Source of the DNA: Candidatus Kerfeldbacteria bacterium
Lineage (GTDB): Bacteria > Patescibacteriota > Patescibacteriia > UBA9570 > XYC2-FULL-38-9
NCBI GenBank assembly: GCA_043813585.1
Contig: JBDRKW010000002.1
Location: 19,182-83,181, forward strand
Direction: 5' to 3'
DNA: 64,000 nucleotides
The notes beneath the pieces are model-generated. The model did no database searches and was not told the DNA's origin. It saw nothing but the letters and a program-made list of their open reading frames with translations. This document shows, in pieces, positions 1-64,000 of this stretch (position 1 is the first letter of the stretch; each line of letters starts with the position of its first letter). The translations under genes were made by a program, and so were the position numbers.

Positions 1-182
1 AAAAACAGCCCGGATTCAAAACCTTTGTAAAGCGCAGTGAACACCTTCATAGGCGACGGGAACAGCCACGCAGGCCACACGCCGATCTTGTAAATAACCC
101 ACCATACAAATACCAAAAACACAAGGAATACAATCTTGATGCCGATTTTAGCCGCCTGCTTTTGCCGCTGGGTCAGGGTCAT
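1..182 (-). CDS. ABC transporter permease, N-terminal part (SsuC/TauC-like); partial, runs off the window
   Basis: The reverse complement of 1-182 translates to MTLTQRQKQAAKIGIKIVFLVFLVFVWWVIYKIGVWPAWLFPSPMKVFTALYKGFESGLF. ATG at 182-180 overlaps the stop of the upstream ATPase (ATGA). The hydrophobic N-terminus with WPAWLFPSP is typical of aliphatic-sulfonate/taurine permeases. Confidence 0.6.
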   Translation of the reverse strand, partial: MTLTQRQKQAAKIGIKIVFLVFLVFVWWVIYKIGVWPAWLFPSPMKVFTALYKGFESGLF

Positions 183-949
183 GCCGGTTGGGATGAATGA
201 TATGCCAGCATTTCCGCGACAACCTTGTCGATCTCTTCCTTGAGCTCTTTCATGATTTCGTTGCTGATTTTTGCGACTTCAAGGTCGTTCATGTCGCGCG
301 GACGCGGCAGGGTGATGCGGTACTCTTTTTTAATGCGGCCGGGCCGCGCCGTGAACACCACCACCCGGTCGCCGAGACACACCGCCTCGCGCACGTTATG
401 GGTGACGAACATCACAGTTTTTTTTGTCATATGCCAGATCTCCTGCAGTTCGTTGTACAGCAGCTCCCGCGTCTGCGCGTCGAGAGCGGCAAACGGCTCG
501 TCCATGAGCAGGATATCCGGATCGAGTATGAGCGTGCGCGCCAGCGCCGCGCGCTGCCGCATGCCTCCGGACAGCTCATGCGGGTATGAATCCGCAAACG
601 CGGACAGATGCACCATGTTCAGGTACTTCTGCACCAATGGCGTACGCTCCGATCTTTTCATGCCCTGCTGCTTCAGCCCGAACGCGACATTACTCCTGAC
701 TTTCAGCCAGGGAAACAGCGCCGCATCCTGGAACATAAACCCGACTTTGCCTACCACTTCAATGGTGCCGCGCCTCGTGCGTTCCAATCCGGCCACAAGG
801 GAAAGAAGGGTGGACTTGCCGCAGCCGGACGGGCCGACCAGGCAGACGAACTCACCCTCCTTCACCTCAAGGTTGATGTCCTCGAGCGCCTCGACGTAAT
901 GGCTGTTTGAACGGAACTTTTTACTGATATTGCTGATTCGTAATTTCAT
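179..949 (-). CDS. ABC transporter ATP-binding protein, NitT/TauT (SsuB/TauB-like) family
   Basis: Walker A GPSGCGKST, signature LSGGMRQRAALARTL, Walker B LLMDEPFAALD. ATG at 949, stop at 179. Confidence 0.88.
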   Translation of the reverse strand: MKLRISNISKKFRSNSHYVEALEDINLEVKEGEFVCLVGPSGCGKSTLLSLVAGLERTRRGTIEVVGKVGFMFQDAALFPWLKVRSNVAFGLKQQGMKRSERTPLVQKYLNMVHLSAFADSYPHELSGGMRQRAALARTLILDPDILLMDEPFAALDAQTRELLYNELQEIWHMTKKTVMFVTHNVREAVCLGDRVVVFTARPGRIKKEYRITLPRPRDMNDLEVAKISNEIMKELKEEIDKVVAEMLAYHSSQPA

Positions 950-1967
950 TCAGGATAGTCAGGTCGTATAAGTCATCGAGGTTCGGCTTCTCTTCGCCGA
1001 GGAAGCCGTTGTCGAACGCCCACTCCGAAAACTCAAGCGCCGTATCGGACAGCGGGTCAACGGTCGGGTCGATCCTTTCCCACGCCATCTCCAGCACGTT
1101 ATCCGCGATGCGCGCAGAAGTGATGCGCTCGATCTCCGAGTTGACAACGGTCTGCGCCTCGGCCGGGTTAGCGATAATCCAGTCGGTCAGCTCAACGTGC
1201 GCCTCAAGGAACTTGCGCACCAGATCAGGATGTTCATTCAGGAAATCGGTATTCGCGACAATGTTCGTAGTGATGAACTTGTCGCCTTCCCACAAGTCGC
1301 GCTCGTCAATGATGAGTTCGCCGTCCGCTTCAATAATGATGCGCGACGCCCACGGCTCCGGAGCCCAGCAGCCGTCCAGGTCGCCCTGGGTGAACATGGT
1401 CAGCTGGTCCGCGTTCGCGATCGGGATGATCTCAACATCGTCGGTGAGGTTGTTTGCTGCGAGGTAATGGCGCAGTGAAATATCCTGCGTGTTGCCGAGA
1501 GATGGCGTGGCAATCTTCATGCCTTTCAGCGCCTGCGCCCCCTGCGCCTTGAACGCCGCCGCCAGCTCCGACGTGCCGACTAATGCGGCTCCGCCCGAAT
1601 TCGCGCCGCTGATGATGCGCAGCGCCTGGCCTTCCGACTTTACATACCCGTTGATGGCAGGGGACGGCCCGATGTACCCCAAGTCAATCTCCCCCGCAAA
1701 GAGCGCTTCTATTTCGGTTGTGCCGGAGTTGAACGTCAGCGGGACGATCTCGACGTCATCGCCCAGGTACTGCTGGAACGTACCGTCCTGCATACCCACC
1801 ACCGCCTGCGAATGGGTGATGTTCGGGAAATACCCGATGCGTACGGACTGTTTTTCTCCTCCCTGTTGGTTCTGCTCTGCGCCTTCCTGCTTCGTGCAGC
1901 TGGCCCCGACAATAACCAGGGCCGCACTGACAAAGCATGCAAGCGCAATGATGTTGTTTCGTTTCAT
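921..1967 (-). CDS. ABC transporter substrate-binding lipoprotein, NMT1/SsuA/TauA-like
   Basis: The track ORF starts at TTG 1973; the first ATG is 1967 (MKRNNIIALACFVSAALVIVGASC, lipobox GASC). VRIGYFPNITHSQAVVGMQ...EIDLGYIG is typical of sulfonate/taurine binding proteins. Overlaps the ATPase start by 29 nt. Confidence 0.75.
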   Translation of the reverse strand: MKRNNIIALACFVSAALVIVGASCTKQEGAEQNQQGGEKQSVRIGYFPNITHSQAVVGMQDGTFQQYLGDDVEIVPLTFNSGTTEIEALFAGEIDLGYIGPSPAINGYVKSEGQALRIISGANSGGAALVGTSELAAAFKAQGAQALKGMKIATPSLGNTQDISLRHYLAANNLTDDVEIIPIANADQLTMFTQGDLDGCWAPEPWASRIIIEADGELIIDERDLWEGDKFITTNIVANTDFLNEHPDLVRKFLEAHVELTDWIIANPAEAQTVVNSEIERITSARIADNVLEMAWERIDPTVDPLSDTALEFSEWAFDNGFLGEEKPNLDDLYDLTILNEITNQQYQ

Positions 1968-1988
1968 ATGCAAATCAATTATTATCGT

Positions 1989-2390
1989 TTAGACAAGGTC
2001 GGCTATTGTCAGACGTTCCAGCCTGCGGGATATGTAATCCCGTATGCCTTTGAATTCCTTCAGCGCCTTTTTTTCCTTGGAAATGGGCGTTGTCTCAAAA
2101 TAAAATTCGCTCACCGATTCCGTCGGCGCCAGCGCGCCGTCCATCAGCCGGATTACTTCCGCCACCGTTATCTTGTTTGCCGGACGGGCAAGCATGTAAC
2201 CGCCCTGCGCGCCGCGCTTTGTCTTGATTAGGCGGCTCTGTTTGAGGGCAGTCAGGAGATGCTCCAGATATTTTTTTGTGATATCGTATTTATCGCAAAT
2301 CTTCTCGACCTTGACGTACTCGTCTTTGCCGTATCGCGCTATGTAAATGAGCGCGAGGAGGGAATATTCACTTTTTGTCGTCAGTTTCAT
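1989..2390 (-). CDS. Rrf2-family transcriptional regulator (IscR/CymR/NsrR-like)
   Basis: 133 aa. N-terminal wHTH SEYSLLALIYIARYG...KYLEHLLTALKQSRLIKTKRGAQGGYMLARPANKITVAEVIRLMDG. First gene of a co-directional string with the SBP/ATPase/permease genes. Confidence 0.85.
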   Translation of the reverse strand: MKLTTKSEYSLLALIYIARYGKDEYVKVEKICDKYDITKKYLEHLLTALKQSRLIKTKRGAQGGYMLARPANKITVAEVIRLMDGALAPTESVSEFYFETTPISKEKKALKEFKGIRDYISRRLERLTIADLV

Positions 2391-2402
2391 TATTTGAAGC
2401 TA

Positions 2403-2427
2403 ATTGTCTAGTATGTCCATAGACAAT
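2403..2427. promoter_or_regulatory. Perfect 8-bp inverted repeat ATTGTCTA-N9-TAGACAAT, 13-37 nt upstream of the rrf2 start; candidate Rrf2 autoregulatory operator
   Basis: Read directly: attgtcta gtatgtcca tagacaat. The position overlaps the expected promoter/RBS of the regulator gene. Confidence 0.4.
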
Positions 2428-2501
2428 ATAAACTATATCGACGCGCTGTCAACAAGAGTTTTCCACATTTTTGTATCCCACGTTGTTACGGCTGTCCGCT
2501 T

Positions 2502-3536
2502 TTACGTGCGTTTCGATTCCTCAGCCGCTGTTGAATAATCCATGCGGCGGTCAAAAATGATCCGCTCCAGCCGTCCCCACGGAATCTTCTTTTCATCCTG
2601 CAGCGCCTCCAATATCTCGCCGCCACGCTTCTTAAAAAGCTCCTCTTTGACGCCCTCATGCCCGCCGATGGTCATGTACGAATAGATCAGCTGCGCCAGC
2701 TTGTCCTTTTGCTTGTATTGTATCGCCCGTTCCATCTGCTTCACCAGTTCAAGCTGCGTCTCATTATTATCGGGATTTCGGAACACCCGCAGGAATTCAT
2801 CGATTCTGGCGTCAACGCTGTGCTTAGTCGATTCAGCGTACGCCACATTCGCCACATCCGCTTCTATCTCCTCACGAATGACTGCCTGCAACTGGTGAAG
2901 AAGATCATTATTTTTTTCAAAATGCGCTTTTGAAATAGCACCCTGCACCAGCCATGAGGCTTTGTCCATCAACTTTTCGACATACGCAAATTTCAAGTCA
3001 TCCGTAAGCGTAGGTTTGTTGCTAACCTCTTCAGCAGGAGTGTACTTCGCGTGTTCCGGAACTGGCGGCTGTTGCTCACGCTGATAATACTGGGTCAGCG
3101 CTCCTTCATTTGACATCTGTTCTACCGTATCCGTCACCGCCTGCCGCAAATCATGGGCATACAACCCGGTCCGTTCAATGATGTCTTTTCTCATCTCTTC
3201 GTCAAGATCGCCTCCTTCGGTTGTCGTGGATTTGTAGATTGCTTCCTTCTTGGAAAATTCCTTTGATTCCTGAATAAAAGCCACGAACGTGGCATCCTCG
3301 CGCAACCTTTGCATCGTTCGCTCGTCAATCAGCTTGGCACTCACCATCTCATCCAGCGCCACTGCCACGTTGCGGTCAAAATTCTGTTCTGCCTGCTCCC
3401 ATTTGACGTCGTCATGCAGGTCCTGTTCCGCTTCTTCCTTTATTTCTTCCAGTGTTTCCGGCTCCGGTCGCGTTCCAAAAGGATCGTGTTCAGCCCTTGC
3501 CTTTCTTCTAAAAAATCCCAGGAATTCTTTTGCCAT
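2502..3536 (-). CDS. hypothetical acidic soluble protein (344 aa), no recognisable domain
   Basis: Long ORF with ATG at 3536 and no TM segments. E/D/K-rich. No motif I can assign. Confidence 0.5.
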   Translation of the reverse strand: MAKEFLGFFRRKARAEHDPFGTRPEPETLEEIKEEAEQDLHDDVKWEQAEQNFDRNVAVALDEMVSAKLIDERTMQRLREDATFVAFIQESKEFSKKEAIYKSTTTEGGDLDEEMRKDIIERTGLYAHDLRQAVTDTVEQMSNEGALTQYYQREQQPPVPEHAKYTPAEEVSNKPTLTDDLKFAYVEKLMDKASWLVQGAISKAHFEKNNDLLHQLQAVIREEIEADVANVAYAESTKHSVDARIDEFLRVFRNPDNNETQLELVKQMERAIQYKQKDKLAQLIYSYMTIGGHEGVKEELFKKRGGEILEALQDEKKIPWGRLERIIFDRRMDYSTAAEESKRT

Positions 3537-3680
3537 AAGTATTGTGGATTATTATGTCTTAACAAAGAAACTGTACCAACAATTAACCATAATTGGCAAT
3601 GCATCCGGCTTCCCTTTCCCCACAGATTATCTTCTTGACGGCTTTACGCATTTTCGCTAAGATTTGACTTGCGCGAAAAA

Positions 3681-5690
<2,010 letters not shown>

Positions 5691-5716
5691 CTCCCCAACC
5701 GTAAACACGGTTTTAT

Positions 5717-5747
5717 GAGCTCCCGGCAGCATTCCGGGAGCTTTTAT
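5717..5747 (+). terminator. Rho-independent terminator after groEL
   Basis: gagctcccgg-cagcatt-ccgggagctt followed by ttat. A 9-10 bp GC stem plus U-tract. Confidence 0.7.
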
Positions 5748-5780
5748 ATATATGCAAAAAATGCTATACTTGCAGACGAT

Positions 5781-6275
5781 ATGGATGAACATAAACCTGA
5801 AGAGTTAGCGGAAAAATCAATGACCACGGAGCTGGAGGACGCTTCGTCACCAGTACCTCCGGAGGTTGTTGAAACCCAAAAAGTAGCGGAAAAATACATC
5901 AAAGTCCTGATTTGGCCCGTTTTCATTGCCGGCGCCTTTTTGGTTACCGCGCTTTATAATGAGAACCGCATAATGCTGGTGCTGATTACGCACGGCATCC
6001 TGATTATCCTGGTGCTGCTGGAAGCGTTCCGCGAAAAAGCAAGATGGCAGATCGCTGCAATAGCAGGTGCAATCGCCAGTGGAACCGCAGCACTCATCGT
6101 TGCAATCTGGGAACTTATTACCGACTTCACGGTACTGAACATCTTCAATTTATTTACATCAACGGCAATTACCGCAATCTTTGCGGGAATCATAACCGGC
6201 TTTCTTTTTATTGTTGTACAGCTGATTATCGGAAAAAAACAAACAATTGCGAAAGGGGGTGAGCAACATGGCTGA
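5781..6275 (+). CDS. hypothetical integral membrane protein (about 4 TM)
   Basis: The track ORF starts at 5715 inside the groEL terminator. ATG at 5781 (MDEHKPEELAEK...) follows an extended -10 TGcTATACT (5760-5768). Several hydrophobic helices. Confidence 0.5.
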   Translation: MDEHKPEELAEKSMTTELEDASSPVPPEVVETQKVAEKYIKVLIWPVFIAGAFLVTALYNENRIMLVLITHGILIILVLLEAFREKARWQIAAIAGAIASGTAALIVAIWELITDFTVLNIFNLFTSTAITAIFAGIITGFLFIVVQLIIGKKQTIAKGGEQHG

Positions 6276-6618
6276 CCAACCAACAGCACCCCAGCAACCA
6301 ACAAGCGGCGGCAACGACGCGGAAGAGAACAAGATGATGGCGGTACTCGCGTACATCGGCATTCTCGTACTCGTCCCGCTGCTCGCAGCAAAGGACAGTA
6401 AATTCGCACAGTATCATGCCAAACAGGGACTTGCTCTGTTTATCGCAGAAGTCGTCATTGGGTTAGTGGGTATTATCCCATTTATCGGATGGCTTGTGAT
6501 GTTTGTCGGATTCCTCGCCTGCCTCGTTCTGGCAATTATGGGAATCATGAATGCATTGAACGGCAAAGAAAAAGAACTTCCGTTACTTGGACCAATTGCC
6601 AAGAAGCTGAACTTCTAA
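6268..6618 (+). CDS. DUF4870-family small membrane protein
   Basis: Starts at MADQ (6268), preceded by an AAGGGGGTGA RBS. MAVLAYIGILVLVPLLAAKDSKFAQYHAKQGLALFIAEVVIG is the characteristic DUF4870 core. Confidence 0.7.
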   Translation: MADQPTAPQQPTSGGNDAEENKMMAVLAYIGILVLVPLLAAKDSKFAQYHAKQGLALFIAEVVIGLVGIIPFIGWLVMFVGFLACLVLAIMGIMNALNGKEKELPLLGPIAKKLNF

Positions 6619-6623
6619 CAATA

Positions 6624-6662
6624 AAACCCCGCACACGCATACTCGCACGTCCGGGGTTTTTT
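6624..6662. terminator. bidirectional Rho-independent terminator between the DUF4870 gene and the recA 3' region
   Basis: aaaaCCCCG...CGGGGtttttt. The GC stem has A-tract and T-tract on either side, so it can terminate both convergent transcripts. Confidence 0.6.
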
Positions 6663-6671
6663 GTATCTAAT

Positions 6672-6874
6672 TATTTATGTCAGCATTTGCTTGTGTAGCG
6701 GACTAGAAGGGCTGAGCGGCCATGGTGTCTTGCGAAGCAAGACGAGCGAAGCCCGGAAAGTCAATGAGTGAGCCTCGGTGGGGCGAACGAATGGCGCTAC
6801 AAAGCAAGATGCTGACATAAATATCGCGAAGACGAGAATAGCTCGCGGCGGTAATGTCCGGAAGGGGCTGAGCG
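6672..6874. repeat. about 200-nt non-coding element downstream of recA, bounded by a perfect 15-bp inverted repeat and carrying a duplicated 13-14 nt motif
   Basis: TATTTATGTCAGCAT at 6672-6686 has its exact reverse complement at 6809-6823. GAAGGGCTGAGCG occurs at 6706-6718 and GAAGGGGCTGAGCG at 6861-6874. Inner hairpin CTTGCgaaGCAAG. No ORF. Confidence 0.3.
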
Positions 6875-6884
6875 AGCTTCTTAT

Positions 6885-7943
<1,059 letters not shown>

Positions 7944-7985
7944 ACATGATTTATTTACTGTTTGTTTTATTCGGTCCGTCCATCA

Positions 7986-8043
7986 TAACCGAACAAAACC
8001 CGAATGTCCAGACATCCTGTGGATAACCGAACAAAACCCGAAT
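7986..8043 (-). promoter_or_regulatory. two identical 20-nt boxes (ATTCGGGTTTTGTTCGGTTA on the recA coding strand), 38 bp apart in the recA promoter; candidate SOS (LexA) operators
   Basis: Exact 20-mers at 7986-8005 and 8024-8043. The same box pair with the same 38-bp period occurs 35-92 nt upstream of lexA (32524-32581). The proximal box lies between the -35-like TGGACA and the -10 TATGAT. Confidence 0.6.
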
Positions 8044-8068
8044 ATTACAAAGTACAAACCCCACGTCC

Positions 8069-8779
8069 TCATGCATCCTCTTCTGGAGCCTCATATAAGA
8101 TATTCCGAATTTCTACGCGTTCAGAACTGCGTTTGGACCGGGTGGTTATGCGAAGCGAATTTAAACCTTCATGCAAATAGACATCCTCGATAAAACGGCC
8201 GTCCGGATCAACCGAAATGCCTTGGCCGTTGATCTCCACAATTGCTTCCGGTTCGGTTTTACCACGAATAGTGATCTTCCGGTCGGCCACAATCACATCC
8301 TCTGTCGGATACTCAATCACGAGCTCGGGCGGGCTTAAAAGCTGCACGATCTCCCAGGAAAAATAGATCACCAGGAGCAGCACGACAATCCCGGCAACCC
8401 CGAACCTCAACAGTCGCGGTATCAGAAGCGGTTTGCGCTGATGCGGCGTCGATCCCGTACCCACCGGCTTATGCCGCTTCGATTCCTGCTTGCGCTGCAC
8501 GTCCGGATGGAACGCGCGGATCTCCCTTTTGTAGTCCTCTTCGATCTTCTCCCACCGCACGCCAAGTTCTCGGCAATACAGCTTGAGATAATTGGTCACA
8601 TAGACCGGCGACGGAAGGTCGCTATACCGGCCGGACTCCAGCGCCTCCAGATACCGCTGCGGCACCTTAATCGCCCTCGCAATCTCTGTCATCACCAAGC
8701 CCTGTGACTGGCGCGCCACTCGAAGCTGTTCACCGACTGTTTGATGCTGCCGTACCGGCTGCTGTTTAAAATTCGACAT
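8069..8779 (-). CDS. RodZ-like cytoskeleton protein (XRE-type HTH, one TM, C-terminal beta domain)
   Basis: The track ORF begins at GTG 8866 inside ftsK. ATG at 8779 (MSNFKQQPVRQHQTVGEQLRVARQSQGLVMTEIARAIKVPQRYLEALESG) gives the HTH, followed by TM GVAGIVVLLLVIYF. Overlaps the ftsK 3' end by 14 nt. Confidence 0.6.
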   Translation of the reverse strand: MSNFKQQPVRQHQTVGEQLRVARQSQGLVMTEIARAIKVPQRYLEALESGRYSDLPSPVYVTNYLKLYCRELGVRWEKIEEDYKREIRAFHPDVQRKQESKRHKPVGTGSTPHQRKPLLIPRLLRFGVAGIVVLLLVIYFSWEIVQLLSPPELVIEYPTEDVIVADRKITIRGKTEPEAIVEINGQGISVDPDGRFIEDVYLHEGLNSLRITTRSKRSSERVEIRNILYEAPEEDA

Positions 8780-11126
8780 TATTGCGATCTTCAGGATCAA
8801 GATCCTCCTGCGACTCCTCATCAGAATACTCGTCTTCCGGCTCATCTGGCTCCTCCGGCTCTTCACCCGGCTCTCCGATCATCGATTCTCCCGCCGCCTC
8901 GTCCTGCACAAGAATTTCACGCGGCTTCGCTCCGTCTGCCGGGCCGATAAATCCTTCTTCTTCCAGGATATCCAGAATACGCGCTGCTCGCGCATACCCA
9001 ACCCGCAGCCGTCGCTGCAAGAGCGATGCGGACGCTTTGCCCGCCTGCAAAATCACCTCTTTGGCATCATCAAGTAATTCATCGCTGTCTTCAGCTCCAC
9101 CGCTCACGCCCGAGATGCCTCTTTTACCGGTATTAGATTCCGTTACATCGCTGTCATATTCCGGCTTCTCCCGATTCCGCAGATAATCCACGACAGCATC
9201 AATGTCCTTGCTTTCCAGATGCGCGCCCTGCAGACGCTTCGGCCTGGACAGGGTTGCATCAATAAACAGCATATCGCCGCGGCCAAGCAGCTTCTCCGCT
9301 CCGGAAAAATCCAGGATTGTGCGCGAATCCACCTGCGACGCCACGGAAAACGCAATGCGCGCCGGCATATTCGCCTTGATCAGGCCGGTAATGACGTTGA
9401 CCGACGGACGCTGCGTTGCCAGCACCAAGTGGATGCCGACCGCACGCGCCATCTGCGCCAGCCGCACAATCGCCGCTTCAACCGAATTTGCAGCAACCGA
9501 CATTAGATCTGCCAATTCATCAATCACGAACACAATATACGTCATGCGCTCGTCTTCATCGACTTTGCTGTTGTATTCATCAATGCTTCGCGCACCGGCC
9601 CGTTGCAGCATTTCATACCGCCGATCCATCTCCGCCACCGTCCATTTCAACGAATTCACTGTTTTTTCAATGTCAGTAATCACCGGCGTCAGCAGATACG
9701 GGATATCGTTATAGTTCGACAACTCCACGCGCTTTGGATCCACCAGGATAAACTTGAGGTCATCCGGAGAATTCTGGTACATGAGCCCGCAGATAACACT
9801 GTTGATACAAACCGACTTACCTGAACCGGTAGCACCCGCAATCAACAGATGCGGCATGCCTGATAAAGACGTGACAAACGGCTTGCCCGCAACATCTTTA
9901 CCTAAACACAGTGTGAGATTGTCTTTGCGTTTCTTGAATACTTTCGAAGTGAGGATCTGTCGCAGTGTTACTGTTGCAATCGCCTTGTTCGGCACTTCAA
10001 TGCCGACTAACGCCTTGCCAGGGATCGGCGCTTCAATCCTGATTGGAAATGCAGCCAGCGCCAACGAAATATCGTTATGCAATGTCGTGATCTGCGTAAG
10101 CTTTACACCCTCTTGCGGGGCCAACGTGTACTGCGACACCATCGGGCCGACATTTACTTCGCCCATCTCAACCGGAATACCGAAGCTCTCCAACGTCAAT
10201 CGAATTTTTTCCTTATTCTCCTCAATGTCGCCGCTGGTCGGCTTCTCATTGCGTTCCGATAGCAGGCTCAACGGTATTTCACTCCAGCCGCGCCGTTTAG
10301 ACCGCTTTGGAATAAACGACATCTGTTCCAGATCCTTGTCTGTCGCCTGCTCCTGCCCGGTATGCTCTACTTCTTTGGTGGAAAACGCCGGCTCTTCTTC
10401 CGGTTCGCCATCAACGCTCCCTTCTTCTGATTCATCGTCCTCATCTTCCTCGGCATCTTCTTTTGCTGCGCCGATCTTATACCCGTTCATACGCGCATGC
10501 AGCCGCGTCTTCAGCCAATTCCATACGCCGCCGAAAAAACCGAACTCGCGCACCCGCGTAATGAGCGCAGGTATCGACAGGCTCAACATTACAGAAACTG
10601 ATGCGATAAACAGGCCGAGCAACACGATAATCGCCACCCAGATGCCGGCGTATTTTATTAGCGGAATGGAAAACACGATTCCCAGGTAGCCGCCGCCTTT
10701 GCCGGCTTTAGCCGCTTCGGTGAAATCAACATACGGGATAAACAGGTGCAGAAGCGCCAGCCCGGACAACAGGAAAAACGCCAGTCCGATCCAGTTCCAC
10801 ATGCGGATTTCGTATTTATCGCCATTCAGGAACAGATACGCGAGCGCCGCAATGATAAACGGCACGATATACCGGCCCCAACCAAACACCCAGCCAAGGA
10901 TCTCGTCTACCCATACACCGAAATCGCCGGCCGCATTCACAAACGACAATAACGACACCGCTGAAACTGCGAATAAGAAAATAACGAGCAGTCCGCGCTG
11001 CGCACCGCCGTCATCTTCATCCCACGTATATTTCTTACGCTGCTGTTTTGGCTCCGCCTCTTCGTCCTTTGGTGGACGCCCGCGTTTCTTTGCAGGCTCT
11101 TGCTTTAAGGTCTTTCTCTTCGCCAT
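8766..11126 (-). CDS. ftsK: DNA translocase FtsK/SpoIIIE
   Basis: 786 aa. N-terminal TM helices, Walker A LLIAGATGSGKSV, gamma winged-helix (SLLQRRLRVGYARAARILDILEEEGFIGP), then an acidic tail. Confidence 0.95.
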   Translation of the reverse strand: MAKRKTLKQEPAKKRGRPPKDEEAEPKQQRKKYTWDEDDGGAQRGLLVIFLFAVSAVSLLSFVNAAGDFGVWVDEILGWVFGWGRYIVPFIIAALAYLFLNGDKYEIRMWNWIGLAFFLLSGLALLHLFIPYVDFTEAAKAGKGGGYLGIVFSIPLIKYAGIWVAIIVLLGLFIASVSVMLSLSIPALITRVREFGFFGGVWNWLKTRLHARMNGYKIGAAKEDAEEDEDDESEEGSVDGEPEEEPAFSTKEVEHTGQEQATDKDLEQMSFIPKRSKRRGWSEIPLSLLSERNEKPTSGDIEENKEKIRLTLESFGIPVEMGEVNVGPMVSQYTLAPQEGVKLTQITTLHNDISLALAAFPIRIEAPIPGKALVGIEVPNKAIATVTLRQILTSKVFKKRKDNLTLCLGKDVAGKPFVTSLSGMPHLLIAGATGSGKSVCINSVICGLMYQNSPDDLKFILVDPKRVELSNYNDIPYLLTPVITDIEKTVNSLKWTVAEMDRRYEMLQRAGARSIDEYNSKVDEDERMTYIVFVIDELADLMSVAANSVEAAIVRLAQMARAVGIHLVLATQRPSVNVITGLIKANMPARIAFSVASQVDSRTILDFSGAEKLLGRGDMLFIDATLSRPKRLQGAHLESKDIDAVVDYLRNREKPEYDSDVTESNTGKRGISGVSGGAEDSDELLDDAKEVILQAGKASASLLQRRLRVGYARAARILDILEEEGFIGPADGAKPREILVQDEAAGESMIGEPGEEPEEPDEPEDEYSDEESQEDLDPEDRNNVEF

Positions 11127-11174
11127 AGAAAGGTATTATACCATATTTCAAGGTGCAAATCCAGCCCAACCCAC

Positions 11175-11199
11175 TAAAAAACACTCCTCAAAGGAGTGT
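11175..11199 (-). terminator. Rho-independent terminator about 170 nt downstream of guaA
   Basis: Minus strand reads ACACTCCTttgAGGAGTGT followed by TTTTTT. Confidence 0.6.
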
Positions 11200-11364
11200 C
11201 CGCGCCTTCCTCTATAGAAAGGCACCTATGATTGTAGCTTACCGGGGGCTCTTCGTCAAATCCAGGACACCACCAATAAATAGACGCCAAAAAAGAAAAA
11301 CATCAGCGCCACCAGCAATAACCCTTTGTATCGAAATTTAACCATACGAAATTATTTACGCCTA

Positions 11365-13203
11365 TTATTCCCACTCAATCGTAGCCGGCGGCTTATTGGT
11401 TATGTCGAAGAAGACCGCATCCACGCCGTCGATCTTCATGATCTCGTCTGCCATCTCTTTTAATACTTTCTTTTCCATCTGGTAGAAATTCACGGTCATC
11501 GCCTCCTGCGATTCGATCGGCCGGAGCACGATCATTTCTCCTTTGCCCGTAAAGGTCAGCGGAAGCATAATCACCGGGAACTGCCAGATCTTGTCATACA
11601 AACCGTGCTCCTGAACAAGGTCAAACACGACATTGTCCGCTTCGCGCAATATTTCGAGACGATCACGTGTCAGATATCCTTCCTTTAACGCAATATTCTC
11701 AAAATCAACATCCCCGCCAACATGTGCAACCAAACGATTGACTCCCTGCACATTATTCACCATGCGGATTGCAAGTTCATCGAGTATCTGCCATTCGATA
11801 TCAAGCGCATCCCGCACGACAACCGCATGCTGGTAGGTACGCAGGTCGCCCTGCACGCCGACGCTCTTGAGCGGAAGCATCTGCCCCTCGACGCCCGACT
11901 TTTTTAAGTGTTCGCCAATTTGCACTTTAATGTCGCTGATCTCGTCGATCTGTTTCTGGTTGCGCCCTTCCAACGCGGCTTCTTTCCCTTCAGAACACAA
12001 ACAGCGGATGGACAACCCCGGCCCCGGAAACGGCCACCGGTTCACCAATTCGTCCGGCAAGCCGAGCTGGCGGCCGATCTCGCGGACTTCATCCTTATAT
12101 AATTCCGACAGCGGCTCGACCACGCGGCCTTGGTTGATCATCTCCACAATCTCTTCCACGCGATTATGATGCGTTTTTATCACATCCGACGCTTTAGTGC
12201 CGCCGGCCTCAATCGTATCCGGATAGATGGTTCCCTGTCCGAGCAGCCACTCGTCTTGGTTGAATTCAAGGTCATCAAACACATCCTTCTGCACATCCAA
12301 AAATATGCGGCCGATCTTTTTACGCTTCTCTTCCGGTTCGACCAGCCCTTCAACTGCCAACAGAAACCGGTCGCTTGCGTCGACAACATGCAGATCATCA
12401 AACCCTGCAGCCGCCAGCGACTCCTTCACAAGCGCGGACTCATTCTTGCGCATGAACCCGGTATCGACATGCAGGCCGAATACTCGGTCCTTGCCCAGGA
12501 TGTCTTCCAGCAGCGCGAACGCGACGGAAGAATCCACTCCGCCAGACACCAGCAGGAACACGTTGCGCTTGCCGACCAGCTCCTTGACCTCTTTCTTCAG
12601 CCCGTCAAAATATTCCTCCATGCTCCAGTTCTTTTCCGCGCCGCAGATGTCGAATACAAAATTCTCGAGCATCTTCATGCCGCTGGTCGTGTGGTTCACC
12701 TCGGGATGGTATTGGAAACCGTAAATCTTTGTTGTGTCATTGGCCATTGCGGTCACCGGGCACTCAGGCGTGGTGCCGACAATCGTAAACCCTTCCGGCA
12801 CTTTCGTGACTGCATCCCAGTGGCTCATCCATACCTGCTCCTCGCCGGTTAATCCCTTAAAAATCGGCGAGTCGCCTTCCACCGTCATAATCGCTTTGCC
12901 GTATTCACGGTTATGCTGCGATGCTACTTCGCCTCCCAATACCTTTGCCATCAGCTGATGCCCGTAGCAGAACCCCAGCATCGGCTTGCCTAGTTTAAAT
13001 ATTCCCGGGTCATACGGGAGCTTCTCTTCTGTAATGGAATCCGGCCCGCCGGATAAAATAATGCCCCATGCGTCTTTAAGGTCATGGGCATTGACATCCG
13101 TGGGGTAAATCTTGGCCAGTACGCCGAGTTGTCGGACGCGCCGGCTGATTAAATGCATGTACTGCGATCCGAAGTCCAGAATCGCGATATGTTTTCTTTT
13201 CAT
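11365..13203 (-). CDS. guaA: GMP synthase (glutamine-hydrolysing), unusually long at 612 aa
   Basis: Class-I GATase (ILDFGSQY...GFCYGHQLM), PP-loop LLVSGGVDSSV, C-terminal KPPATIEWE. An extra segment resembling a partial duplication of the C-terminal dimerisation region. Confidence 0.93.
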   Translation of the reverse strand: MKRKHIAILDFGSQYMHLISRRVRQLGVLAKIYPTDVNAHDLKDAWGIILSGGPDSITEEKLPYDPGIFKLGKPMLGFCYGHQLMAKVLGGEVASQHNREYGKAIMTVEGDSPIFKGLTGEEQVWMSHWDAVTKVPEGFTIVGTTPECPVTAMANDTTKIYGFQYHPEVNHTTSGMKMLENFVFDICGAEKNWSMEEYFDGLKKEVKELVGKRNVFLLVSGGVDSSVAFALLEDILGKDRVFGLHVDTGFMRKNESALVKESLAAAGFDDLHVVDASDRFLLAVEGLVEPEEKRKKIGRIFLDVQKDVFDDLEFNQDEWLLGQGTIYPDTIEAGGTKASDVIKTHHNRVEEIVEMINQGRVVEPLSELYKDEVREIGRQLGLPDELVNRWPFPGPGLSIRCLCSEGKEAALEGRNQKQIDEISDIKVQIGEHLKKSGVEGQMLPLKSVGVQGDLRTYQHAVVVRDALDIEWQILDELAIRMVNNVQGVNRLVAHVGGDVDFENIALKEGYLTRDRLEILREADNVVFDLVQEHGLYDKIWQFPVIMLPLTFTGKGEMIVLRPIESQEAMTVNFYQMEKKVLKEMADEIMKIDGVDAVFFDITNKPPATIEWE

Positions 13204-13311
13204 AGGCAGATCATACCGAAATCACGGCCCAAAATCAAGGGTCGCGGTGTATAAGAACATTGCTCCAAACGCCATTTTTCAGTACAATATGACTACTAAT
13301 AACAACGACTT

Positions 13312-14385
13312 ATGAAAAACATCCCATACGCACTTGCTTATGACGACGTCCTGCTCGTTCCGCAGGAATCCAAGATCCTTCCGGCAGAAGTGGACTTGAG
13401 TACGAAGCTTGGAAAAATGAAACTCGACCTGCCGTTTATCAGCGCGCCCATGGACACGGTCACCGAAGGCAGCATGGCGATTGCCATGGCAGAACTGGGC
13501 GGACTCGGCATAATACACAAGAACCTCACGCCGGGCCAGCAGGCGGCGGAAGTGGAACGAACGGCGATAAAAAAACTGCGCGTTGGCGCGGCCGTTTCTG
13601 TTTCTGACGAAGAATTCAAGCGCGCAGTAAAATGCGTGAAAGCGGGCGCAACGCTGCTGGTTGTTGATTCGGCGCACGGCCATTCCAAAGGCGTGCTCGA
13701 CCAGGTGAAGCGTTTGAAACGGGAATTCAAGAACAGCATCACGATTGTCGGCGGGAATGTCGCCACAGCAGAAGGGACGCGCGCCTTGATCTCTGCCGGA
13801 GCAGACGTTGTGAAAGTCGGCGTCGGGCCGGGTTCAATCTGCACCACCCGCGTGGTGGCCGGCATCGGCGTTCCGCAACTGACTGCGGTGATGGATTGTG
13901 TTGCAGCGGCAAAAAAATCAGGAACTCCGATCATTGCAGACGGCGGCATCAAGTATTCGGGCGATATCGTGAAAGCGCTGGCAGCCGGAGCTTCAGCCAT
14001 TATGGCCGGCGGCCTGTTTGCCGGATGCAAGGAAGCGCCGGGCAAATTAGTGAAGATCAAGGGACAGCAGATGAAAATGTACCGCGGCATGGGTTCGGTT
14101 GACGCCATGGAACAGGGCAGCAAGGACCGCTACGGCCAGAAAGACACCAAGCAGAAGAAAAAGCTGGTGCCGGAGGGCGTGGTCGGGTACCGTCCGTATA
14201 AAGGAGAGCTTGAAGGCGTGGTGTACCAGCTGGCGGGCGGCGTGCGCGCAGGCATGGGATATATCGGCGCAAAAAACATTGGCGAACTACAGAAGAGAGC
14301 GCAGTTTATCCAGATCACCGCGGCCGGGCTGGTGGAATCGCATCCGCACGACCTTTCAAACATCCAGGGTTCTCCAAATTACTAA
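13312..14385 (+). CDS. guaB: IMP dehydrogenase, short form lacking the CBS (Bateman) pair
   Basis: 357 aa. Catalytic GSICTT, flap MYRGMGS...DRYGQ, KLVPEGVVGYRPYKG, GGVRAGMGYIGA. These favour IMPDH over GMP reductase. Divergent from guaA. Confidence 0.85.
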   Translation: MKNIPYALAYDDVLLVPQESKILPAEVDLSTKLGKMKLDLPFISAPMDTVTEGSMAIAMAELGGLGIIHKNLTPGQQAAEVERTAIKKLRVGAAVSVSDEEFKRAVKCVKAGATLLVVDSAHGHSKGVLDQVKRLKREFKNSITIVGGNVATAEGTRALISAGADVVKVGVGPGSICTTRVVAGIGVPQLTAVMDCVAAAKKSGTPIIADGGIKYSGDIVKALAAGASAIMAGGLFAGCKEAPGKLVKIKGQQMKMYRGMGSVDAMEQGSKDRYGQKDTKQKKKLVPEGVVGYRPYKGELEGVVYQLAGGVRAGMGYIGAKNIGELQKRAQFIQITAAGLVESHPHDLSNIQGSPNY

Positions 14386-14404
14386 AATCAATTCACAATA
14401 AATC

Positions 14405-14440
14405 AAAAAGCGCTTCCCATCTTTAGGAGGCGCTTTTTTG
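14405..14440. terminator. bidirectional terminator between guaB and the convergent amidohydrolase gene
   Basis: AAAAAGCGCTTCC-catctttag-GGAGGCGCTTTTTT. Confidence 0.7.
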
Positions 14441-14445
14441 TATGA

Positions 14446-15930
14446 TTATTTCTTTGTGCTCTTTTTTTTCGTGCTCTGCTTCACTTTCTTGAGCCGTTTG
14501 CGCATTGCCTGATGATGCGCCTGGATCTGGTTGAGCAGTTCTGTTTCGTCGATAATATCATGCCGGCGGTTGGAAATGATAAATTCGCCGTTGATCATGA
14601 GGTCGCGGACATTACGGCCGCCGTGGGTGATCATGTTGCCGATTATGGTGACCGGCTTGTCTTCCGCATACGGGATAAAGCCGCGGTCGCGCACTTTCCA
14701 GAATGCCAGGTCTGCCTGGAACCCCGGCAGAATCCGGCCGCGCGTCTTCAGGCCGAGAATCTGCGCCGCATTATAGGTCATCATCTTAAAGAGCTCTTCA
14801 TAATAAACAACGTACTTGTCCTGGTGCATAATGCGGGCCTGTAGCGCTTCCGATAAAATATCGAGTGAGTTCTTGGAGATGACGCTGTCGGTTCCAAGTG
14901 CAATCTGCCCTTCCGCCCCGTACTTGGCAAACAACGGATATTGAAACTCGCCGCTTTTGTGCAGCTTGTTCGATGTCGGCAGGTGGACCACGCCGATATT
15001 GTACTTCTTAATCATCGCCACTTCCTCCTCCGTCAGGTTCACGCAATGGGAAAGAATCGAGCGGGAATTCGCCAGTCCGTACTTCTGTAGTGTTGGAATG
15101 GTAAGGTCATCGTGGACACGAAGGTTCTCCGCAACCGAATCGCGCGTTTCTGCCGCATGGGTGGTGAATATTGCCTTGTACTTCTTACAAATGGCTGCGA
15201 CCTTCTTCAGAATGGCCGGATCGGCCTTATGCAATGTATGCACTGCAACTGCGACCTGCGTACTGTAGTTTTTCTTATTCTTCAACAGCTTCTCTACATA
15301 CGCCGGCGTATTCTCCGGATGTGAATTCGATACGGCAGAAATTGCATTAATCACATTTTGATTCACCAATTTCGATGCCTCCTCAATCGCATCGAACACA
15401 GCATAGTGTGAAAGCGTTGTGGTGATGCCGTTCTTTTGCTCTTCCGTCAGGTCGCCGACTGCGGAGATGAAAAAATCCTCGTCCGTCATGTTGCTTTCGA
15501 GGTTGAACATGTCCTTCAACGACTTTTCCAGGTTCTCGCCCTTTTCCAGCATGAGCGACGAGCGCAGCATATACATGGGCGGATGGGAATGGGCGTTAAT
15601 GAAGCCCGGCGTGACGGCAAGGCCGCCGCGGAGTCCGGCATCAAAAACAAGATCGACTTTGTTCAGATCGATCTTTCTCTTTTTCGGATCAAAAATTTCG
15701 GTGATGACGCCGTTTTTGATATAGATGGACCGGTCCTTGATGACCTTCACATCCCCTTTTTCATCAGCCGTAATAATGTATTTCGGCCGGTGGATAACAA
15801 TGGTTTTTGCTTTTGGCGTTGACGTGAGGTGCGTGTAGCGTGACCGCTTCTCGCGCAGCGGAAATGGGATGCCGCCGTCCTTCACGCGCAGTATCGCATT
15901 CGCGATAGGTGCGAACTCTTTTGGTATCAT
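14446..15930 (-). CDS. metal-dependent amidohydrolase (chlorohydrolase/deaminase family; guanine- or SAH/MTA-deaminase-like)
   Basis: 494 aa. HxH metal motif GFINAHSH. Fold-typical downstream His/Asp residues. Sits in a purine-gene context. Confidence 0.7.
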   Translation of the reverse strand: MIPKEFAPIANAILRVKDGGIPFPLREKRSRYTHLTSTPKAKTIVIHRPKYIITADEKGDVKVIKDRSIYIKNGVITEIFDPKKRKIDLNKVDLVFDAGLRGGLAVTPGFINAHSHPPMYMLRSSLMLEKGENLEKSLKDMFNLESNMTDEDFFISAVGDLTEEQKNGITTTLSHYAVFDAIEEASKLVNQNVINAISAVSNSHPENTPAYVEKLLKNKKNYSTQVAVAVHTLHKADPAILKKVAAICKKYKAIFTTHAAETRDSVAENLRVHDDLTIPTLQKYGLANSRSILSHCVNLTEEEVAMIKKYNIGVVHLPTSNKLHKSGEFQYPLFAKYGAEGQIALGTDSVISKNSLDILSEALQARIMHQDKYVVYYEELFKMMTYNAAQILGLKTRGRILPGFQADLAFWKVRDRGFIPYAEDKPVTIIGNMITHGGRNVRDLMINGEFIISNRRHDIIDETELLNQIQAHHQAMRKRLKKVKQSTKKKSTKK

Positions 15931-15983
15931 AAAAGTATTATAGCAGAAATTGGATATTTTTTCCAGCCCCGTTTGGACTTAGA

Positions 15984-16020
15984 GTAAAAAAAGTCCCGGA
16001 TCTGTTGCCAGAGTCCGGGA
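15984..16020 (-). terminator. Rho-independent terminator downstream of the 438-aa secreted protein gene
   Basis: Minus strand reads TCCCGGA-13 nt loop-TCCGGGA followed by CTTTTTTT. Confidence 0.6.
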
Positions 16021-16045
16021 GCCCACCTCGATGGGGGGGGTTGGT

Positions 16046-17362
16046 TCAGCGCCTCCAGGAGCGGGTGAGCTGCTGGTCAAGCGCGTGGCCGTACTCGCAG
16101 GTGGTAGACGGTGCATAGACCGGATGGCCTTGCCCGCACCATCCTTTGACCTCGCCGACGTCGATGAGGCCGTTGTCGTAGTAGGAGTACGCCTGGCGCG
16201 GATGGTAGGAACGGTAGTACACCGCTCCCAGCCCGACCCACCACGGGTCGTACGGCGCGTACCACGGGTCCCAGTAGACCACGACGTAGTGACGCCGCGG
16301 AGGATACCAGCCCCAGCTCCACCACTGGTCGTAGCCGTAGCTGTACCGCCAGTTGTTGTGATGGTAGTGCCACGCGTTGTGGGACTGGTGCCAGCTATGG
16401 ACCGCCAGGTTGGTGTGGTGCAACGGCCTGTCCAGGTCGTAGTGCGGCCTGGGATGCGAGCTACCGCGCGCGTGGCCGTGTCCGCCGGTGGTACGGGAGT
16501 CGGGGCGGCGCTCGTGGCTGGTATGTGCCATCGATGTCCGGTCGCGCAGGTTGCTCGGCCGTGTGTTGCGGTAGAACTCACTTGGCCGCTGACCGGTGGC
16601 GTGGTCGTAGGTACGGCTGCGGTCGACGCGCTGCAGGCTCTGCGCCCGTTGCACGTTTCGATCCGACGGCGGATGATTCACGCGGTCAGTGGCCTGGGTG
16701 CGGCCGCTGCTGGACTGCCTGGTCGTGTCGCGCAGGTTGCCGTAGTGCTCGCTCGGCCGCTGGCCCGAGTTCGGGTCGAAGCTGCCGCGGTCGACGCTGG
16801 GCGTTCGGTCACTGCTTGGCTGCCTGGCCGTGTCGCGGTTGAAGTCGCGCGATCGGTCCGGCACCGCCTGACGGTGATCATACGTACCCATACTCGACGA
16901 ACGATCCCGCTGCTGGACGCTCCGGTCCGGCGTGCGCTCGGTTGAGCGGTCCGGATAGATGTTCCGCTGCGGGATTTGGCTCGTCGGCTGCCGGTACGCA
17001 TCGCGGGTCGGCGCGCGGTAGCTGCCGCGGCTATCGTGCGAACCCGATGCCGAACTCCGATCCGGCGTGCGATATGTGCTCCGGCTGTTCGAACCGGAAC
17101 TCGAATGCCCCGAACTGCGGCTCGGCGCGCGGTAGCTCGAACGGCCGGAGTGGCTCGTCGAACCGGAAGACCGATGCGCCGAACTGCGGCTGCCGGAACT
17201 CGAGTGCCCCGAGCTGCGATGCGCGGAGCTGTGCGACCGCTGGGCCGAATGCGAACTCCTCGAACTGCTGCGCTTCTTCTTGCCCTTGCCGGCGAACGCC
17301 GGAGCAGGCACGAGAAGCAGCAACGCCGCGAGGATCACAAAAAAACGATTTGCCTGGTTCAT
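16046..17362 (-). CDS. secreted low-complexity Ser/Arg/His-rich protein with an aromatic (Trp/Tyr/His) and Cys-containing C-terminal domain; no known family
   Basis: ATG at 17362 behind a GGAGG RBS. Signal peptide MNQANRFFVILAALLLLVPAPAFA. About 300 aa of SRSSHS/HRSSG-type repeats. C-terminus ...HYVVVYWDPWYAPYDPWW...GWCGQGHPVYAPSTTCEYGHALDQQLTRSWRR. Region GC is about 65-70%. Confidence 0.7.
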   Translation of the reverse strand: MNQANRFFVILAALLLLVPAPAFAGKGKKKRSSSRSSHSAQRSHSSAHRSSGHSSSGSRSSAHRSSGSTSHSGRSSYRAPSRSSGHSSSGSNSRSTYRTPDRSSASGSHDSRGSYRAPTRDAYRQPTSQIPQRNIYPDRSTERTPDRSVQQRDRSSSMGTYDHRQAVPDRSRDFNRDTARQPSSDRTPSVDRGSFDPNSGQRPSEHYGNLRDTTRQSSSGRTQATDRVNHPPSDRNVQRAQSLQRVDRSRTYDHATGQRPSEFYRNTRPSNLRDRTSMAHTSHERRPDSRTTGGHGHARGSSHPRPHYDLDRPLHHTNLAVHSWHQSHNAWHYHHNNWRYSYGYDQWWSWGWYPPRRHYVVVYWDPWYAPYDPWWVGLGAVYYRSYHPRQAYSYYDNGLIDVGEVKGWCGQGHPVYAPSTTCEYGHALDQQLTRSWRR

Positions 17363-17491
17363 GAGGCGTCCTCCCTGTATGGTGGCGTGATTTCGATGGT
17401 AGGTTCAGCCCCAAAACAACAATTTTCATTGCGCTTAAAGGGCCTGTTACCCTAACATCACAGAGTATATTTTTCAAGTCCAAATCTCCAG

Positions 17492-17531
17492 TAAAGAAAG
17501 AACCCCGATATCCGTCATGGAATCGGGGTTC
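17492..17531 (-). terminator. Rho-independent terminator after the small secreted paralog
   Basis: Minus strand reads GAACCCCGAT-12 nt-ATCGGGGTTC followed by TTTCTTT. Confidence 0.65.
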
Positions 17532-17606
17532 TCCGTTCGATATTGCCGCGTCATGCGGCTAAAGTTGTTGCGCCGGCGGCGGGTGTTCCGCGGCCGGCGG
17601 TTGTGT

Positions 17607-17936
17607 CTAGCGGCGGCCGGTGCGTCGCTCCCACTCGCGGGTGGCGTTCTGGTCAATTGACCTTCCGCACACCGACACCGAGCTGGGTGCGTACACCGGA
17701 CACCAGTTGGCATCCACCCCGCGCTGGTCGCCGGTCGTGTAGACCGGCCCGGCCTGGTTGCCCCACGGGTGGTAGTCGTACCGCGGGTACGCCGGCCGCG
17801 GGTGCGACCGGTGCACGACGACCACGTGGGTCGTGTGCCGCGGGCGGCCGTGGCGCGGACGCGCGTCGGCGATCGCCGGCACGACCATCATCAGAATCAG
17901 GGCAGCCAGGGCCAGGGCACTCGTGAACTTCTTCAT
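17607..17936 (-). CDS. small secreted His/Arg-rich protein, paralog of the C-terminal domain of the 438-aa protein
   Basis: ATG at 17936 after AAAGAGGAGAG RBS. Signal peptide MKKFTSALALAALILMMVVPAIADA. Shares the HVVVV...PW...VY...WCPVYAPSSVSVCGRSIDQNATREWERR motif with the upstream protein. Confidence 0.7.
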   Translation of the reverse strand: MKKFTSALALAALILMMVVPAIADARPRHGRPRHTTHVVVVHRSHPRPAYPRYDYHPWGNQAGPVYTTGDQRGVDANWCPVYAPSSVSVCGRSIDQNATREWERRTGRR

Positions 17937-18146
17937 TTCTCTCTCCTCTTTTTCGTCCATCGCGTCTGCGACGGGCGTATGTTACGAACGGAGTGTTCTC
18001 CCTCCTTCTTTAAGAAGGTTAAGTCGTCACATGACGACAAAAGAACAAAACAGTCTATCATAAAAAAATCAAAATGTCAATACCTAAAATCGGGCGTGGA
18101 ACATGTAGTGCTACTACGCCATGTTCCACATTTAATGAGAAAGAAT

Positions 18147-18178
18147 CAAAAAAGCCGGCAACCTCTGCCGGCTTTTTC
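18147..18178. terminator. bidirectional terminator downstream of rpoC
   Basis: AAAAAA-GCCGGCA-acctc-TGCCGGC-TTTTT. Confidence 0.75.
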
Positions 18179-18203
18179 TATAGCATTCAGAACGGTCTGC
18201 CGG

Positions 18204-22169
<3,966 letters not shown>

Positions 22170-22180
22170 AGGTGCTGATG

Positions 22181-25100
22181 TTATTCCTGCTTAGATTTAT
22201 CGACTTTGATGATCCCTTCGTCTTCCGAAAGCTCGTTTGCCGTTTCCTTATTGTCTTCATGATCCCTGCTGACCTCTTCCGTCCTTGCCGCCACAGGAAA
22301 ACCGTCGTCATCAAGCAGCTCAACCTCGAGGCACAGGCCTTTCAGCTCGCGCATGAGGACGTTAAACGATTCAGGCACGTTGATATTTTCAATCTCTTCA
22401 CCTTTGATCGTTGCCTCGTACGCTTTCGCGCGGCCCGGCACATCGTCCGATTTGATCGTCAGCATTTCCTGCAGGGTATGCGCGGCGCCGTACGCTTCCA
22501 GCGCCCACACTTCCATTTCACCGAAACGCTGGCCGCCGAACTGCGCCTTGCCTCCGAGCGGCTGCTGCGTGACGAGCGAGTATGGACCGATCGAACGCTG
22601 GTGAATCTTGTCTTCCACCATATGGTTCAGCTTCAGCATGTAGGACACGCCGCACATGACCGGCTGGTCAAACACCACGCCGGTGCGGCCGTCATGAAGG
22701 GTAATCTTTCCGTTGCGCGGGAATCCGGCTTTTTCGAGCTCTTCGCGGATGGTCTCCGCAGGCACGCCGTCAAACACCGGAGACGCAACTTTGTATCCGA
22801 GCGCGTCGGCTGCCATGCCAAGGTGCGCTTCCAGCACCTGCCCCAGGTTCATGCGGGACACGACGCCAAGCGGGTTCAGCAGGATATCAACCGGACGGCC
22901 GTCTTCGAGATACGGCATGTCTTCCACCGGGATAACGCGGCTGATAACGCCCTTGTTTCCGTGGCGTCCGGCCATCTTGTCTCCCACCTGGATCTTGCGC
23001 AGCTGCGCAATCGACACCTGGATGGTGCGGGTCACGCCGGCCGGCAGCTTGTCGCCGTGCTCTTTGCTGAAATTCTTCACATCAACAACTTTGCCGTGTT
23101 CGCCATGCGACAGATAGAGGGATGAATCTTTTACATCTTTTGCCTTATCGCCAAAAATCGCACGGAGCAGTTTCTCTTCGGCTGACAATTCTGTTTCGCC
23201 TTTCGGGGTGATCTTGCCGACGAGAATGTCGCCGCTCGACACCTGCGCGCCGACGCGGATAACGCCGTTCTCGTCCAGGTTCTTCAGCTTCTCTTCAGAT
23301 ACGTTTGGTATGTCGCGCGTTACGACCTCGGGTCCGAGCTTCGTGTCGCGTATATCGACGGTGTAATCTTCAATATGGATGGAGGTGTACCGGTCCTGAT
23401 GCACCAACCGTTCAGAAATCAGCACGGCGTCCTCATAGTTGCCGCCTTCCCACGGCATGTAGGCCACCATAACGTTCTGGCCGAGCGCAAGTTCGCCCTG
23501 GTCTGTTGCCGCGCCGTCGGCGATCACGTCGCCTTTCTCCAGCTTCTGCCCCTTGTCCACAATCGGACGCTGGTTAATGCAGGTGGATGCGTTCGAACGG
23601 ACAAATCGCTTCATGCGGTATTCATGCGACTGCCCCTTTGTTTCGGAAATCACAACTTTGTCCGCATCGACGTGGGTAACCGTACCCGCTTCTTCAGTCA
23701 CAACCGCCTGTCCGGAATCTTTTGCGGCGCGGTATTCCACGCCCGTTCCGATCACCGGGGACTGCGGCACAATGCACGGGACCGCCTGGCGCTGCATGTT
23801 CGTTCCCATTAGGGCGCGAACCGCGTCGTCGTTTTCCAAAAACGGAATCAATGCCGTTGAAATGGATACGATCTGCTTCGGCGATACGTCCATGTAGTCA
23901 ATCGTATGTACCGGGCCGATAATCGGCTTCATGAATTGCCGCACCTCTGTCCGCTCTTCCAGGAAATATCCGTTTTCATCAAGCGGAGTTGTTGCGGCTG
24001 TGGTCGTGGTTTTTTCTTCCGTAAACGCGTCCAGATACACAACGTCATCCGTCACGCGCGGCTTCACCGGAACCGTTTCCAGTTTGCCGAGCTTCGCGAT
24101 ATCTTTTTCTGAAATCAGGTCGCCGGCCTTTACGACAACCTTGCCGTCAACCTCAATGTCCTCGCGCGCGATCTCGCCGGCCGCTTCCTTTGGCGCCGGA
24201 TCATGGATGACCTTGCGGAACGCCGTCTCGATAAAACCGAAATCATTAATGCGGCTGAATGATGCCAGGTGGCCGACCAAGCCGATATTAGGTCCTTCAG
24301 GCGTTGCAATCGGACAGATGCGTCCGTAGTGGGTGCGATGCACGTCGCGAACTTCAAATCCCGCGCGCTCGCGTGAGAGGCCGCCAGGGCCCATCGCCGA
24401 CAAACGGCGCTTATGCTCCAGCTCCGCCAGCGGATTGGTCTGGTCCATGAACTGTGACAGCTGTGATGACATAAAAAACTCTTTCACGGAACCGATCACC
24501 GGCCTCGCGTTAATCAGGTGGCCCGGCGTCAGCGTATCGACATCTTTTGTCGACATGCGATCCTTCACAATGCGCTCCATGCGCGACAGCCCGATGCGGA
24601 ACTTGTTCTGCACCAATTCGCCGACTGCGCGAACGCGGCGGTTGCCGAGGTGGTCAATATCATCCGGCGGTTCCTGCGTATTGTTCAGGCGGATAACCTC
24701 GCGCACAATCGCGACCAGGTCTTCGCACCGCAACACGCGCGTCTCCGGCGTGTTCGGGATGTCAAAACCGAAGCGCTTGTTGATCTTGTAGCGCCCGACG
24801 CGGCCAAAATCGTACCGGTCGAAGTTAAAAAACATAGCGTGGATCAAACTGCGCGCGTTATCAACCGTTGCCATGTCGCCCGGACGGATGCGCTTATAGA
24901 CCTCTTTCAAACCCTCGCCCTCTGACTTGGAGGTATCCTTTTCAATGGTAGCCGCGATGTACTGGTTATTCGGGTCAACATCAATATCCTTAAACAGCTC
25001 AACAATCTCTTCATCAGAACCGTATCCGAATGCGCGCAGCAGCGCCGTTACCGGAACCTTGCGCTTGCGATCAACCTTTACATAGATGACGTTGTCATGG

Positions 25101-25609
25101 TTCGTCTCGATTTCCAGCCATGCGCCCCGGTTAGGGATGATCTTCGCGCCGTAAAACACATTTCCTTTAATAAAATCCGAAGTGAAGAACACGCCGGCAG
25201 AACGGATCAGCTGGGATACGACAACGCGTTCAATGCCATTCACCACAAATGTTCCGCGGTCGGTCATCAACGGGAAGTCGCCCAAAAATACTTCCTGCTC
25301 CTTAATCTCATTCGTTCGCTTGTTTACCAGCTTGGTGTTTACGCGAAGCGCGGCTTCAAACGTTAAATTCTTGTCTTTTGCAGTTACCTCGTCAAATCGC
25401 GGTTCGTCCAGGTAGTAATCCATTAAATGGAGTTCCAGGTCGCGGCCGGTGAAGTCTTCGATTGGCGTGATTTCATCAAGCAGTTCTTTCAAACCATCCT
25501 TCATGAACCAGTCGTAAGACATCTTCTGTACTTCAATCAAGTCAGGAAGCTCCATTGCTTCATGGCTTGGGGCGAAGTACTTCCGATCTTTGCTCTGAGC
25601 TTTTCCCAT
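22181..25609 (-). CDS. rpoB: DNA-directed RNA polymerase beta subunit
   Basis: 1142 aa. Rifampicin cluster region (...[30 protein letters not shown]...) and C-terminal conserved blocks. 11 nt from rpoC. Confidence 0.98.
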   Translation of the reverse strand: [1142 protein letters not shown]

Positions 25610-25896
25610 AGGCCTATATAGAATTAGTGGCTATTAAAATAAAAAATCTCTGTTTCCCTGAGGGAAATAGAGTGTTATTTCTCGTAACTAATTGTTTTGA
25701 CGTTTATGGAGGATGGACACGTGTTTTTCCCTTTTTTTCGGGCGTTGTTGTGTGATTTCGTGGGAACAGTCTCAATCCTAAGTCTGGATACCAACGATCA
25801 CTTTACGAATAATCCGTGGACTTGTCAAGAGCCCAACAACTTTTTTGTCAAGATCGTTTTCCACACGGCATTTCGGTGCTAACCTTAGCAAAGAAC

Positions 25897-25925
25897 AAAA
25901 AAACCGCTTTTTGCAAGCGATTTTT
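25897..25925. terminator. weak bidirectional terminator between the Mur-ligase gene and the rpoB leader
   Basis: AAAAAAA-CGCTT-tttgc-AAGCG-ATTTTT. Confidence 0.45.
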
Positions 25926-26005
25926 CATGGAATCTTTTTCACTAAAGTTACCCACATTCTCCACAGTTTTGTGCACATGCCTAAAATAAGGTAAAAATTG
26001 ACCCC

Positions 26006-27331
26006 TTATTTCCCTAACAGGCTCTTCAATTCCTCGCGCGCAACCTCCCGGTCATCCCAGTCGATCTTTTTCCCGCCTGCAACCACCATTTTCTGTTCTG
26101 CGCCTTTTGCCGTTAAAATGACTAAATCCCCCGGTTTTGCAAGCTTAAACGCCTTCTCAACAGCATGCCGCCGGTCCAGCTCCCGCCAAAAATCCACTCC
26201 TTCTGTTTTGCCGGCCTGCTTCACACCCTCGGCTACCTGGTCAATAATCTCCATTGGATCATCATCATACGGGTCTTCATCCGTCACAATAACGAAATCG
26301 CACATTTTGCCGGCCACTTCGCCATTTTTCGGCCTCCGCGCCACATCGCGGCCGCCGCCGGTGGAGCTGATGAGCGTAATGAGCTTATTCCCTTCGCCTA
26401 CCAGCTTGCGGCAGAATGTATAGAGCAATCCCAAACTCAACGGCTCGTACGCATAGTCGACGATAACGGCAAACGGCTGGCCTTCTTTAATAAATTCCAT
26501 CCTCCCCGGTGCCGGTTCAAGCTTGGGCGCTTTTGCAATCAGCTGCGGCAGCTCCGCACCCACAGCCATGGCAGCCGCCATTGCCGTCAGGCAGTTATAG
26601 GCATTCCATTCTCCCAGATGCGGAATAAACACCGACTGGCCGTTCACTTTAAACTCTGTCCCGCCGACGGTTTCATTCACATCTGACATACGAAGGTCAT
26701 TATCCTCGCCTTTGCCCAGCGTAATCTTTTTATAGTTGCCGATATTTTTGAAATCCATGGCGTAATCAGAATCCATATTGATCACGCTCGCGCGCGGAAC
26801 ATTCTTGCCGTCGATCTCTTTTACCGCCAGGTCGCCCAGGTGGCGGAAGAGTTCCATCTTCGCTTGTTTGTAGTATTCAAAGCTGCCATGCGCTTCAATA
26901 TGTTCGGGCGAAAGGTTCGTAAATACGCAGACATCATAATCAATGCCCAGGTGCCGCCACTGCTTAATGCCTTCGGAAGTTGTTTCAATAATGGCGATAT
27001 CACATCCATTGTCTTTCATGCGGCGCATTAGGCTCTGCAGCTTAAACCGGCCCGGCATGGTCATCTTGTCTTCGTTCAAAAAATATTCATCGCCAATCCT
27101 GTAGTTGACGGTTCCTGTCATGCCAACGGTATGTCCGGCATCAGTCAAAAACTCCCAAAGCATATTGCTGATGGTCGACTTGCCTTTGGTGCCGGTGACC
27201 CCGATCACGATCATGCCGCGCGACGGGTCGCGATAAAGCAATGCGGAAAGAACCGCCAGTGACAGATGGTACGTCGAGAGCCACGACGGCGGGACAAATT
27301 TCAATAAAAACGTTTTTACGGAATACCACAT
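26006..27331 (-). CDS. Mur ligase family protein (MurE-like UDP-MurNAc-tripeptide synthetase), short form
   Basis: 441 aa. P-loop GVTGTKGKST, DNGCDIAIIETTSEG, NLSPEHIEAHGSFEYYKQAKMELF, and a C-terminal Mur ligase domain. Confidence 0.75.
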   Translation of the reverse strand: MWYSVKTFLLKFVPPSWLSTYHLSLAVLSALLYRDPSRGMIVIGVTGTKGKSTISNMLWEFLTDAGHTVGMTGTVNYRIGDEYFLNEDKMTMPGRFKLQSLMRRMKDNGCDIAIIETTSEGIKQWRHLGIDYDVCVFTNLSPEHIEAHGSFEYYKQAKMELFRHLGDLAVKEIDGKNVPRASVINMDSDYAMDFKNIGNYKKITLGKGEDNDLRMSDVNETVGGTEFKVNGQSVFIPHLGEWNAYNCLTAMAAAMAVGAELPQLIAKAPKLEPAPGRMEFIKEGQPFAVIVDYAYEPLSLGLLYTFCRKLVGEGNKLITLISSTGGGRDVARRPKNGEVAGKMCDFVIVTDEDPYDDDPMEIIDQVAEGVKQAGKTEGVDFWRELDRRHAVEKAFKLAKPGDLVILTAKGAEQKMVVAGGKKIDWDDREVAREELKSLLGK

Positions 27332-27340
27332 AGAAATATG

Positions 27341-27790
27341 TTAATCGTCATCATCATACGTATAAGATTTCGGCGCCGGAAAGACGCGCCGGACAAACCA
27401 CAATAAGAATACAACGATAACCGTTCCGATAACCGCCACCCAATACCATTGTACGCCGACCGCCATGCCGATGGCGGAGCTTACCCAGATACCGGCCGCT
27501 GTCGTAAGGCCGTGCACGCGCTCGCCAGTAAAGATGATGATGCCCGCGCCCAAAAATCCGATGCCGACAACAATCTGCGCCATAATGCGCGATATATCGA
27601 CGTTATCAAACCCTGCGTAAGAATTGAGGGCATGGAGCGAAATGCCGGTAAACAGCGCGGAACCGATGGTAACAAGCGCATGCGTGCGAATGCCGGCCTC
27701 CTTATGCTCGGCCCGCCGTTCAAAACCGATCAGGCCGCCAAGAATACCCGCAAGCAACATTTGGATGATAATCACAAATTGAATATCCAT
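27341..27790 (-). CDS. MgtC/SapB family membrane protein
   Basis: 149 aa. MLLAGILGGLIGFERRAEHKEAGIRTHALV is the MgtC N-domain signature. Four TM helices. Confidence 0.8.
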   Translation of the reverse strand: MDIQFVIIIQMLLAGILGGLIGFERRAEHKEAGIRTHALVTIGSALFTGISLHALNSYAGFDNVDISRIMAQIVVGIGFLGAGIIIFTGERVHGLTTAAGIWVSSAIGMAVGVQWYWVAVIGTVIVVFLLWFVRRVFPAPKSYTYDDDD

Positions 27791-27802
27791 AACTCAAGTA
27801 TA

Positions 27803-30688
27803 TTATTTAACCCATCCGGAAGCAACACGCACCGCTCCGGTGAACGTCACAAACGGATAGACGGTCTCTTTCAGCTTGGTTCCTTTCGGCGAATAGATGT
27901 TTACCACCGCAGGGGTGCCTCCGTTGCTTCCAATGATATTCCGGTCTGCCCGTTTTTGGAACAAGTCACCGCCTGCGATAGTGCCGCCGTTCGCATACCA
28001 GGAACCGATGCCGAAAAAGCCTGTTTGGTAATACGTCGGCGTTCCGTTGCCTCGATAGACCGACTGGACGAACGCAGTTCCATGTTCCGGTACTGACAAG
28101 ATCACATCCGGATCGCCAGGGTCGAAGCTAGCCCGCGCCACGCGCACGCCGCCGCGGAACGCACTGTCATACGCTGAATATTGAGCCAGTAGTTCAGTGG
28201 TACGGCTGGAATAAATCTGCACAGTCGGCCCGCCGCCCTCGCCGGCCGATACGACAATCTCGTCGCGGCCTTTGCCGTTCCAGTCCACGCCGGCCACAAA
28301 CGCTCCGCCGGTAAACGCCTCGTCCAGCGCGTTAAACTGGAAGAGCAGTGTGCCGTCCATCTTGAATACGCGCACCTGCGGCCCGCCTCCCGGACCCGGC
28401 GCCGTAATGATCTCATCCACACCATCATCGTCAACGTCTCCGGTAGCGACGCGCACCCCTCCGCGGAACCCAGCATTATATGCCAGGAATGACGATAACA
28501 GTTCCCCATCCGGCTCAAACACCCGCACCCACGGATCTCCGCCCCGATCCAGGCCTACCACGATCTCATCGCGCCGATCGCCGTCAACATTGCCGACTGC
28601 AACTTCCAACCCGTTCGTCGCTTCAACCGGGAACGCATACCATGAATAGAGGTTTGCTTTTTTCTTGTAGCTCCAGACGCTCACGAGCGGACTCCCTCCC
28701 GGGCCGGCAGCCATGACCACGTTCTCCCGGGGATAAAAACGTTTATTCTTTATCTTGGAACTTTTCTTGTTGCCCAGGTCGTCCTTTACTTTTACGCGAT
28801 ATCGGTATTTCACGCCGTTCTTCACTTTTGTGTCCGTATATTTTGACGTTGGGTGTGAAATAACCCCTTTCTTCTTCCATGAACACGAACTGCACCCGTA
28901 TTTCTTGCGGAAAACCTGGTATTTCTCCGCATGCTCTCCTTTTACTTTGTCCCAGTCCACTTTTATCCCGTTCGCGGTTCGCGACAGCTCCAGGTTGGTG
29001 GGTTTTGTGGTTTCCGTATCAATGACATATTCAAAACTCGCAGCTTCGGTGGAAGCGTTGCCGTCATTGTCTTTTGCTTTCACGCGAAGGTAATAGGAGA
29101 CCTCATTCCCCTCAATCGCCGACGGTTCATAATTCCGTTTCGTCTGGAACGTTCCTTTAGTCACCGGATCGGCATGCGCGTTCGTGCCGAAGTAGACATA
29201 ATATCCGGCAATCCCGTCGCCGTCATTTGCGGCTGACCACGTGAAATACGGCCTGGTATCAGCCGACCGCTCGCCGTCATTGAATGTTCTCGACTTTGAA
29301 GAGCTGTTGTACGCCGTAACGGTTGCCGGCGTCGTCGGGTTTTCCAGCGAACCGATGCCGTCCAGCGCTATATTCGCGTCTGCGCGGCCGCTGCCAAAAT
29401 TAGACCCGAGTCCTATGTCAACCGTATTTTTCGTTATCACTTCGCGCAGTTGGGAACGCGTCAGGCTGGATTCTTCAGAAAGAAGCAGCGCCGCTATCCC
29501 GGACACGATCGGCGTCGACATTGATGTGCCGGATTCATAATCATACGAAGCGGTAAACCCGTACGCAGCATTGATGTAAACAGTAGAGAATATCTGGTAT
29601 CCGGGCGCGGATAAATCCACACAGTTCGAACCGTAGTTGGAAAACGCTGCCGCTTCCATGGAGCTCTTGTGCGCCGCTACGCCAATGACGCTGTCATAGC
29701 ACGCAGGATAAAACGGCGTGGAATTAATATTGATTCCATCATTGCCTGCCGCTGCAACAACAAGCACCCCGTTATCCTTTGCATAGGTTATTGCGGCCTC
29801 CAGCAACGCGCTCTCTCCCGCACCGCCCAGGCTCATATTGATAATATCGGCGCCGTTGTCCACGGCATATTCAATGCCTTCAATAATGCCGCTGTCCAGG
29901 CCTCCTCCTTCATCATCCAGCACGCGGACGGCCATCAGCTTGGTCTTCCATGCAACGCCGGCAACGCCTTTGCCGTTATTGCCCACTGCACCGACAAGCC
30001 CGCCGACGTGCGTACCGTGCGTGACGCCGTTATCCGCGCCGTTCTGGCTGTCATTATCCACACCATCCGGCTGCGGATTTGGATTTTTATCATCATCCAC
30101 AAAATCATACCCGTTCACATCATCGATGTACCCGTTGCTGTCATCGTCAATGCCGTTGTCGGCAATTTCGTCGCCGTTCAACCATAGGTTATCTTCAATA
30201 TCGGGATGGTCGGTATCGATGCCGGAATCAATAATAGCGATAACCACACTGTACGTGCCGGTCTGATCTGCCCAGGCATCCTCTGATGAAATGCCTGCAT
30301 CTGCGTCAGAATGATGCCACTGGTTGGCGTAGTAGGTATCGTTGGGAGTGACGGTTGCATGCCTTTTGTAATTCAGTGCGGCTTCCTCGACCTCCGGATT
30401 GTCTTCCAGTTGTTCAAGCACCTCTTCAGCTGTCTTGTTTTCCGGAACACGGACGCGCTGCACGCGGTTCCGCAGTGATTGCTCGCCCCGACCTTCATCC
30501 TTCAACGTCACAAGAACAGTATCGTTTTCGTATTCCTTGCCGGCCAATGCCCGGTTTAAACGGTGGCCTTTTTCTGGCGATGCATCTACGCGGTCAGTGC
30601 AAATAAAAACAGCAGCGAGAACAACTGCCGCTGACGCGACAATGCCGCATCCCAGCGCCAATCGGGAACGAAATGCCGTATGTATCAT
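27803..30688 (-). CDS. large secreted subtilisin-like (S8) serine protease with FN3-like and C-terminal FG-GAP/VCBS-type repeats
   Basis: The track start is TTG 30724. ATG at 30688 gives a signal/anchor MIHTAFRSRLALGCGIVASAAVVLAAVFIC. Catalytic triad contexts DSGIDTDHPD, HGTHVGG, GTSMSTP. Repeats GDVDGDRRDEIVVG and GDVDDDGVDEIITAPGPGGGPQVRVF. Confidence 0.85.
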   Translation of the reverse strand: MIHTAFRSRLALGCGIVASAAVVLAAVFICTDRVDASPEKGHRLNRALAGKEYENDTVLVTLKDEGRGEQSLRNRVQRVRVPENKTAEEVLEQLEDNPEVEEAALNYKRHATVTPNDTYYANQWHHSDADAGISSEDAWADQTGTYSVVIAIIDSGIDTDHPDIEDNLWLNGDEIADNGIDDDSNGYIDDVNGYDFVDDDKNPNPQPDGVDNDSQNGADNGVTHGTHVGGLVGAVGNNGKGVAGVAWKTKLMAVRVLDDEGGGLDSGIIEGIEYAVDNGADIINMSLGGAGESALLEAAITYAKDNGVLVVAAAGNDGININSTPFYPACYDSVIGVAAHKSSMEAAAFSNYGSNCVDLSAPGYQIFSTVYINAAYGFTASYDYESGTSMSTPIVSGIAALLLSEESSLTRSQLREVITKNTVDIGLGSNFGSGRADANIALDGIGSLENPTTPATVTAYNSSSKSRTFNDGERSADTRPYFTWSAANDGDGIAGYYVYFGTNAHADPVTKGTFQTKRNYEPSAIEGNEVSYYLRVKAKDNDGNASTEAASFEYVIDTETTKPTNLELSRTANGIKVDWDKVKGEHAEKYQVFRKKYGCSSCSWKKKGVISHPTSKYTDTKVKNGVKYRYRVKVKDDLGNKKSSKIKNKRFYPRENVVMAAGPGGSPLVSVWSYKKKANLYSWYAFPVEATNGLEVAVGNVDGDRRDEIVVGLDRGGDPWVRVFEPDGELLSSFLAYNAGFRGGVRVATGDVDDDGVDEIITAPGPGGGPQVRVFKMDGTLLFQFNALDEAFTGGAFVAGVDWNGKGRDEIVVSAGEGGGPTVQIYSSRTTELLAQYSAYDSAFRGGVRVARASFDPGDPDVILSVPEHGTAFVQSVYRGNGTPTYYQTGFFGIGSWYANGGTIAGGDLFQKRADRNIIGSNGGTPAVVNIYSPKGTKLKETVYPFVTFTGAVRVASGWVK

Positions 30689-30695
30689 AGGTTTC

Positions 30696-30724
30696 AGTAT
30701 ACCAGTCAACGGGCGGTGTTTCAA
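30696..30724 (-). promoter_or_regulatory. sigma70-type promoter TTGAAA-17-TATACT driving a leaderless protease mRNA
   Basis: On the minus strand, -35 TTGAAA (30724-30719) and -10 TATACT (30701-30696). The ATG at 30688 lies only 7 nt past the -10. Confidence 0.5.
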
Positions 30725-30726
30725 TA

Positions 30727-30758
30727 AAAAAAGAAGACCCGGTTCCTCCGTCGGGTCA
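30727..30758 (-). terminator. Rho-independent terminator overlapping the stop codon of the zinc-ribbon gene
   Basis: Minus strand reads GACCCG-10 nt-CGGGTC followed by TTCTTTTTTT. Confidence 0.65.
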
Positions 30759-31403
30759 TCGCTTCGGCTCGAGGTAGAACAGGCCGCATTGGCCGCATCG
30801 TCGGGCCCGGACAGTCTTCCTCGTCTTCACGTCTACTCCCGTGAATCCCTCCGACGCCTTCATGGTGGCGCCGCAGTCGTTATTCGGGCAGTAGTAGCCG
30901 TTTTCCTTGGTCGGACCGTACGCAACCCGCATGCCCGCGGTATTGATCTCCGCACGTGGCGAGATCTTCTTCATCAGCCAGGCGAAGAACCCGAGCACCT
31001 TGACGAACAGCCAGAACCGCGGCTTCTTCGGAACCGGCCGAAGGGCCGACTTGTCGGAAGCGCGTCCCCCGGGACCGAGTCCCTCGGGATTCGTCTCCGA
31101 CTGCCGGTCAGATGGATACGGCGGCCGCGGCTTGGCGGGTTCGTTCGGGAGCAACTCCGCCTTCATCACCTTGAACGGCTTGCTGCAACGCGGGTAGCTG
31201 CAGACATGGACCGTGATGATCCGGGTCGAATCATTCTGGTCGCGAACCTGCTGCGTCTTACAGTCGTTCCATACGAGCACCCGGCCGCAGGAGGGACAAT
31301 TCTCAACCTTGCCGGTCGCGTAGAGGACAGGAATGTTCTCGGCGTCGATCATGGCGAGCGGTCCCATATTGAAGTCATGCTCACCATTGGAAGAGCTGGA
31401 CAT
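30756..31403 (-). CDS. hypothetical membrane protein with two CxxC...CxxC zinc-ribbon motifs flanking one TM helix
   Basis: GAGGAG RBS 7 nt before ATG 31403. CPSCG...C..C (N-terminal) and CPNNDCG...CGQCG (C-terminal). TM FWLFVKVLGFFAWLM. GC-rich with GC3-biased codons. Confidence 0.6.
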   Translation of the reverse strand: MSSSSNGEHDFNMGPLAMIDAENIPVLYATGKVENCPSCGRVLVWNDCKTQQVRDQNDSTRIITVHVCSYPRCSKPFKVMKAELLPNEPAKPRPPYPSDRQSETNPEGLGPGGRASDKSALRPVPKKPRFWLFVKVLGFFAWLMKKISPRAEINTAGMRVAYGPTKENGYYCPNNDCGATMKASEGFTGVDVKTRKTVRARRCGQCGLFYLEPKR

Positions 31404-31461
31404 GATTGACTCCTCAAAATCATGGTTGGTGGGGCTTCATCTTAGCGATAACGCGCAAAAA

Positions 31462-31500
31462 GTCAACGGACGTTGACACAGGCGCCAAAGTTGCTATGAT
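31462..31500 (+). promoter_or_regulatory. palindromic operator GTCAAC-GGAC-GTTGAC overlapping a TTGACA-16-TATGAT promoter, in the divergent region between the zinc-ribbon and acidic-protein genes
   Basis: gtcaacggacgttgac at 31462-31477. -35 TTGACA at 31473-31478, -10 TATGAT at 31495-31500. Confidence 0.5.
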
Positions 31501-31639
31501 GAGCCGGTTGTGTTCATTTATAACTAACCAGTAGGGAACATTGTGGGCAAAAAGGAACTGCCCTTTTATTGTTTACAGCGTCCCCTGCTGGTGCCACGCA
31601 GGTTAACAACTTCAACCGAACGAGAGAGGACACAAGTAC

Positions 31640-32344
31640 ATGAACTCACTGCAGCGCGCATACTTCCACCTGTTCCTGGGCATGGTGCTCAAGGATGGGA
31701 TGGACCTGGACGAGGAGGCCCTGAACGGCTTCTGTATGACGATCCGTAAGGACAACGGCGAGACGACCGAGGTGGTCGAGGAGCCGGAGCCCGAAGAGCC
31801 CGCGGCGGAGCCGGAGGAGCCCGCGGCGGACGAGGTGGTCGAGGAGACCCCGGAGGATGGCGAGCCAGAGGTGGTCGACGAGGTGGCCGAGGAACCCGCG
31901 CCCGAGCTGGATGCGGAGCCCGAGGCCGAGGTGGTCGACGAGGTGGCCGAGGAGCCCGTGGCGGAGCCCGAGCCCGAGAACGACGGCAGCGACGAGGTGG
32001 TCGAGGAGCCGGAGCCCGAAGAGCCCGCGGCGGACGAGACCACGCCCGAGGAGACCCCGGAGGACGACGGCAACAACGATGCCGATCCCGCCGAGGAGCC
32101 CGAGGGTGGCGACGAGGAGACCCCGGACGAGGAAGCCCCCGCCGAGGAGCCCGAGGGTGGCGACCCCGAGCCGGAGGACGACGGCAACGACGAGGAGTCC
32201 GAGGACAACGGAGAGCCCGAGGACGAGAGCGGCGAAGACGACCCCGATGACGGGGATGGTGATGACAACAACGGCGGGGACGACGATGACCCGGCCGGCG
32301 ACGAGGACGGTGGCGACGAGCCCAATGAGGACGACGTCACCTGA
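31640..32344 (+). CDS. hyper-acidic Glu/Asp/Pro-rich tandem-repeat protein with a short structured N-terminus
   Basis: AGAGGA RBS before ATG 31640. MNSLQRAYFHLFLGMVLKDGMDLDEEALNGFCMTIRKDNGETT, then about 190 aa of EVVDEVAEEPAPE.../EEPEPEEPAA repeats. About 60-nt DNA tandem duplications. GC about 68%. Confidence 0.55.
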   Translation: MNSLQRAYFHLFLGMVLKDGMDLDEEALNGFCMTIRKDNGETTEVVEEPEPEEPAAEPEEPAADEVVEETPEDGEPEVVDEVAEEPAPELDAEPEAEVVDEVAEEPVAEPEPENDGSDEVVEEPEPEEPAADETTPEETPEDDGNNDADPAEEPEGGDEETPDEEAPAEEPEGGDPEPEDDGNDEESEDNGEPEDESGEDDPDDGDGDDNNGGDDDDPAGDEDGGDEPNEDDVT

Positions 32345-32495
32345 TCGTGGGAGGTGCCCTTGCGCACCTCCCGCAACCTGAACGAAGAGTGGCACCAGAA
32401 TTGGGGAGGGAGATGCGTGAGCGCATGAGAATCACAGTTACAGCAAACCGCAGCGCGTCTCCCATCTCCCTTCATTTACAACTCCATTTAATAGA

Positions 32496-32522
32496 AAGCG
32501 GGATCATTCCCGCTTTTGTTTA
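32496..32522 (+). terminator. Rho-independent terminator about 150 nt downstream of the acidic-protein gene
   Basis: AGCGGGA-tcatt-CCCGCT followed by TTTGTTT. A perfect 9-bp hairpin GGGAGGTGC-ccttg-GCACCTCCC (32349-32371) lies right after the stop codon. Confidence 0.65.
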
Positions 32523-32523
32523 T

Positions 32524-32581
32524 ATTCGGGTTTTGTTCGGTTATCCACAGGTAGAATTGACATTCGGGTTTTGTTCGGGTA
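32524..32581 (+). promoter_or_regulatory. two 20-nt boxes (ATTCGGGTTTTGTTCGGTTA and ATTCGGGTTTTGTTCGGGTA), 38 bp apart, upstream of lexA; candidate SOS operators
   Basis: Boxes at 32524-32543 and 32562-32581. Identical (one mismatch) to the recA promoter boxes. The proximal box is preceded by -35-like TTGACA (32557-32562). Confidence 0.6.
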
Positions 32582-32615
32582 CCCTTACTCTACCCTATAA
32601 ATAAAGGCCAAACAT

Positions 32616-33236
32616 ATGACAAAAATCCTCCCGAGGAAGAAACAAAAAATCCTCCAGTATCTCAAGGACTATATCGACGATCGCGGGTACGCCCCGACGC
32701 TAAAAGAGATCGCCGATGAATTCAAACTCTCTTCTACCGCGACCGTTCATGAACATATAGGGTATCTGGAAGAACACGGTTTTATCAGACGCAATGATGG
32801 CGGGTTGGAAATAATGGACACACAACCGGAAGGGCAGGACGAATCGTTTACAGAAGGCAGCTCCGTTCAACTTCCAATCGCCGGACTCATTACAGCTGGT
32901 GTACCGATTGAAGCGGTCGAAGATAAAACCGAGATGCTCACCGTTCCAAAAGAACTCGCACGCCGTCCGGACTGCTACGTCCTCAAAGTCAAAGGCGATT
33001 CCATGATAGAAAGCTTTATCGACGATGGAGATTACGCCGTTATCCAAAAACAGGACTACGCAAGCGATGGCGATATCATTGTTGCGCTCCTCGATGATGG
33101 TTCGGCAACTCTAAAAGAGTATCATCGTGAGAAACAATACGTTCGCCTGCAACCGCGGAACAGAAATTACGAACCGCTTCGCGTGAAAAACGTCGTCATA
33201 CAGGGCAAAGTAGTGGGAATCATCAGAAAGTTCTAA
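32616..33236 (+). CDS. lexA: LexA repressor
   Basis: 206 aa. N-terminal wHTH (YAPTLKEIADEFKLSSTATVHEHIGYLEEHGFI). Ala-Gly cleavage site (PIAGLITAG). S24 peptidase with GDSM Ser and downstream catalytic Lys. Confidence 0.93.
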   Translation: MTKILPRKKQKILQYLKDYIDDRGYAPTLKEIADEFKLSSTATVHEHIGYLEEHGFIRRNDGGLEIMDTQPEGQDESFTEGSSVQLPIAGLITAGVPIEAVEDKTEMLTVPKELARRPDCYVLKVKGDSMIESFIDDGDYAVIQKQDYASDGDIIVALLDDGSATLKEYHREKQYVRLQPRNRNYEPLRVKNVVIQGKVVGIIRKF

Positions 33237-33246
33237 AACAAAATAT

Positions 33247-33543
33247 ATGTCATTCGCAAAAAATACACCCGTACAATATCTGCCAGGTGTTGGTTGGAGG
33301 ACCGCACAAGTCATGCACGACCTGGGCGTTCACACGGCCGGCCAGCTCAACTCCATGCCTGAACGCGTTCTGATCGAACTCTTCGGCCCCAGTATCCGCT
33401 CTGTTATCAGCAGCCTGCATCTCTCATCACCCCGAAAGAATAAACAATCCGTCACGCGCGCATCATCCATCAACGCCGGTTCAAAGAAAAAGAACCTCGC
33501 GTCGAGGCTCCGCATGGCAGCAACACTCATGACGCTTCTCTAA
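33247..33543 (+). pseudogene. 98-aa ORF equal to only the thumb/HhH segment of a Y-family DNA polymerase (DinB-like); likely a truncated remnant of an SOS polymerase gene
   Basis: YLPGVGWRTAQVMHDLGVHTAGQLNSMPERVLIELFGP aligns to the DinB block IPGVGKVSAAKLEAMGLRTCGDV...LLKRFG. No palm/fingers catalytic domain is encoded upstream. Confidence 0.4.
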
Positions 33544-34340
33544 AACATGCTGCTTTGATGGGCAAACGTCTGTCCCGTTTCCGCAATATCCCAGACATTG
33601 GCAACAGTGAACTGGGATTTTTGATTATCCGCATGGCAAAACGCCTCGAATCGGTCACCGTCAAACGATAAGATTTCTATCGTATGCTTCTTCACCTCTT
33701 TGGCATTATTATCATCAACTTCAAAATAATCGATCTCCAGCTGTTCATGCCGCTTAAACGCTTCCATCAACTTATCGATGATTAACGGCGCCTGCCCCCA
33801 CTTAATTGGTATGGGGATCTGCTGACCTCCGGACGGATAGAAAATCCTTCCGTGGCGCAATCCATATTCATACACATCACGCGTCACTTTCACATCATCC
33901 AGGCAGTACTTCGAAAGGGAATCCAGGTCGCCCTCGCGATACCAGCGAATAGCATCAAGACCGCTGCCGCTCTTTCCTTCATGCAACGTCGCCTGGGCTA
34001 CATTATCAAGCTTTACCCGGTGGCCAAGCGCCTTGGTGATCTCTTCCAGAATATCCAAATGCGGCAACGTGGATAGGTCAAGCTCCTTAAAATACGGTTG
34101 CAACACAGGATTATCGAAGTGCTTCGAATTAAAACCAATCAGCATCGGCTTTTCAGTTATCATTATTTTTTCCAGCTTCGGCAAATCCTTCTCAAAAAAA
34201 CCAAACGATTTTTTCTGCGAATACGAATACACCCCGCAAAACGAGACACCAAGATCCTTCTGGCCGTTTTCTCCAACCTCGTCAAAGGTCTTCTGCGTTT
34301 CTATATCGAATACCATTCGTTGTGGTGATGTATGATCCAT
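33540..34340 (-). CDS. RNase H-like 3'-5' exonuclease (DEDD, PolB-exo/YprB-like)
   Basis: The track ORF starts at GTG 34346; ATG at 34340. Exo I motif MVFDIETQ and a downstream acidic motif (FNSKHFDNPVLQPYF). Confidence 0.6.
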   Translation of the reverse strand: MDHTSPQRMVFDIETQKTFDEVGENGQKDLGVSFCGVYSYSQKKSFGFFEKDLPKLEKIMITEKPMLIGFNSKHFDNPVLQPYFKELDLSTLPHLDILEEITKALGHRVKLDNVAQATLHEGKSGSGLDAIRWYREGDLDSLSKYCLDDVKVTRDVYEYGLRHGRIFYPSGGQQIPIPIKWGQAPLIIDKLMEAFKRHEQLEIDYFEVDDNNAKEVKKHTIEILSFDGDRFEAFCHADNQKSQFTVANVWDIAETGQTFAHQSSMF

Positions 34341-34362
34341 ATCCACTCTATCTTACTGTTAT

Positions 34363-35163
34363 TTATTCATTGATCAAGTCTTCTTCATCCTTCTGATGCG
34401 CTGCAGCGGCTTCATTCTCTGAAATCATCACTTCAACCTGCTCTTTTGCAGGGCATATAGTAATAAAATCACAATTTCTGCAATATTGATTCAGCTTCGG
34501 TTCAAATTCCTTTTCGGCCTTGATTTTTTCTACCTGCTCTTTAACAAGTTGTACGGCCTCGTCTGCCTCTTCCTGCCCAACTTCGATTGTATGCCACTGC
34601 ATAGTCTGCAAATAGAGATAACTTGCCTTTGTCACCGGTTTTTTCTGGCCTGCAGAAACGATCAGGGCATACAGAATCAACTGCAAATCGCTGATGTCGT
34701 CCTCATTATACTTGCCGGTCTTGTAATCAATCACATGCAGCGTGCCGTCTTCGAGCTCGTCCGCGCGGTCAATCCGGCCGATAATCTTCAGCTGGTCATC
34801 GATGTCCGTATCATAGTAATCTTCAAGCATCACCGGTGTTTTCGTCACATCGGTCCGGTGCACATACAAACGCAGCGTATTCAATGCCTTCACGCCCCAC
34901 TTTGCCTCGTCCTCTTTTGACGCAAACCCTTCACGATTTTCACGCCACCGCCGCCGGAGGATCTTTTCCAGCTCATCATACGTTCGTTTGTTCGGTTCAA
35001 GCTGTTCGTAAAAATCCTTAAGCGCATTATGGACATGCGCACCCATCGTCAGGTACGGCTTTGGTTTCTTGTATTCCTTATCCAGGTGGTCAATGTAGCT
35101 GAACTTATACTGCCGCGGGCAGTTCTCAAACATTCGCAGCTTAAATGGTGACGCCCGGAACAT
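34363..35163 (-). CDS. PD-(D/E)XK nuclease with a Cas4/AddB-type Cys cluster (Cas4-like, no CRISPR context)
   Basis: N-terminal Cys (ENCPRQYKF) plus C-terminal CRNCDFITICP, the 4-Cys arrangement of Cas4/RecB-family nucleases. Central ...IGRIDRADELEDGTLHVIDYKTGK has the D...ExK nuclease motif. Confidence 0.6.
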   Translation of the reverse strand: MFRASPFKLRMFENCPRQYKFSYIDHLDKEYKKPKPYLTMGAHVHNALKDFYEQLEPNKRTYDELEKILRRRWRENREGFASKEDEAKWGVKALNTLRLYVHRTDVTKTPVMLEDYYDTDIDDQLKIIGRIDRADELEDGTLHVIDYKTGKYNEDDISDLQLILYALIVSAGQKKPVTKASYLYLQTMQWHTIEVGQEEADEAVQLVKEQVEKIKAEKEFEPKLNQYCRNCDFITICPAKEQVEVMISENEAAAAHQKDEEDLINE

Positions 35164-35168
35164 ATATC

Positions 35169-35996
35169 CTACTTGAAATGTTGCTGCATAATCTCCACAA
35201 TCGCTTCCTCGTCCGGAATCCAGTAATAGAGCTCCTTGCCAAAGTCAGGGGTGTAGATACGGTCGCCGTAGCCGGGCAGCGCTTCCTCTTCCATCTCTCC
35301 GATTGAAACCTGGCCTTTGCGGCTGATGCCTGCTCCCACAAGAAAATAGATAAGTTTCGTTTTGCCGTAATCCAGCCGTGCCTGCTCTGCATCATTGAAA
35401 TAAGCGAGCAGCGATTTCACCGTGGAAGGTTTCTTGATTTTTGTCACAAGGGAACGAAGAATCTCGCGCGCGTCCGCCTGCCGGTCAAAGTCAGAGCGAT
35501 CGCCGGTAAACCGGTCGCGCACCACAGCCAACGCTGCAGGGCCGTCCACGACCTGGCCTTCCAGCACAGCGCCTCCAAGCGTATTGATAATCTCCTCAAA
35601 ACTCTGAAAGGTCACTTCAACCGTTGCGTCCACTTTTATATCCAGCAATTCTTCAATAACACTACGTGTCAATTCAATATTGCCCAGCGCCTTCTCGTCA
35701 TCCGGCCGTTCGCCCAACGCATAAAAATGCGTCATCTTCTGCATGCCCCATTCTTCGTGCTCAATATAAGTATCCCGCGGAATAGTCAAAAAATACGGTT
35801 GTTTGTTGCTGCTCTTCGGAACCGAAACGACAAACAGCACGTCAGAACGCGCCCGCTCAGTGCCGCGCTGATCCGATCCAACGAATAAAACATTGTAATG
35901 ATCCGGCGCCGTAACCACAATAAATCCCAAAACCACCACGATCAAGACAGCGCTTGTTATGATGAATCCTAAGATGAAAGGCAATATTCGTCTCAT
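35169..35996 (-). CDS. LytR-CpsA-Psr (LCP) family protein
   Basis: N-terminal TM, then NVLFVGSDQRG...RSDVLFVVSV...TIPRDTYIE, the LCP core. Confidence 0.75.
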   Translation of the reverse strand: MRRILPFILGFIITSAVLIVVVLGFIVVTAPDHYNVLFVGSDQRGTERARSDVLFVVSVPKSSNKQPYFLTIPRDTYIEHEEWGMQKMTHFYALGERPDDEKALGNIELTRSVIEELLDIKVDATVEVTFQSFEEIINTLGGAVLEGQVVDGPAALAVVRDRFTGDRSDFDRQADAREILRSLVTKIKKPSTVKSLLAYFNDAEQARLDYGKTKLIYFLVGAGISRKGQVSIGEMEEEALPGYGDRIYTPDFGKELYYWIPDEEAIVEIMQQHFK

Positions 35997-36943
35997 GAAT
36001 GCATGATTGAATGGACATAGGTCAGCACAACATCGTGCATTCTCTGCTCTTCTTTCAGGTTGTTGGTAAAATACACCATATTCGGTTTCGTATTCAACTC
36101 CACCATATACGGCTTGCCGTTCTGGAAAAAGAAATCCGCGCCATAAAACTTATACGGAAAAATCGCCAGCGCGTCAGAGACACGCTTTAACAACGGTTTC
36201 ACCGACTGAGGGATTTTAGATACAGGCAGGAAACAAATTCCACCACCCTGCGAGATATTACAGAGTTCCGTTCCAGGCGCAACAGTCCGAATATACGTCA
36301 TCACCGGCTTGTCGCCGGCAACATTGACGCGGAGGTCATGCGTGTCATTGAATAAACCAGGGATGCCGGCTGAGGTATCGATATGCGGCTGTAAAATACA
36401 CGGGGCGTTTGGCCGCCGATGTTTCATTTTCGCCTTGCTCTCTATAATGATTCCGGCGCCGCCATAACCCATGCGCGGTTTAAGCACTGCTTTTCGTGTC
36501 TTAATTTTTGCCAGTCCCTCAAGAAGTTCTGCCCGTGAACTGACCCGGTACGTATCCGGCATGATATCGTAAAACATCACGCTTGAGAGCAGTTTGTCTG
36601 AAGCCAGGAGGTCAAGCTCCATCGGATTAATCATCAAATTCTTTTTTTCAAACTCTTGCTTAAAACCAATACGATCATAGCGCATCGAAATCTTATCGTA
36701 GTACACGTCAGCCTTAATCCGCTTGCGGACTTTCACCCATTTAGAACCGTTCCAGGCCCACGCGCGGTCAAAATAACCATCCTTATACCAATGCATGCTC
36801 ATGCGGTAGGCCTCCATGCCATAATGGTCCGAAGCGCGCTGATACAATCGTTCATACGATTCGCGCATTTCGCGGTTCTCGAAGGGAACAGCCTTATGCC
36901 AGTCGGCATCTGAATACAGCATTCCGAAAATCTTTTTTCTCAT
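35993..36943 (-). CDS. ATP-grasp ligase, YheC/YheD-like
   Basis: VLKPRMGYGGAGIII (Gly-rich ATP loop) and C-terminal YMVELNTKPNM. 4-nt overlap with the LCP gene. Confidence 0.6.
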   Translation of the reverse strand: MRKKIFGMLYSDADWHKAVPFENREMRESYERLYQRASDHYGMEAYRMSMHWYKDGYFDRAWAWNGSKWVKVRKRIKADVYYDKISMRYDRIGFKQEFEKKNLMINPMELDLLASDKLLSSVMFYDIMPDTYRVSSRAELLEGLAKIKTRKAVLKPRMGYGGAGIIIESKAKMKHRRPNAPCILQPHIDTSAGIPGLFNDTHDLRVNVAGDKPVMTYIRTVAPGTELCNISQGGGICFLPVSKIPQSVKPLLKRVSDALAIFPYKFYGADFFFQNGKPYMVELNTKPNMVYFTNNLKEEQRMHDVVLTYVHSIMHS

Positions 36944-36961
36944 AACGATGGGTTAACTTTG

Positions 36962-37837
36962 TTATTTCTTGCGATACTGTTGCAGTGCATAATCAACCAC
37001 ATATTCCGCAACATCAACGCCAAGCGTCCCTTTCAAATTCTGCCATTGGGGATTTGCATTCGTTTCCAGAACAAGCCATTTGCCGTGATGCTTAATGAGA
37101 TCCACGCCGGCAATATCATACCCAAGCGACCGCGTGGCTTTCAGCGCCAATATGCGTACCTCCCGCGTCAGCGGCGCCTTGTCTGAATGCGCGCCAAGGG
37201 CATTCGTCCGGAATTCTCCTTTTGCGGCAAATCGTTCAAGCATCCCAATCACCTTGTTGCCGATCACAAGAACGCGATAATCGCTTTCAGCCGGAATATA
37301 TTCCTGAATGAAATATCCCGACCGGTTTTTGTTTAAGAATGCCAGCGCCTTTTTCTTTGAATCAAATTTCTCAATGCCACGACCCATCTGGCCGTACACC
37401 GGCTTTACGACAATGGGGAATGGCACCTGCCGCAACAACTCCTCATACGAACCCCCATCAGCAGCCTGAAAGGTGGCCGGGTGCGGAATGCCATTCTGGA
37501 CATAAATGCTTGCCTCATACACTTTGCTCGGCACGGTCCGCCGCGCCAAGGCCGAATCAATGACGATTTTGCCCTGCCGGACAAACAACCCCGCTAAAAT
37601 CTGCGCTATGACGTAGTTTCGGTTATACGCGCGGAACAGGTACACAGCACCGGTATCAATGCGGCGGCCCTTATATGTTGGCACTATCTTTCCATTCTTA
37701 TATGAAACCAAAACATCTTTCAGTTCGACAACGCGAACAGAATGGCCGCGGGCGCGTATTACTCGAACAAGATCCTGGTCGTTCTTGGATTTATGCCGGC
37801 CGATAATAATGAATTGTACCTTACGCGCCATCGGCAT
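36962..37837 (-). CDS. RimK-family alpha-L-glutamate ligase (ATP-grasp)
   Basis: The track ORF starts at TTG 37885. ATG at 37837 or 37831 (MPMARKVQFIIIG...). VVKPVYGQMGRGIEKF, EYIPAESDYRVLVIGNKVIG, LVLETNANP. The start overlaps the xseB 3' end. Confidence 0.75.
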   Translation of the reverse strand: MPMARKVQFIIIGRHKSKNDQDLVRVIRARGHSVRVVELKDVLVSYKNGKIVPTYKGRRIDTGAVYLFRAYNRNYVIAQILAGLFVRQGKIVIDSALARRTVPSKVYEASIYVQNGIPHPATFQAADGGSYEELLRQVPFPIVVKPVYGQMGRGIEKFDSKKKALAFLNKNRSGYFIQEYIPAESDYRVLVIGNKVIGMLERFAAKGEFRTNALGAHSDKAPLTREVRILALKATRSLGYDIAGVDLIKHHGKWLVLETNANPQWQNLKGTLGVDVAEYVVDYALQQYRKK

Positions 37838-38057
37838 CGTCCTCGACTTCGTATTGCTTCTTGAGCGTTTCGATGCTGTTTTCAACCGTCTTCAGCGTTG
37901 CCTTAAGGTCTTGTGCAATCTTCAGGCCTTTCTCAAACTGCTTCAGGCTGGCGTCCAGGTCAAGCTTTCCGTCTTCCAGCGAACCAACAATCGCCTCCAG
38001 CTCTTCAAACTGCTTTGCGAATGAGTCACTATTTTTGTTCTTGGTTGTTTTGGCCAT
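37821..38057 (-). CDS. xseB: exodeoxyribonuclease VII small subunit
   Basis: 78 aa. FEELEAIVGSLEDGKLDLDASLKQFEKGLKIAQ is the XseB signature. Confidence 0.85.
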   Translation of the reverse strand: MAKTTKNKNSDSFAKQFEELEAIVGSLEDGKLDLDASLKQFEKGLKIAQDLKATLKTVENSIETLKKQYEVEDDADGA

Positions 38058-38108
38058 ATCATAGTAAGACTATTAAGATTTACCCTCCCTGTCAAACCAC
38101 GCTTACTC

Positions 38109-39125
38109 TTATTTTTCAAGCAGCGCGCGCATTACTGTCCTGGCGATATTGCGCGGACGCCCTGCATGCGGAAAATGATGCATGCTCAGGCCCGGCTGAT
38201 GGTTCACCTCAACAACCACGCCGCGCGTTCGCTTCGCCGATTTGCTCACATCTTCACATAACAGATCAACACCCGCAAACCGGAGACCGAGCGCCTGTAC
38301 GGCATCTGTCGCTATGCGCTTATTCGCTTCGGAGATGTCATTGGTTGCATCTTCAACCGTACCGCCTGTCCCGATATTGCATACATTGCGCAAACGCACT
38401 TCACATCCGGATGCCGGTACGGACTGCAGCGTCATGCGCTGCTGCCGCAATAGGTACTTCATCTCCGCATCAATGCCGATCTTTTTGTACACGATGCCAG
38501 GGTGAACTTTGCGCATGCGCTCCCTCTCCGATATGAGTTGAAGTACCGACTGCCGGCCGTCCCCCACAACATACGCGGGCCGGCGCCACGTCACGCCAAG
38601 TACTTTTCCGTCAAACACCAAAATACGATAGTCATTCAAGCCCTTATGAAACTCCTCAATAAGAACGTACTCATATTTTTGCAATGCGGACTTCACCATC
38701 CGTTTCAGGGTTTTCTTATCGCGAATATCCGTCCGGATGCCCTCGCCGCCTGCTGTTCCTTTATTGGGCTTGATCACGAGCGGAAAGCGGAGACCTCGCA
38801 GATCCAGATCTCCGGAAGCCAGGTCTCGTTTGTGAACCCGAATGCTCTTTGAAACGGGCACGCCGGCGGCGGCCAGTTGCGTGTTAGTAATGAACTTGTT
38901 ATCCGCGGCAAAGGAACTTGAAAAAGTATTCAACGGCGTTGCCGCGCCAATGAAAAAGTACCGCCTCACCCCTTTTTCAATCAGGACATAATAGGGCTTA
39001 TGGAAAAAATGAACGGTCCATCCCATATCCAGCGCCACTTCTGCAAACAACGCAGCGTTAATCCAGCCGAGCTCAAACACCTCTTCATAAACATTTTTCT
39101 TTGTAATTCTGACCTTCTTAACCAT
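38109..39125 (-). CDS. ATP-grasp ligase resembling the N-terminal ATP-grasp domain of cyanophycin synthetase/RimK-like enzymes (stand-alone)
   Basis: PLVIKPNKGTAGGEGI, RRPAYVVGDGRQSVLQLI, CNIGTGGTVEDATNDI, VVVEVNHQPGLSMHHFP. Confidence 0.6.
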   Translation of the reverse strand: MVKKVRITKKNVYEEVFELGWINAALFAEVALDMGWTVHFFHKPYYVLIEKGVRRYFFIGAATPLNTFSSSFAADNKFITNTQLAAAGVPVSKSIRVHKRDLASGDLDLRGLRFPLVIKPNKGTAGGEGIRTDIRDKKTLKRMVKSALQKYEYVLIEEFHKGLNDYRILVFDGKVLGVTWRRPAYVVGDGRQSVLQLISERERMRKVHPGIVYKKIGIDAEMKYLLRQQRMTLQSVPASGCEVRLRNVCNIGTGGTVEDATNDISEANKRIATDAVQALGLRFAGVDLLCEDVSKSAKRTRGVVVEVNHQPGLSMHHFPHAGRPRNIARTVMRALLEK

Positions 39126-39137
39126 GCTTCGGCGTTA

Positions 39138-40301
39138 TTATTTTTTATCGGCAGTTGAGCGCACCTCGCCGTCAAAAAATCGCGTACGAAGCCGCTGGCC
39201 CGCGCGCACCCTCGCGGCACTGGTAAGCGCCCGGCCCATCTCATCCAGCGTCATGGTATATCCCCGCTGCAGTACGTTCATCGGATTAATTGATTTGAGC
39301 AGCTGCATCATCGATTGAACCTGCGACAATTTCATTTGAACATCATGAGACAGGCCAAGTAGGGTAATATTCAGCCGCTGCTGCAGCTCTTCAAACCGGC
39401 CGACCTGTTCGCGCGCGTTATGGTCAAGCAGCTGCACTGCGCTGTAAATGCGGTCGCGATACTGATCAAGCAAGCTATCCACGGAGCTCCCCATGCGTTC
39501 AGTCATATATTGTATCTCGGCAATCACGTCGCGCTTCTCCGGCACAACCAGCTCCGCTGCATTCGACGGGGTTGAAGCGCGCACGTCAGCCGCCATGTCC
39601 GAAAGCGTCACATCGCGTTCATGGCCGACCGCGCACACCACCGGAATATCGGATGCAAAGATCGCACGTACAACCTCTTCCGAATTAAACGCCTGCAAAT
39701 CTTCCAGCGATCCGCCTCCGCGCGTAAGAATAATGCAGTCCAAATCCTTCTGCGTTTCATTCATCTCATGCAGCGCGTCCACAATACTATCCACTGCGCT
39801 GACGCCCTGAACCTGTACATGCATATGCCGGATATCCAGCCCTGCCCAACGATTCTTTAAAATGCGAAGTACATCCGTATAGGCAGCCGCATCCTTACTG
39901 GTTACCAAACCGACCTTCTGCGGAAACCGAGGCAGCTGACGCTTGCGGGATTCGTCAAACAGCCCTTCTTTTTCTAGTTTCTTCTTTAACAACGCGAACG
40001 CCTTTTGCAGGCTGCCTTCGCCAACCAACTCGATCTGCCGGGGCTTGAACGCAAACTGCCCTTTCTTGAACAGCGTCGGCGTCCCGACCGCGCGGATCTC
40101 CATGCCGTCTTCGAGCTGCTGCCGCAGCTGGAACGTCATCATGAAACAGCTCACAGCCGAATCCTCATCAACCAATGAAAACCAGACAAACCGGTTCTGC
40201 GAAATATGGAAATCAGAAACTTCGCCCTGGACCATAACCGTAACCTGGCCGAGCAGTTCATTTATCTCTTCGCGAAATTCTGAAACCGAATAAACTTTCA
40301 T
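39138..40301 (-). CDS. xseA: exodeoxyribonuclease VII large subunit
   Basis: 387 aa. N-terminal OB fold (VSEFREEINELLGQ...VMVQGEVSDF) and a catalytic/coiled C-terminal region. Confidence 0.88.
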   Translation of the reverse strand: MKVYSVSEFREEINELLGQVTVMVQGEVSDFHISQNRFVWFSLVDEDSAVSCFMMTFQLRQQLEDGMEIRAVGTPTLFKKGQFAFKPRQIELVGEGSLQKAFALLKKKLEKEGLFDESRKRQLPRFPQKVGLVTSKDAAAYTDVLRILKNRWAGLDIRHMHVQVQGVSAVDSIVDALHEMNETQKDLDCIILTRGGGSLEDLQAFNSEEVVRAIFASDIPVVCAVGHERDVTLSDMAADVRASTPSNAAELVVPEKRDVIAEIQYMTERMGSSVDSLLDQYRDRIYSAVQLLDHNAREQVGRFEELQQRLNITLLGLSHDVQMKLSQVQSMMQLLKSINPMNVLQRGYTMTLDEMGRALTSAARVRAGQRLRTRFFDGEVRSTADKK

Positions 40302-40555
40302 TATTTGTATGGCTTCAGTTCAAACGCATGGTCACCAGTCCGAACAACCGAATAGTAATCACCGTCACCCAGCTTCACCATCGCAGAACCGCCGTGCCCT
40401 AACGCAAAAACACTATTATGTACTTTCCCTCCGGCATTGATTGCACGAATCAACCGATCAAGATGCAGGCCTTCTAAATCATTCGTATTGAAATAGTACG
40501 TATGTGGCTCCGACTCCTCGTCCCGACGCATATATTCTTTTCTTGATGCTGGCAT
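40301..40555 (-). CDS. hypothetical small protein (84 aa)
   Basis: ATG at 40555. The stop overlaps the xseA start. No recognisable family. Confidence 0.45.
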   Translation of the reverse strand: MPASRKEYMRRDEESEPHTYYFNTNDLEGLHLDRLIRAINAGGKVHNSVFALGHGGSAMVKLGDGDYYSVVRTGDHAFELKPYK

Positions 40556-40562
40556 AGTATTA

Positions 40563-41156
40563 CTATAGCGAATTTAGGTCGATGGATAAATTTGTTGCCT
40601 CAAGGCCGGAAGAAGCGCACGGTTCATCGCGATACGGCGCGCCATCACGCCTGAGCCAGACATATTTTGCATTCGGCAGTACTGCATGCATCGCATCAAT
40701 CTCGGAACCGCGGTCATTAATAAATACAACGTCCTCGCCTTCCCATTGTTTCACAATCTCTTCCTTTGACTGTTCTGTTGCAACCACTTCGTCTACTAGC
40801 TCATCAATACCTGCGCCGGCAATCTTTCGCTCCTGCCATTCCGGCAATCCAAACGACAATACCGTAACGTCATGCTCGCTGTGATCCTTTAAAAACGGCA
40901 GTGCGTCCGGATATAAAAACTCTCCGGCATTATCAACAACCGCTTTCATCTTTTCCAGCGCTTCGCCCTGCTTATCGCCGCCGACCAGCAGCCGGACATG
41001 CTCGGTCAGGTGATACACGCCGTCGAGCTTCGCTTCCTGTTCTGTTGAACGATAGGTATTTTCGTCCACGCCAAACGGCTCCAGCACAGCGATTAATGCG
41101 CGCCGCATCGCTTCCGTGTTAAACAGCGTATAGTCAAAATCTACAAGGATTCGCAT
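40563..41156 (-). CDS. HAD-superfamily hydrolase
   Basis: Motif I ILVDFDYTLF with the DxD nucleophile pair. Later conserved Ser/Thr, Lys and Asp residues. Confidence 0.7.
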   Translation of the reverse strand: MRILVDFDYTLFNTEAMRRALIAVLEPFGVDENTYRSTEQEAKLDGVYHLTEHVRLLVGGDKQGEALEKMKAVVDNAGEFLYPDALPFLKDHSEHDVTVLSFGLPEWQERKIAGAGIDELVDEVVATEQSKEEIVKQWEGEDVVFINDRGSEIDAMHAVLPNAKYVWLRRDGAPYRDEPCASSGLEATNLSIDLNSL

Positions 41157-42049
41157 AGGTCATAAATTGCTTGCGCGGCCTTTTTGCCCGAAACACAGAC
41201 AGGATTCTCTTCATCTGCCAGGTCAACAGTAATTATTTGAACCGCTTCATTAGATACTTCGGTAGGTATGCCCTGGACATCATCCGGCAGCGCAACGGTT
41301 CCGTCATCAACAATCGCCACAGACAGCCGCGCCGGTTCCAGGTACCGGTTTAACTCGGAGATAAAATCACTGGTCGTAAAATCATGCGTCTCGCCCCGCT
41401 TTGTTGAACGGTTGCATACGTACACGACAGGCGCGTCGCTCTCTGCGATCGCATCAACAACGCCTTCCACCAGCAAATTAGGAATAATGCTCGTATACAA
41501 ATCGCCCATGGAAATGACGATGCAGTCTGCAGCTGCAAACGCCTGCTTAACCTGATCGGTGGTCTGCACAGCCGGATCAAGCCGCAACTTATCTATGTGC
41601 AGCGAACTGTCATGCTTTGGCACATCTATATTCTCTTCTTCCCGGACAACGGTCTTTCCATCATCATACTCAGCTACCAGATGCGTAAGCTGTTCCGTTA
41701 CCGGCAGTACGGTTCCTTTCACTCCGCACCGGTCAGACAGGGCGCGCACTGCCGACGTGACAGCGCCAACTTTCTCAAACTCGCTGACAATCTCCAAATT
41801 GCCTTTCGCATGCCCCTCCCGGTCGCGCTCATTCCATTCGCATACCGCTCCAGTATTCTCTGCCAACGCGGCAATGCACCGGCGCAGGTCCCCGGGCGGC
41901 AGCACGCCGTTCATCTCCCGCAGCTTGCCGCTGGATCCGCCGCTGTCCATCATCGTCACCACTGCCGTTATTTCAACATCGTGCTCCTTTAAATACGTCA
42001 GCAGCTCTGACTGGCCGTTCCCGCCGCCGATGGTGACAATCCGCTTCAT
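41141..42049 (-). CDS. YvcK/UPF0052 (CofD-like) family protein
   Basis: IVTIGGGNGQSELL, MMDSGGSSGKLR, LPPGDLRRC, the YvcK hallmarks. Confidence 0.8.
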   Translation of the reverse strand: MKRIVTIGGGNGQSELLTYLKEHDVEITAVVTMMDSGGSSGKLREMNGVLPPGDLRRCIAALAENTGAVCEWNERDREGHAKGNLEIVSEFEKVGAVTSAVRALSDRCGVKGTVLPVTEQLTHLVAEYDDGKTVVREEENIDVPKHDSSLHIDKLRLDPAVQTTDQVKQAFAAADCIVISMGDLYTSIIPNLLVEGVVDAIAESDAPVVYVCNRSTKRGETHDFTTSDFISELNRYLEPARLSVAIVDDGTVALPDDVQGIPTEVSNEAVQIITVDLADEENPVCVSGKKAAQAIYDLCESL

Positions 42050-42052
42050 ACG

Positions 42053-42772
42053 CTAAACGAGCTTATTGTTAATAAGAAACCGCTCAACCTCTGGGATGTC
42101 TTCCGGCTTGCCAAAATCAACCCATTCACCGGCCATCCGCTGCACTTTAATCTTTCCGTCCGCTGCCATCATATTAACCGCGTCAACGATTTCATATTCC
42201 CCGCGCGGCGACTCATGCACATTGCGGACCACATCAAATACTTCAGGCTGAAACACATACACGCCAAGGTTGATCAGGTTCGAAACCGGTTCACGCGGCT
42301 TCTCAATAATACCTTTCAAGAAAGCATCCTTGCCCATATCAAGAACGCCATAATGGGTCGGATCTTCATGATACGTCCCGACAATATGCGAAAACCCGTC
42401 GTCTTCCCGGATCGAACGCAGCACTTCCGGCGTATACAGCGAATCACCGTTAATGAGGACAAACGGCCTGCCTTTGAGCTCAGGTTCCACGGCTTTCACC
42501 ACCATTGCCGTACCGTAATGGTTCGGCTCGCGCTCCGACTGATTCACCATCGTAATATCATAGGGCTCTGAATCCAGGAATTTCTTCATGATGTCGGCGT
42601 AATAGCCGGCAACCACGATTATGTGCCTGAACCCGACCTGGTCGACAAGCTTCAATAAAAAATGCAAAAACGGCTTGCCCGCCACATGGATAAGATGCTT
42701 CGGCTGCTCATCGGACAAGTGCTTCATGCGTACGCCCCTGCCTGCTGCCGCGATAACAATCGTGTCTATCAT
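42053..42772 (-). CDS. sugar-phosphate nucleotidyltransferase
   Basis: IVIAAAGRGVRMKHLSDEQPKHLIHVAGKPFL (G-x-G-x-R-x nucleotide loop). Confidence 0.7.
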   Translation of the reverse strand: MIDTIVIAAAGRGVRMKHLSDEQPKHLIHVAGKPFLHFLLKLVDQVGFRHIIVVAGYYADIMKKFLDSEPYDITMVNQSEREPNHYGTAMVVKAVEPELKGRPFVLINGDSLYTPEVLRSIREDDGFSHIVGTYHEDPTHYGVLDMGKDAFLKGIIEKPREPVSNLINLGVYVFQPEVFDVVRNVHESPRGEYEIVDAVNMMAADGKIKVQRMAGEWVDFGKPEDIPEVERFLINNKLV

Positions 42773-43776
42773 AGGATTGATTTCAAGCGTTTTACTGTAC
42801 GATATATGGTATACCAGGTTTGCGAAAGAGGAAACTCTACCGTGCCCGGGTATATGGCGGTTTCCCCGCCAAATCCGGTCTTGAACCGCGTTACGCCCGC
42901 TAACTTATGCTCTGGCTGGTCATCCGGACTGATCCCGTAAAAATCAAACCACGCAAAACCTGCCTCTTTTGCCCGGCGAATGGACTGCCACTGCAGCGCA
43001 TAGGGCGCCATCACGTTCTTCATTTCATCAGACGATGCGCCGTGCAGATAGGTCATGGTGTCGCCGAACCGAATAAGGATATTCACTCCGAGCAGCTTCC
43101 CTTTATATGTGGCGCGCGCCAGTTCAAGCTCGCCTTTCTCGCCCAATACTTCGATCATGTTAAGGTAATACCCTTTCGGATGCAGACGGATGCCGTGCCG
43201 CTGCGCTGTCGTGTCTGCCATGATGTAGAAATCCTCTGCCGGCCCGGCCCAGCCCGCGCCGCTGTTCGATTGCGTCAGGAAATCAACCTCTACGCCTTTC
43301 TTCTCCGCAAGACGGATATTATACCGGGTTTTCTGCTTCATGCCGGCAAGAAGCTCTTCTTCCGACTTACTCAGGTTCAGGATGGATGTAACCGCTGGTT
43401 CAACATCCGGCACCACGCGGCTTTGCGGCATAAGATCGCCGGTCAATGGTTCAAGCCGCCAAAAAACATAATCATACTCTTTCTTCAAAAATTGCTTCAT
43501 CGCTCCAATAACGCCGGCCGTATCAACACCAGCCAACACCACCGGGCCGCGCGGAGAAAACGCAAACGTCTTTCTCATCGGGATATCAAACTCCACAACC
43601 AGGCATGCCGCCACCGGCCTGCCATCCTGCCGAACAAAAAAACGGTGAACCCGCCGGCTGAATCCCGCCTGCACTTCACCCCAGTCCCAAGACTGTAAAA
43701 ACGAAGAATGTTCCGGCGCCTGCTCCGTTATAAACCTATCCCAAGCGCCTTGTTCATGTACCTCTGCAATATCCAT
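42769..43776 (-). CDS. FemAB-family peptidoglycan peptidyl/aminoacyl transferase
   Basis: KTRYNIRLAEKKGV, HGIRLHPKGYY, YLHGASSDEMKNVMAPYALQWQSIRRAKEAGFAWFDFYGI. Confidence 0.75.
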   Translation of the reverse strand: MDIAEVHEQGAWDRFITEQAPEHSSFLQSWDWGEVQAGFSRRVHRFFVRQDGRPVAACLVVEFDIPMRKTFAFSPRGPVVLAGVDTAGVIGAMKQFLKKEYDYVFWRLEPLTGDLMPQSRVVPDVEPAVTSILNLSKSEEELLAGMKQKTRYNIRLAEKKGVEVDFLTQSNSGAGWAGPAEDFYIMADTTAQRHGIRLHPKGYYLNMIEVLGEKGELELARATYKGKLLGVNILIRFGDTMTYLHGASSDEMKNVMAPYALQWQSIRRAKEAGFAWFDFYGISPDDQPEHKLAGVTRFKTGFGGETAIYPGTVEFPLSQTWYTIYRTVKRLKSIL

Positions 43777-43780
43777 CCTT

Positions 43781-44359
43781 CTATGTTATTGATAGCTTCT
43801 TTAGCGCGTCCTTCACCTGCTCTTCAACCGGAGCGTCCGAATCAATGCCATGCAGTACGTCTATAGCTTCTGACTGCGAGTACCCAAGGCCGAGCAGTAT
43901 GTCAATCGCGCCAATCTCTTTTGGAGGGCCGCCCGCAGACGATGACTTTGAATCAGACAACACGGCAATCGAATCCTTCAAGTCAAGCACAATGCGTTCT
44001 GCTGTTTTTTTACCGACACCGGAGACGCTGGATAACAACGCGACATCACCATGGATAATTGCTTTTTTCAAATCCTGCGATGCAAACTCTGATAAAAGAG
44101 CCAGGCCAAGCCGCGCACCGACGCCCGAAACCTGGATCAGCTGTTTGAAAAAAACCAGGTCATCGTATTCCGGAAAACCATAGAGATCCAATGTCGCTTC
44201 ACGGACATACTGATGCGTATACAACTCAATATCCTGGCCGGTGCGAATCTTTTCACGCACGCGATCAGGCACAAAAACCGAATACCCGATTCCCTTAACA
44301 ATAATAATAAGCCCATCCTCCTCGACGCGCTTGACTGTACCGTTTATGTAGCTAATCAT
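43781..44359 (-). CDS. ruvA: Holliday junction helicase subunit RuvA
   Basis: 192 aa. ISYINGTV...GIGYSVFVP OB domain and two HhH motifs (VSGVGARLGLALLS). Confidence 0.92.
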   Translation of the reverse strand: MISYINGTVKRVEEDGLIIIVKGIGYSVFVPDRVREKIRTGQDIELYTHQYVREATLDLYGFPEYDDLVFFKQLIQVSGVGARLGLALLSEFASQDLKKAIIHGDVALLSSVSGVGKKTAERIVLDLKDSIAVLSDSKSSSAGGPPKEIGAIDILLGLGYSQSEAIDVLHGIDSDAPVEEQVKDALKKLSIT

Positions 44360-44406
44360 AGTGAAGTTCTACCGCTATTGTACCATGCGGTCAATTGTTG
44401 AAACAA

Positions 44407-45894
44407 TTACTCTTCATTCTGCGCCGTCGTGTCCCCGGCAGGCAGCGCGGGCGTCTTCGCTGCTTTTACCGCCTTCTTGACTACTCGTTTCTTGATAACC
44501 TTTGTCGAATCAATGAGGAAATGCGATAAATTCCGCTTGCCGATAATCATAGGATACTTAAGGCTGGAGCGGTCGTATACATTCGGCTCGATCGTCATTT
44601 TTAACCCCCCTAATACCATGGCGAGCTTGATATGCATTCGGATAGAAACGCCATGCGAAGACTTCACCACCGACAACCGCGCAATATCCTTGTTCAGTCC
44701 GACCAGATCTTTTTTTACCGTTTCAATCGCCGCATTGGCCTCTTCCTCTGTTTCATATTCGGCAAAATGCTGCGCATCAAACGCGGCAATGGCTTTCCCA
44801 TACCCCAGCTCGCGCGCAAGCGCAATGTCCATCGAACTGTCATCAGCGCCCGTATCGATTTTTGCGCGGATATTTTTCCGGAATTGTTCTTTTCCGATCA
44901 GCGTTACCGGCTCAATGAGCCCGATCACGTGCCGGCCGGTAATGTTAGAAACCTCCTCTGCCAGGTATCCGCCGAACAGGTCTTTTGCAATTGCGATGCC
45001 GCGCTCCGGCGTTTCAACCGTTAATCCGCGAATGCGCTGCAGCCGGTCGCGCAGCGGAATCATATTCGCCACCTGGATTCCCAGGCCCGGCCGCGCGTTC
45101 AACTCCATAACCACCGGACCGCGCTTCTTGTCGACGGAAATATCCACGCCGGCAAACCGCAGCCCGATCACGCGCGCTGCAATAATGGCTGTCTTCAGTA
45201 CCTCGTCCCAGTACGGAACTCGTATTCCGCGCAGGCTCGCGCCGTTGTCCGGATGCTTTTCGATCTCTTTCTCTCCCAGGTAGGACTTCACAACAGCATG
45301 CGTGGTTATCCCGCTCGGTACGTCAACGCCAATGCCGATGCCGCCCTGCGCCAGGTTCGCCCGTCCGCCGGATTTTTTCGTCGGCACGCGCATCATCGCA
45401 AGCACCGGAACGTTGTTGTAAACAATCACGCGAATATCCGGTATGCCGTCTGCTGAAAAACGCTTATACAGCGGATCGCCCGCCAGCCGCGCTTCAAAAA
45501 ACGCGGCGTCCGGCGTATGCAGCAGGGAAAAATTCCCGTCCAGGATATTCATGACATGCGCCGCCAGATCTTCATTGGTAAGCTGCCGACCGCGTGTGGT
45601 CAGCCAGTTTCCGTTTTTCATTTTGTTGTACACGACAATAATTCCCTCGCCGCCCAGGCCGCGCGACGGTTTGATCACAAAACTATTCGGCAAAGAGTCC
45701 CAGTCAAAATCCATGATCTCGGTAGCATGCTTAATCACCGCAATGAGATCAGCGCTCGTGATCCCGTGTTTCATTAAAACGCGCTTCGTCCGAAGCTTAT
45801 CATCTGCAATTTTTCGCGCTCTCTTCTTGTTCTCCCGCAGGTAGATGCTGCTGCGGGCATTCATTCCGAGAACTTTACTTCTTGCTTCCAGCAT
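44407..45894 (-). CDS. fusion protein: RimK-related alpha-L-glutamate-ligase-like ATP-grasp domain plus C-terminal retropepsin-like (clan AA, DTGA) aspartic protease domain
   Basis: N-terminal IKPSRGLGGEGIIVV...VMELNARPGLGI (ATP-grasp). C-terminal GLIEPVTLIGKEQF...AKIDTGADDSSMD...PMIIGKRNLSHFLID with the D-T-G-A catalytic motif. Confidence 0.75.
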   Translation of the reverse strand: MLEARSKVLGMNARSSIYLRENKKRARKIADDKLRTKRVLMKHGITSADLIAVIKHATEIMDFDWDSLPNSFVIKPSRGLGGEGIIVVYNKMKNGNWLTTRGRQLTNEDLAAHVMNILDGNFSLLHTPDAAFFEARLAGDPLYKRFSADGIPDIRVIVYNNVPVLAMMRVPTKKSGGRANLAQGGIGIGVDVPSGITTHAVVKSYLGEKEIEKHPDNGASLRGIRVPYWDEVLKTAIIAARVIGLRFAGVDISVDKKRGPVVMELNARPGLGIQVANMIPLRDRLQRIRGLTVETPERGIAIAKDLFGGYLAEEVSNITGRHVIGLIEPVTLIGKEQFRKNIRAKIDTGADDSSMDIALARELGYGKAIAAFDAQHFAEYETEEEANAAIETVKKDLVGLNKDIARLSVVKSSHGVSIRMHIKLAMVLGGLKMTIEPNVYDRSSLKYPMIIGKRNLSHFLIDSTKVIKKRVVKKAVKAAKTPALPAGDTTAQNEE

Positions 45895-47524
45895 GTTTGA
45901 ACACTTTACGGAACCGGATAAACTCCATAAGCCGCAGGCCGGAGAATTTTCCGACCAAGTAATTAATCACGAGGGTAAGCAGAATCAATTCCGGGTATGC
46001 CAGCATGGTTGTCTTGAACAGCGTCCAGTCGGCAATGAGGAAACCGACAATGGAGAGGATCAGCGTTTCTGCCGTCAGCTTCACCGCCGTCTTGTACCCC
46101 TGTTCAATCTGAACGGAAACGAAGTGCTCGGTGATGACTGTCATGATCAGGATCGGAAAGACGGAAATATTGATCAGCCCAGGCAGGTCAAAGTATGCGC
46201 CAATAAAGAACAGCACCAAAATCGACAGTGCCAAAACGGACAAAACTATCGCCATCCGCGGCAGGTACAGAATTCGCAGCTTGCGGGCGAGGATGCGCGC
46301 AATCGCTCCCAGGATAATAATCGTTAAGAAGATAATCAGCCCGTATTGCAGCCCGGTTTCGAGGAACGCCAAAGCGATAACCGTTGGCGCGAAAATGCCA
46401 AATGCCTTAATCCCCACCAGCTGGCGGGCGGCGGCAATGACGGTTGCCATCACGGGCAGCATGAGGATCAGATAAAGGGAATTCACCGGCACGCCCGTAT
46501 TAATCATATAATTCATCAGGTACGACATGAAATTCAGGGGGCTCAGCTTCTGCAGTCCGCGTTCGGTGTATTCAGTAATGATCTGGTAGGCAGCGCCTGC
46601 TGTTACAAGCGAATTCTGCAGCTCTTCGGGACTCTGCGCTCGTATCGCGTCATCCAGGATCTCCTCGTCTGCCACGACAATGTACTTCGGCTGCAAGCCC
46701 TGGTACGTGCTCTGTGCCGTGCGTGCGCTCGTTGTCAGAGACTGGCTGTTATTCACGGCAACGATTGCCTTGGAGCCAAACCCGAGCGGCTCGAGCGATT
46801 CAGCGTTCAGCGAAGAGATGCGCGACAGCTCGATTAACGAATTCAGGCCGACATTGCCCGCGGTCCAGGTAATAATAATATCGGAAGCAATAAGATCCTC
46901 CTTTGCCTTCGCAATTTTTTGCGCCAGCGTCTGCACAGTCAGGTATTCCTGGCTCACGCCGACTTCACGGATTGATACGACCAGCGCACCCTGCGTCAAG
47001 CCGTATGAGACGAGGCTGTCCACCTGTTCTTTCGTCACGCTGTCGTCAGTGACAAGCATCACCAGCCGGTCCTGCACCGAAACAATCACTTCAGCGCTGC
47101 TCATCCTGTAATTTTTCGACCCCTCCGTTCCGACAGACGTCATCAACGTCACGCGGTAGGTACCGCTTGTCTCATACACATGCGTCGCGTCAATGCCGGT
47201 GGCGTTGGTCCCGTCGCCAAAATCCCATTCAAATAAAATATGCTCGTCTTCCGGGCCGGTCGTGGCTGACGCGTCAAATAACACCGTGCGCCCAACAACC
47301 ACATTCCTGTCTTCGCCCGCGTTCGCCTTGAGCCGGACTTGGCTCTTTGTGGCATTCTCGTTCTGCTGGGCATTTTCAGCCGCCGAATCCGCCGCTGCAG
47401 CAGTATCTTCCGGAGTCTGCGCAACAGCCGCCGCGGGCAATACGGCCCATGACGCAACTGAAAACATCAGCGCGCACAGCGCTGTGACCGTCCATCGGGT
47501 GAAAATTCTGTTCATTCGTATCAT
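45875..47524 (-). CDS. secreted PKD-domain protein with a C-terminal 7-TM bundle (7TM partner of the ATP-grasp/retropepsin system)
   Basis: The track start is TTG 47536; ATG at 47524 or 47515 gives a signal peptide (MNRIFTRWTVTALCALMFSVASWAVLPAAAVA). PKD block VLFDASATTGPEDEHILFEWDFGDGTNATGIDATHVYETSGTYRVTL. About 7 hydrophobic helices in the last 230 aa. 20-nt overlap with the downstream gene. Confidence 0.7.
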   Translation of the reverse strand: MIRMNRIFTRWTVTALCALMFSVASWAVLPAAAVAQTPEDTAAAADSAAENAQQNENATKSQVRLKANAGEDRNVVVGRTVLFDASATTGPEDEHILFEWDFGDGTNATGIDATHVYETSGTYRVTLMTSVGTEGSKNYRMSSAEVIVSVQDRLVMLVTDDSVTKEQVDSLVSYGLTQGALVVSIREVGVSQEYLTVQTLAQKIAKAKEDLIASDIIITWTAGNVGLNSLIELSRISSLNAESLEPLGFGSKAIVAVNNSQSLTTSARTAQSTYQGLQPKYIVVADEEILDDAIRAQSPEELQNSLVTAGAAYQIITEYTERGLQKLSPLNFMSYLMNYMINTGVPVNSLYLILMLPVMATVIAAARQLVGIKAFGIFAPTVIALAFLETGLQYGLIIFLTIIILGAIARILARKLRILYLPRMAIVLSVLALSILVLFFIGAYFDLPGLINISVFPILIMTVITEHFVSVQIEQGYKTAVKLTAETLILSIVGFLIADWTLFKTTMLAYPELILLTLVINYLVGKFSGLRLMEFIRFRKVFKHAGSKK

Positions 47525-47536
47525 AGTACCATTCAA

Positions 47537-48028
47537 TTATGATTCTCGTTGTTGTTGGTTGTGGAGCGCCGCTCCGGCTATCGCAATCGCTACCGCATCT
47601 GCCGCATCATCCGGCTTTGGAACCTCATCCAGCTTAAACAGTATTTGCACAATGCGCTGCACGTCTTTCTTGTCTGCATTTCCTGCGCCGGTGACGATCG
47701 ATTTCACTTCCACCGGCTTTACATCCCGTATCGGGCAGCCCTGCCGCTCCAAAATGTACAGGACGACCCCGCGCGCCTGCCCCACGGCAAACGCCGTCGT
47801 CACGTTCTTTGCAAAAAAGAGCTCCTCCACGCTCGCCAGCGCAATTTCCGGGTACTGCTTCAGAAGCGCTTCCAAATCATTCGCCAATATGTTCAGCCGC
47901 TGAGGCAGCGTCGCTTCCTGCGGCGTACGTATGACCCCGCATTCAACCAGCTCCTGAGCAGGCCCGGTAATATTCACTATTGCAAAACCCGTAATCTCAA
48001 TGCCCGGATCGATTCCCAATACCTGCAT
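47537..48028 (-). CDS. ruvC: crossover junction endodeoxyribonuclease RuvC
   Basis: 163 aa. MQVLGIDPGIEITGFAIV, VEELFFAKNVTTAFAVGQARGV, and acidic catalytic residues. Confidence 0.92.
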   Translation of the reverse strand: MQVLGIDPGIEITGFAIVNITGPAQELVECGVIRTPQEATLPQRLNILANDLEALLKQYPEIALASVEELFFAKNVTTAFAVGQARGVVLYILERQGCPIRDVKPVEVKSIVTGAGNADKKDVQRIVQILFKLDEVPKPDDAADAVAIAIAGAALHNQQQRES

Positions 48029-48036
48029 ACTGCGTA

Positions 48037-48762
48037 TTAAAGGTCAGCGTTAGTATAGACGCCGCTTACGTCATCGTCTTCCTCCAGAGTTTCTATGAGC
48101 TGCTCGCATTTTTCCGCATCCTCCTTCGGCGGAACAATCATGTTCTTCGTAATCCATTCCAGTCCGCTCGAAGCCAGCGTTAAACTTTCCTTATCCAACA
48201 TATCAACCAGCCCATTCAGCTCTTCGCGCGCACATAATATGGTCATTCCCTCTTCTTCACTGCGTATATCTTCGGCACCTGCATCAATGGCAGCCAGCTC
48301 TATGGCGTCCTTGTCCTTTCCTGCGATTTGCTCGCTTGCAATGCGCACAACCCCTTTCCGTTCAAACATGTACATCACGCTGCCGCTGCTGCCCAGCGTC
48401 CCGCCGTTCTTCGTAAGCGTGCTGCGGACGCTCGATACCGTCCGATTCGTATTATCGGTTACCCCTTCAATAATCATGGCGATGCCGCCCGGGCCGTACG
48501 CTTCATACACAACCTCTTCATACACCGCGCCCGGCACCTCGCCAGCGCCTTTAAGGATTGCTTTCTCAATACTATCTTTTGGCATGTTCGCGGCTTTGGC
48601 CTGGTCGATCGCGGTCCGCAGCGCGGGATTCATGTCCGGATCCTTCCCACCTTTTGCGGCAATGACTATATTCTTCGCCACTTTGGTAAAAACAGCGCCT
48701 TTTTTGGCGTCAGATACGGCTTTTTTCCTCTTAATTGTGGCCCATTTCGAATGTCCGGACAT
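48037..48762 (-). CDS. yebC: YebC/PmpR-family DNA-binding transcriptional regulator
   Basis: 241 aa. MSGHSKWATIKRKKAVSDAKKG...KVAKNIVIAAKGG. Confidence 0.9.
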   Translation of the reverse strand: MSGHSKWATIKRKKAVSDAKKGAVFTKVAKNIVIAAKGGKDPDMNPALRTAIDQAKAANMPKDSIEKAILKGAGEVPGAVYEEVVYEAYGPGGIAMIIEGVTDNTNRTVSSVRSTLTKNGGTLGSSGSVMYMFERKGVVRIASEQIAGKDKDAIELAAIDAGAEDIRSEEEGMTILCAREELNGLVDMLDKESLTLASSGLEWITKNMIVPPKEDAEKCEQLIETLEEDDDVSGVYTNADL

Positions 48763-48886
48763 TTTTTATGCAATCAAAAATATCGCATACAATCTACCGA
48801 ATTTTAGCCGAAAAGTCAACGCCCGGCGCTTGCTTGATTTGCCGTTTCAACGGTATCATACAGAAGTTAAGTTTTAATGAATCTCT

Positions 48887-49951
48887 ATGCTCGACCGAGA
48901 ATCAATCAGCAAGCTCGATTCACAACAGATGCTCTCATCCATTGAGGTGCTCGACAAGCAATGCACTGACGCATGGAACGCCACAAAGGGAATGGAATTC
49001 CACGACGCGTACAAGAATATTTCCAACATTGTGCTCTTTGGCATGGGCGGTTCAGCGCTCGGCATCCACGTCGTAAAAACGCTCTTCAGCGACCGGCTGA
49101 ACGTGCCGGTAGAAATCGTAAATGACTATTCCATTCCGGCCACTGTCAACGGACAGACGCTTGCAGTCCTTTCCAGTTATTCCGGCACCACGGAAGAGGT
49201 GGTGACTGTCAGTAAAACAATACTGGAAAAGACAAAAAACGTATTTGTGGTGGCTACCGGCGGCTTCCTCCAGGAGTTTTCAGAGGAGCAGCACCTGCCG
49301 GCCTATATCTTCCATCCTGAATTCAACCCAAGCAACCAGCCGCGCATGGCAGTGGGGTATTCCGTCATGGCCATTCTTGGCGCGTTCACTTCGCTGGGAC
49401 TCCTTTCTGTCACAGATAAGGAAGTTGAGAAGATGGCCTCATTTTTACAGCAGCTGCACGAAACGCTTGGCGCAGATGTTCCGGAGGAACAGAATCCGGC
49501 AAAAAAAATCGCTGCGGAAATCAACGGCAGGCTCCCGATATTTATCAGCTCCGAATTCCTCGTCGGCAGCACGCATGTCTTTACCAACCAGGTAAATGAA
49601 AACGGCAAATGCTTTGCCGGCCGGTTCACCATTCCGGAAATGAACCATCATTTAATTGAAGGGTTCCAGCAGCCGCGCGAATCCCTGGACCGACTCCTTT
49701 TTGTGTTCATCACCAGCGCGTTCTACCATGACCGAAACCAAAAACGGTACGAAGTGACGCGCGGCGTCGTAGAAAAAAACGGCATTGCCGCAACCGAAAT
49801 CAAACTCACCGGAGCGAACCCGTTCATCCAGGCGTTTGAGCTGCTCCTGTTTGGGAGCTACGTCTCATTTTATCTGGCCATACTGACGCAAACCGACCCC
49901 TCTCCAATACCGAATGTCGACCTGTTGAAGAATGAGCTGAAAAAATCTTGA
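48887..49951 (+). CDS. bifunctional phosphoglucose/phosphomannose isomerase (SIS-domain PGI/PMI family)
   Basis: 354 aa. NIVLFGMGGSALG, SYSGTTEE, and tandem SIS domains. Confidence 0.7.
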   Translation: MLDRESISKLDSQQMLSSIEVLDKQCTDAWNATKGMEFHDAYKNISNIVLFGMGGSALGIHVVKTLFSDRLNVPVEIVNDYSIPATVNGQTLAVLSSYSGTTEEVVTVSKTILEKTKNVFVVATGGFLQEFSEEQHLPAYIFHPEFNPSNQPRMAVGYSVMAILGAFTSLGLLSVTDKEVEKMASFLQQLHETLGADVPEEQNPAKKIAAEINGRLPIFISSEFLVGSTHVFTNQVNENGKCFAGRFTIPEMNHHLIEGFQQPRESLDRLLFVFITSAFYHDRNQKRYEVTRGVVEKNGIAATEIKLTGANPFIQAFELLLFGSYVSFYLAILTQTDPSPIPNVDLLKNELKKS

Positions 49952-49976
49952 CACTTCAAACACCCCTTGCTAAGGT
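49948..49976 (+). promoter_or_regulatory. sigma70-like promoter TTGACA-17-TAAGGT overlapping the PGI/PMI stop
   Basis: TTGACA at 49948-49953. 17-nt spacer. TAAGGT at 49971-49976. Confidence 0.4.
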
Positions 49977-50005
49977 CACATCGAGTTCCCGCGGGGAGGC
50001 TTCTG

Positions 50006-50030
50006 GCGGGTTCTACTCCCGCTGCACCCA
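50006..50030 (+). other. tmRNA/tRNA 3'-end-like fragment (T-arm plus acceptor 3' strand) in the leader of the downstream membrane-protein gene
   Basis: GCGGGTTCTACTCCCGC-TGCACCC-A resembles the E. coli ssrA 3' end GCGGGTTCAACTCCCGC-CAGCTCC-A. No complementary 5' acceptor strand, D arm or anticodon arm upstream. Confidence 0.35.
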
Positions 50031-50075
50031 TGCTTGTCAGCGGGAGTTTCTGTATCCACATGCATCAAGATCCGT

Positions 50076-51674
50076 ATGTACAGAAAATCATTATTCCTCG
50101 CATTAAAAAAATGGTGGCTCGATAATCCGTGGATTGCCCCGCTGCTTATTTTTTGCATTGCTGTCGCCGCTTTCTCCCTCTGGCTCGCGTCCCCGACCTT
50201 TGCGGATCCGGATTCCTTTTACCACATCAAGATCTCGGAGATGATGATCAAGAAGCGCCAGGCAATTACGGAATTCCCTTGGCTGCAATTTACGACGCTG
50301 AAAAATGCGTACGTTGACCACCACCTCCTCTATCACGTCTACCTCATACCGTTTATTCTGGCGCTCGGCACGACGGTCGGGGTCAAGCTGGCCACTATCC
50401 TGCTTGGGTCGGGCACCGTGACCTTGTTCTGCTGTCTGCTGCAAAAAATGAAGGTTCGGTATTCGCTTTTATTCTCAATACTACTGCTTTTCTCCTACTC
50501 GTTCGCGTTCCGGATGGGGCTATCGAAAGCTCCCGCAGTCGGATTCCTGTTCCTGACGGGCGGGTTCCTGCTTATGGCAATGAAACAGCATCGCCTCCTT
50601 ATCCTCACGAGCTTTCTGTTTGTATGGTCCTATGGCGGTTTTCTGCTGCTGCCGATCCTTGCCGGTATCTATTCCCTCATTGGGGCCTTCAGGTACGTTC
50701 AAAAAAATGGAAAGGCGTTCGAACGAAAAAAAATGCTCCGTTTGTTCCTGCCTCTCGCGGCAACCGTCGCAGGCACTGCAGCCGGACTGCTCATTCACCC
50801 TTCATTCCCGCAACACATCATCTTTCTCTGGCAACAGATAATTGAAATCGGGCTCATTAACCAGCAAAACGTCATCGGCGTGGGAAACGAATGGTATCCA
50901 TCCGAAATTATCACATTAATCTCGGATAACATACTGGTGGCCGGATTGCTCGCTTCCGGCCTGATTGCTTTTTTTGCCACCACAAAAAAACAGACGACGG
51001 CTTCAATTACTGCTGGTGTCCTGGTATTCATTTTCTTCATTTTTACACTGAAATCGCGCCGATATTCGGAATACTTTATACCATGGGCCGTCCTGTTCTC
51101 CGCGCTCTCCCTTCATCTCAGCGGCGCACTCGATGCCCTTCCCCGCCTGCTGAAAAAAGCAAAGCAAAAAATGAGCTCCAACGCCGTAACCGCGACCGCC
51201 GGAGCCGTTGCCGCCATCTACTGCCTGTTCATCTTCGGCGGTGTTTGTGCAATGGGCGCAGAAAATGTTTACGACTCCCACCATCATGGCATTCCACTGA
51301 CCGACTTTGCAGACGCCGGTAAATGGCTGCGCACCCATAGCAATAAAGGCGATATTGTGTTTCACAGCAACTGGGATATTTTCCCGCAGATGTTCTACCA
51401 CGTGGCACGCGACCGGTTTATTGTCGGCCTTGACCCGACCTTTATGTACAACTACGACCAGGAGTTGTATTGGGAATGGGTGGATATAACTAAAGGAGAA
51501 CAAACAAAAAATCTATATGAAATCATCGGGGACGATTTCAACGCGCGATTCGTCGTTATTGAAAACGACCATACGGCGATGATGAACAACGTCATCGCTG
51601 ACGGCCGCTTTAAGAAAACATACGAAGACGCCTCATACACCATATTCCGTTTACCGCGTGAAAACGGAAACTAA
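50076..51674 (+). CDS. polytopic membrane glycosyltransferase-like protein (GT-C/ArnT-PMT-like fold); family assignment tentative
   Basis: The track start is TTG 50034; first ATG at 50076 (MYRKSLFLALKK...). About 11 TM helices. Early periplasmic loop FADPDSFYH. Soluble C-terminal domain. Confidence 0.5.
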   Translation: MYRKSLFLALKKWWLDNPWIAPLLIFCIAVAAFSLWLASPTFADPDSFYHIKISEMMIKKRQAITEFPWLQFTTLKNAYVDHHLLYHVYLIPFILALGTTVGVKLATILLGSGTVTLFCCLLQKMKVRYSLLFSILLLFSYSFAFRMGLSKAPAVGFLFLTGGFLLMAMKQHRLLILTSFLFVWSYGGFLLLPILAGIYSLIGAFRYVQKNGKAFERKKMLRLFLPLAATVAGTAAGLLIHPSFPQHIIFLWQQIIEIGLINQQNVIGVGNEWYPSEIITLISDNILVAGLLASGLIAFFATTKKQTTASITAGVLVFIFFIFTLKSRRYSEYFIPWAVLFSALSLHLSGALDALPRLLKKAKQKMSSNAVTATAGAVAAIYCLFIFGGVCAMGAENVYDSHHHGIPLTDFADAGKWLRTHSNKGDIVFHSNWDIFPQMFYHVARDRFIVGLDPTFMYNYDQELYWEWVDITKGEQTKNLYEIIGDDFNARFVVIENDHTAMMNNVIADGRFKKTYEDASYTIFRLPRENGN

Positions 51675-53659
51675 TCCAGCAGCCCGTCCAGACCAATAGA
51701 CGTGGAGTTATCAGGGTCAATTATCGCCGCGCGCATCTTGAGTGTCTGCAATAATTCTTCCGAGGGAACCACCGGGCCGAAAACTGCCGCAACCCGCGCA
51801 GCCCCGGCAGGATGGACAACCGGAAGATGCATTGCATAGCTCTCGCCGGGCAGCCATGTATGCGTCGGGACAACCGAAAATCCAAGCGCATACTGATGTT
51901 CCTTGACCCGTTTTCCCTCAGAATCAAACCATTGCAGCTCAAGCTGCTGGTCATCGTCTGTCCATCCGCCGTTCATCTTTTCAAACGCGAGAGAAAGAGT
52001 GCCGCGATCATCGCCGTCAGGCGCATAGTTCCAGCCAAGAAACATCAAATCACCCTGCAAATCAGTGCGCAGGGGCTGCTTAATAGTCGCAGGATTATTT
52101 GTCCAAAATTGCTGCTCTTGATCCACTAACTCCTTGCGCGCAAAAACAAACGCATCCTGAGTTTGGTACGCGGGTATTAAATCATTGTCGTCAAGCACCT
52201 GCTGGACGCGCTGCCACGTATGCTGAATCTCCTCATCAGGAATATTTATTGCGGAATCGAAAATAACGTCATGCTCCATGATCAAACGCGAAACGCCTGT
52301 CGGCGATTGATAGGGGGTATCGGAAAAATGCATTTTTCCCGTAAACAATCCAAGGTTGGAATACAAATGCTCCCGATGCGATAAGAGCGGCCAAAACCGC
52401 CGCGACGCCATCACCGCTTCAGTATCGCCAATGGATTGAACAATCGTGCGATATCCATCCACATCGCGATGATACCATTCATCCACAGCGTCGGGAATTT
52501 CACGGAGCGGTGAAAACAGGCAAAAAAACATGATGAAATATGCCAGCAACGACAGCCCGACGGCATACGACAGCGCATATACTCTCCCCAACCGTGAACA
52601 GTTGATCCGCTTCAGCAGCTTCAAAAAAACAGGAATCCCGTAGACGGCAGAAATGAGCAGCCACGGAAAAATAACTGCAGCATGGTGGCTGGCCACAATC
52701 GCCCCGATGATATTCCTGTCAATCATAAAATAAAACAAAAACGGCCCGAGCGCCGGAACGAGGTAGCGCACCTTGAAGAATGAAAGCATGCCGATGCTCG
52801 CAATGAGATAAAATAATGCAATGGCATGGTCATTGCCAAATAACTTTGCAATCGAGCTGACGGGATGAAAGAGAAAAGCCCGCGCCACTTCCCCCGGGGT
52901 GCTGCCGTAATGTTCAAAATACATCATGAACTTCACGGTATCATCCGGGGAAAAGAACGATGCCACCCACAACATGCTAATGAGCCAAACGATGCTCAAC
53001 GCCGCGATTGCCGCGCCATGAAACCAGTACTTCCTCCCGTGCCGCAGCACAACCAATACCCCGACGCCTATGGTCATGAACGCCAAATCTTCACGAAGCA
53101 GCAGCAGCAGGACAACCAGGCAGTAGGTTGCGGCCCATTTCTTCCTGTCCAGTGCCAGCCATAACCAAAAAACGACGGGGATGACAAACGGCAGCATATG
53201 GAATTCAAACAGATTCATCTGCTGAACGGTCGGATGGATCAAATACAGCACACTCACGGCTGCCGCAATATATTCCGCCTTATTAACCCGGCCAACGAGC
53301 GCACGCTTCGCTATGAAATACAGCGGAAGGGCGCCGCTTCCAAGAGCAATGGTCTGCGCGACCAATAGCGTTATCGGATGCCCGGCAACCCAGTACAACG
53401 GCACAAATGCCATTAATAGCCACGACCGGTGATCCACCAGGTATGAATACGGGTTAAACGAATACTCATACCAGCGAAAATGGGAACTGTTCCATAGGAC
53501 CTGGTCAAATATTGCAAGATCAAATGTCGGGTACTGAAAATTAAAATATTTTGCAATGCACACTGCAGAAAAAACGACGCAGTAGGCAATACAAGAAACC
53601 CATACGATGCGGGGTATGCGCAGATGCGGCTTCATGACAGACAGCATGATTTTTCCCAT
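51671..53659 (-). CDS. DUF2079-family integral membrane protein
   Basis: 662 aa. N-terminal YPTFDLAIFDQVLWN (DUF2079 signature). More than 10 TM helices. Large C-terminal soluble domain. Confidence 0.65.
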   Translation of the reverse strand: MGKIMLSVMKPHLRIPRIVWVSCIAYCVVFSAVCIAKYFNFQYPTFDLAIFDQVLWNSSHFRWYEYSFNPYSYLVDHRSWLLMAFVPLYWVAGHPITLLVAQTIALGSGALPLYFIAKRALVGRVNKAEYIAAAVSVLYLIHPTVQQMNLFEFHMLPFVIPVVFWLWLALDRKKWAATYCLVVLLLLLREDLAFMTIGVGVLVVLRHGRKYWFHGAAIAALSIVWLISMLWVASFFSPDDTVKFMMYFEHYGSTPGEVARAFLFHPVSSIAKLFGNDHAIALFYLIASIGMLSFFKVRYLVPALGPFLFYFMIDRNIIGAIVASHHAAVIFPWLLISAVYGIPVFLKLLKRINCSRLGRVYALSYAVGLSLLAYFIMFFCLFSPLREIPDAVDEWYHRDVDGYRTIVQSIGDTEAVMASRRFWPLLSHREHLYSNLGLFTGKMHFSDTPYQSPTGVSRLIMEHDVIFDSAINIPDEEIQHTWQRVQQVLDDNDLIPAYQTQDAFVFARKELVDQEQQFWTNNPATIKQPLRTDLQGDLMFLGWNYAPDGDDRGTLSLAFEKMNGGWTDDDQQLELQWFDSEGKRVKEHQYALGFSVVPTHTWLPGESYAMHLPVVHPAGAARVAAVFGPVVPSEELLQTLKMRAAIIDPDNSTSIGLDGLLD

Positions 53660-53696
53660 TGCACCAGTATACCAAATTCAGCTGCAGCACAACAAA

Positions 53697-53725
53697 AGAA
53701 CCCGCAAGTGCGGGCTCTTTTTATA
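53697..53725. terminator. bidirectional terminator (CCCGC-aagt-GCGGG flanked by A and T tracts) after pilin-like gene 1
   Basis: aaagaaCCCGCaagtGCGGGctcttttta. A perfect 12-bp palindrome ACAGATATCTGT is adjacent at 53726-53737. Confidence 0.6.
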
Positions 53726-53751
53726 GACAGATATCTGTTTACAACAGATCG

Positions 53752-54111
53752 TTAGATTACTTGCGCACCTGTTGCGCCAGCGAGAATGCCGACAGCATAG
53801 ATGGAAATACCCCATGCAGCCATGACAATTACGAGGCCGATGACAGCTGCGATTAGAAGCTTCTTCGCGCTATCTACCTTTTCCTCGTTGCCGCCCGCTG
53901 TCATCCAGCGGAAGCCGCCGATCAGAACCATGATCACTGCGATAATGGCAAGGATGCCGAGAATCCAGTTGATAAGGTTGATAACAATATCTTCAGGAGT
54001 GTTTGTACCATAGCCGTTAACAGTGATACTTGTATTCACCTGTGCAAGCACTGGTGACGAAATAAGCATGCCAAGAGCTGTGAAACCGGCTGTTGCTAGT
54101 TTATTCTTCAT
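53752..54111 (-). CDS. VirB2/TrbC-like pilin-family small membrane protein (paralog 1 of 4)
   Basis: AAAGGAGGTGA RBS. Signal peptide MKNKLATAGFTALGMLISSPVLA. IGGFRWMTAGGNEEKVDSAKKLLIAAVIGLVIVMAAWGI. Confidence 0.6.
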   Translation of the reverse strand: MKNKLATAGFTALGMLISSPVLAQVNTSITVNGYGTNTPEDIVINLINWILGILAIIAVIMVLIGGFRWMTAGGNEEKVDSAKKLLIAAVIGLVIVMAAWGISIYAVGILAGATGAQVI

Positions 54112-54303
54112 TGAGTCATCACCTCCTTTCGATAATGTTCAGTTAAACTGATGTGCAAACTGTAGCATATATCCCCCATTTCATCAAGTCCCGCTATCCT
54201 TCTGTGGATGACGCCCGTACAGCCATCCTGAAAATAATTTAGTGGACGAACCCGGGGTACTGCAGTATAATTGAGTCGATCATATTATTCCAATAACTCG
54301 TCT

Positions 54304-54684
54304 ATGTATAAAAAAATAACCAAAACGCTATCAGCCGCAGGCGCCTCTCTTTTCGGTACGATGGCAGTTGGCGTGCATGCGGCGCTTGCACAGACTGAAT
54401 ACTTCGATCCAAACGATACAATCGGCACTAGCTCCGGCCTGCCTACCAGAAGCGCGGCAGATACGGCCCTTGCAATAGCCAATGTGTTTCTTGGTACCGT
54501 GGCGATCATCGCAGTCATCCTTATCATCTACGGCGGATTCACATGGATGACGAGCGGAGGCAGTGAAGAAAAGGTTACAAAGGGAAAAAATATATTAATC
54601 TGGGCCGTCATCGGCCTCCTCATCATCATGAGCGCATGGGGCATTACGCTCTATCTTATCGGCATTCTCGTTCCGGCAACGTAG
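54304..54684 (+). CDS. VirB2/TrbC-like pilin-family small membrane protein (paralog 2)
   Basis: The track start is TTG 54271. ATG 54304 (MYKKITKTLSAAGASLFGTMAVGVHAALA) follows the TGGACG-17-TATAAT promoter at 54244-54270. IYGGFTWMTSGGSEEKVTKGKNILIWAVIGLLIIMSAWGI. Confidence 0.6.
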   Translation: MYKKITKTLSAAGASLFGTMAVGVHAALAQTEYFDPNDTIGTSSGLPTRSAADTALAIANVFLGTVAIIAVILIIYGGFTWMTSGGSEEKVTKGKNILIWAVIGLLIIMSAWGITLYLIGILVPAT

Positions 54685-54711
54685 GCAAAGCGCTTCTTCA
54701 TTTGTATGAAC

Positions 54712-54737
54712 AAAAAACTCCCCTGCGGGAGTTTTTT
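54712..54737. terminator. bidirectional terminator between convergent pilin-like genes 2 and 3
   Basis: AAAAAA-CTCCC-ctgc-GGGAG-TTTTTT. Confidence 0.75.
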
Positions 54738-54755
54738 CATAATTCTGTCAGTAAT

Positions 54756-55103
54756 CTACACGATCGATTCACCTGCAATGGCACGGAAAATCGCTTCGGT
54801 TATGCCGTAGCTCGCGAAGACGACCACCAAGCCGATCGCTGCCCACATTAACGTATCACGCCCTTTCTTGACGCGCTCCGGACTTCCGCCGGAGGTCAGC
54901 AGCAAAAACCCGCCGTACACGATTATTATCAACGAAATAATTCCCACGATGCCGAGGAAAACGCGGATGACGTTTGCAATCACCTCATTCGGGTCTGTGA
55001 CGTTGCCAAGCGGATTCGTCAGTGAGAACTGCGCCAGCGCCGGCATAGCTAAAAACAAACCGACGACAGTTGTAGATGCTATTGTTTCAATTCGATGTTT
55101 CAT
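54756..55103 (-). CDS. VirB2/TrbC-like pilin-family small membrane protein (paralog 3)
   Basis: Signal peptide MKHRIETIASTTVVGLFLAMPALA. VYGGFLLLTSGGSPERVKKGRDTLMWAAIGLVVVFASYGI. Confidence 0.6.
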   Translation of the reverse strand: MKHRIETIASTTVVGLFLAMPALAQFSLTNPLGNVTDPNEVIANVIRVFLGIVGIISLIIIVYGGFLLLTSGGSPERVKKGRDTLMWAAIGLVVVFASYGITEAIFRAIAGESIV

Positions 55104-55114
55104 AGGTGCTCAAT

Positions 55115-55822
55115 TTATTCTATAGTTAATATACAGCAGACCGGTCGGTCATCCGGACAGGACCCCGTGGGTGATTCAATGCCGCCAGCTTCAGTGCAAA
55201 GGCTCGATTCTGTCAGGCATGACGCTGCCGTTGTTTGAGAACCTATATAGTTTGCCTCGCAGGATGGAATGCAGGTGCCGCCAGAACAGACACAGTTGTT
55301 CGTACAGTTGTCCTTCGTAATTGAACAAATCTTGCCATCATCCTGAGCCCCGCATTCCTGAAGCGTCGAACCTTTGGGAGTGCTGCCGCTTTCGCAGAAT
55401 GTTGACCAGTCCGTACCGAACAGTATTGCATTATCCGCCGGATTCTGTGTTACATATCCATCACCGGACGGTTTCTTAACAATAGAAGCAATTGAATAAT
55501 TCACCAGTAAAAACGCACCAAGGACAAAGAACAATCCGATAACCGCACCAATCATTATCTGCTGCCCTCGCTGCACCCGTTCCGGGTTTCCGGCAGAGAT
55601 AATCCAGTACACGCCGCCGATAATGATCATCAACACAACCAGCGGGCCGATCGCCATCAACAGGCCCTCTGCCCACCCCGCAAACAACGCAATAAAATCA
55701 CATGTTGTGCAGTTGCCGTCTTTCCAGCATGCCGGCAGAATCTGCGCGCGTGCAGCCAGCGGTGCGAACAGGGCGACTGCAACAGCGGCAATAATGGATA
55801 TTCGCGTTTTGATCATAATCAT
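55115..55822 (-). CDS. VirB2/TrbC-like pilin-family protein with a 120-aa Cys-rich C-terminal extension (paralog 4)
   Basis: Signal peptide ...FAPLAARA. IGGVYWIISAGNPERVQRGQQIMIGAVIGLFFVLGAF. The tail has 13 Cys (CTNNCVCSGGTCIPSCEAN...VCCILTIE). Confidence 0.55.
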   Translation of the reverse strand: MIMIKTRISIIAAVAVALFAPLAARAQILPACWKDGNCTTCDFIALFAGWAEGLLMAIGPLVVLMIIIGGVYWIISAGNPERVQRGQQIMIGAVIGLFFVLGAFLLVNYSIASIVKKPSGDGYVTQNPADNAILFGTDWSTFCESGSTPKGSTLQECGAQDDGKICSITKDNCTNNCVCSGGTCIPSCEANYIGSQTTAASCLTESSLCTEAGGIESPTGSCPDDRPVCCILTIE

Positions 55823-55825
55823 CGA

Positions 55826-57208
55826 TTAGTCTGATTGGAACGTAAGGCTCACCTTCCGCTGCGCCAGCGCCACAATCTCTTCAATAGGCGATGCTTTCGC
55901 GATCGCTTCATTCACCATCTCGCGGAACGCCAACAGCGTCGTATCAGGATCAACCCCATGATACCATGTTTTTGCGGTCAACGCCTGTTGGGCAAAGATG
56001 CCGATTTCGGAATCTTCCTGTTTCGTGCCGATTAATGATTTCACAGCCGGAATTCGCCCGGTCGAATCAAGAAATGCGCTCACCTGATCCTGCTGGGATA
56101 AATAATTTATGAAATTCCATGCATGGTCAGCATTTTCGCTGCCGATATGCACCGCTTCAATCGGATACCGCGCAATATTCACCTGGTTATTCAAATCCAC
56201 CTGCGGAATCTTGGCATAGGAGTAGTTGAGGTTTGGCGCACGGTTGTCGATAACAGCGCGGTCGCCGTAATAGCCGAAGTAGAAACCAAGCGTGCCCTGC
56301 GTAAACGCTTCAAGCGCTCCGAGCTGGTTATCGTCCCAGGTATATGTTCGAAACGCCGGGTCAGAAAACTTCGTGTAAAAATCCAACGCTTCAACCCCGG
56401 CCAGCCGTCCTGACTCTGTTTCGCCGATGAAATCAATGCGGCCGGTTTCGGTTACCATGTCTGCACCATTCTGCATCATGATTGATGACAAGATGTCCAT
56501 GAAGTATGGGATGTTATCAGCCGTACCGATAGCTGCAGCCGGCTGAACAATCTTATTGTCCTCGTCATACTGGGTCATGGCCTGAACCGCATTCCTGAAC
56601 TCCTCCCATGTGGTCGGCGGAACGGCAACCTGCGCGCGCGCCAGCAAATCGCGGTTATAGTACATCACCAATGTATCAAAGCTGTACGGCAATCCGAAAA
56701 TCTGATCTTCATATACCGCATCGTGGTAGACCGCATCAACAAACCGGTCACGGACCTGCGCAGTAGACGGAAACTGCACCGTGTTCTCGGTAACGGTGAT
56801 AACCGTCCGTCCAAAGCTCTTTTCTGCCACGGATTGGCGCAACGTCGCCTGCTGCGGCATGGGCGAGATAAATTCGCGGAACTTCCCCAACCGCCAATTC
56901 GGTACTGAAAAAATATCCGGCCCCTCCCCTTTTGACCAGGCGGCAAACAATTCATCTTCATACGTTTCCGGATCCATTGTGCGGATATTGAAGGAAACGT
57001 GCGGATACACCGCCTGATAGGCCTCAACCGCCGGGGTAAAATCACCGCTCCTGTCCGCCGGTCGCCAAATCTCCATCGTAAACGGGACTGGCGGTTCCAG
57101 GTCGCCGCCGCCCGGGCATAGCTGGCCCGTCGTTACCACTGCTGCCAGCAACAAAAACAAACCGGCGATCGAAACGGGCAGTGTTTTCAGAGAAAAACGC
57201 TTTCTCAT
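55826..57208 (-). CDS. extracellular solute-binding protein, ABC family-1 (sugar-type) SBP; no cognate permease adjacent
   Basis: Signal/lipoprotein-like N-terminus MRKRFSLKTLPVSIAGLFLLLAAVVTTGQLC. Family-1 SBP fold-length and motifs. Confidence 0.6.
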   Translation of the reverse strand: MRKRFSLKTLPVSIAGLFLLLAAVVTTGQLCPGGGDLEPPVPFTMEIWRPADRSGDFTPAVEAYQAVYPHVSFNIRTMDPETYEDELFAAWSKGEGPDIFSVPNWRLGKFREFISPMPQQATLRQSVAEKSFGRTVITVTENTVQFPSTAQVRDRFVDAVYHDAVYEDQIFGLPYSFDTLVMYYNRDLLARAQVAVPPTTWEEFRNAVQAMTQYDEDNKIVQPAAAIGTADNIPYFMDILSSIMMQNGADMVTETGRIDFIGETESGRLAGVEALDFYTKFSDPAFRTYTWDDNQLGALEAFTQGTLGFYFGYYGDRAVIDNRAPNLNYSYAKIPQVDLNNQVNIARYPIEAVHIGSENADHAWNFINYLSQQDQVSAFLDSTGRIPAVKSLIGTKQEDSEIGIFAQQALTAKTWYHGVDPDTTLLAFREMVNEAIAKASPIEEIVALAQRKVSLTFQSD

Positions 57209-57213
57209 ACGTA

Positions 57214-58080
57214 CTAAATATCTAATTGTTTAATGAATTCTTTTAATTTGTCCTTAACCTCTTCGTTTTTCAATGCGAACGACAGTACCGCTTTCACATA
57301 TTCCGCCTTATTGCCGCAGTCGCGATACACACCTGAATATGTCTTTGCATACACATCCTGCTCCTTCATCAGCGAACGGATCGCATCGGTTAATTGGATC
57401 TCTCCGCCCGCACCCGGTTCTGTTTTTTCCAGATGGTCAAAAATCTCCGGGGTCAGCAGCCACCGGCCGCTCACCGCCAGATTCGACGCCGCTTCCTCTA
57501 CCGGCGGCTTCTCGATAATGTCAGAAATTTTCACCAGCGTGTCATCCAGTTTCTTCTCGGGCGTCACGATGCCGTACCGGTCAACCTCATCTTTCGGCAC
57601 TTCCTGCACGCCAACAACAGAACCGCCGTATTTCTGATACACCTCAATCAATTCCTTGGCAGCAGGCTCGCCTTCAACCACATCATCGCCGCCGCATACG
57701 ATAAACGGCTCATCATGGATAATGCTCCGTGCCTGCAATACCGCATGCCCCAATCCGAGCGGTTCCGTTTGCGGAATAAAAATATACCGCGCCAATCCGA
57801 CGCATTCTTTAATGGCGTTCAACTCCGCATGCTTATTCTTCTCGTGAAGCACGCACTCCAGGGGCTCATCGCGTTCAAAATGCCGTTCAATCGCGATCTT
57901 GCTTTCGTTTGTAACAAAAATAATTTCTTCAACTCCGGAATCCCGCAGCTCCTCAACAATAAACTGAATGACCGGCTTATCCACCAACGGGAGCAGCTCT
58001 TTGGGGATTGCTTTAGTTGCCGGGAGAAAGCGGGTGCCCATCCCTGCAACCGGTATTATTGCTTTTCGTACGACTGCCAT
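57214..58080 (-). CDS. galU: UTP-glucose-1-phosphate uridylyltransferase
   Basis: KAIIPVAGMGTRFLPATKAIPKELLPLVDKPVIQFIVEE. Confidence 0.9.
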   Translation of the reverse strand: MAVVRKAIIPVAGMGTRFLPATKAIPKELLPLVDKPVIQFIVEELRDSGVEEIIFVTNESKIAIERHFERDEPLECVLHEKNKHAELNAIKECVGLARYIFIPQTEPLGLGHAVLQARSIIHDEPFIVCGGDDVVEGEPAAKELIEVYQKYGGSVVGVQEVPKDEVDRYGIVTPEKKLDDTLVKISDIIEKPPVEEAASNLAVSGRWLLTPEIFDHLEKTEPGAGGEIQLTDAIRSLMKEQDVYAKTYSGVYRDCGNKAEYVKAVLSFALKNEEVKDKLKEFIKQLDI

Positions 58081-58159
58081 GATTTATAGTAAAATGAAAC
58101 CTATACAACACTGTTGCGCAACATTAATATATCAAATTTCGCACTTTTTTGCAACCAAA

Positions 58160-58582
58160 CTATTTATGGTACGGGTGGCCCTCAATGATGGTCTGCGCCC
58201 GGTATAACTGCTCAATAAGAACCACGCGCGCCATCTCATGCGGCAGCGTCATGGATGACAAGCGGATCTTCTGTTGCACTTTGCTCTTCAGCTCCTCCGG
58301 AATCCCCTCTGCCCCGCCAATGACGAAGGTGAGGCCGGTTTCTGCCTGCGATGCACGGTCTATAAACTGCGCGAACTCAACCGACGTCATCTCTTTGCCC
58401 TTTTCATCCATAAGAACAACGCGGCCAACCAGCTGGCTGGCTCGTTCCATTAATTCCTTGTCGTTTCGCACTGTAACCAGCTCGCAACGGAAACGGCCGC
58501 TGATCCGCTTGGAATACTCCCGTTCCAGCCCCTGCATCTCGCGCGATTTGGTCTTACCGACCGATAAAATGGTGATTTTCAT
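58160..58582 (-). CDS. rlmH: 23S rRNA (pseudouridine1915-N3)-methyltransferase RlmH (SPOUT)
   Basis: 140 aa. MKITILSVGKTK...LTFVIGGAEGIPEELK...LSSMTLPHEMARVVLIEQLYRAQTIIEGHPYHK. Confidence 0.88.
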   Translation of the reverse strand: MKITILSVGKTKSREMQGLEREYSKRISGRFRCELVTVRNDKELMERASQLVGRVVLMDEKGKEMTSVEFAQFIDRASQAETGLTFVIGGAEGIPEELKSKVQQKIRLSSMTLPHEMARVVLIEQLYRAQTIIEGHPYHK

Positions 58583-58604
58583 ACCCGTAGTGTATCATAA
58601 TGAT

Positions 58605-58919
58605 ATGGAAATCGACATCCAGACAGGTGAAAAAATCCTGCGGAAAAAATTCACTTCGTACTACACGGATGAAGAAATCACCGGCATGTTGTATCTGACG
58701 AACAAACGATTGGCGTTCAGCGCTCATCCATTGAATTACAGGGAATATATAATCAATATTCCTATGCCGGAAATTGAACGAGTTGATTTCAAGCAAAAAC
58801 TCGCTCTCTTTCCGCACGGTATTCTTGTTATCACAACAGACGGAACATCATACAACTTTGCCGTGTGGCGGCGAAGAAAATGGAAAAAAGAAATTGAAAA
58901 AGCCGCTCATTCGGCGTAA
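58605..58919 (+). CDS. small bacterial PH/GRAM-like domain protein
   Basis: The track ORF (58149-) overlaps rlmH. ATG at 58605 (MEIDIQTGEKILRKKF...GMLYLTNKRLAFSAHP...GILVITTDGTSYNF) has the PH-like beta-sandwich pattern. Confidence 0.5.
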   Translation: MEIDIQTGEKILRKKFTSYYTDEEITGMLYLTNKRLAFSAHPLNYREYIINIPMPEIERVDFKQKLALFPHGILVITTDGTSYNFAVWRRRKWKKEIEKAAHSA

Positions 58920-59821
58920 CGCGTCTTCCTTAGATCGACTGATGGTCGACGAATGCTGAAATAAACGCCAGACAACATAATGATAATTCCAATCCACTGA
59001 TAGAGTGAGATTGTTTCATTAAAAAACAACAGAAGCGCTACCAGGCTGAATACGGGAAACGTCATTCCGAGCGATATTGCTTTTGAAATATCCAGCCGTT
59101 TCAGTCCCTCATACCAAATTACTTTTGTTACGCCAAATAATAGCAGGCCTGTAACAAGGATAATCCACCAATACTCGGTAACTATGCTGCCCCATTCCGC
59201 ATGCGGCTCAAACAGCAACGCAAGTGCAGAAATAAATAGCCCCCCGAGCGTATAGCGCATAAAAAGAATAGTTGCGGGAGAAACATAATTCAGCGCGCGC
59301 TTGCCGTAAAAATTCCCGATAGGATACGTCACGGTACTGGCTATAATAAGCAGATCACCCAAATTCAAAGAAAACGAACCATTATATAAAATAAACAACG
59401 ATCCAAACAATACCCCGCCGGCACCAAGTACTTTCAAACGCGTTGTTTTCTCGCCAATAAAATGCGTGAACACTAGCGTAAAAATAATTTCTGCCAATAG
59501 AAGCATCGAGGAATTCACTCCGGAAGTCATACTCGTGCCCGTATAGAATAACGTGTACGGAACAACGATGACAAACAGCGTGCCGGCTAACAACGGCACG
59601 TACGCTCGGCGGTCTTTCAATTCATGGAATGAACGCGTGACGGCAGCGTAAACAATAAAGCCAGCGCCTGCGCACAAGGCACTTAACGCGGCAAACGTGA
59701 TTGGGGCAATTTCCTTGGCTCCGAAATTCACGACAACCGGAAACATCCCCCACAATACTGCGTTCAGCAGCACCATGGTAACGCCGAGTGGTTGCTCCTT
59801 TTTAGTTTGGATATTTGCCAT
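58907..59821 (-). CDS. DMT-superfamily (EamA-like) transporter
   Basis: 10 TM helices with two EamA repeats (VLLNAVLWGMFPVV...). Confidence 0.75.
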   Translation of the reverse strand: MANIQTKKEQPLGVTMVLLNAVLWGMFPVVVNFGAKEIAPITFAALSALCAGAGFIVYAAVTRSFHELKDRRAYVPLLAGTLFVIVVPYTLFYTGTSMTSGVNSSMLLLAEIIFTLVFTHFIGEKTTRLKVLGAGGVLFGSLFILYNGSFSLNLGDLLIIASTVTYPIGNFYGKRALNYVSPATILFMRYTLGGLFISALALLFEPHAEWGSIVTEYWWIILVTGLLLFGVTKVIWYEGLKRLDISKAISLGMTFPVFSLVALLLFFNETISLYQWIGIIIMLSGVYFSIRRPSVDLRKTRYAE

Positions 59822-59876
59822 AATTCAGTCACATTGTATCATTGCGGCATTAAGGGCGCTACTTTATAATGCATGT

Positions 59877-60701
59877 ATGTCGGAGAACCAATTTATCCAG
59901 CACCGCGGACTGCGCGAATCGCAGGACCGGCCGAACAGTTTTGAAGCCATGCGCGAGCAATACGGCGTTGGCATTGAGTTCGACCTGTTCATTTTATCTG
60001 ACGGAACGATTGCCGTGCTGCACGATAAGGATTTTCAGGACGCGCAACTAACGCAGGAACAGGTGGAAGCCATGACGCTGTCGGAGCTGGAATCGATGAA
60101 TGTTATCTCGCGGACTGACGGAGAACGCGGCGGCGCCATACCGTTGCTGCGCGAATATATCTTCAACGCGTATGACCGCGGCATTGACCTGACTATGGAA
60201 ATTAAAGCCAGTACGCCAGACAAAGCAGAAGAAGCAGCGCGCGCAATGGTGGATGAAATCGCGGCGATGAAAGATGACGGCGTGTTTGAAACAATGCCCG
60301 ACTATCCGGAACAGTCGCTCGGCGTGCACTCATTTTCAGTTGAAGCGCTGCAGGAAGCGAAGGCCGCCATGGATGAACACGGCGTTCCGCTGAAGCGCGG
60401 GCTATTCTGGCCGTCGGCTCCGGAACGCGCAGATGAAATGGAAATTTCAAAAACAGCAAAAACATTTGTGGGCTATACGGACGAACACGAAAACGAATGG
60501 GCAGCATTTGGGCTTGAAGCGGCCAAAAAACTCGGCTGCGAATCGCTCAACCTGTTCCGCACGACCATTACCCCGGAAATCGTGGAAGAGGCGAAAAAAC
60601 ACAACATCGACATCTACGCCTGGGTGGTAAATAACAAAGAAGACGCACAGCGCCTACTTGATATGGGCGTAGAAAAAATCATCACCGAAACCAGTGAATA
60701 A
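59877..60701 (+). CDS. glycerophosphodiester phosphodiesterase (GDPD) family protein
   Basis: First ATG at 59877 (MSENQFIQHRGLRESQDRPNSFEAMREQYGVGIEFDLFILSDGTIAVLHDKD). HR...E...E.D...DG..V..HD is the GDPD catalytic motif. Confidence 0.65.
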   Translation: MSENQFIQHRGLRESQDRPNSFEAMREQYGVGIEFDLFILSDGTIAVLHDKDFQDAQLTQEQVEAMTLSELESMNVISRTDGERGGAIPLLREYIFNAYDRGIDLTMEIKASTPDKAEEAARAMVDEIAAMKDDGVFETMPDYPEQSLGVHSFSVEALQEAKAAMDEHGVPLKRGLFWPSAPERADEMEISKTAKTFVGYTDEHENEWAAFGLEAAKKLGCESLNLFRTTITPEIVEEAKKHNIDIYAWVVNNKEDAQRLLDMGVEKIITETSE

Positions 60702-62160
60702 ACGGAACCTCCGCGTCTACGAACGTGCAGATTTATATCCGCAATCTATCTCGTATTATTTTCCACTTTTTTATAGTTCTCCGGACGAACATCCCTATGT
60801 CGCAAACATCTGGGAAGTGGGGGCGTTCAAGGACGGTTATTTCTGGTGGGCGCGCGATGTAGACGAGTTGGAAAAACGGTTTCGGAAGTGGTTCGGCGTC
60901 TGGCTGGACGACCCAAAAGAACGAGCACGCCATTATAAAATGCATACGCAGGCAAGAAAAAAAATTCTTGAAGCCATTGTCTCGTTGAAGAAAAAAGATC
61001 TTACAACCGTACCGACAAAAGAGCTCCTGCATCAGTACTCGCTCCTCTATGGGCTTGCTTCGAAATTCATCCTATTTGCGGAATACACCGTTGATGTGTT
61101 TGACGATGTCTTTCATAAAATCTTTACCGAATATCTGGAATCAAACGCAAATAAGCCAATCGACTCTGCGGATCTTGCCGAGTTTATGAGGCCCGCAACC
61201 CTTTCAGCCAGTTCCGAATACAAAAAAGCGCTGTTGGAACGTTCACTGCAACCCAGCATCTTAGAAGATAATATACAAAAAACAGCAGAAAAATTCAGCT
61301 GGATCCGCATGGGATGGGACGGATCAAATGAAATAACGCAAAAGCAGGTTCGGGAAGAATTAATGGAGCTGTCTGATCTTCCGGCTGAAAAACGCGGGCA
61401 AGAACTCGAGAGTATTACAAACTATGGAGCCACGGTCGATAATAAACGCAAAGATCTTTGTACAGCATATTCCATTGCTCCCGATACGCTCTCCGGACAC
61501 TTTGACCTGCTGGACATGTTTAACGTGCTGCATGACAACCGCAAAGAGGTGCAGATGCGATGCAATCAAATCATCTACCGTGTCTTGCGTGAAATTCCAA
61601 ACCGCTTCGATGTAACCTATGAAGAAATTCTCCTCTATTTCCCGGAAGAACTGCTAGCCCTACTTGAAGAAGGTGCGCCGGTTAACACAAGTGAGATTAA
61701 TAAACGCAAAACCGGCCTGACAATGCAGATCCAATCCGGAAAAGTGCAAATCACCTATGGCGCCGATGCAAGAAAAGTACTTCAAGATGAAGTGTTGTCT
61801 GTAATACAAAGTGATGAAGCCACGGAAACCGAAGGAATTCCGGCAAACGCCGGCACTGCGAAAGGCATTGCGTTCGTAACAAAATCAGCAAAGGATGCAA
61901 ATGCACATCTTGAACAAGGAGAAATCCTCATAACAACAATGACCACCGTCGACTACCTGCCGGCCATGAAGCGGGCGGCTGCAATTGTGACAGACGACGG
62001 GGGCATGACCTGCCATGCCGCAGTGGTTAGCAGGGAGCTGGGTACGCCGAGTATCGTCGGCACAAAAAACGCAACGCAGCTGTTTACATCCGGCGACCGA
62101 GTTTATGTAGACGCAGGAATAGGAATTATTAAAAAAATAAAGGGTGCCAATCTTGATTAG
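60694..62160 (+). CDS. protein with a C-terminal PEP-utilising-enzyme mobile (swivel phospho-His) domain
   Basis: GTG start overlapping the GDPD stop. C-terminal AAIVTDDGGMTCHAAVVSRELGTPSIVG matches the PEP-utilisers GG.TSHAAI.ARE.G.P.VVG motif. N-terminal 370 aa unassigned. Confidence 0.6.
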   Translation: MNKRNLRVYERADLYPQSISYYFPLFYSSPDEHPYVANIWEVGAFKDGYFWWARDVDELEKRFRKWFGVWLDDPKERARHYKMHTQARKKILEAIVSLKKKDLTTVPTKELLHQYSLLYGLASKFILFAEYTVDVFDDVFHKIFTEYLESNANKPIDSADLAEFMRPATLSASSEYKKALLERSLQPSILEDNIQKTAEKFSWIRMGWDGSNEITQKQVREELMELSDLPAEKRGQELESITNYGATVDNKRKDLCTAYSIAPDTLSGHFDLLDMFNVLHDNRKEVQMRCNQIIYRVLREIPNRFDVTYEEILLYFPEELLALLEEGAPVNTSEINKRKTGLTMQIQSGKVQITYGADARKVLQDEVLSVIQSDEATETEGIPANAGTAKGIAFVTKSAKDANAHLEQGEILITTMTTVDYLPAMKRAAAIVTDDGGMTCHAAVVSRELGTPSIVGTKNATQLFTSGDRVYVDAGIGIIKKIKGANLD

Positions 62161-62189
62161 AACCGACAGACGCGATATAATGCAAATCT

Positions 62190-62693
62190 ATGGCCGACAA
62201 AAAGAAGCACTCCTACAAGCATCCATTCGAATGCGAAAAATGCAGCAAGCACTCCTCGGATGATTTTGAATATTTCGGGCCGACAGACGACTGGATGATC
62301 CTCTACCCGAAAGAACAGGCGATCCACATTCACTTCGGATGGGCAACGCACAGCGAAAAAGAATCGACAGCAGAAACAGAATGGCTGAATGATTTTGCAT
62401 CAAAGCACTGGTTTCCAAAGTATCCGGATAAAAAATTCTTCATCATGGTAGATATGACCCGTTCAGATGACAGCGAATTGCCGTCGCAGCGTTCAATCCA
62501 GCTATACAAAGAACTGTTTCGAAACAAACAAAACAGCAAAACCGTATTCTACGGCGTTACGCATTCCATGAAATTCTTTTTGAAGATGGTAACAAGCCTC
62601 TCAAAGACACCGAAAAAAATCGTTATTGTGGACACATTGGATCAAGCGCTGGAAAAATATGATGAATGGGCTAAAACGAACGTAAGGACTTAG
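62190..62693 (+). CDS. hypothetical protein (167 aa); leaderless transcript likely
   Basis: TATAAT at 62175-62180 is only 9 nt upstream of ATG 62190. N-terminal C/H-rich segment (HPFECEKCSKH). No family assigned. Confidence 0.5.
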   Translation: MADKKKHSYKHPFECEKCSKHSSDDFEYFGPTDDWMILYPKEQAIHIHFGWATHSEKESTAETEWLNDFASKHWFPKYPDKKFFIMVDMTRSDDSELPSQRSIQLYKELFRNKQNSKTVFYGVTHSMKFFLKMVTSLSKTPKKIVIVDTLDQALEKYDEWAKTNVRT

Positions 62694-63973
62694 CTGGTCT
62701 GGCCCGGTTCTCCCGCGCCAATAGTCTGGGCGTCGTCGTCCGGATTTTTTGTTCCGCCTTCTTCTACCTGGAGGTTCGAAATCATGCGGTCAAGGCGCTC
62801 GCGCAGCCGCTCGAGAACCTTTGCGTCGGTTGATGCTCCAATCGCATAAAGGCTCACCATCGTCGTCGGCATGGGCGTTACTGCCATATCCCGTCCGCGG
62901 TACTGCACCCGCTCGTATACCGTTTCATCAGGATCAATAACAGGAACAACATAGATTGTCTCGCTTCCGTCAGCATGAGGAATGCGCAGCCGCGCAAGTC
63001 CTGCCGTTATCGTACGCGACATCCGGTCGTCTCTTATGTAAAGCGCCTCTACCAGCCCGTCCTCCGCGAACAAAGGGAGGATTCGTCCGTGATGGGCCTT
63101 TGCATTAACACGCAGATACGTATCCTGGGCGTCCTGGCCCATCTCAAGCATCAGCCCGAATAGCGGAAAAAGATGCTGTGAAATTTCATCGTCTTTCTCT
63201 CCGACTGAAAAGCGCATCGCGCGTTCCCAGGAGCCCTCTCCGTATATTTCGTTCCATGCATTCGGGATTGCAGAATAATTATCAGTCGCATAGGCATTAA
63301 AAACAACGTCCCGCCCAAGCACCTCCATCACAAGGTACCCTGCGTGCTTTTCGCCGGTTTGGTAAATAGTATCGAGTAATGGTTCATCCGGCCGCACTCG
63401 CTTTGATGCCTCTATAACAAATGCCTGCGTAATACCTTCGGATACAAGCACGTCAAGATACGTAAAACGATCTTCCACGTCCGGATCTTCATACACGGAA
63501 TCATTTGAAAAGGTATGGGCAAATTCATGCGTTATTAATTCAAATGATCCCTGGTCAAATTGAGATTCCAGAAGCGCTTCATGAAGATGCTTCACGTTGA
63601 TGCCAAGAAATTCGCCCCCCGGAGTTATGAAGCCGCTGCTTCTTGACCAGTGCTTCAGAACATTTTCCGACACGATATCATATCCTTCCAGTTGCGCGAT
63701 CTCCTCATTATGCTCTTCAAGCCAGGTTGGCGAATAGAGCGCCACCATCATCAGATGATTGTCTGCAATTAGTTCCTCCTTTGAAACACCCGATAAATCC
63801 GTAAATGCCTGTATCACATCGTCCACCGGATATGCAGAAACCATTTCAACCACGCGGTCCAGTTCCTCCTGGGAAACATCGGCAAGCAAATCAGGGTCAT
63901 TCCGCTGATCTGCGGTTCGTGCAAACGCCTGCTGCATCAATTCAATCGACTGCGCCTGCGTTTCAATCGACAT
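62690..63973 (-). CDS. putative zinc metallopeptidase (HExxH)
   Basis: 427 aa. ELITHEFAHTF contains the HExxH zinc-binding motif. No closer family assignment. Confidence 0.5.
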   Translation of the reverse strand: MSIETQAQSIELMQQAFARTADQRNDPDLLADVSQEELDRVVEMVSAYPVDDVIQAFTDLSGVSKEELIADNHLMMVALYSPTWLEEHNEEIAQLEGYDIVSENVLKHWSRSSGFITPGGEFLGINVKHLHEALLESQFDQGSFELITHEFAHTFSNDSVYEDPDVEDRFTYLDVLVSEGITQAFVIEASKRVRPDEPLLDTIYQTGEKHAGYLVMEVLGRDVVFNAYATDNYSAIPNAWNEIYGEGSWERAMRFSVGEKDDEISQHLFPLFGLMLEMGQDAQDTYLRVNAKAHHGRILPLFAEDGLVEALYIRDDRMSRTITAGLARLRIPHADGSETIYVVPVIDPDETVYERVQYRGRDMAVTPMPTTMVSLYAIGASTDAKVLERLRERLDRMISNLQVEEGGTKNPDDDAQTIGAGEPGQTS

Positions 63974-64000
63974 TTCCGACAGCGTCTCCTCATCGATTGA

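Follow-up and report, generated by a model that had tools for sequence, protein, structure and literature searches.

The locus examined here lies within a 64-kb stretch of Candidatus Kerfeldbacteria (CPR) DNA, which we refer to as the window (W in locus comparisons). It consists of an 18-gene co-directional operon of 15 kb on the minus strand (33540..48762), with intergenic gaps of -20 to +51 nt. The operon begins with yebC, ruvC, a 7TM membrane protein gene, an ATP-grasp/retropepsin fusion gene, ruvA, a femX-like gene, an NTP transferase gene, yvcK, a HAD gene, and hyp84, and continues with xseA, AG1, xseB, a RimK-family ATP-grasp gene, AG3, an LCP (LytR) gene, and genes encoding a Cas4-like nuclease and an RNaseH-like exonuclease. 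A promoter-like site precedes yebC, and a hairpin resembling a terminator lies at 33511-33491, although neither class of site is enriched relative to shuffled sequences. CPR operons mix unrelated housekeeping genes, and here ruv and xse genes are found alongside cell wall genes. Four operon members are of envelope type, namely those encoding the FemX-like protein, the sugar-1-P nucleotidyltransferase, YvcK, and the LCP protein. The order of the operon backbone is also kept, without the ligases, in L004, L005, L007, L011, and L018. Profile matches bore out the gene identities and the xseA/ATP-grasp/xseB/RimK/ATP-grasp order given in a preliminary description of this DNA. The exonuclease VII large subunit gene xseA (39138..40301, minus strand) scores 374.6 bits against TIGR00237 (cut-off 180) and contains PF02601 and an OB fold, while the small subunit gene xseB (37821..38057, minus strand; TIGR01280, 53.4 bits, cut-off 35; PF02609) is embedded in the ligase array, its stop overlapping the ATG of the downstream RimK-family gene by 17 nt.

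The three ligases of the array are quite different from one another. AG1 (38109..39125, minus strand) encodes a stand-alone ATP-grasp of 338 aa that is homologous over its whole length to the G domain of cyanophycin synthetase (TIGR02068, 219.5 bits), as well as to the C-terminal half of GshAB and to NAGGN synthetase (scores of 219 bits for cyanophycin synthetase, 169 for GshAB, and 141 for N-acetylglutaminylglutamine synthetase). Among solved structures, CphA1 (7lgn, 134 bits) is its nearest match in sequence, and the D/E/N Mg-binding motif is kept. The kinship with CphA proposed in the preliminary description thus holds, but the domain does not: rather than CphA-N, the match is to the G (ATP-grasp) domain at model positions 208-471. 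AG1 is only 34-38% identical to the genes of the same class in L065 and L066, suggesting that these are deeply diverged paralogues that may differ in substrate. The RimK-family gene (36962..37837, minus strand; start set at ATG 37837, with an upstream TTG at 37885 as the alternative) passes the RimK-family model TIGR00768 with 146 bits (cut-off 143.4), yet falls below the cut-offs of LysX (118 bits), MptN (115), and the RimK S6-ligase equivalog (86.6, cut-off 331). LysX and MptN are as near to it as RimK is. Among solved structures, it comes closest to RimK of Pseudomonas and of E. coli (~86 bits), its catalytic D/E/N residues align with those of 7qyr and 4iwx, and it is 53% identical to L065_c290 and 37% identical to L077_AG287 of Moranbacteria. 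AG3 (35993..36943, minus strand) is a divergent ATP-grasp with only sub-threshold Pfam and NCBIfam matches. The earlier label of YheCD-like is not sustained, as this top Pfam score, 22.2 bits, misses the cut-off of 26.8 and the AlphaFold model (pLDDT 92.7), a complete three-domain ATP-grasp fold, is about equally near in Foldseek to LysX/ArgX, GshB, and RimK (query-normalised TM-scores of 0.66-0.73 at ~15% identity). The motifs KPxxGxGGxGI, HDxR, NxxxGG, and D...E.N are invariant. AG3 is a separate family that lacks a dedicated Pfam or NCBIfam model, and its profile retrieved 454 cluster representatives at E<=1e-30 (50% identity clusters). None of the ligases resembles a housekeeping enzyme of the Ddl type (top Ddl score 41.6 bits, cut-off 243), in agreement with the preliminary description. 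Immediately downstream, the LCP (LytR-CpsA-Psr) gene (35169..35996, minus strand; PF03816, 71.9 bits; TIGR00350, 66.8 bits, cut-off 62.3) encodes an enzyme that transfers glycopolymers to peptidoglycan and is anchored in the membrane at its N-terminus.

Approximately 5 kb upstream of the array is a module that is common in CPR. It begins with a RloB-like membrane protein gene (45875..47536, minus strand; PF14402, 115.9 bits; PF18911, 65.3 bits), whose product consists of a signal/anchor, a PKD domain, and a C-terminal 7TM_transglut domain, and which overlaps by 20 nt with a gene (44407..45894, minus strand) encoding an RloC-like ATP-grasp (ATPgrasp_ST; PF14397, 210.9 bits) fused to a RimB/RloA-like retropepsin (PF05618, 47 bits; DTG motif at KIDTGAD). 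Homologues of the fusion occur in many CPR lineages at 45-77% identity. In P. aeruginosa, the RloABC system comprises the RloA retropepsin, the RloB 7TM inactive-transglutaminase protein, and the RloC ATP-grasp; its operon is associated with hypo-osmotic sensitivity, cell shape, and ampicillin sensitivity phenotypes, and loss of rloB or rloC suppresses the defects of rloA-protease mutants (PMC12239564). The window module similarly brings together a membrane protein of the 7TM_transglut family, an ATP-grasp of the ATPgrasp_ST/TIGR02291 kind, and a domain resembling retropepsins, and its envelope-related context parallels the Rlo phenotypes. The two do differ substantially, however. The window retropepsin is a C-terminal fusion lacking a signal peptide and would be cytoplasmic like RimB, whereas RloA is secreted; where RloB has an inactive transglutaminase domain, the window membrane protein has a PKD domain; the CPR module is joined by 1-5 extra ATP-grasp ligases of three classes; and the window module sits inside a ruv/xse operon and scores below both the Rlo and TIGR02291 cut-offs (81 vs. 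900 for NF052267, with only the 7TM part matched, and 269.6 vs. 314.2, respectively).

We compared the locus with about a dozen others picked through homology searches. As had been proposed, the separation of xseA from xseB is unusual, since the two are adjacent in almost all xseA loci of other species in which xseB was detected. The interleaved order, with one or more ligase genes after xseA and again after xseB, nevertheless recurs in L065, L066, and L068/L069, while more distant relatives have xseA-xseB-LytR without ligases and L075 has adjacent xseA and xseB. Window xseA itself is 59-71% identical to that of L065, L066, L068, L074, and L075. At the xseA|xseB junction, the window, L065, L066, and L068 carry ATP-grasps; L074 has two Fem-like/unknown genes there, and L023 has an Eco57I-like (restriction-modification) methylase gene together with a hypothetical one. 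The interleaving has the look of genes inserted where the operon tolerates them, and such varied cargo argues against a functional link between the ligases and exonuclease VII. A different regularity was apparent at the other end of the array, as an AG3-type gene lies directly upstream of LytR in all six Kerfeld-like loci (window, L065, L066, L068/L069, L074, and L075), with a 4-nt overlap in four of them (window, L065, L066/L067, and L074), even though the proteins are only 35-71% identical. Together with the recurrent interleaving, this pairing indicates that the arrangement is not due to chance. Moreover, the ligases of relatives were either absent or at this same locus rather than scattered, which is the synteny result that the preliminary description had anticipated.

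The remaining ligases are variable. Kerfeld-like loci have 1-5 ATP-grasps in total, and occasional extras include DUF3541, a Mur ligase in L066 whose nearest match is the M domain of CphA (143.5 bits vs. 60.7 for MurE), and MATCAP-family peptidases (PF08014, 77 and 50.6 bits) after LCP in L068/L069 and L074. The window, L065 (where the sequence covers only the 3' end of the fusion), L066/L076, L074, and L075 all have the core module between ruvC and ruvA and ligases around xseB/LCP; the ligases of L068 are arranged likewise, and its contig appears to carry a homologue of the fusion (P0119). Outside of this clade, all three accessory classes are found directly beside the 7TM and ATP-grasp-retropepsin module. 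L077 (Moranbacteria) encodes the 7TM protein, the fusion, an AG3-class ligase (31%), a RimK-class ligase (37% along its entire length), and then a class A PBP; L078 (Falkowbacteria) encodes a PKD-7TM protein, the fusion, three CphA-G-class ligases, and then a class A PBP; and AG3/d-class ligases follow the fusion in L070, L072, and L073, with a PBP next in L070 and L073. With the exception of L079 (7TM, fusion, AG3-class gene), which has no PBP adjoining its array, each of the four non-Kerfeld loci with downstream sequence in which a PBP could be looked for has one of class A after the array. The genome containing L079 also has a ligase-free xse locus (L018), a layout that is predicted if the ligases and core module constitute one system. 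Consequently, the suggestion that the four ATP-grasps of the window form one pathway is strengthened, whereas their density is not special to this organism, as multi-ATP-grasp arrays beside the core module are widespread in CPR.

Several other explanations were weighed. It is unlikely, in our view, that the ligases add amino acids to a protein C-terminus and that the retropepsin and MATCAP-like carboxypeptidase remove them, so that a reversible tail would tune the target protein. Such additions are made by RimK, a poly-alpha-L-glutamate ligase with RimB as its retropepsin partner, on ribosomal protein S6, by TTL on tubulin, and by LysX on LysW. The RimK-family score, the RimB-like retropepsin fused to the core ATP-grasp, the MATCAP-family peptidases, the faint TTL matches of AG3-class proteins, and the resemblance of the AG3 model to LysX/ArgX and RimK are all consistent with such tailing. 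Furthermore, the ligases, the fusion, and the MATCAP-like peptidases lack signal peptides, and with all of these enzymes cytoplasmic, tailing fits as well as precursor modification does. The poly-Glu or poly-Asp form in the preliminary description would derive from family resemblance, however, and the S6-ligase score is far below its cut-off. In addition, the locus lacks a LysW-like carrier and any small protein with an acidic tail (the product of the small ORF preceding xseA terminates in ...KPYK), 3-5 non-orthologous and quickly replaced ligases per locus are hard to square with a single conserved target, and the association of the ligases with a 7TM protein and a PBP points outside the cytoplasm. 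Modification of exonuclease VII itself, for instance extension of the acidic XseB C-terminal tail, would account for the interleaving, and Kerfeld-clade XseB tails are indeed short relative to many other CPR XseB and acidic in several cases (…DDADGA in the window, …VDEE in L065, …VEEE in L066, and …KKYE in L068). We regard this as barely credible, given that acidic or E-terminal tails are equally common in ligase-free relatives, XseB ends in …YRQN in L074 and …KYQ in L075, xseA and xseB are adjacent in L075, and other CPR place the same ligase classes far from xse, beside the Rlo-like module.

A soluble product, either a small unattached peptide or a poly-amino acid resembling cyanophycin that serves as an osmolyte or nitrogen/amino acid store, seems quite unlikely. 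It would suit the affinities of AG1, the CphA-M-like ligase of L066, and the tie between the Pseudomonas Rlo system and osmotic stress, but the 64-kb window contains neither an M-like ligase nor a CphA N domain, its MurE (26006-27331) is ordinary (315 bits, cut-off 257.3), no cyanophycinase was seen, and the low identity of AG1-class proteins, compared with 64-71% for xseA of the same genomes, is not what a conserved pathway for storage or osmolytes would lead one to expect. We similarly doubt strongly that the ligases have no joint function and are independent insertions with unrelated roles. Junction cargo does differ by lineage and close relatives lack ligases entirely, yet three classes recur together beside the core module in Kerfeld-, Moran-, and Falkowbacteria and other CPR, and the AG3-LCP adjacency persists despite sequence divergence. 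The locus also resembles conflict loci in that non-orthologous enzymes are replaced rapidly between conserved flanks, and the nearest non-CPR relatives of AG1 lie in multi-paralogue clusters in Legionella, which might suggest a variable cassette for an antagonistic or host-directed peptide (cf. L-amino-acid-ligase antibiotics) or an anti-phage defence island. This is highly improbable, because neither the ligases nor the core module gave a PADLOC match, there is no dedicated exporter or immunity gene besides the 7TM protein, and the GC content and codon usage of the ligase genes are like those of their neighbours.

We therefore favour, with moderate confidence, a CPR-wide amidoligase system related to Rim and Rlo, whose peptide product would most likely be envelope-bound. 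That it is one system is argued by the linkage of every ligase class to the core module across CPR loci, the tight operon packing and native composition, and the intact catalytic motifs of all three ligases and the retropepsin. Exonuclease VII would be a bystander, since the accessory ligases have been relocated to xseB junctions that accept unrelated cargo elsewhere. The core would consist of the 7TM membrane protein and the cytoplasmic ATP-grasp-retropepsin fusion, with the accessory ligases beside it in most CPR lineages and, in the Kerfeldbacteria clade, shifted 5-8 kb downstream in the same operon into xseA|xseB and xseB|LCP. Each ligase would convert a carboxylate to an acyl-phosphate and then add one amino acid or a short homopolymer. 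AG3, whose model superposes best on LysX/ArgX, GshB, and RimK, is expected to share this chemistry with them. Individual parallels are partial: AG1 shares the G domain of CphA1 (N, G, and M domains) but is without an N domain or M partner in the window, AG3 is distant in sequence from LysX/ArgX and lacks their LysW-like carrier, and the RimK-family gene, although accompanied by a RimB-like retropepsin in its operon, is one of several ligases. Aslfm (D-aspartate ligase), the pseudomurein ATP-grasp/pMur ligases, and TupA (teichuronopeptide synthesis) are ATP-grasps acting on wall precursors or polymers. Like the CPR ligases, which neighbour FemX, LCP, and class A PBP genes, these are cytoplasmic and add amino acids, although sequence matches are very weak (19.5-22.5 bits for pseudomurein Ddl and 18.9 for TupA) and a wall target for the CPR ligases would follow from gene context. 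This context includes the FemX-like, NTP transferase, YvcK, and LCP genes in the operon, the PBP after the arrays, and the AG3-LCP overlap. It should be noted that such proximity may be incidental, as the FemX, YvcK, and LCP backbone is kept even without ligases. Acting jointly, the ligases may produce a short non-ribosomal peptide or poly-amino-acid chain that the fused retropepsin, and in some relatives the MATCAP-like carboxypeptidase, would trim. Its destination would most likely be the cell envelope, either as part of a peptidoglycan precursor or of a polymer attached to the wall, with which the 7TM protein, a class A PBP, FemX, and LCP would deal. Thus, this system most likely serves in CPR to build a non-ribosomal peptide step by step with ATP and to trim it, the product probably being linked to the envelope.

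Profile scans of the window bore out the coordinates, gene order and gene types given in the preliminary description. The source is a Candidatus Kerfeldbacteria (CPR/Patescibacteria) genome, and the products of AG1 and AG3, two of the genes described below, each share 100% identity with an NCBI protein from a MAG of this kind. All of the genes concerned lie on the minus strand, beginning with yebC (48037-48762) and ruvC (47537-48028), which are followed by a gene for a membrane protein with PKD and 7TM_transglut domains (45875-47536; PF14402, 115.9 bits) and a gene encoding an ATPgrasp_ST ATP-grasp fused to a retropepsin-like domain (44407-45894; PF14397, 210.9 bits; PF05618, 47 bits). Between this fusion gene and xseA are found, in order, ruvA and genes for a FemX-like transferase, a sugar-1-phosphate nucleotidyltransferase, YvcK, a HAD hydrolase and an 84-aa ORF. 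The xseA gene itself (39138-40301; TIGR00237, 374.6 bits against an equivalog cut-off of 180) precedes AG1, which encodes a 338-aa ATP-grasp resembling the G domain of CphA (38109-39125), then xseB (37821-38057; TIGR01280, 53.4 bits against an equivalog cut-off of 35), a RimK-family ligase gene (36962-37837), the divergent ATP-grasp gene AG3 (35993-36943), a LytR-CpsA-Psr (LCP) transferase gene (35169-35996) and a pair of genes encoding a Cas4-like PD-(D/E)XK nuclease and an RNase-H-like exonuclease (33540-35163). Intergenic gaps across this 18-gene block range from -20 to +51 nt, and promoter-like and terminator-like matches within it are no commoner than in shuffled sequence. The ligase genes equal their neighbors in GC, GC3 and codon usage, so these measures carry no signal of recent horizontal transfer. 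Elsewhere in the window, GC rises to 0.65 at 16001-18000 (about 0.51 in the rest), a segment holding a 438-aa ORF (16046-17362) with no Pfam or NCBIfam match, while AT skew is strongly positive at 4001-6000, 52001-54000 and 60001-62000 (0.20-0.27, versus near zero elsewhere); an ORF at 3704-5449 also has no Pfam match. The Cas4-like nuclease (PF12705, 134.6 bits; PADLOC Cas4 models, ~57 bits) is a stand-alone protein with no CRISPR context seen, and its partner is an RNase-H-fold/PolB-exo-like 3'-5' exonuclease. This pair is kept downstream of the LCP gene in all of the Kerfeldbacteria-like loci, where LexA and a small IMS_HHH protein then follow.

AG1 aligns over its whole length with positions 208-471 of the cyanophycin synthetase model TIGR02068 (219.5 bits), which correspond to the G (ATP-grasp) domain, and it matches the CphA1 structure 7lgn with 134 bits; its matches to the C-terminal half of GshAB and to N-acetylglutaminylglutamine synthetase are weaker. 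The N domain and the Mur-ligase-like M domain of CphA1 are not in the AG1 protein (full-length cut-off, 850 bits). AG1 therefore differs from CphA1 in being a G-domain-only relative, and its earlier label of CphA-N-like has to be replaced. The window's sole Mur ligase was ruled out as a separate M-domain partner since it is an ordinary MurE; a CphA-M-like ligase was seen only in the related locus L066, whose Mur ligase is nearest to the CphA M domain (143.5 bits versus 60.7 for MurE). The MurE of the window (26006-30688 region, minus strand; 315 bits) aligns from model position 68 only, such that its N-terminal domain is apparently missing or an upstream start is used, and its neighbors encode an MgtC-like protein and a subtilase of 961 aa that includes an fn3 domain. 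The closest AG1 relatives outside the CPR (29-36% identity) are from Legionella. In Legionella fallonii (L001/L002, 4679-10198), four paralogous stand-alone CphA-G-like ATP-grasps form a cluster that closely follows three type IV secretion-type genes (DotD, T4SS_TraI and T2SSE), and a Legionella-like contig (L003, 8001-10303) pairs one such ATP-grasp with a pyridoxal-dependent decarboxylase. The HMMs call none of the three ligases an ordinary Ddl-type housekeeping enzyme, so that this refuting outcome named in the preliminary description did not arise: the best Ddl score is 41.6 (AG1) against a cut-off of 243, with the other two ligases lower.

The product of the middle ligase gene narrowly passes the RimK-family model TIGR00768 (146 bits versus a subfamily cut-off of 143.4), and its D/E/N Mg-binding motif aligns with RimK structures 7qyr and 4iwx. 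It scores only 86.6 bits against the equivalog cut-off of 331 for RimK proper (S6--L-glutamate ligase, NF007764), the LysX and MptN models score it as well as RimK, and rpsF is absent from the window. Membership of the LysX/ArgX-LysW group also fell short (LysX, 118.4 versus 275.6). A LysW-like carrier near xseA was ruled out, as the short reading frames preceding that gene match no family and their products have non-acidic ends. One such ORF is found in the window (40301-40555), L065 (4447-4695), L068 (6130-6670), L074 (15268-15549) and L075 (15312-15551), with none in L066; it always directly precedes xseA, whose start is overlapped or touched by its stop codon. These 79-93-aa ORFs evolve quickly; the window and L065 versions share 41% identity, and similarity is undetectable further out. 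A coenzyme F420 pathway with CofD and a CofF-type ligase was likewise rejected (CofF, 50.7 versus 300; F420_cofD, 23.6), the CofD-fold gene of the window being YvcK (TIGR01826, 213.8 versus 196), and GAK-system models scored far under their cut-offs.

AG3 gave only sub-threshold profile matches, to YheCD, ATPgrasp_ST, TTL and RimK. Its earlier designation as YheCD-like does not hold at the Pfam gathering threshold (PF14398, 22.2 versus 26.8), and the same applies to TTL (PF03133, 18.3 versus 20.1). An AlphaFold model built from eight homologues (pLDDT 92.7) predicts a complete three-domain ATP-grasp fold with a Foldseek probability of 1.00 to LysX/ArgX, GshB and RimK, from which it is about equidistant (query-normalised TM-scores of 0.66-0.73, ~15% identity). 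Both the Gly-rich loop and the catalytic Asp/Glu/Asn show no variation, with K155, D203/R205, N229, D270, E282 and N284 being the invariant residues of AG3. These features place AG3 in the ATP-grasp superfamily. A word-index search yielding 8 clusters had made it seem a tiny family, but an exhaustive profile search overturned this: among 1.84 billion cluster representatives (clusters at 50% identity), it recovered 454 at E<=1e-30, most of 300-330 aa and a few of them tandem fusions. By these profile comparisons, AG3 represents a sizeable family outside every Pfam and NCBIfam model and every named family. In L073 (496-2424), a single 642-aa ORF carries two AG3/d-class ATP-grasp domains as a tandem fusion, as do the proteins P0198 and P0200 (640-648 aa). 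Such fusions suggest that paralogous ligases of the AG3 family work as hetero-oligomers or successively.

We mapped the window proteins onto 61 xseA loci from species-representative genomes, and nearly all of those with a detected xseB have it next to xseA, in line with the preliminary description. The nearest of these loci (L004, L005, L007, L011, L018 and, in part, L006) have no ATP-grasp genes and share the backbone order ruvA-femX-NTP transferase-yvcK-HAD-xseA-xseB-LCP-(nuclease)-exonuclease. Loci with ligases around xseB and LCP were reached through AG3 homologues, except for L074 and L075, which were reached through homologues of the upstream fusion. Writing AG for any ATP-grasp ligase gene, their orders are xseA-AG-xseB-AG-AG-AG-AG3-LCP in L065, xseA-AG-AG-xseB-AG-Mur ligase-AG-AG3-LCP in L066, xseA-AG-xseB-AG-AG3-LCP-MATCAP-like peptidase in L068/L069, xseA-[two Fem-like/unknown genes]-xseB-AG3-class-LCP-MATCAP-like in L074 and xseA-xseB-DUF3541-AG-AG3-class-LCP-AG in L075. 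Hence the synteny check proposed earlier did not find the ligases scattered as independent genes; they recur at the xse/LCP locus in five relatives and are absent from that locus in L004, L005, L007, L011 and L018. In an xseA tree, whose support values are unreliable after re-rooting, the ligase-bearing loci cluster with one ligase-free locus, L004. Optional members of the array include genuine MATCAP/DUF1704 metallopeptidases (77 and 50.6 bits; L068 11785-13101, L069 4351-5592, L074 20456-21448) and DUF3541 proteins (L075 16950-17921, L070 8848-9774). The presence of bacterial MATCAP homologues beside faintly TTL-like ATP-grasps recalls the tubulin tyrosination cycle. Among the Kerfeldbacteria-like genomes, backbone proteins share 55-76% identity and AG3 35-71%, and AG3 is always followed directly by LCP, which it overlaps by 4 nt in four of the six loci. 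The CphA-G-like genes are only 34-38% identical to one another, even at equal position, and the RimK-class genes range from 26% to 53%. Divergence thus differs sharply between gene classes, AG3 being a conserved core around which the accessory ligase set turns over rapidly.

The cargo at the xseA-xseB junction itself varies, consisting of CphA-G-like ligases in the window, L065 and L066, a RimK-class ligase in L068 and two Fem-like/unknown genes in L074, while in L075 the entire array is placed after xseB. In the Magasanikbacteria locus L023 (11224-13405), xseA and xseB are separated by a gene for an Eco57I-like restriction-modification methylase and by one hypothetical gene, and therefore the junction accepts unrelated cargo. 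One explanation for the interleaving is that the ligases modify XseB. However, a comparison of more than 50 XseB C-termini found no feature specific to ligase-bearing genomes, and XseB was rejected as the substrate. XseB of the Kerfeldbacteria clade (window 37821-37860) has a very short tail of 0-9 residues after the conserved KKxY motif, many other CPR XseB proteins have acidic tails of 10-20 residues, and some ligase-free genomes are short-tailed too. Our preferred reading of the interleaving is that the junction, which surrounds a gene of 237 bp, is permissive and has repeatedly taken insertions or been rearranged, with no functional tie to exonuclease VII; the separation of xseA from xseB is in itself incidental.

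To determine how the ligases relate to the upstream fusion, we combined a metagenome scan using the AG3 alignment with context look-ups for homologues of the fusion. The fusion is widespread in CPR, and all three ligase classes lie directly beside it in other loci, including yebC-ruvC-7TM-fusion-AG3-class-RimK-class-hyp-class A PBP-ruvA in Moranbacteria (L077), yebC-ruvC-PKD7TM-fusion-hyp-three CphA-G-class ligases-class A PBP in Falkowbacteria (L078), yebC-ruvC-7TM-fusion-AG3/d-class-DUF3541-like-PBP in L070, the fusion then two AG3/d-class genes in L072, and the fusion, the 642-aa tandem ORF, YdjC and a PBP in L073. A genome with a ligase-free xse locus was predicted to keep its ligases at the core, and L018/L079 indeed has the order 7TM-fusion-AG3-class. 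Given this outcome and the linkage of every ligase class to the core, we consider all four of the window's ATP-grasp genes to be probable members of one system, as first proposed, rather than unrelated insertions. In the Kerfeldbacteria clade, the accessory ligases are located 5-8 kb downstream of the core, inside the same operon. Contrary to what had been suggested, the ligase density is not peculiar to this organism, since related arrays recur across several CPR classes. In the window, ruvC and ruvA are also split, by the membrane-protein and fusion genes (44407-47536, minus strand), which recurs in L070, L074, L075, L076, L077 and L078. A gene resembling bAvd/23S-rRNA-IVP lies between yebC and ruvC in L078 (1415-1780); bAvd-type proteins are accessory proteins of diversity-generating retroelements.

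The core encodes the RloABC set of domains together, with the retropepsin DTG motif intact. It resembles both RloABC and RimK/RimB, yet scores remain below their cut-offs. The window membrane protein matches RloB in the 7TM region only (NF052267, 81 versus 900) and has a PKD domain in place of RloB's inactive transglutaminase domain. Whereas RloA is secreted, no signal-peptide-bearing RloA was found here, the retropepsin being a non-secreted C-terminal fusion to the ATP-grasp. Because 96% of RloB sequence matches are from Proteobacteria (PMC12239564), the CPR version with PKD constitutes an unrecorded branch.

The closest characterised relatives of these enzymes, namely the CphA G domain, GshB, RimK and LysX, all act by lengthening peptides or proteins at a C-terminal or side-chain carboxylate. 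By homology, each ligase of the system would activate a carboxylate with ATP and then add an amino acid. Since there are several non-orthologous ligases, an intact retropepsin and occasional MATCAP-like peptidases, a short peptide or poly-amino-acid chain may be built stepwise and trimmed by the fused retropepsin and, at times, by a MATCAP-like carboxypeptidase. We favor a product that would be linked to the envelope because of the 7TM/PKD partner, the coupling of AG3 to LCP, the FemX, YvcK and nucleotidyltransferase neighbors, the class A PBP that comes directly after the array in L070, L073, L077 and L078, and the envelope-related phenotypes described for the rlo operon of P. aeruginosa, which is a distant relative (PMC12239564). 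Against this, the envelope genes sit in a backbone that exists without the ligases, and all of the enzymes are cytoplasmic; the competing proposals are C-terminal tailing of a protein, of the RimK or TTL type, and a soluble peptide that would be cyanophycin-like or serve as an osmolyte. We also considered a conflict or defence cassette, but PADLOC returned no match for any of the three ligases, nor for the fusion, the 7TM protein or the 84-aa ORF product. A more specific form of the envelope-linked reading, which we consider rather unlikely, is that CPR have a third route for placing amino acids onto the cell wall, beside Mur ligases and tRNA-dependent Fem transferases, in which fast-evolving AG3, CphA-G-like and RimK-like ligases, the 7TM protein and the ATP-grasp-retropepsin would attach to peptidoglycan, or to an LCP-attached wall polymer, a peptide specific to the lineage and would also trim that peptide.

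CPR (Patescibacteria) genomes are ~1 Mb and lack most biosynthetic pathways, and their cell surface mediates an episymbiotic lifestyle. Five genes of a constitutive 18-gene operon, namely four ATP-grasp ligase genes and the partner 7TM gene, are devoted to this system, and some relatives have more ligases. A literature search (DUF1704/MATCAP with ATP-grasp; CPR/Patescibacteria with ATP-grasp), whose reach excluded the amidoligase survey of Iyer et al. 2009, reportedly the main earlier survey of amidoligase neighborhoods, returned no description of a multi-ATP-grasp CPR array or of xse interleaving. The AG3 family is currently without a family model or annotation. Related arrays next to a class A PBP in several CPR classes point to an activity that builds peptides, has so far gone unrecognised and is probably important, with construction of the envelope as its most plausible role. 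The Rlo/Rim-type systems, which are poorly understood, gain a second, evolutionarily distant context, and its extra components (AG3-class and CphA-G-like ligases, MATCAP-like peptidases and DUF3541 proteins) could help reveal their products. A CPR-wide ligase system of such hypervariable membership merits experimental follow-up, and if the third wall route were true, the turnover of ligases would bring diversity to the surface that hosts and phages encounter on these episymbionts.

Follow-up and report, generated by a model that had tools for sequence, protein, structure and literature searches.

A conserved hairpin RNA upstream of an STT3/PglB-like gene in Patescibacteria, possibly part of an attenuator-type leader

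Classical attenuators of the trp and pyrBI type rely on 1:2, 2:3 and 3:4 pairings, and the lambda boxB/N, BglG-SacY RAT, PyrR and TRAP sites are antiterminator or terminator hairpins bound by proteins. A different precedent is the HMP-PP riboswitch (thiS motif), a 'terminator-embedded aptamer' in which a terminator hairpin tied to specific genes, and abnormally conserved in its loop, proved to be a sensor (Atilho et al. 2019, PMC6478431). We analysed a 64-kb stretch of DNA (hereafter the window) from a Candidatus Kerfeldbacteria MAG, in which the 124-nt intergenic spacer between a PGI/PMI gene and a GT-C gene holds a hairpin that is very probably a structured RNA, conserved and linked in cis, and not a tRNA relic.

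The upstream gene (48887-49951, + strand) encodes a bifunctional-type PGI/PMI with a SIS domain (Pfam bact-PGI_C, E 3.7e-36). The downstream gene (50076-51674, + strand) encodes an oligosaccharyltransferase-like membrane protein of GT-C fold, 532 aa long, identical to NCBI ABIG66_00530 (Candidatus Kerfeldbacteria) and without a Pfam match. The best PDB matches found by Foldseek for its AlphaFold model (pLDDT 89, pTM 0.88) are STT3/PglB/AglB (E 5.6e-10, TM 0.66), and the modelled product thus appears to resemble STT3/PglB-type oligosaccharyltransferases. Both flanking genes are as the first-pass annotation had described them. The comparison set consisted of 80+ orthologous loci, all apparently from Patescibacteria as judged by gene order, with 80 species representatives. 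A PGI homologue is present in 55 of the 80 loci, mostly directly upstream of the GT-C gene, and ruvC-yebC are close by in 64; the order ruvC-yebC / PGI / GT-C / DUF2079 / T4SS pilin recurs in a distant relative (L085) whose GT-C protein is 54% identical. No cognate regulator gene was found among the 22 neighbouring ORFs scanned.

The conserved hairpin, P2 (CUCCCGCUGCAC-CCAUGCUU-GUCAGCGGGAG; 50016-50046, + strand), is formed by segment 3 (50016-50022) and segment 4 (50040-50046) and is delimited by covariation and by models. It was found in 46 of the 80 species representatives, once per locus, on the gene strand and just upstream of the GT-C gene. The stem, of 10-11 bp, covaries: in the 43 loci used for this analysis, 88.2% of the stem cells are paired, against 41-52% in slid controls, changes on both sides affect 158 cells, where shuffles give 50 (0/500), and the covariation score reaches 0.883, where they give 0.26 (0/500). 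In the stem G.U is far more frequent (23) than A.C (4), and the selected structure is therefore an RNA on the + (gene) strand. The tip, CCAUGCUUG (50028-50036, + strand), lies 40 nt upstream of the GT-C ATG in the window; it is near-invariant in the same 43 loci, with six invariant columns and three conserved at 90% or more, and is the presumed recognition site. In 702 kb of loci the exact 9-mer was counted 47 times, against about 5 expected, and most copies lie just upstream of the GT-C gene; four more family members carry variant tips.

The window hairpin shows every feature by which we define the motif, namely 10-11 in-register pairs, the tip NN-CCAUGCUUG, and a position on the + strand, no farther than ~400 nt 5' of a GT-C orthologue or of the operon containing it. 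It scores 42.1 bits with model R1, and with model R2, whose construction left out the window and its clade, it is the top match in the 64 kb (24.7 bits, E ~7e-5). Over the 766 kb searched, each positive locus gave one strong model match, always on the + strand and just upstream of the GT-C gene or operon. P2 is followed by a U-rich tail, UUUCUGUAU (50047-50055, + strand; 5 U in 7), a weak terminator-like tract. At least 5 U in 7 follow the hairpin in 26 of 43 members, and at least 4 in 36 of 43; the tract of the window clade is a weak one (UUUCUGU), and no call was made at 50047-50055 by a terminator scan that allows loops of 3-8 nt, the nominal loop of the window hairpin being 11 nt.

The motif matches no catalogued RNA family. 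Rfam 15 at gathering thresholds has no match in the window, the best match in 49700-50300, Tymo_tRNA-like, reaches 18.5 bits where the gathering score is 40, and seven other hairpin-carrying loci gave no match at E<=1. Literature searches with the tip 9-mer returned unrelated primer matches only, and we found no Patescibacteria RNA-motif paper describing the hairpin. A metagenome scan with the window-clade pattern TCCCGC-N5-CCATGCTTG-N3-GCGGGA retrieved four loci, all near-duplicates of loci in the comparison set. A search for a tip partner or pseudoknot within 60 nt was also negative, the longest complement averaging 5.5 upstream (5.6 in shuffles) and 5.3 downstream (5.3 in shuffles). CCUACGUUG is an example of a change of the tip CCAUGCUUG that keeps the stem.

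About 34 of the 80 orthologous loci have no hairpin, at least 8 of them with PGI and GT-C genes nearly abutting, and the element is therefore dispensable. It is not merely a terminator of the PGI gene: 14 hairpin-bearing loci have no PGI, their upstream gene being a divergent yebC; in many loci a promoter-like sequence of its own lies just upstream of the hairpin; and in L047 the hairpin is followed by a unit of two genes, a methyltransferase-like one and the GT-C gene. Co-occurrence of the hairpin with its neighbours yebC, ruvC, DUF2079, pilin and PGI was not informative. The 5' regions differ between clades, and within the clade with a TTGCG-17-TAGAGT promoter RNAalifold recovers the known hairpin only, with no shared 5' domain. 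In 23 of 42 loci an apparent leaderless GT-C promoter, TAYAMT-N5-9-ATG, lies downstream of the hairpin; there the hairpin is outside the mRNA leader and could act only by blocking read-through, by occluding the promoter, or in trans.

In the window and its close relatives the hairpin has a predicted promoter on its 5' side (49948-49976, + strand), with a -35 box TTGACA at 49948-49953, within which the TGA stop codon of the PGI/PMI gene (49949-49951) falls, a 17-nt spacer and an extended -10 element TGcTAAGGT at 49968-49976; the spacer ends with TG at 49968-49969, before TAAGGT at 49971-49976. In each of the ten close relatives examined (L081, L083, L084, L085, L001, L002, L041, L003, L006 and L004), TTGAC(A/G/T)-N17-18-TAnnnT is found ahead of the element. 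The promoter is absent from the list given by a consensus scan because its -10 box matches at only 3 of 6 positions. The first-pass annotation had read the same TTGACA-17-TAAGGT promoter and made the region the 5' leader of the GT-C gene; the letters are there, and recurrence of the pattern at the same place in the ten relatives suggests that the call holds up. Its fallback, that only a GC-rich leader hairpin might be present, was right as to the leader and wrong as to 'only', for the hairpin belongs to a covarying RNA motif that is common among the Patescibacteria loci examined.

The leader of the window clade contains further segments able to compete for the arms of P2. Segment 1 (UUCCCGC; 49986-49992, + strand) pairs in MFE folds either with segment 2, forming stem P1, or with a GGAGG stretch. 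The latter (GGAGG, 49995-49999) is part of the purine stretch GGGGAGG in the P1 loop (49993-49999, + strand), which is complementary to CUCC in segments 1 and 3. Segment 2 (GGCGGG; 50005-50010, + strand) is in these folds the partner common to segment 1 (P1) and to segment 3, with which it forms GCGGG-TTCTACT-CCCGC (50006-50022, + strand), an antiterminator-like alternative pairing, the 'T-arm' of the first-pass annotation; TGCACCC-A follows directly at 50023-50030, both strings being present as first described. MFE folding of nascent RNA that stops short of segment 4 gives the 'T-arm' hairpin, in the window and in eight relatives, and in the nascent-RNA folds GGAGG pairs with segment 1. The full-length folds use P1 and P2, the 'T-arm' being absent from the full-length MFE fold of the window; in L002 the alternative fold is the full-length MFE. 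The window leader folds better than its shuffles (z = -3.05).

This segment architecture is conserved in the window clade, with L003 and L006 lacking a clear segment 2. Segments 1 and 2 vary in a complementary manner (CCCCG/CGGGG in L081, GGUUCUGC/GCGGGACC in L083, GUCCCG/CGGGAC in L084), and GGAGG is kept in the window, L081, L083, L084, L085, L001, L002, L041 and L005. This stretch was also considered as a ribosome-binding site, which is unlikely because only ~4 of the 37 window genes use one; no properly spaced start codon follows it. GCGGG-N6-7-CCCGC is present in 7 of the 8 closest relatives and is shifted to CGGG-N9-CCCG in L084, and the loops are always unrelated, the intervening sequences in orthologous loci being GGCTGCT, ACCCGCT, AATCGCT, AACTGCT, AAAACT and AACACT. 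The leader thus offers two exclusive pairings, 2:3 and 3:4, one of which uses the terminator arm, as in attenuators and riboswitches; the 2:3 arms are invariant (CCCGC/GCGGG) in the ~10 sequences, and the 2:3 pairing is a prediction from folds and conserved arms.

We propose that this locus consists of a promoter and a structured 5' leader RNA of attenuator type before the STT3/PglB-like gene, with the tip read by a factor, and we give this statement as a whole, mechanism included, a probability of roughly one half. The stem is free to vary provided that pairing is kept, and the tip CCAUGCUUG is held almost constant across the Patescibacteria loci examined; the hairpin and its U-rich tract look like an intrinsic terminator or attenuator before the GT-C gene. 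In the window clade, four to five mutually complementary segments permit two exclusive folds. In fold A, segment 1 would pair with GGAGG and segment 2 with segment 3 (the 'T-arm'), and the conserved hairpin would be blocked. In fold B, segment 1 would pair with segment 2 and segment 3 with segment 4, and the conserved hairpin so formed would stop or occlude transcription. We infer that a protein or small-ligand factor recognises the tip and shifts the balance between the folds, which would determine the amount of transcription extending into the GT-C gene.

One might speculate that the element is a very compact sensor housed within a terminator, whether a terminator-embedded riboswitch like the HMP-PP class or the target of a dedicated RNA-binding protein, coupling the supply of activated or phosphorylated sugar to expression of the STT3/PglB-like oligosaccharyltransferase and forming a regulatory RNA class so far observed in Patescibacteria alone; this is a tentative suggestion, and the odds are against it. 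Production of mannose-6-P/fructose-6-P is the role of the upstream gene.

Possible, but unlikely, is a role as an ordinary intrinsic terminator or insulator, the loop being conserved as duplex DNA because a transcription factor controlling the GT-C promoter binds to CCATGCTTGG. An operator would here have been placed, in a compact genome, in the one part of the terminator able to vary freely, and such a scheme would accommodate the U tracts after many copies of the hairpin and is compatible with G.U selection on the stem as well. CCATGCTTGG is palindromic at 8 of its 10 positions, and where a leaderless -10 box lies downstream of the hairpin (by 21-76 nt, in the 23 of 42 loci mentioned above) the conserved 9-10 bp would fall ~45-100 bp upstream of the start, in the activator-binding zone. 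Against a DNA site, the stem flanks the motif in all ~46 loci, including those without a co-directional upstream gene and those without a U tract, and the distance from the hairpin to the GT-C start varies from 18 to 412 nt across loci. In the window clade there is no promoter downstream of the hairpin, so that the site would lie ~45 nt inside the transcript. Operators, moreover, usually have conserved half-sites and a variable centre, the opposite of what is found here.

We consider it improbable that the locus encodes an independent small RNA of ~35-100 nt, lying beside the GT-C gene, whose 3' end is the conserved hairpin and whose tip mediates an action in trans. In some clades, for example L012/24/26/28 and, with the TTGCG-17-TAGAGT promoter, L034/43/48/51/57/72/74, a self-contained unit of promoter, short 5' region, hairpin and U tract does precede a distinct GT-C promoter, and the failure to find a local partner for the tip within 60 nt agrees with action in trans. 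Yet the strict linkage to one gene and one strand across very divergent genomes is what cis elements typically show, the window clade has no visible GT-C promoter apart from that of the leader, the 5' regions are not conserved between clades, and no recurrent CAAGCAUGG target was found in the loci.

The reading from which the analysis started, that of a tRNA or tmRNA 3'-end fragment left by an integrase at the border of an old island, is effectively refuted. It had its origin in a superficial look of T-arm plus acceptor, in that a 5-bp G+C stem and a 7-nt loop starting with TTC are followed by ...CCCA; GCGGGTTCTACTCCCGCTGCACCCA is the tmRNA/tRNA 3' end that it would require. ARAGORN found no tRNA or tmRNA in the window and none in 49801-50200, the intergenic region, at a relaxed 80% score threshold (-ps80), a positive control being detected, and Rfam has no tRNA/tmRNA match in 49700-50300 even at E<=10. 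The T-loop consensus is T54-Psi55-C56-R57-A58, with a purine at position 57 in tRNAs and tmRNAs alike, whereas the loop UUCUACU has U there. The supposed acceptor strand, TGCAC-CCA, is in fact the upper stem and the first bases of the near-invariant tip of P2. Relatives whose GT-C proteins are only 46-59% identical have the same stem at the same place with loops unlike a T-loop, which is not the behaviour of a decaying att scar; since close relatives keep the pairing with unrelated loops, the T-loop likeness is due to chance. The att part of the claim fares no better: the 17-mer has no second copy in the 64 kb at up to 3 mismatches and belongs to no direct-repeat family, and no integrase is found among the 20 ORFs in 39-64 kb (by Pfam ExoVII, HAD, CofD, NTP-transferase, FemAB, RuvA, ATP-grasp, 7TM-transglutaminase, RuvC, YebC, DUF2079, pilin, SBP and similar, and one without a Pfam match). 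The neighbourhood is one of conserved housekeeping synteny, and the supposed island cargo, DUF2079 and the T4SS pilin, follows the GT-C gene in the same order in the distant relative.

That the tip AUG starts a leader peptide or the true GT-C N-terminus, as the ATG within the near-invariant tip (50030) and the leaderless or SD-less initiation of this organism might suggest, is ruled out by frame and stop codons and has next to no likelihood left, for this ATG is in the GT-C frame in only 5 of 12 clade members, with stops intervening in two of these, and the tip columns are near-fixed even at would-be third codon positions, between flanks that covary as RNA pairs. For 5S rRNA loop C (CCCAUGCCGAAC), SRP RNA, dif/parS sites and HUH-nuclease origin hairpins no match is apparent, and the DNA-level options among them (dif/parS, HUH) are disfavoured because the element is single-copy, gene-linked and has RNA-type G.U pairs.

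In Patescibacteria (CPR), which are of ultra-small size and for the most part uncultured, surface glycosylation is believed to be important for attachment to the host. We know of no regulatory RNA that has been studied experimentally in them, and our literature search found none. Their genomes largely do without Shine-Dalgarno sites and leaderless mRNAs are frequent. A gene-specific structured RNA, conserved across many genera before an oligosaccharyltransferase-like gene that has no Pfam assignment, gives a concrete and testable handle on the control of a surface-modifying enzyme in these reduced genomes. There is also a lesson for annotation, in that a T-arm-like G+C hairpin can be one state of an arm-swapping leader.

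Compared with known systems, the likeness to a tRNA or tmRNA T-arm is limited to the 5-bp GCGGG/CCCGC stem and the 7-nt UUC loop, followed by CCA. With the boxB/N, RAT, PyrR and TRAP sites the element shares a short hairpin in which the stem varies and the apical sequence is fixed, and for which reading by a factor is proposed here too; no sequence similarity is apparent, and the fixed sequence lies in the terminator's own loop instead of overlapping an antiterminator. Like the trp and pyrBI attenuators, the leader has four consecutive, near-identical complementary arms (UUCCCGC / GCGGGAA / CUCCCGC / GCGGGAG), of which 2:3 and 3:4 are exclusive, with a U-rich tail after 3:4. Unlike them it has no leader peptide ORF and stands in a genome that makes hardly any use of ribosome-binding sites, and its near-invariant tip is without a counterpart there. 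It differs from the HMP-PP riboswitch in having no Rfam match, in tip sequence, phylum and regulated gene, in that a search within 60 nt of the tip gave no pseudoknot partner, and in that the gene has, in many lineages, a promoter of its own downstream of the hairpin. What the two have in common is a terminator-type hairpin with an abnormally conserved loop, association with one functional gene class, and an upstream segment able to compete for the 5' arm. The leader described here would thus be a second example of the rare 'terminator with conserved loop' pattern, of which the earlier one revealed a hidden riboswitch.

Upstream of the GT-C gene (50076-51674, + strand), which encodes an oligosaccharyltransferase-like membrane protein, lies what comparative sequence evidence suggests, with a probability of about 0.9, is a conserved cis-linked structured RNA. 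We compared 80 loci from GTDB species representatives with GT-C orthologues 34-54% identical, and added four closer loci from Logan and ENA assemblies; searches in these genomes extended about 4 kb from the GT-C gene. Of the 80 loci, 55 have a PGI homologue, mostly immediately 5' of the GT-C gene. The spacer contains a recurrent hairpin (50016-50046 in the window), whose stem varies between genomes and whose tip is CCATGCTTG. Exact matches to the tip 9-mer number 47 in 702 kb, where about 5 are expected, and almost all of them are on the + strand immediately 5' of the GT-C gene. When 43 distinct copies are aligned without gaps, six tip columns are invariant and three at least 90% conserved. 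Across the 11-pair stem, 88.2% of cells are paired, versus 41-52% with the partner slid by 1-3 columns; 158 cells are changed on both sides (50 in shuffles), and none of 500 shuffles attained the covariation score of 0.883 (0.26 in shuffles). G.U pairs exceed A.C pairs by 23 to 4, so the selected structure is RNA, on the GT-C gene strand. A near-invariant tip could also be read as a DNA operator lodged within the terminator loop, which we consider unlikely.

In a search of 766 kb, a covariance model of the hairpin gave each positive locus a single strong match, of 29-52 bits, and produced no other; its next-best matches, at about 24 bits, were generic terminators. Four extra members have variant tips (L004 UGAUGCUUG, L005 CCAUGCUGAG, L011 CCGUGUUUG, and L047), and with these included the hairpin is found in 46 of the 80 loci. 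A second model, trained without the window or its clade of closest relatives, also retrieves members of that clade and ranks 50008-50056 first in the window (24.7 bits, E about 7e-5; runner-up 19.6 bits). Between DUF2079 and the pilin gene, at 54706-54743, a symmetric hairpin that lacks the conserved tip scores about 19.6 bits with the hairpin model on each strand, in the manner of a generic bidirectional terminator.

In the window, the stop TGA of the upstream PGI/PMI gene (48887-49951, bact-PGI_C match) sits within a -35 box, TTGACA (49948-53), with TGcTAAGGT seventeen bases further on (49968-76). Downstream of this -10 box come complementary segment 1, UUCCCGC (49986-92); GGGGAGG (49993-99); segment 2, GGCGGG (50005-10), then UUCUA; segment 3, CUCCCGC (50016-22), then UGCAC; the tip CCAUGCUUG (50028-36), then UCA; and segment 4, GCGGGAG (50040-46), directly followed by UUUCUGUAU, ahead of the GT-C ATG at 50076. 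The first-pass annotation had described a 'T-arm' here, and its letters and spacing were correct, as GCGGG (50006-10)-TTCTACT-CCCGC (50018-22) is present. Its 3' arm, CCCGC, also serves the conserved hairpin as 5' arm, and the supposed acceptor strand, TGCAC-CCA, corresponds to that hairpin's upper stem and initial tip bases. The eight closest relatives share the promoter, a UUCCCGC-like segment 1, the GGAGG stretch and a GCGGGAA-like segment 2, followed by 2-7 nt, CUCCCGC, N5, CCAUGCUUG, N3, GCGGGAG and a U-rich tail; L005 has the same segment layout. Between GCGGG and CCCGC the relatives carry GGCTGCT, ACCCGCT, AATCGCT, AACTGCT, AAAACT or AACACT, so that the T-loop likeness of TTCTACT is accidental and peculiar to the window genome. 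When the RNA is folded without segment 4, the minimum free energy structure in the window and the eight relatives is the 2:3 hairpin (the 'T-arm'), with GGAGG as the partner of segment 1; at full length the RNA adopts 1:2 plus 3:4, although in L002 the alternative fold stays optimal. The full window leader is stabler than shuffles (z = -3.05). The predicted topology is that of an attenuator, its 2:3 pairing being supported by conservation, not covariation.

In many loci the hairpin begins 5-40 nt past the PGI stop codon, with a U tract behind it; loci in which PGI and GT-C abut do not have it. Hairpin loci without PGI have a divergent yebC upstream in 14 of 14 cases, so that no co-directional gene is there for the hairpin to terminate, and in L047 the hairpin (3207-3255) precedes a methyltransferase-like gene and GT-C. 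What is constant is that the hairpin precedes the GT-C transcription unit, not that it marks the 3' end of PGI. The L047 ORF (3263-3889, 208 aa, membrane-anchored) is methyltransferase-like by eye, and a similar ORF end lies 5' of GT-C in L030 and L035, both without the hairpin.

A TTGAC-N17-19-TAnnnT promoter lies 33-67 nt 5' of the hairpin in 11 of 42 loci, and in 23 of the 42 a TGnTATACT or TATAAT box lies downstream of it, 5-9 nt 5' of the GT-C ATG, a spacing that implies a leaderless mRNA. An SD-like motif is present at -15 to -5 in only about 4 of 37 window ORFs, and in many of them a TATAAT or TATACT box stands 6-8 nt 5' of the ATG (among the start regions examined, 8766-11126 -, 14446-15930 -, 51671-53659 - and 62190-62693 +), implying widespread leaderless mRNAs in this genome. 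The TGnTATACT-N6-8-ATG pattern also occurs 5' of GT-C orthologues in other Patescibacteria. The window clade has no -10 box 6-8 nt 5' of the GT-C ATG, so its GT-C mRNA probably starts from the leader promoter. A separate clade (L034:3798-3913, L043, L048, L051, L057, L072, L074), in which yebC and the GT-C gene diverge, has a conserved TTGCG-17-TGCTAGAGT promoter (TAGAGT) in the interval separating the two, and a 5' region of about 70 nt that contains a conserved ACGAAA...CGAU stretch and for which the seven sequences gave no consensus fold. Transcription from this promoter would yield an RNA of some 100 nt ending in the CCAUGCUUG hairpin. The element might also be taken for a trans-acting small RNA, a reading we find improbable.

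That the 'T-arm' is the 3' end of a tRNA or tmRNA, left by an integrase as an att relic, has next to no probability. ARAGORN found no tRNA or tmRNA across the 64-kb window, nor in the spacer at a relaxed 80% score threshold, with a control tRNA detected; Rfam gave no match in the whole window at gathering scores and only noise over 49700-50300 at E<=10 (top, Tymo_tRNA-like, at 18.5 bits where the gathering score is 40). T-loops carry a purine at position 57, where this loop has U. A 96-nt 'tRNA-Gly(gcc)' called by ARAGORN at relaxed 90% (-ps90) at 20848-20943 (-), inside a 1321-aa ORF (18204-22169), is almost certainly a false positive. Nor was a second copy of the repeat found: the 17-mer has no further match in the window at up to 3 mismatches, and none of the window's direct repeats includes it. 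The 20 ORFs of 39-64 kb are housekeeping or envelope genes, with no integrase. The flank had been proposed as an old island; the order 7TM-transglutaminase / RuvC / YebC / PGI / GT-C / DUF2079 / T4SS-pilin is repeated in a relative with a 54%-identical GT-C protein, and ruvC-yebC is close by in 64 of 80 orthologous loci, which argues against an island. A coding role for the element is all but ruled out by reading frames and stop codons. The ruvC-yebC-PGI-GT-C neighbourhood is common to Patescibacteria/Kerfeldbacteria MAGs and many GTDB-representative MAGs titled 'uncultured Gammaproteobacteria bacterium' (L001, L002, L010 and L023 included), titles that appear to be mislabels.

The window belongs to a Candidatus Kerfeldbacteria (Patescibacteria/CPR) MAG, and its GT-C protein (532 aa) is identical to NCBI ABIG66_00530, encoded on a 133-kb contig. 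No Pfam family matches this protein. Its confident structure model (pLDDT 89) best superposes on STT3/PglB/AglB oligosaccharyltransferases (E 5.6e-10, TM 0.66), ahead of ALG9, PMT and AftB, and it has invariant motifs, DPD and DHH among them. The gene converges on a DUF2079 membrane-protein gene (51671-53659, -) with a 4-nt overlap, a pairing kept in relatives. Elsewhere in the window, a module of two copies of the 21-mer ATAACCGAACAAAACCCGAAT, 38 nt apart with CCTGTGG between them, occurs at 7985-8043 (+) and 32519-32584 (-); its second copy continues into a -10-like box, TATTAC or TATAAA, and the module resembles a promoter/operator shared by two transcription units. Degenerate coding repeats rich in Glu, Pro and Asp (units GAGCCCGAG...GGTGGTCGA) extend over 31750-32330, within an ORF on one strand or on both, and a G+C-rich (0.65) stretch with repeats is found at 16-18 kb.

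As to how the structured RNA acts, regulated termination or read-through has, at best, an even chance. In this preferred reading, a promoter would be followed by an attenuator-type leader, whose terminator-like hairpin would bear a factor-recognition tip. No local pairing partner for the tip was found, which points to an external factor. Rfam 15 holds nothing resembling the hairpin, we found no paper describing it, and searches excluded membership in the HMP-PP family or any Rfam family. Its nearest precedent is the HMP-PP riboswitch, a class recognised because a gene-specific terminator combined a competing fold with a loop of abnormal conservation (PMC6478431).

Follow-up and report, generated by a model that had tools for sequence, protein, structure and literature searches.

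T4SSs and VirB2-like pilins are widespread in Patescibacteria and essential in one species, and the role that they play is the question on which the locus analyzed here bears. In Southlakia epibionticum, SEML1_0014-0019 encoding PF18895 pilins are essential (Wang et al. 2023, PMC10633639), 441 VirB2 arrays of 2-11 genes, whose members are on average 25% and at most 54% identical, have been described from 383 Patescibacteria assemblies (Quinonero-Coronel et al. 2025, PMC12102498), and a review raises a possible pilus in these monoderms (PMC12857230). The window, meaning the whole 64-kb stretch of DNA that was analyzed, comes from a Candidatus Kerfeldbacteria MAG of the class ABY1, in line with the CPR origin assumed in the original prediction, and all four pilin-type ORFs reported there, designated P1 to P4 herein, are present at the positions given below. 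Four pilin paralogues in a CPR genome are ordinary in themselves. What this locus adds is that part of the pilin repertoire is located away from virB4, in a conserved operon under an orphan sugar-type binding lipoprotein, and that the array starts with a pilin bearing a disulfide-rich or peptidoglycan-binding module.

The initial assignment of these proteins to VirB2/TrbC was borne out by HMM searches, which returned T4SS_pilin PF18895 or TrbC/VirB2 and no unrelated family. P1, P2 and P3 pass the PF18895 gathering threshold of 26.6 bits with 52.4, 48.0 and 48.0 bits, respectively, and P4 with 26.2 bits falls 0.4 bits short of this cut-off, its homologue P0133 scoring 31.8 bits. P3 passes in addition the TrbC/VirB2 family PF04956 (32.7 bits, cut-off 27.9) and the NCBIfam model NF045849 for Mbov_0395 pilin-like conjugal transfer proteins (41.4, cut-off 40), with P2 (35.6) and P1 (31.1) just below the latter cut-off and P4 without a match to it. 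That the four ORFs are true paralogues was likewise upheld by pairwise phmmer scores of 30-85 bits; their core identities are 25-46%, with P2 and P1 sharing 46%, and P4 scored 46.7 bits against a profile built of P1-P3 only, as compared to at most 8.2 bits for 200 shuffles of its core. Hydropathy and alignment recovered the expected architecture, comprising a Sec signal peptide with the cleavage motif A-x-A|Q in all four proteins, a short, exposed hydrophilic stretch at the N terminus, and helices 1 and 2 joined by a short charged loop with the consensus GG..(E/P)E(K/R)V..(G/A)(K/R), the AF2 model of P4 placing the helices at residues 40-75 and 80-115. Type IV pilins were correctly set aside, since the G|FxxxE prepilin motif is absent from all four sequences; the P1 segment AGFTALG has Gly rather than Glu at +5, and a Pfam scan of the four ORFs matched no T4P families. 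Searches of solved-structure sequences with the pilin profile gave chance membrane-protein matches only (E >= 0.09), and P3 had no tblastn match in 72,556 plasmids.

The locus is organized in three transcription units, namely galU-SBP-P4-P3, P2 by itself and P1 by itself. The first of these is encoded on the minus strand and begins with a galU-like NTP_transferase gene (57214..58080; PF00483 1.6e-31), on whose side a promoter-like TTGCAA-17-TATATT lies on the same strand (58154-58126), followed after a 5-nt gap by the gene of an orphan sugar-type solute-binding protein (SBP) of 460 aa (55826..57208; MFH1425914.1), P4 (55115..55822; 235 aa) and P3 (54756..55103), which encodes a short pilin of 115 aa, the second of the array, and closes the operon. 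The gaps of 3 nt between SBP and P4 and of 11 nt between P4 and P3 are exactly as first reported, and the proposed cotranscription of P4 and P3 with the SBP gene is supported by these gaps and by a terminator hairpin that this unit has only after P3. This hairpin (54712..54738; AAAAAACTCCCCTGCGGGAGTTTTTT) is a bidirectional intrinsic terminator common to P3 on the minus strand and P2 on the plus strand, folding on both strands with z -2.7. The inverted P2 gene (54304..54684, plus strand) encodes a short pilin of the variable middle set and is preceded by the promoter-like TGGACG-17-TATAAT (54243..54271, plus strand), previously proposed as its own promoter. The site is present and is the best promoter-like site of the region with 10/12 matches; however, such sites are no more numerous in the region than in shuffled sequence (6 found vs 6.8 +/- 2.8). 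P2 most likely starts at ATG 54304, giving 126 aa, since the alternative TTG at 54271 overlaps the -10 box. P1 (53752..54111, minus strand) encodes a short pilin of 119 aa, has a strong Shine-Dalgarno sequence (GGAGGTG, 54120-54126) and is followed by an intrinsic terminator (53694..53721, minus strand) with a hairpin and then a U-tract (z -5.3), which was also picked up by a consensus scan at 53701-53714. An Rfam scan of the region gave nothing near threshold.

P4 combines the pilin core with a Cys-rich extracytoplasmic C-terminal extension (residues 117-235; 55118..55474, minus strand), which contains 13 Cys as originally counted and ends in C-P-x3-5-[VI]-C-C. Three further conserved Cys precede helix 1, bringing the total to 16, and this combination is a rare module found on this pilin type only. 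In relatives, the first pilin to follow the SBP is the orthologue of P4 by position, and such positional orthologues carry a PG_binding_1 domain instead (E 2e-13 to 3e-9), to which the window-type Cys tail showed no homology by hhalign. Structure prediction, proposed earlier as a check of the tail, gave models of low confidence (pLDDT 58 and 62) with no fold match, and a Foldseek search of the PDB with the full P4 model retrieved generic helical hairpins only, all with E > 1. The adhesin tip first suggested for the tail is a putative role.

The protein that leads the operon matches SBP_bac_8 PF13416 (4.3e-23) and SBP_bac_1 PF01547 (1.2e-15) and resembles sugar SBP structures with weak matches only. 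In most of its homologues the signal peptide ends in one Cys, whose position is lipobox-like, and the protein is probably a lipoprotein. When distant homologues with 27-38% identity were picked through the SBP alone, blind to pilins (loci L016-L022), PF18895 genes came next in seven of seven cases, with other neighbors differing among these loci and lacking permease, ABC ATPase and VirB4 genes throughout. BPD_transp and ABC_tran genes are likewise missing beside the SBP in the window, in L001-L011 and in L016-L022, although a partner may be encoded at another site. In L007, L008 and L011 the SBP stop and the first-pilin start overlap. A galU homologue lies 5' of the SBP in the window, in the near-identical pair L001/L002 and in L004, L006-L008, L011, L016, L021 and L022. 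The galU-SBP-P4-P3 operon thus reflects a general rule of an SBP followed by pilins, and the pairing recurs across distant CPR lineages. Pilin arrays in CPR are of a kind already known, and the fixed SBP pairing appears undescribed in the literature searched.

The order of the pilins is conserved among relatives. Relatives' arrays have a Cys-rich pilin first, a P3-type second, a variable middle set and a P1-type last, the second pilin being the best match of P3 in L001, L004, L005, L007, L008 and L011. The paralogue number, which was to be checked according to the original prediction, varies among relatives, with array sizes of 4 to 9; loci of the inverted type have 1 to 3 middle pilins, and L006 has as many as 7. 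Orthologues at a given position share 31-78% identity between genomes, and P1 is the most conserved member; its core is 67-78% identical to the pilin that closes the array in L001, L004 and L005, whereas GalU reaches 62-66% (L001, L004) and the SBP 52-56%. The four pilin genes are ancient paralogues with their order kept in relatives.

The absence of VirB4, VirB6 and VirD4 from the window, noted at the outset, was confirmed by profile searches and by tblastn of the 64 kb, which revealed no T4SS ATPase or channel gene; there is no relaxase within the 64 kb either, and none of the SBP-led arrays examined has T4SS ATPase or channel genes in its flanks (<= 10 kb). Among three Kerfeldbacteria rows taken from Table S1 of PMC12102498, two are VirB4-positive, as is the genome with the SBP-led array L016 in the same table. 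The VirB4 of L009, used as query, gave at least 8000 matches at >70% identity, none of them tied to the source MAG.

Compared with systems already characterized, the locus is closest to the Patescibacteria VirB2 arrays, with which it shares PF18895 (sometimes along with PF04956), the phylum, tandem diverged copies and the signal peptide with a two-helix hairpin. Such arrays were delimited as at least two PF18895/PF04956 genes, in tandem or with one non-pilin gene between, of low mutual identity (PMC12102498), and the window holds four adjacent PF18895-type genes with 25-46% core identity in a Patescibacteria host. However, the S. epibionticum array sits inside a T4SS cluster, whereas the array described here has no T4SS gene within 64 kb, and it differs from published arrays in that an orphan SBP lipoprotein, often accompanied by galU, leads it and the Cys-rich extended pilin comes first; neither the SBP lead nor a Cys-rich first pilin is mentioned in the main text of Wang et al. 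2023 (PMC10633639) or of Quinonero-Coronel et al. 2025 (PMC12102498). Resemblance to the Gram-negative VirB2/TrbC pilins (T-pilus, RP4, F-type) lies in the small size, long signal peptide, two hydrophobic helices and short basic loop, and P3 exceeds the Pfam threshold for TrbC/VirB2. In P1-P4, the A|Q context of the cleavage motif probably resembles the Ala|Gln site of Agrobacterium VirB2. In contrast to those systems, the host is a monoderm, neither an adjacent virB operon nor VirB5 is present, sequence comparison detects no similarity to solved pilins, and one member has a 119-residue extracellular extension. The Mycoplasma ICE protein Mbov_0395 (NF045849) is likewise a hairpin protein of a T4SS-related system in a monoderm; in contrast to the four chromosomal copies found here among housekeeping genes without relaxase or mobile element, the Mycoplasma genes are single and lie within mobile conjugative elements. 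As to the SBP, homologues recruited to conjugation or T4SS are PrgZ of pCF10, a family 5 peptide binder acting through the Opp permease, and ChvE of Agrobacterium, which signals via VirA. The SBP of the window may similarly be an SBP-fold protein attached to type IV secretion rather than to import alone, as gene order suggests; it is of the family 1/8 sugar type.

Taken together, P1-P4 are probably subunits of a T4SS-type filament or stalk on the cell surface that has the SBP as partner; this is the best explanation overall, and we favor their description as four specialized pilins of the VirB2/TrbC superfamily, of the type typical of Patescibacteria, chromosomal, away from virB4 and SBP-led. 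In this mechanism, Sec insertion and signal-peptidase cleavage would yield a membrane pool of hairpins with both termini outside, from which a VirB4/VirB3/VirB6-type platform, encoded elsewhere, would extract them for assembly into a filament or stalk at the cell surface. The candidate major subunit is P1, on account of its conservation, the highest of the four, its strong ribosome-binding site and a promoter and terminator of its own; P3 and P2 would be minor or variant subunits. P4 may be a subunit made in small amounts, its translation coupled to that of the SBP, and display a disulfide-bonded extracellular module that would touch cell-wall or host-surface glycans. The tethered SBP may cooperate with the filament by binding glycans, by sensing or as a partner in assembly, rather than being part of an ABC importer. 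These roles of P1, P4 and the SBP are inferred from conservation, expression signals and gene order.

Whether a filament is formed at all is the point at which a different explanation has to be weighed, namely that VirB2-superfamily hairpins without an extended pilus serve as membrane channel or stalk parts, or as two-helix anchors displaying extracellular modules (Cys-rich, peptidoglycan-binding, wall hydrolases). Against a filament, a VirB2-type helical polymer could hardly accommodate extensions of 115-280 aa other than at its tip or base. In favor of hairpins without a pilus, PG_binding_1, Amidase_2 and 3D domains occur fused to members of the family, the nearest NCBIfam model is that of a conjugal-transfer protein from wall-less Mycoplasma ICEs, and the array is unlinked to virB4. 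To our knowledge, a filament has been observed for no PF18895 protein. Gram-positive T4SSs are mostly without pili (PMC12102498; PMC10633639). Nevertheless, the short Cys-free P1-P3 display no module, P1 is conserved above the neighboring housekeeping genes, as expected of a polymerizing subunit, and a pilus is held possible in the review cited above (PMC12857230), so that this explanation is possible at about one chance in four by our judgment. Adjacency of the SBP could also be incidental, if it belonged to an ordinary sugar ABC importer with its permease elsewhere and the pilin genes were packed into a galU-SBP sugar-metabolism operon. The SBP does fall in ordinary sugar SBP families, GalU is a sugar-nucleotide enzyme and genes are closely spaced in the compact genomes of CPR; yet the pairing outlasts complete turnover of the other neighbors in the seven blind loci at 27-38% SBP identity, the first pilin starts 3 nt after the SBP stop here or overlaps it (L007, L008, L011), and no locus has an adjacent permease, all of which makes coincidence very improbable.

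Antigenic diversification, raised in the original prediction, would have interchangeable pilin copies swapped or recombined against host or phage recognition, as proposed for the Bartonella and Anaplasma VirB2 paralogues, an analogy made in PMC12102498. It fits poorly, since the paralogues are ancient, positionally orthologous and free of DNA repeats, with only the middle set varying in number. Several diverged copies and a middle copy number that differs between relatives are what such a repertoire would show, but every position is matched by an orthologue of its own in other genomes (31-78% identity), a search for the DNA repeats or common segments between paralogues that gene-conversion cassettes would have found none, every copy has its own expression signals and no recombinase or invertase is nearby; we consider this explanation very improbable, slightly more so than a coincidental SBP.

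Returning to the filament or stalk subunits with an SBP partner, a more far-reaching version is doubtful, in which SBP-led arrays of ABY1/Paceibacteria-type CPR would constitute a surface module in its own right, unlinked to virB4. In it, a filament derived from a T4SS and built of the conserved last pilin would carry the SBP and the first pilin (Cys-rich or peptidoglycan-binding) as a tip or base that recognizes glycans, and recognition of host or cell-wall glycans would be coupled to attachment or nutrient capture. Were this reading true, it would give a first concrete handle on the role of CPR T4SS pili. Through the SBP-pilin pairing, the SBP ligand and an interaction of the SBP with the pilins become testable, and major and minor subunits can be told apart tentatively.

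Downstream of the array, a gene for a DUF2079 polytopic membrane protein (51671..53659, minus strand; PF09852 1.1e-50) is regarded as context only. DUF2079 was rejected as a component of the system, as its synteny is limited to Kerfeldbacteria-type loci. PDB sequence searches with this protein and with a 546-aa membrane protein gave no matches, and NCBIfam a very weak STT3-like match only; pilin glycosylation by flanking GT-C-like enzymes is speculation. A DUF2079 gene follows the array in L001/2, L004-L008 and L011-L013 and is absent there in L016-L022. P4 corresponds to NCBI MFH1425913.1, where it is already named 'pilin'.

Four pilin-type genes lie exactly where the original prediction had placed them, namely P1 (53752-54111, minus strand, 119 aa), P2 (54271-54684 as first placed, plus strand), P3 (54756-55103, minus strand, 115 aa) and P4 (55115-55822, minus strand, 235 aa), the last being identical to MFH1425913.1 ('MAG: pilin'), whose start is two codons later. 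All four share the predicted design of a signal peptide, two helices and a conserved core: an n-region/h-region signal peptide ending in A-x-A with Q following, a hydrophilic segment of 15-27 residues, a long hydrophobic helix 1, the loop GG..(E/P)E(K/R)V..(G/A)(K/R) and a second hydrophobic helix. Their alignment spans the whole core, and their paralogy is beyond chance: phmmer scores between pairs are 30-85 bits, and P4 reaches 46.7 bits against a profile built from P1-P3 only, where 200 shuffles of the P4 core give at most 8.2 bits. P1-P3 contain no Cys and P4 contains 16, comprising the 13 expected in its tail and three further conserved residues preceding helix 1. Against Pfam T4SS_pilin (PF18895, cut-off 26.6 bits) P1, P2 and P3 score 52.4, 48.0 and 48.0 bits, respectively, and P4 26.2 bits; P3 also exceeds the cut-offs of TrbC/VirB2 (PF04956; 32.7 vs 27.9 bits) and of the Mbov_0395 pilin-like conjugal transfer family of NCBIfam. 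These matches favour the proposed identity as type-IV-secretion pilins, and, as had been claimed, none of the four carries a type IV prepilin motif. Since PDB sequences searched with the pilin profile gave nothing meaningful, membership in the T4SS pilin/VirB2-like family, which is almost certain, rests on curated HMMs and architecture. The initial observation and its core interpretation hold.

Arrays of this kind are already known, and PGAP already calls P4 a pilin. When 3,035 genomes of Patescibacteria were searched with PF18895 and PF04956, 383 assemblies proved to contain 441 arrays, each of 2-11 VirB2-like pilin genes whose identity averaged 25% and did not exceed 54%; in 1,135 of 1,948 assemblies a pilin gene was close to virB4 (Quinonero-Coronel et al. 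2025, PMC12102498). By Tn-seq, a pilin series within the T4SS cluster of Southlakia epibionticum was found to be essential (Wang et al. 2023, PMC10633639, whose table gives SEML1_0014-0019 as PF18895 proteins), and a 2025 review considers a pilus in Patescibacteria monoderms an intriguing possibility (PMC12857230). What appears undescribed until now is a sub-architecture led by a solute-binding protein (SBP) gene, unlinked to virB4 and with a Cys-rich first pilin: the main texts of PMC12102498 and PMC10633639 do not mention the SBP-pilin pairing, and no paper on the combination was found in the literature searched.

In the window, galU (57214-58080) is the first gene of a galU-SBP-P4-P3 operon, followed after 5 nt by the sugar-type SBP gene (55826-57208, minus strand, 460 aa; product identical to MFH1425914.1, which like MFH1425913.1 is encoded on a 133-kb contig of a Candidatus Kerfeldbacteria MAG) directly upstream of P4, and the gaps claimed for SBP-P4 (3 nt) and P4-P3 (11 nt) are exact. 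An A-tract/hairpin/U-tract element downstream of P3 (54712-54738) folds on both strands and also terminates the convergent P2. P1 is a lone unit with a GGAGGTG Shine-Dalgarno 8 nt ahead of its ATG and a strong terminator past it (53694-53721, z -5.3); no obvious Shine-Dalgarno is present for P2 or P4. The promoter-like site assigned to P2, TGGACG-17-TATAAT at 54243-54271, does exist and is the region's top match of this type, but taken together such matches show no enrichment relative to shuffles. Since the -10 box overlaps the TTG at 54271, the most likely start of P2 is the ATG at 54304.

To avoid circularity, the pairing was approached by the SBP alone, taking seven distant homologues (27-38% identity) regardless of their neighbours. 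In all seven loci PF18895 genes (1 to 9 copies) come after an SBP gene; in five of them no more than about 365 nt separate the queried SBP from the first called pilin gene. In L018 called pilin genes begin 1.8 kb downstream, past two opposite-strand called ORFs; our own ORF call on that same stretch (L018:8401-9996) gives a plus-strand pilin-like ORF of 531 aa with 10 Cys and a pilin-HMM score of 31 bits, overlapping the SBP gene end by 4 nt, and the public gene calls after this SBP may be wrong. In L021, GalU, a second SBP and then six pilins come after the queried SBP. GalU recurs in 3/7 loci, the remaining neighbours are unrelated between loci (gyrase, RecA, Mg-chelatase, IF-2), and no ABC permease, ABC ATPase or VirB4 was found in the flanks of the seven. 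A real functional SBP-pilin link is likely in our judgement. Most SBP homologues retain one lone Cys where the signal peptide ends, pointing to a lipoprotein. One SBP-led array belongs to GCA_001001705.1 (class ABY1), listed as VirB4-positive (PMC12102498), so an SBP-led array and a VirB4 coexist unlinked there. The nine-gene array of L016 includes a small GIY-YIG gene (L016:13685-13984) and its first pilin (L016:8473-9648, 391 aa, 18 Cys) is recorded as matching DUF559 and, faintly, MTES_1575, features which may reflect a homing-endonuclease-type insertion.

Mapping of P4 homologues and related loci by a local pilin HMM and blastp revealed a Kerfeldbacteria-type cassette in the order GalU, SBP, long Cys-rich pilin, second pilin, variable set, last pilin and DUF2079. 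Copy number varies among relatives, distinct complete arrays (the window, L001, L004-L008 and L011) containing, sorted by size, 4, 4, 4, 4, 5, 5, 6 and 9 pilins. Best matches track position, not genome: P4 matches the first pilin of L001, L004, L005 and L007, P3 the second pilin in six genomes and P1 the last one in six. Identity to the orthologues in L001, L004 and L005 is 67-78% for P1, compared with 52-56% for SBP in the same genomes and 62-66% for GalU (L001, L004). P2 is part of the variable middle set, inverted in window-type loci. Because matches are positional and DNA repeats between pilin copies are absent from the window, the paralogues are, judged from sequence, ancient and specialised, with only the middle set varying in number. 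Of the proposed 'antigenic or functional diversification', specialisation is supported, but positional orthology and variation confined to the middle set argue against the antigenic part; an arrangement of major and minor subunits would fit better. A CPR-type GalU-SBP-pilin cassette or CPR VirB4 is carried by L006, L009 and L011 ('uncultured Gammaproteobacteria'), L021 ('Candidatus Binatia') and L005 ('Candidatus Microgenomatus auricola'), whose taxonomic labels are probably incorrect or too imprecise.

In a full HMMER search of 1.84 billion representatives the P4-type tail turned up in only six proteins, C-terminal to the same pilin core in every match long enough (P0135 is N-terminally truncated) and once as a double module. 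The module ends in C-P-x3-5-[VI]-C-C and has no Pfam match; AlphaFold2 gives pLDDT 58 for whole P4 and 62 for the tail, with moderate confidence only in a small beta-rich unit formed by the final 50-60 residues. By VirB2 topology both P4 termini would be extracytoplasmic, which would suit 16 Cys in disulfides. The positional orthologues in L007 (9842-11011), L008 (7988-9202) and L011 (9872-11074) are about 400 aa long with 20-22 Cys, overlap the SBP stop codon with their start codon and contain PG_binding_1, a peptidoglycan-binding domain (E 3e-9, 8e-10 and 2e-13, respectively); their tails have no detectable homology to that of P4. L016, L018 and L021 likewise have a long, Cys-rich first pilin after SBP. 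The related CPR contig L009, without SBP, has three pilins of 374-427 aa (L009:8485-12045), one fused to Amidase_2 (N-acetylmuramoyl-L-alanine amidase domain, 4e-16) and one to a 3D domain, adjoining RecG (12624-14834) and 6 kb from a VirB4-like ATPase (17827-19689), a layout agreeing with the ABY1 T4SS neighbourhood of PMC12102498. The pilin core evidently serves as a carrier of modules directed at the cell wall; a VirB1-like wall-cutting function seems to be missing from most CPR T4SS loci, and the L009 pilins may themselves supply it.

The claimed absence of VirB4, VirB6 and VirD4 from the window was borne out by scanning nearly all large ORFs against Pfam, which also gave no relaxase, and by tblastn with a CPR VirB4; the local pilin HMM found no fifth pilin copy. 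Window genes are ordinary chromosomal ones by Pfam (RpoB, RpoC, GroEL, RecA, cell-division FtsK, GuaA, IMPDH, a Mur ligase, RuvABC, YebC, PGI, GalU, RlmH). Family membership and architecture, the structure of the operon, the ancient paralogy by position, the pairing with SBP and the local lack of T4SS genes are demonstrated; upon them a model may be placed in which Sec insertion and cleavage would yield a membrane pool of pilin hairpins, from which a VirB4/VirB3/VirB6 platform encoded elsewhere would build a filament or stalk. P1 would be the major subunit, P3 and P2 minor or variant subunits, and P4 a low-copy subunit whose exposed disulfide-rich module would touch the wall or host glycans, with the SBP lipoprotein working with the filament, not with an importer. 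The main rival, rather improbable in our estimate, is that the hairpins do not leave the membrane and act there as parts of a channel or as anchors for displayed modules. Filament subunits with an SBP partner are the explanation we favour with moderate confidence, and the chances that an extended filament is formed are about even. The SBP-led, virB4-unlinked array with a Cys-rich first pilin is a useful lead with a putative function.

Several other window genes deserve mention. A secreted 438-aa protein with a signal peptide and no Pfam match (16046-17362, minus strand) has about 300 Ser/Arg/His-rich low-complexity residues and a Trp/Tyr-rich C-terminus; it is encoded inside a 65% GC stretch (16001-18000) and stands apart in composition from the rest of the window. 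Several ATP-grasp genes (35993-39125 and 44407-47536, minus strand; RimK-like and an ATPgrasp_ST-Zn_protease fusion), adjoining a PKD-domain protein with a 7TM_transglut module, look like a peptide-ligase/modification system. A 973-aa subtilase (27803-30724, minus strand; Peptidase_S8 with weak fn3 and FG-GAP matches) is probably a large secreted or surface protease, and a similar S8 protein flanks the L004 cassette. Two convergent polytopic membrane protein genes overlap by 4 nt, one encoding 546 aa with a very weak STT3-like match only (50034-51674, plus strand) and the other DUF2079 (51671-53659, minus strand). Large membrane-protein genes also follow relatives' arrays (four each in L007, L012 and L013), some homologous to the 546-aa protein, and these flanking proteins may be glycosyltransferase-like.
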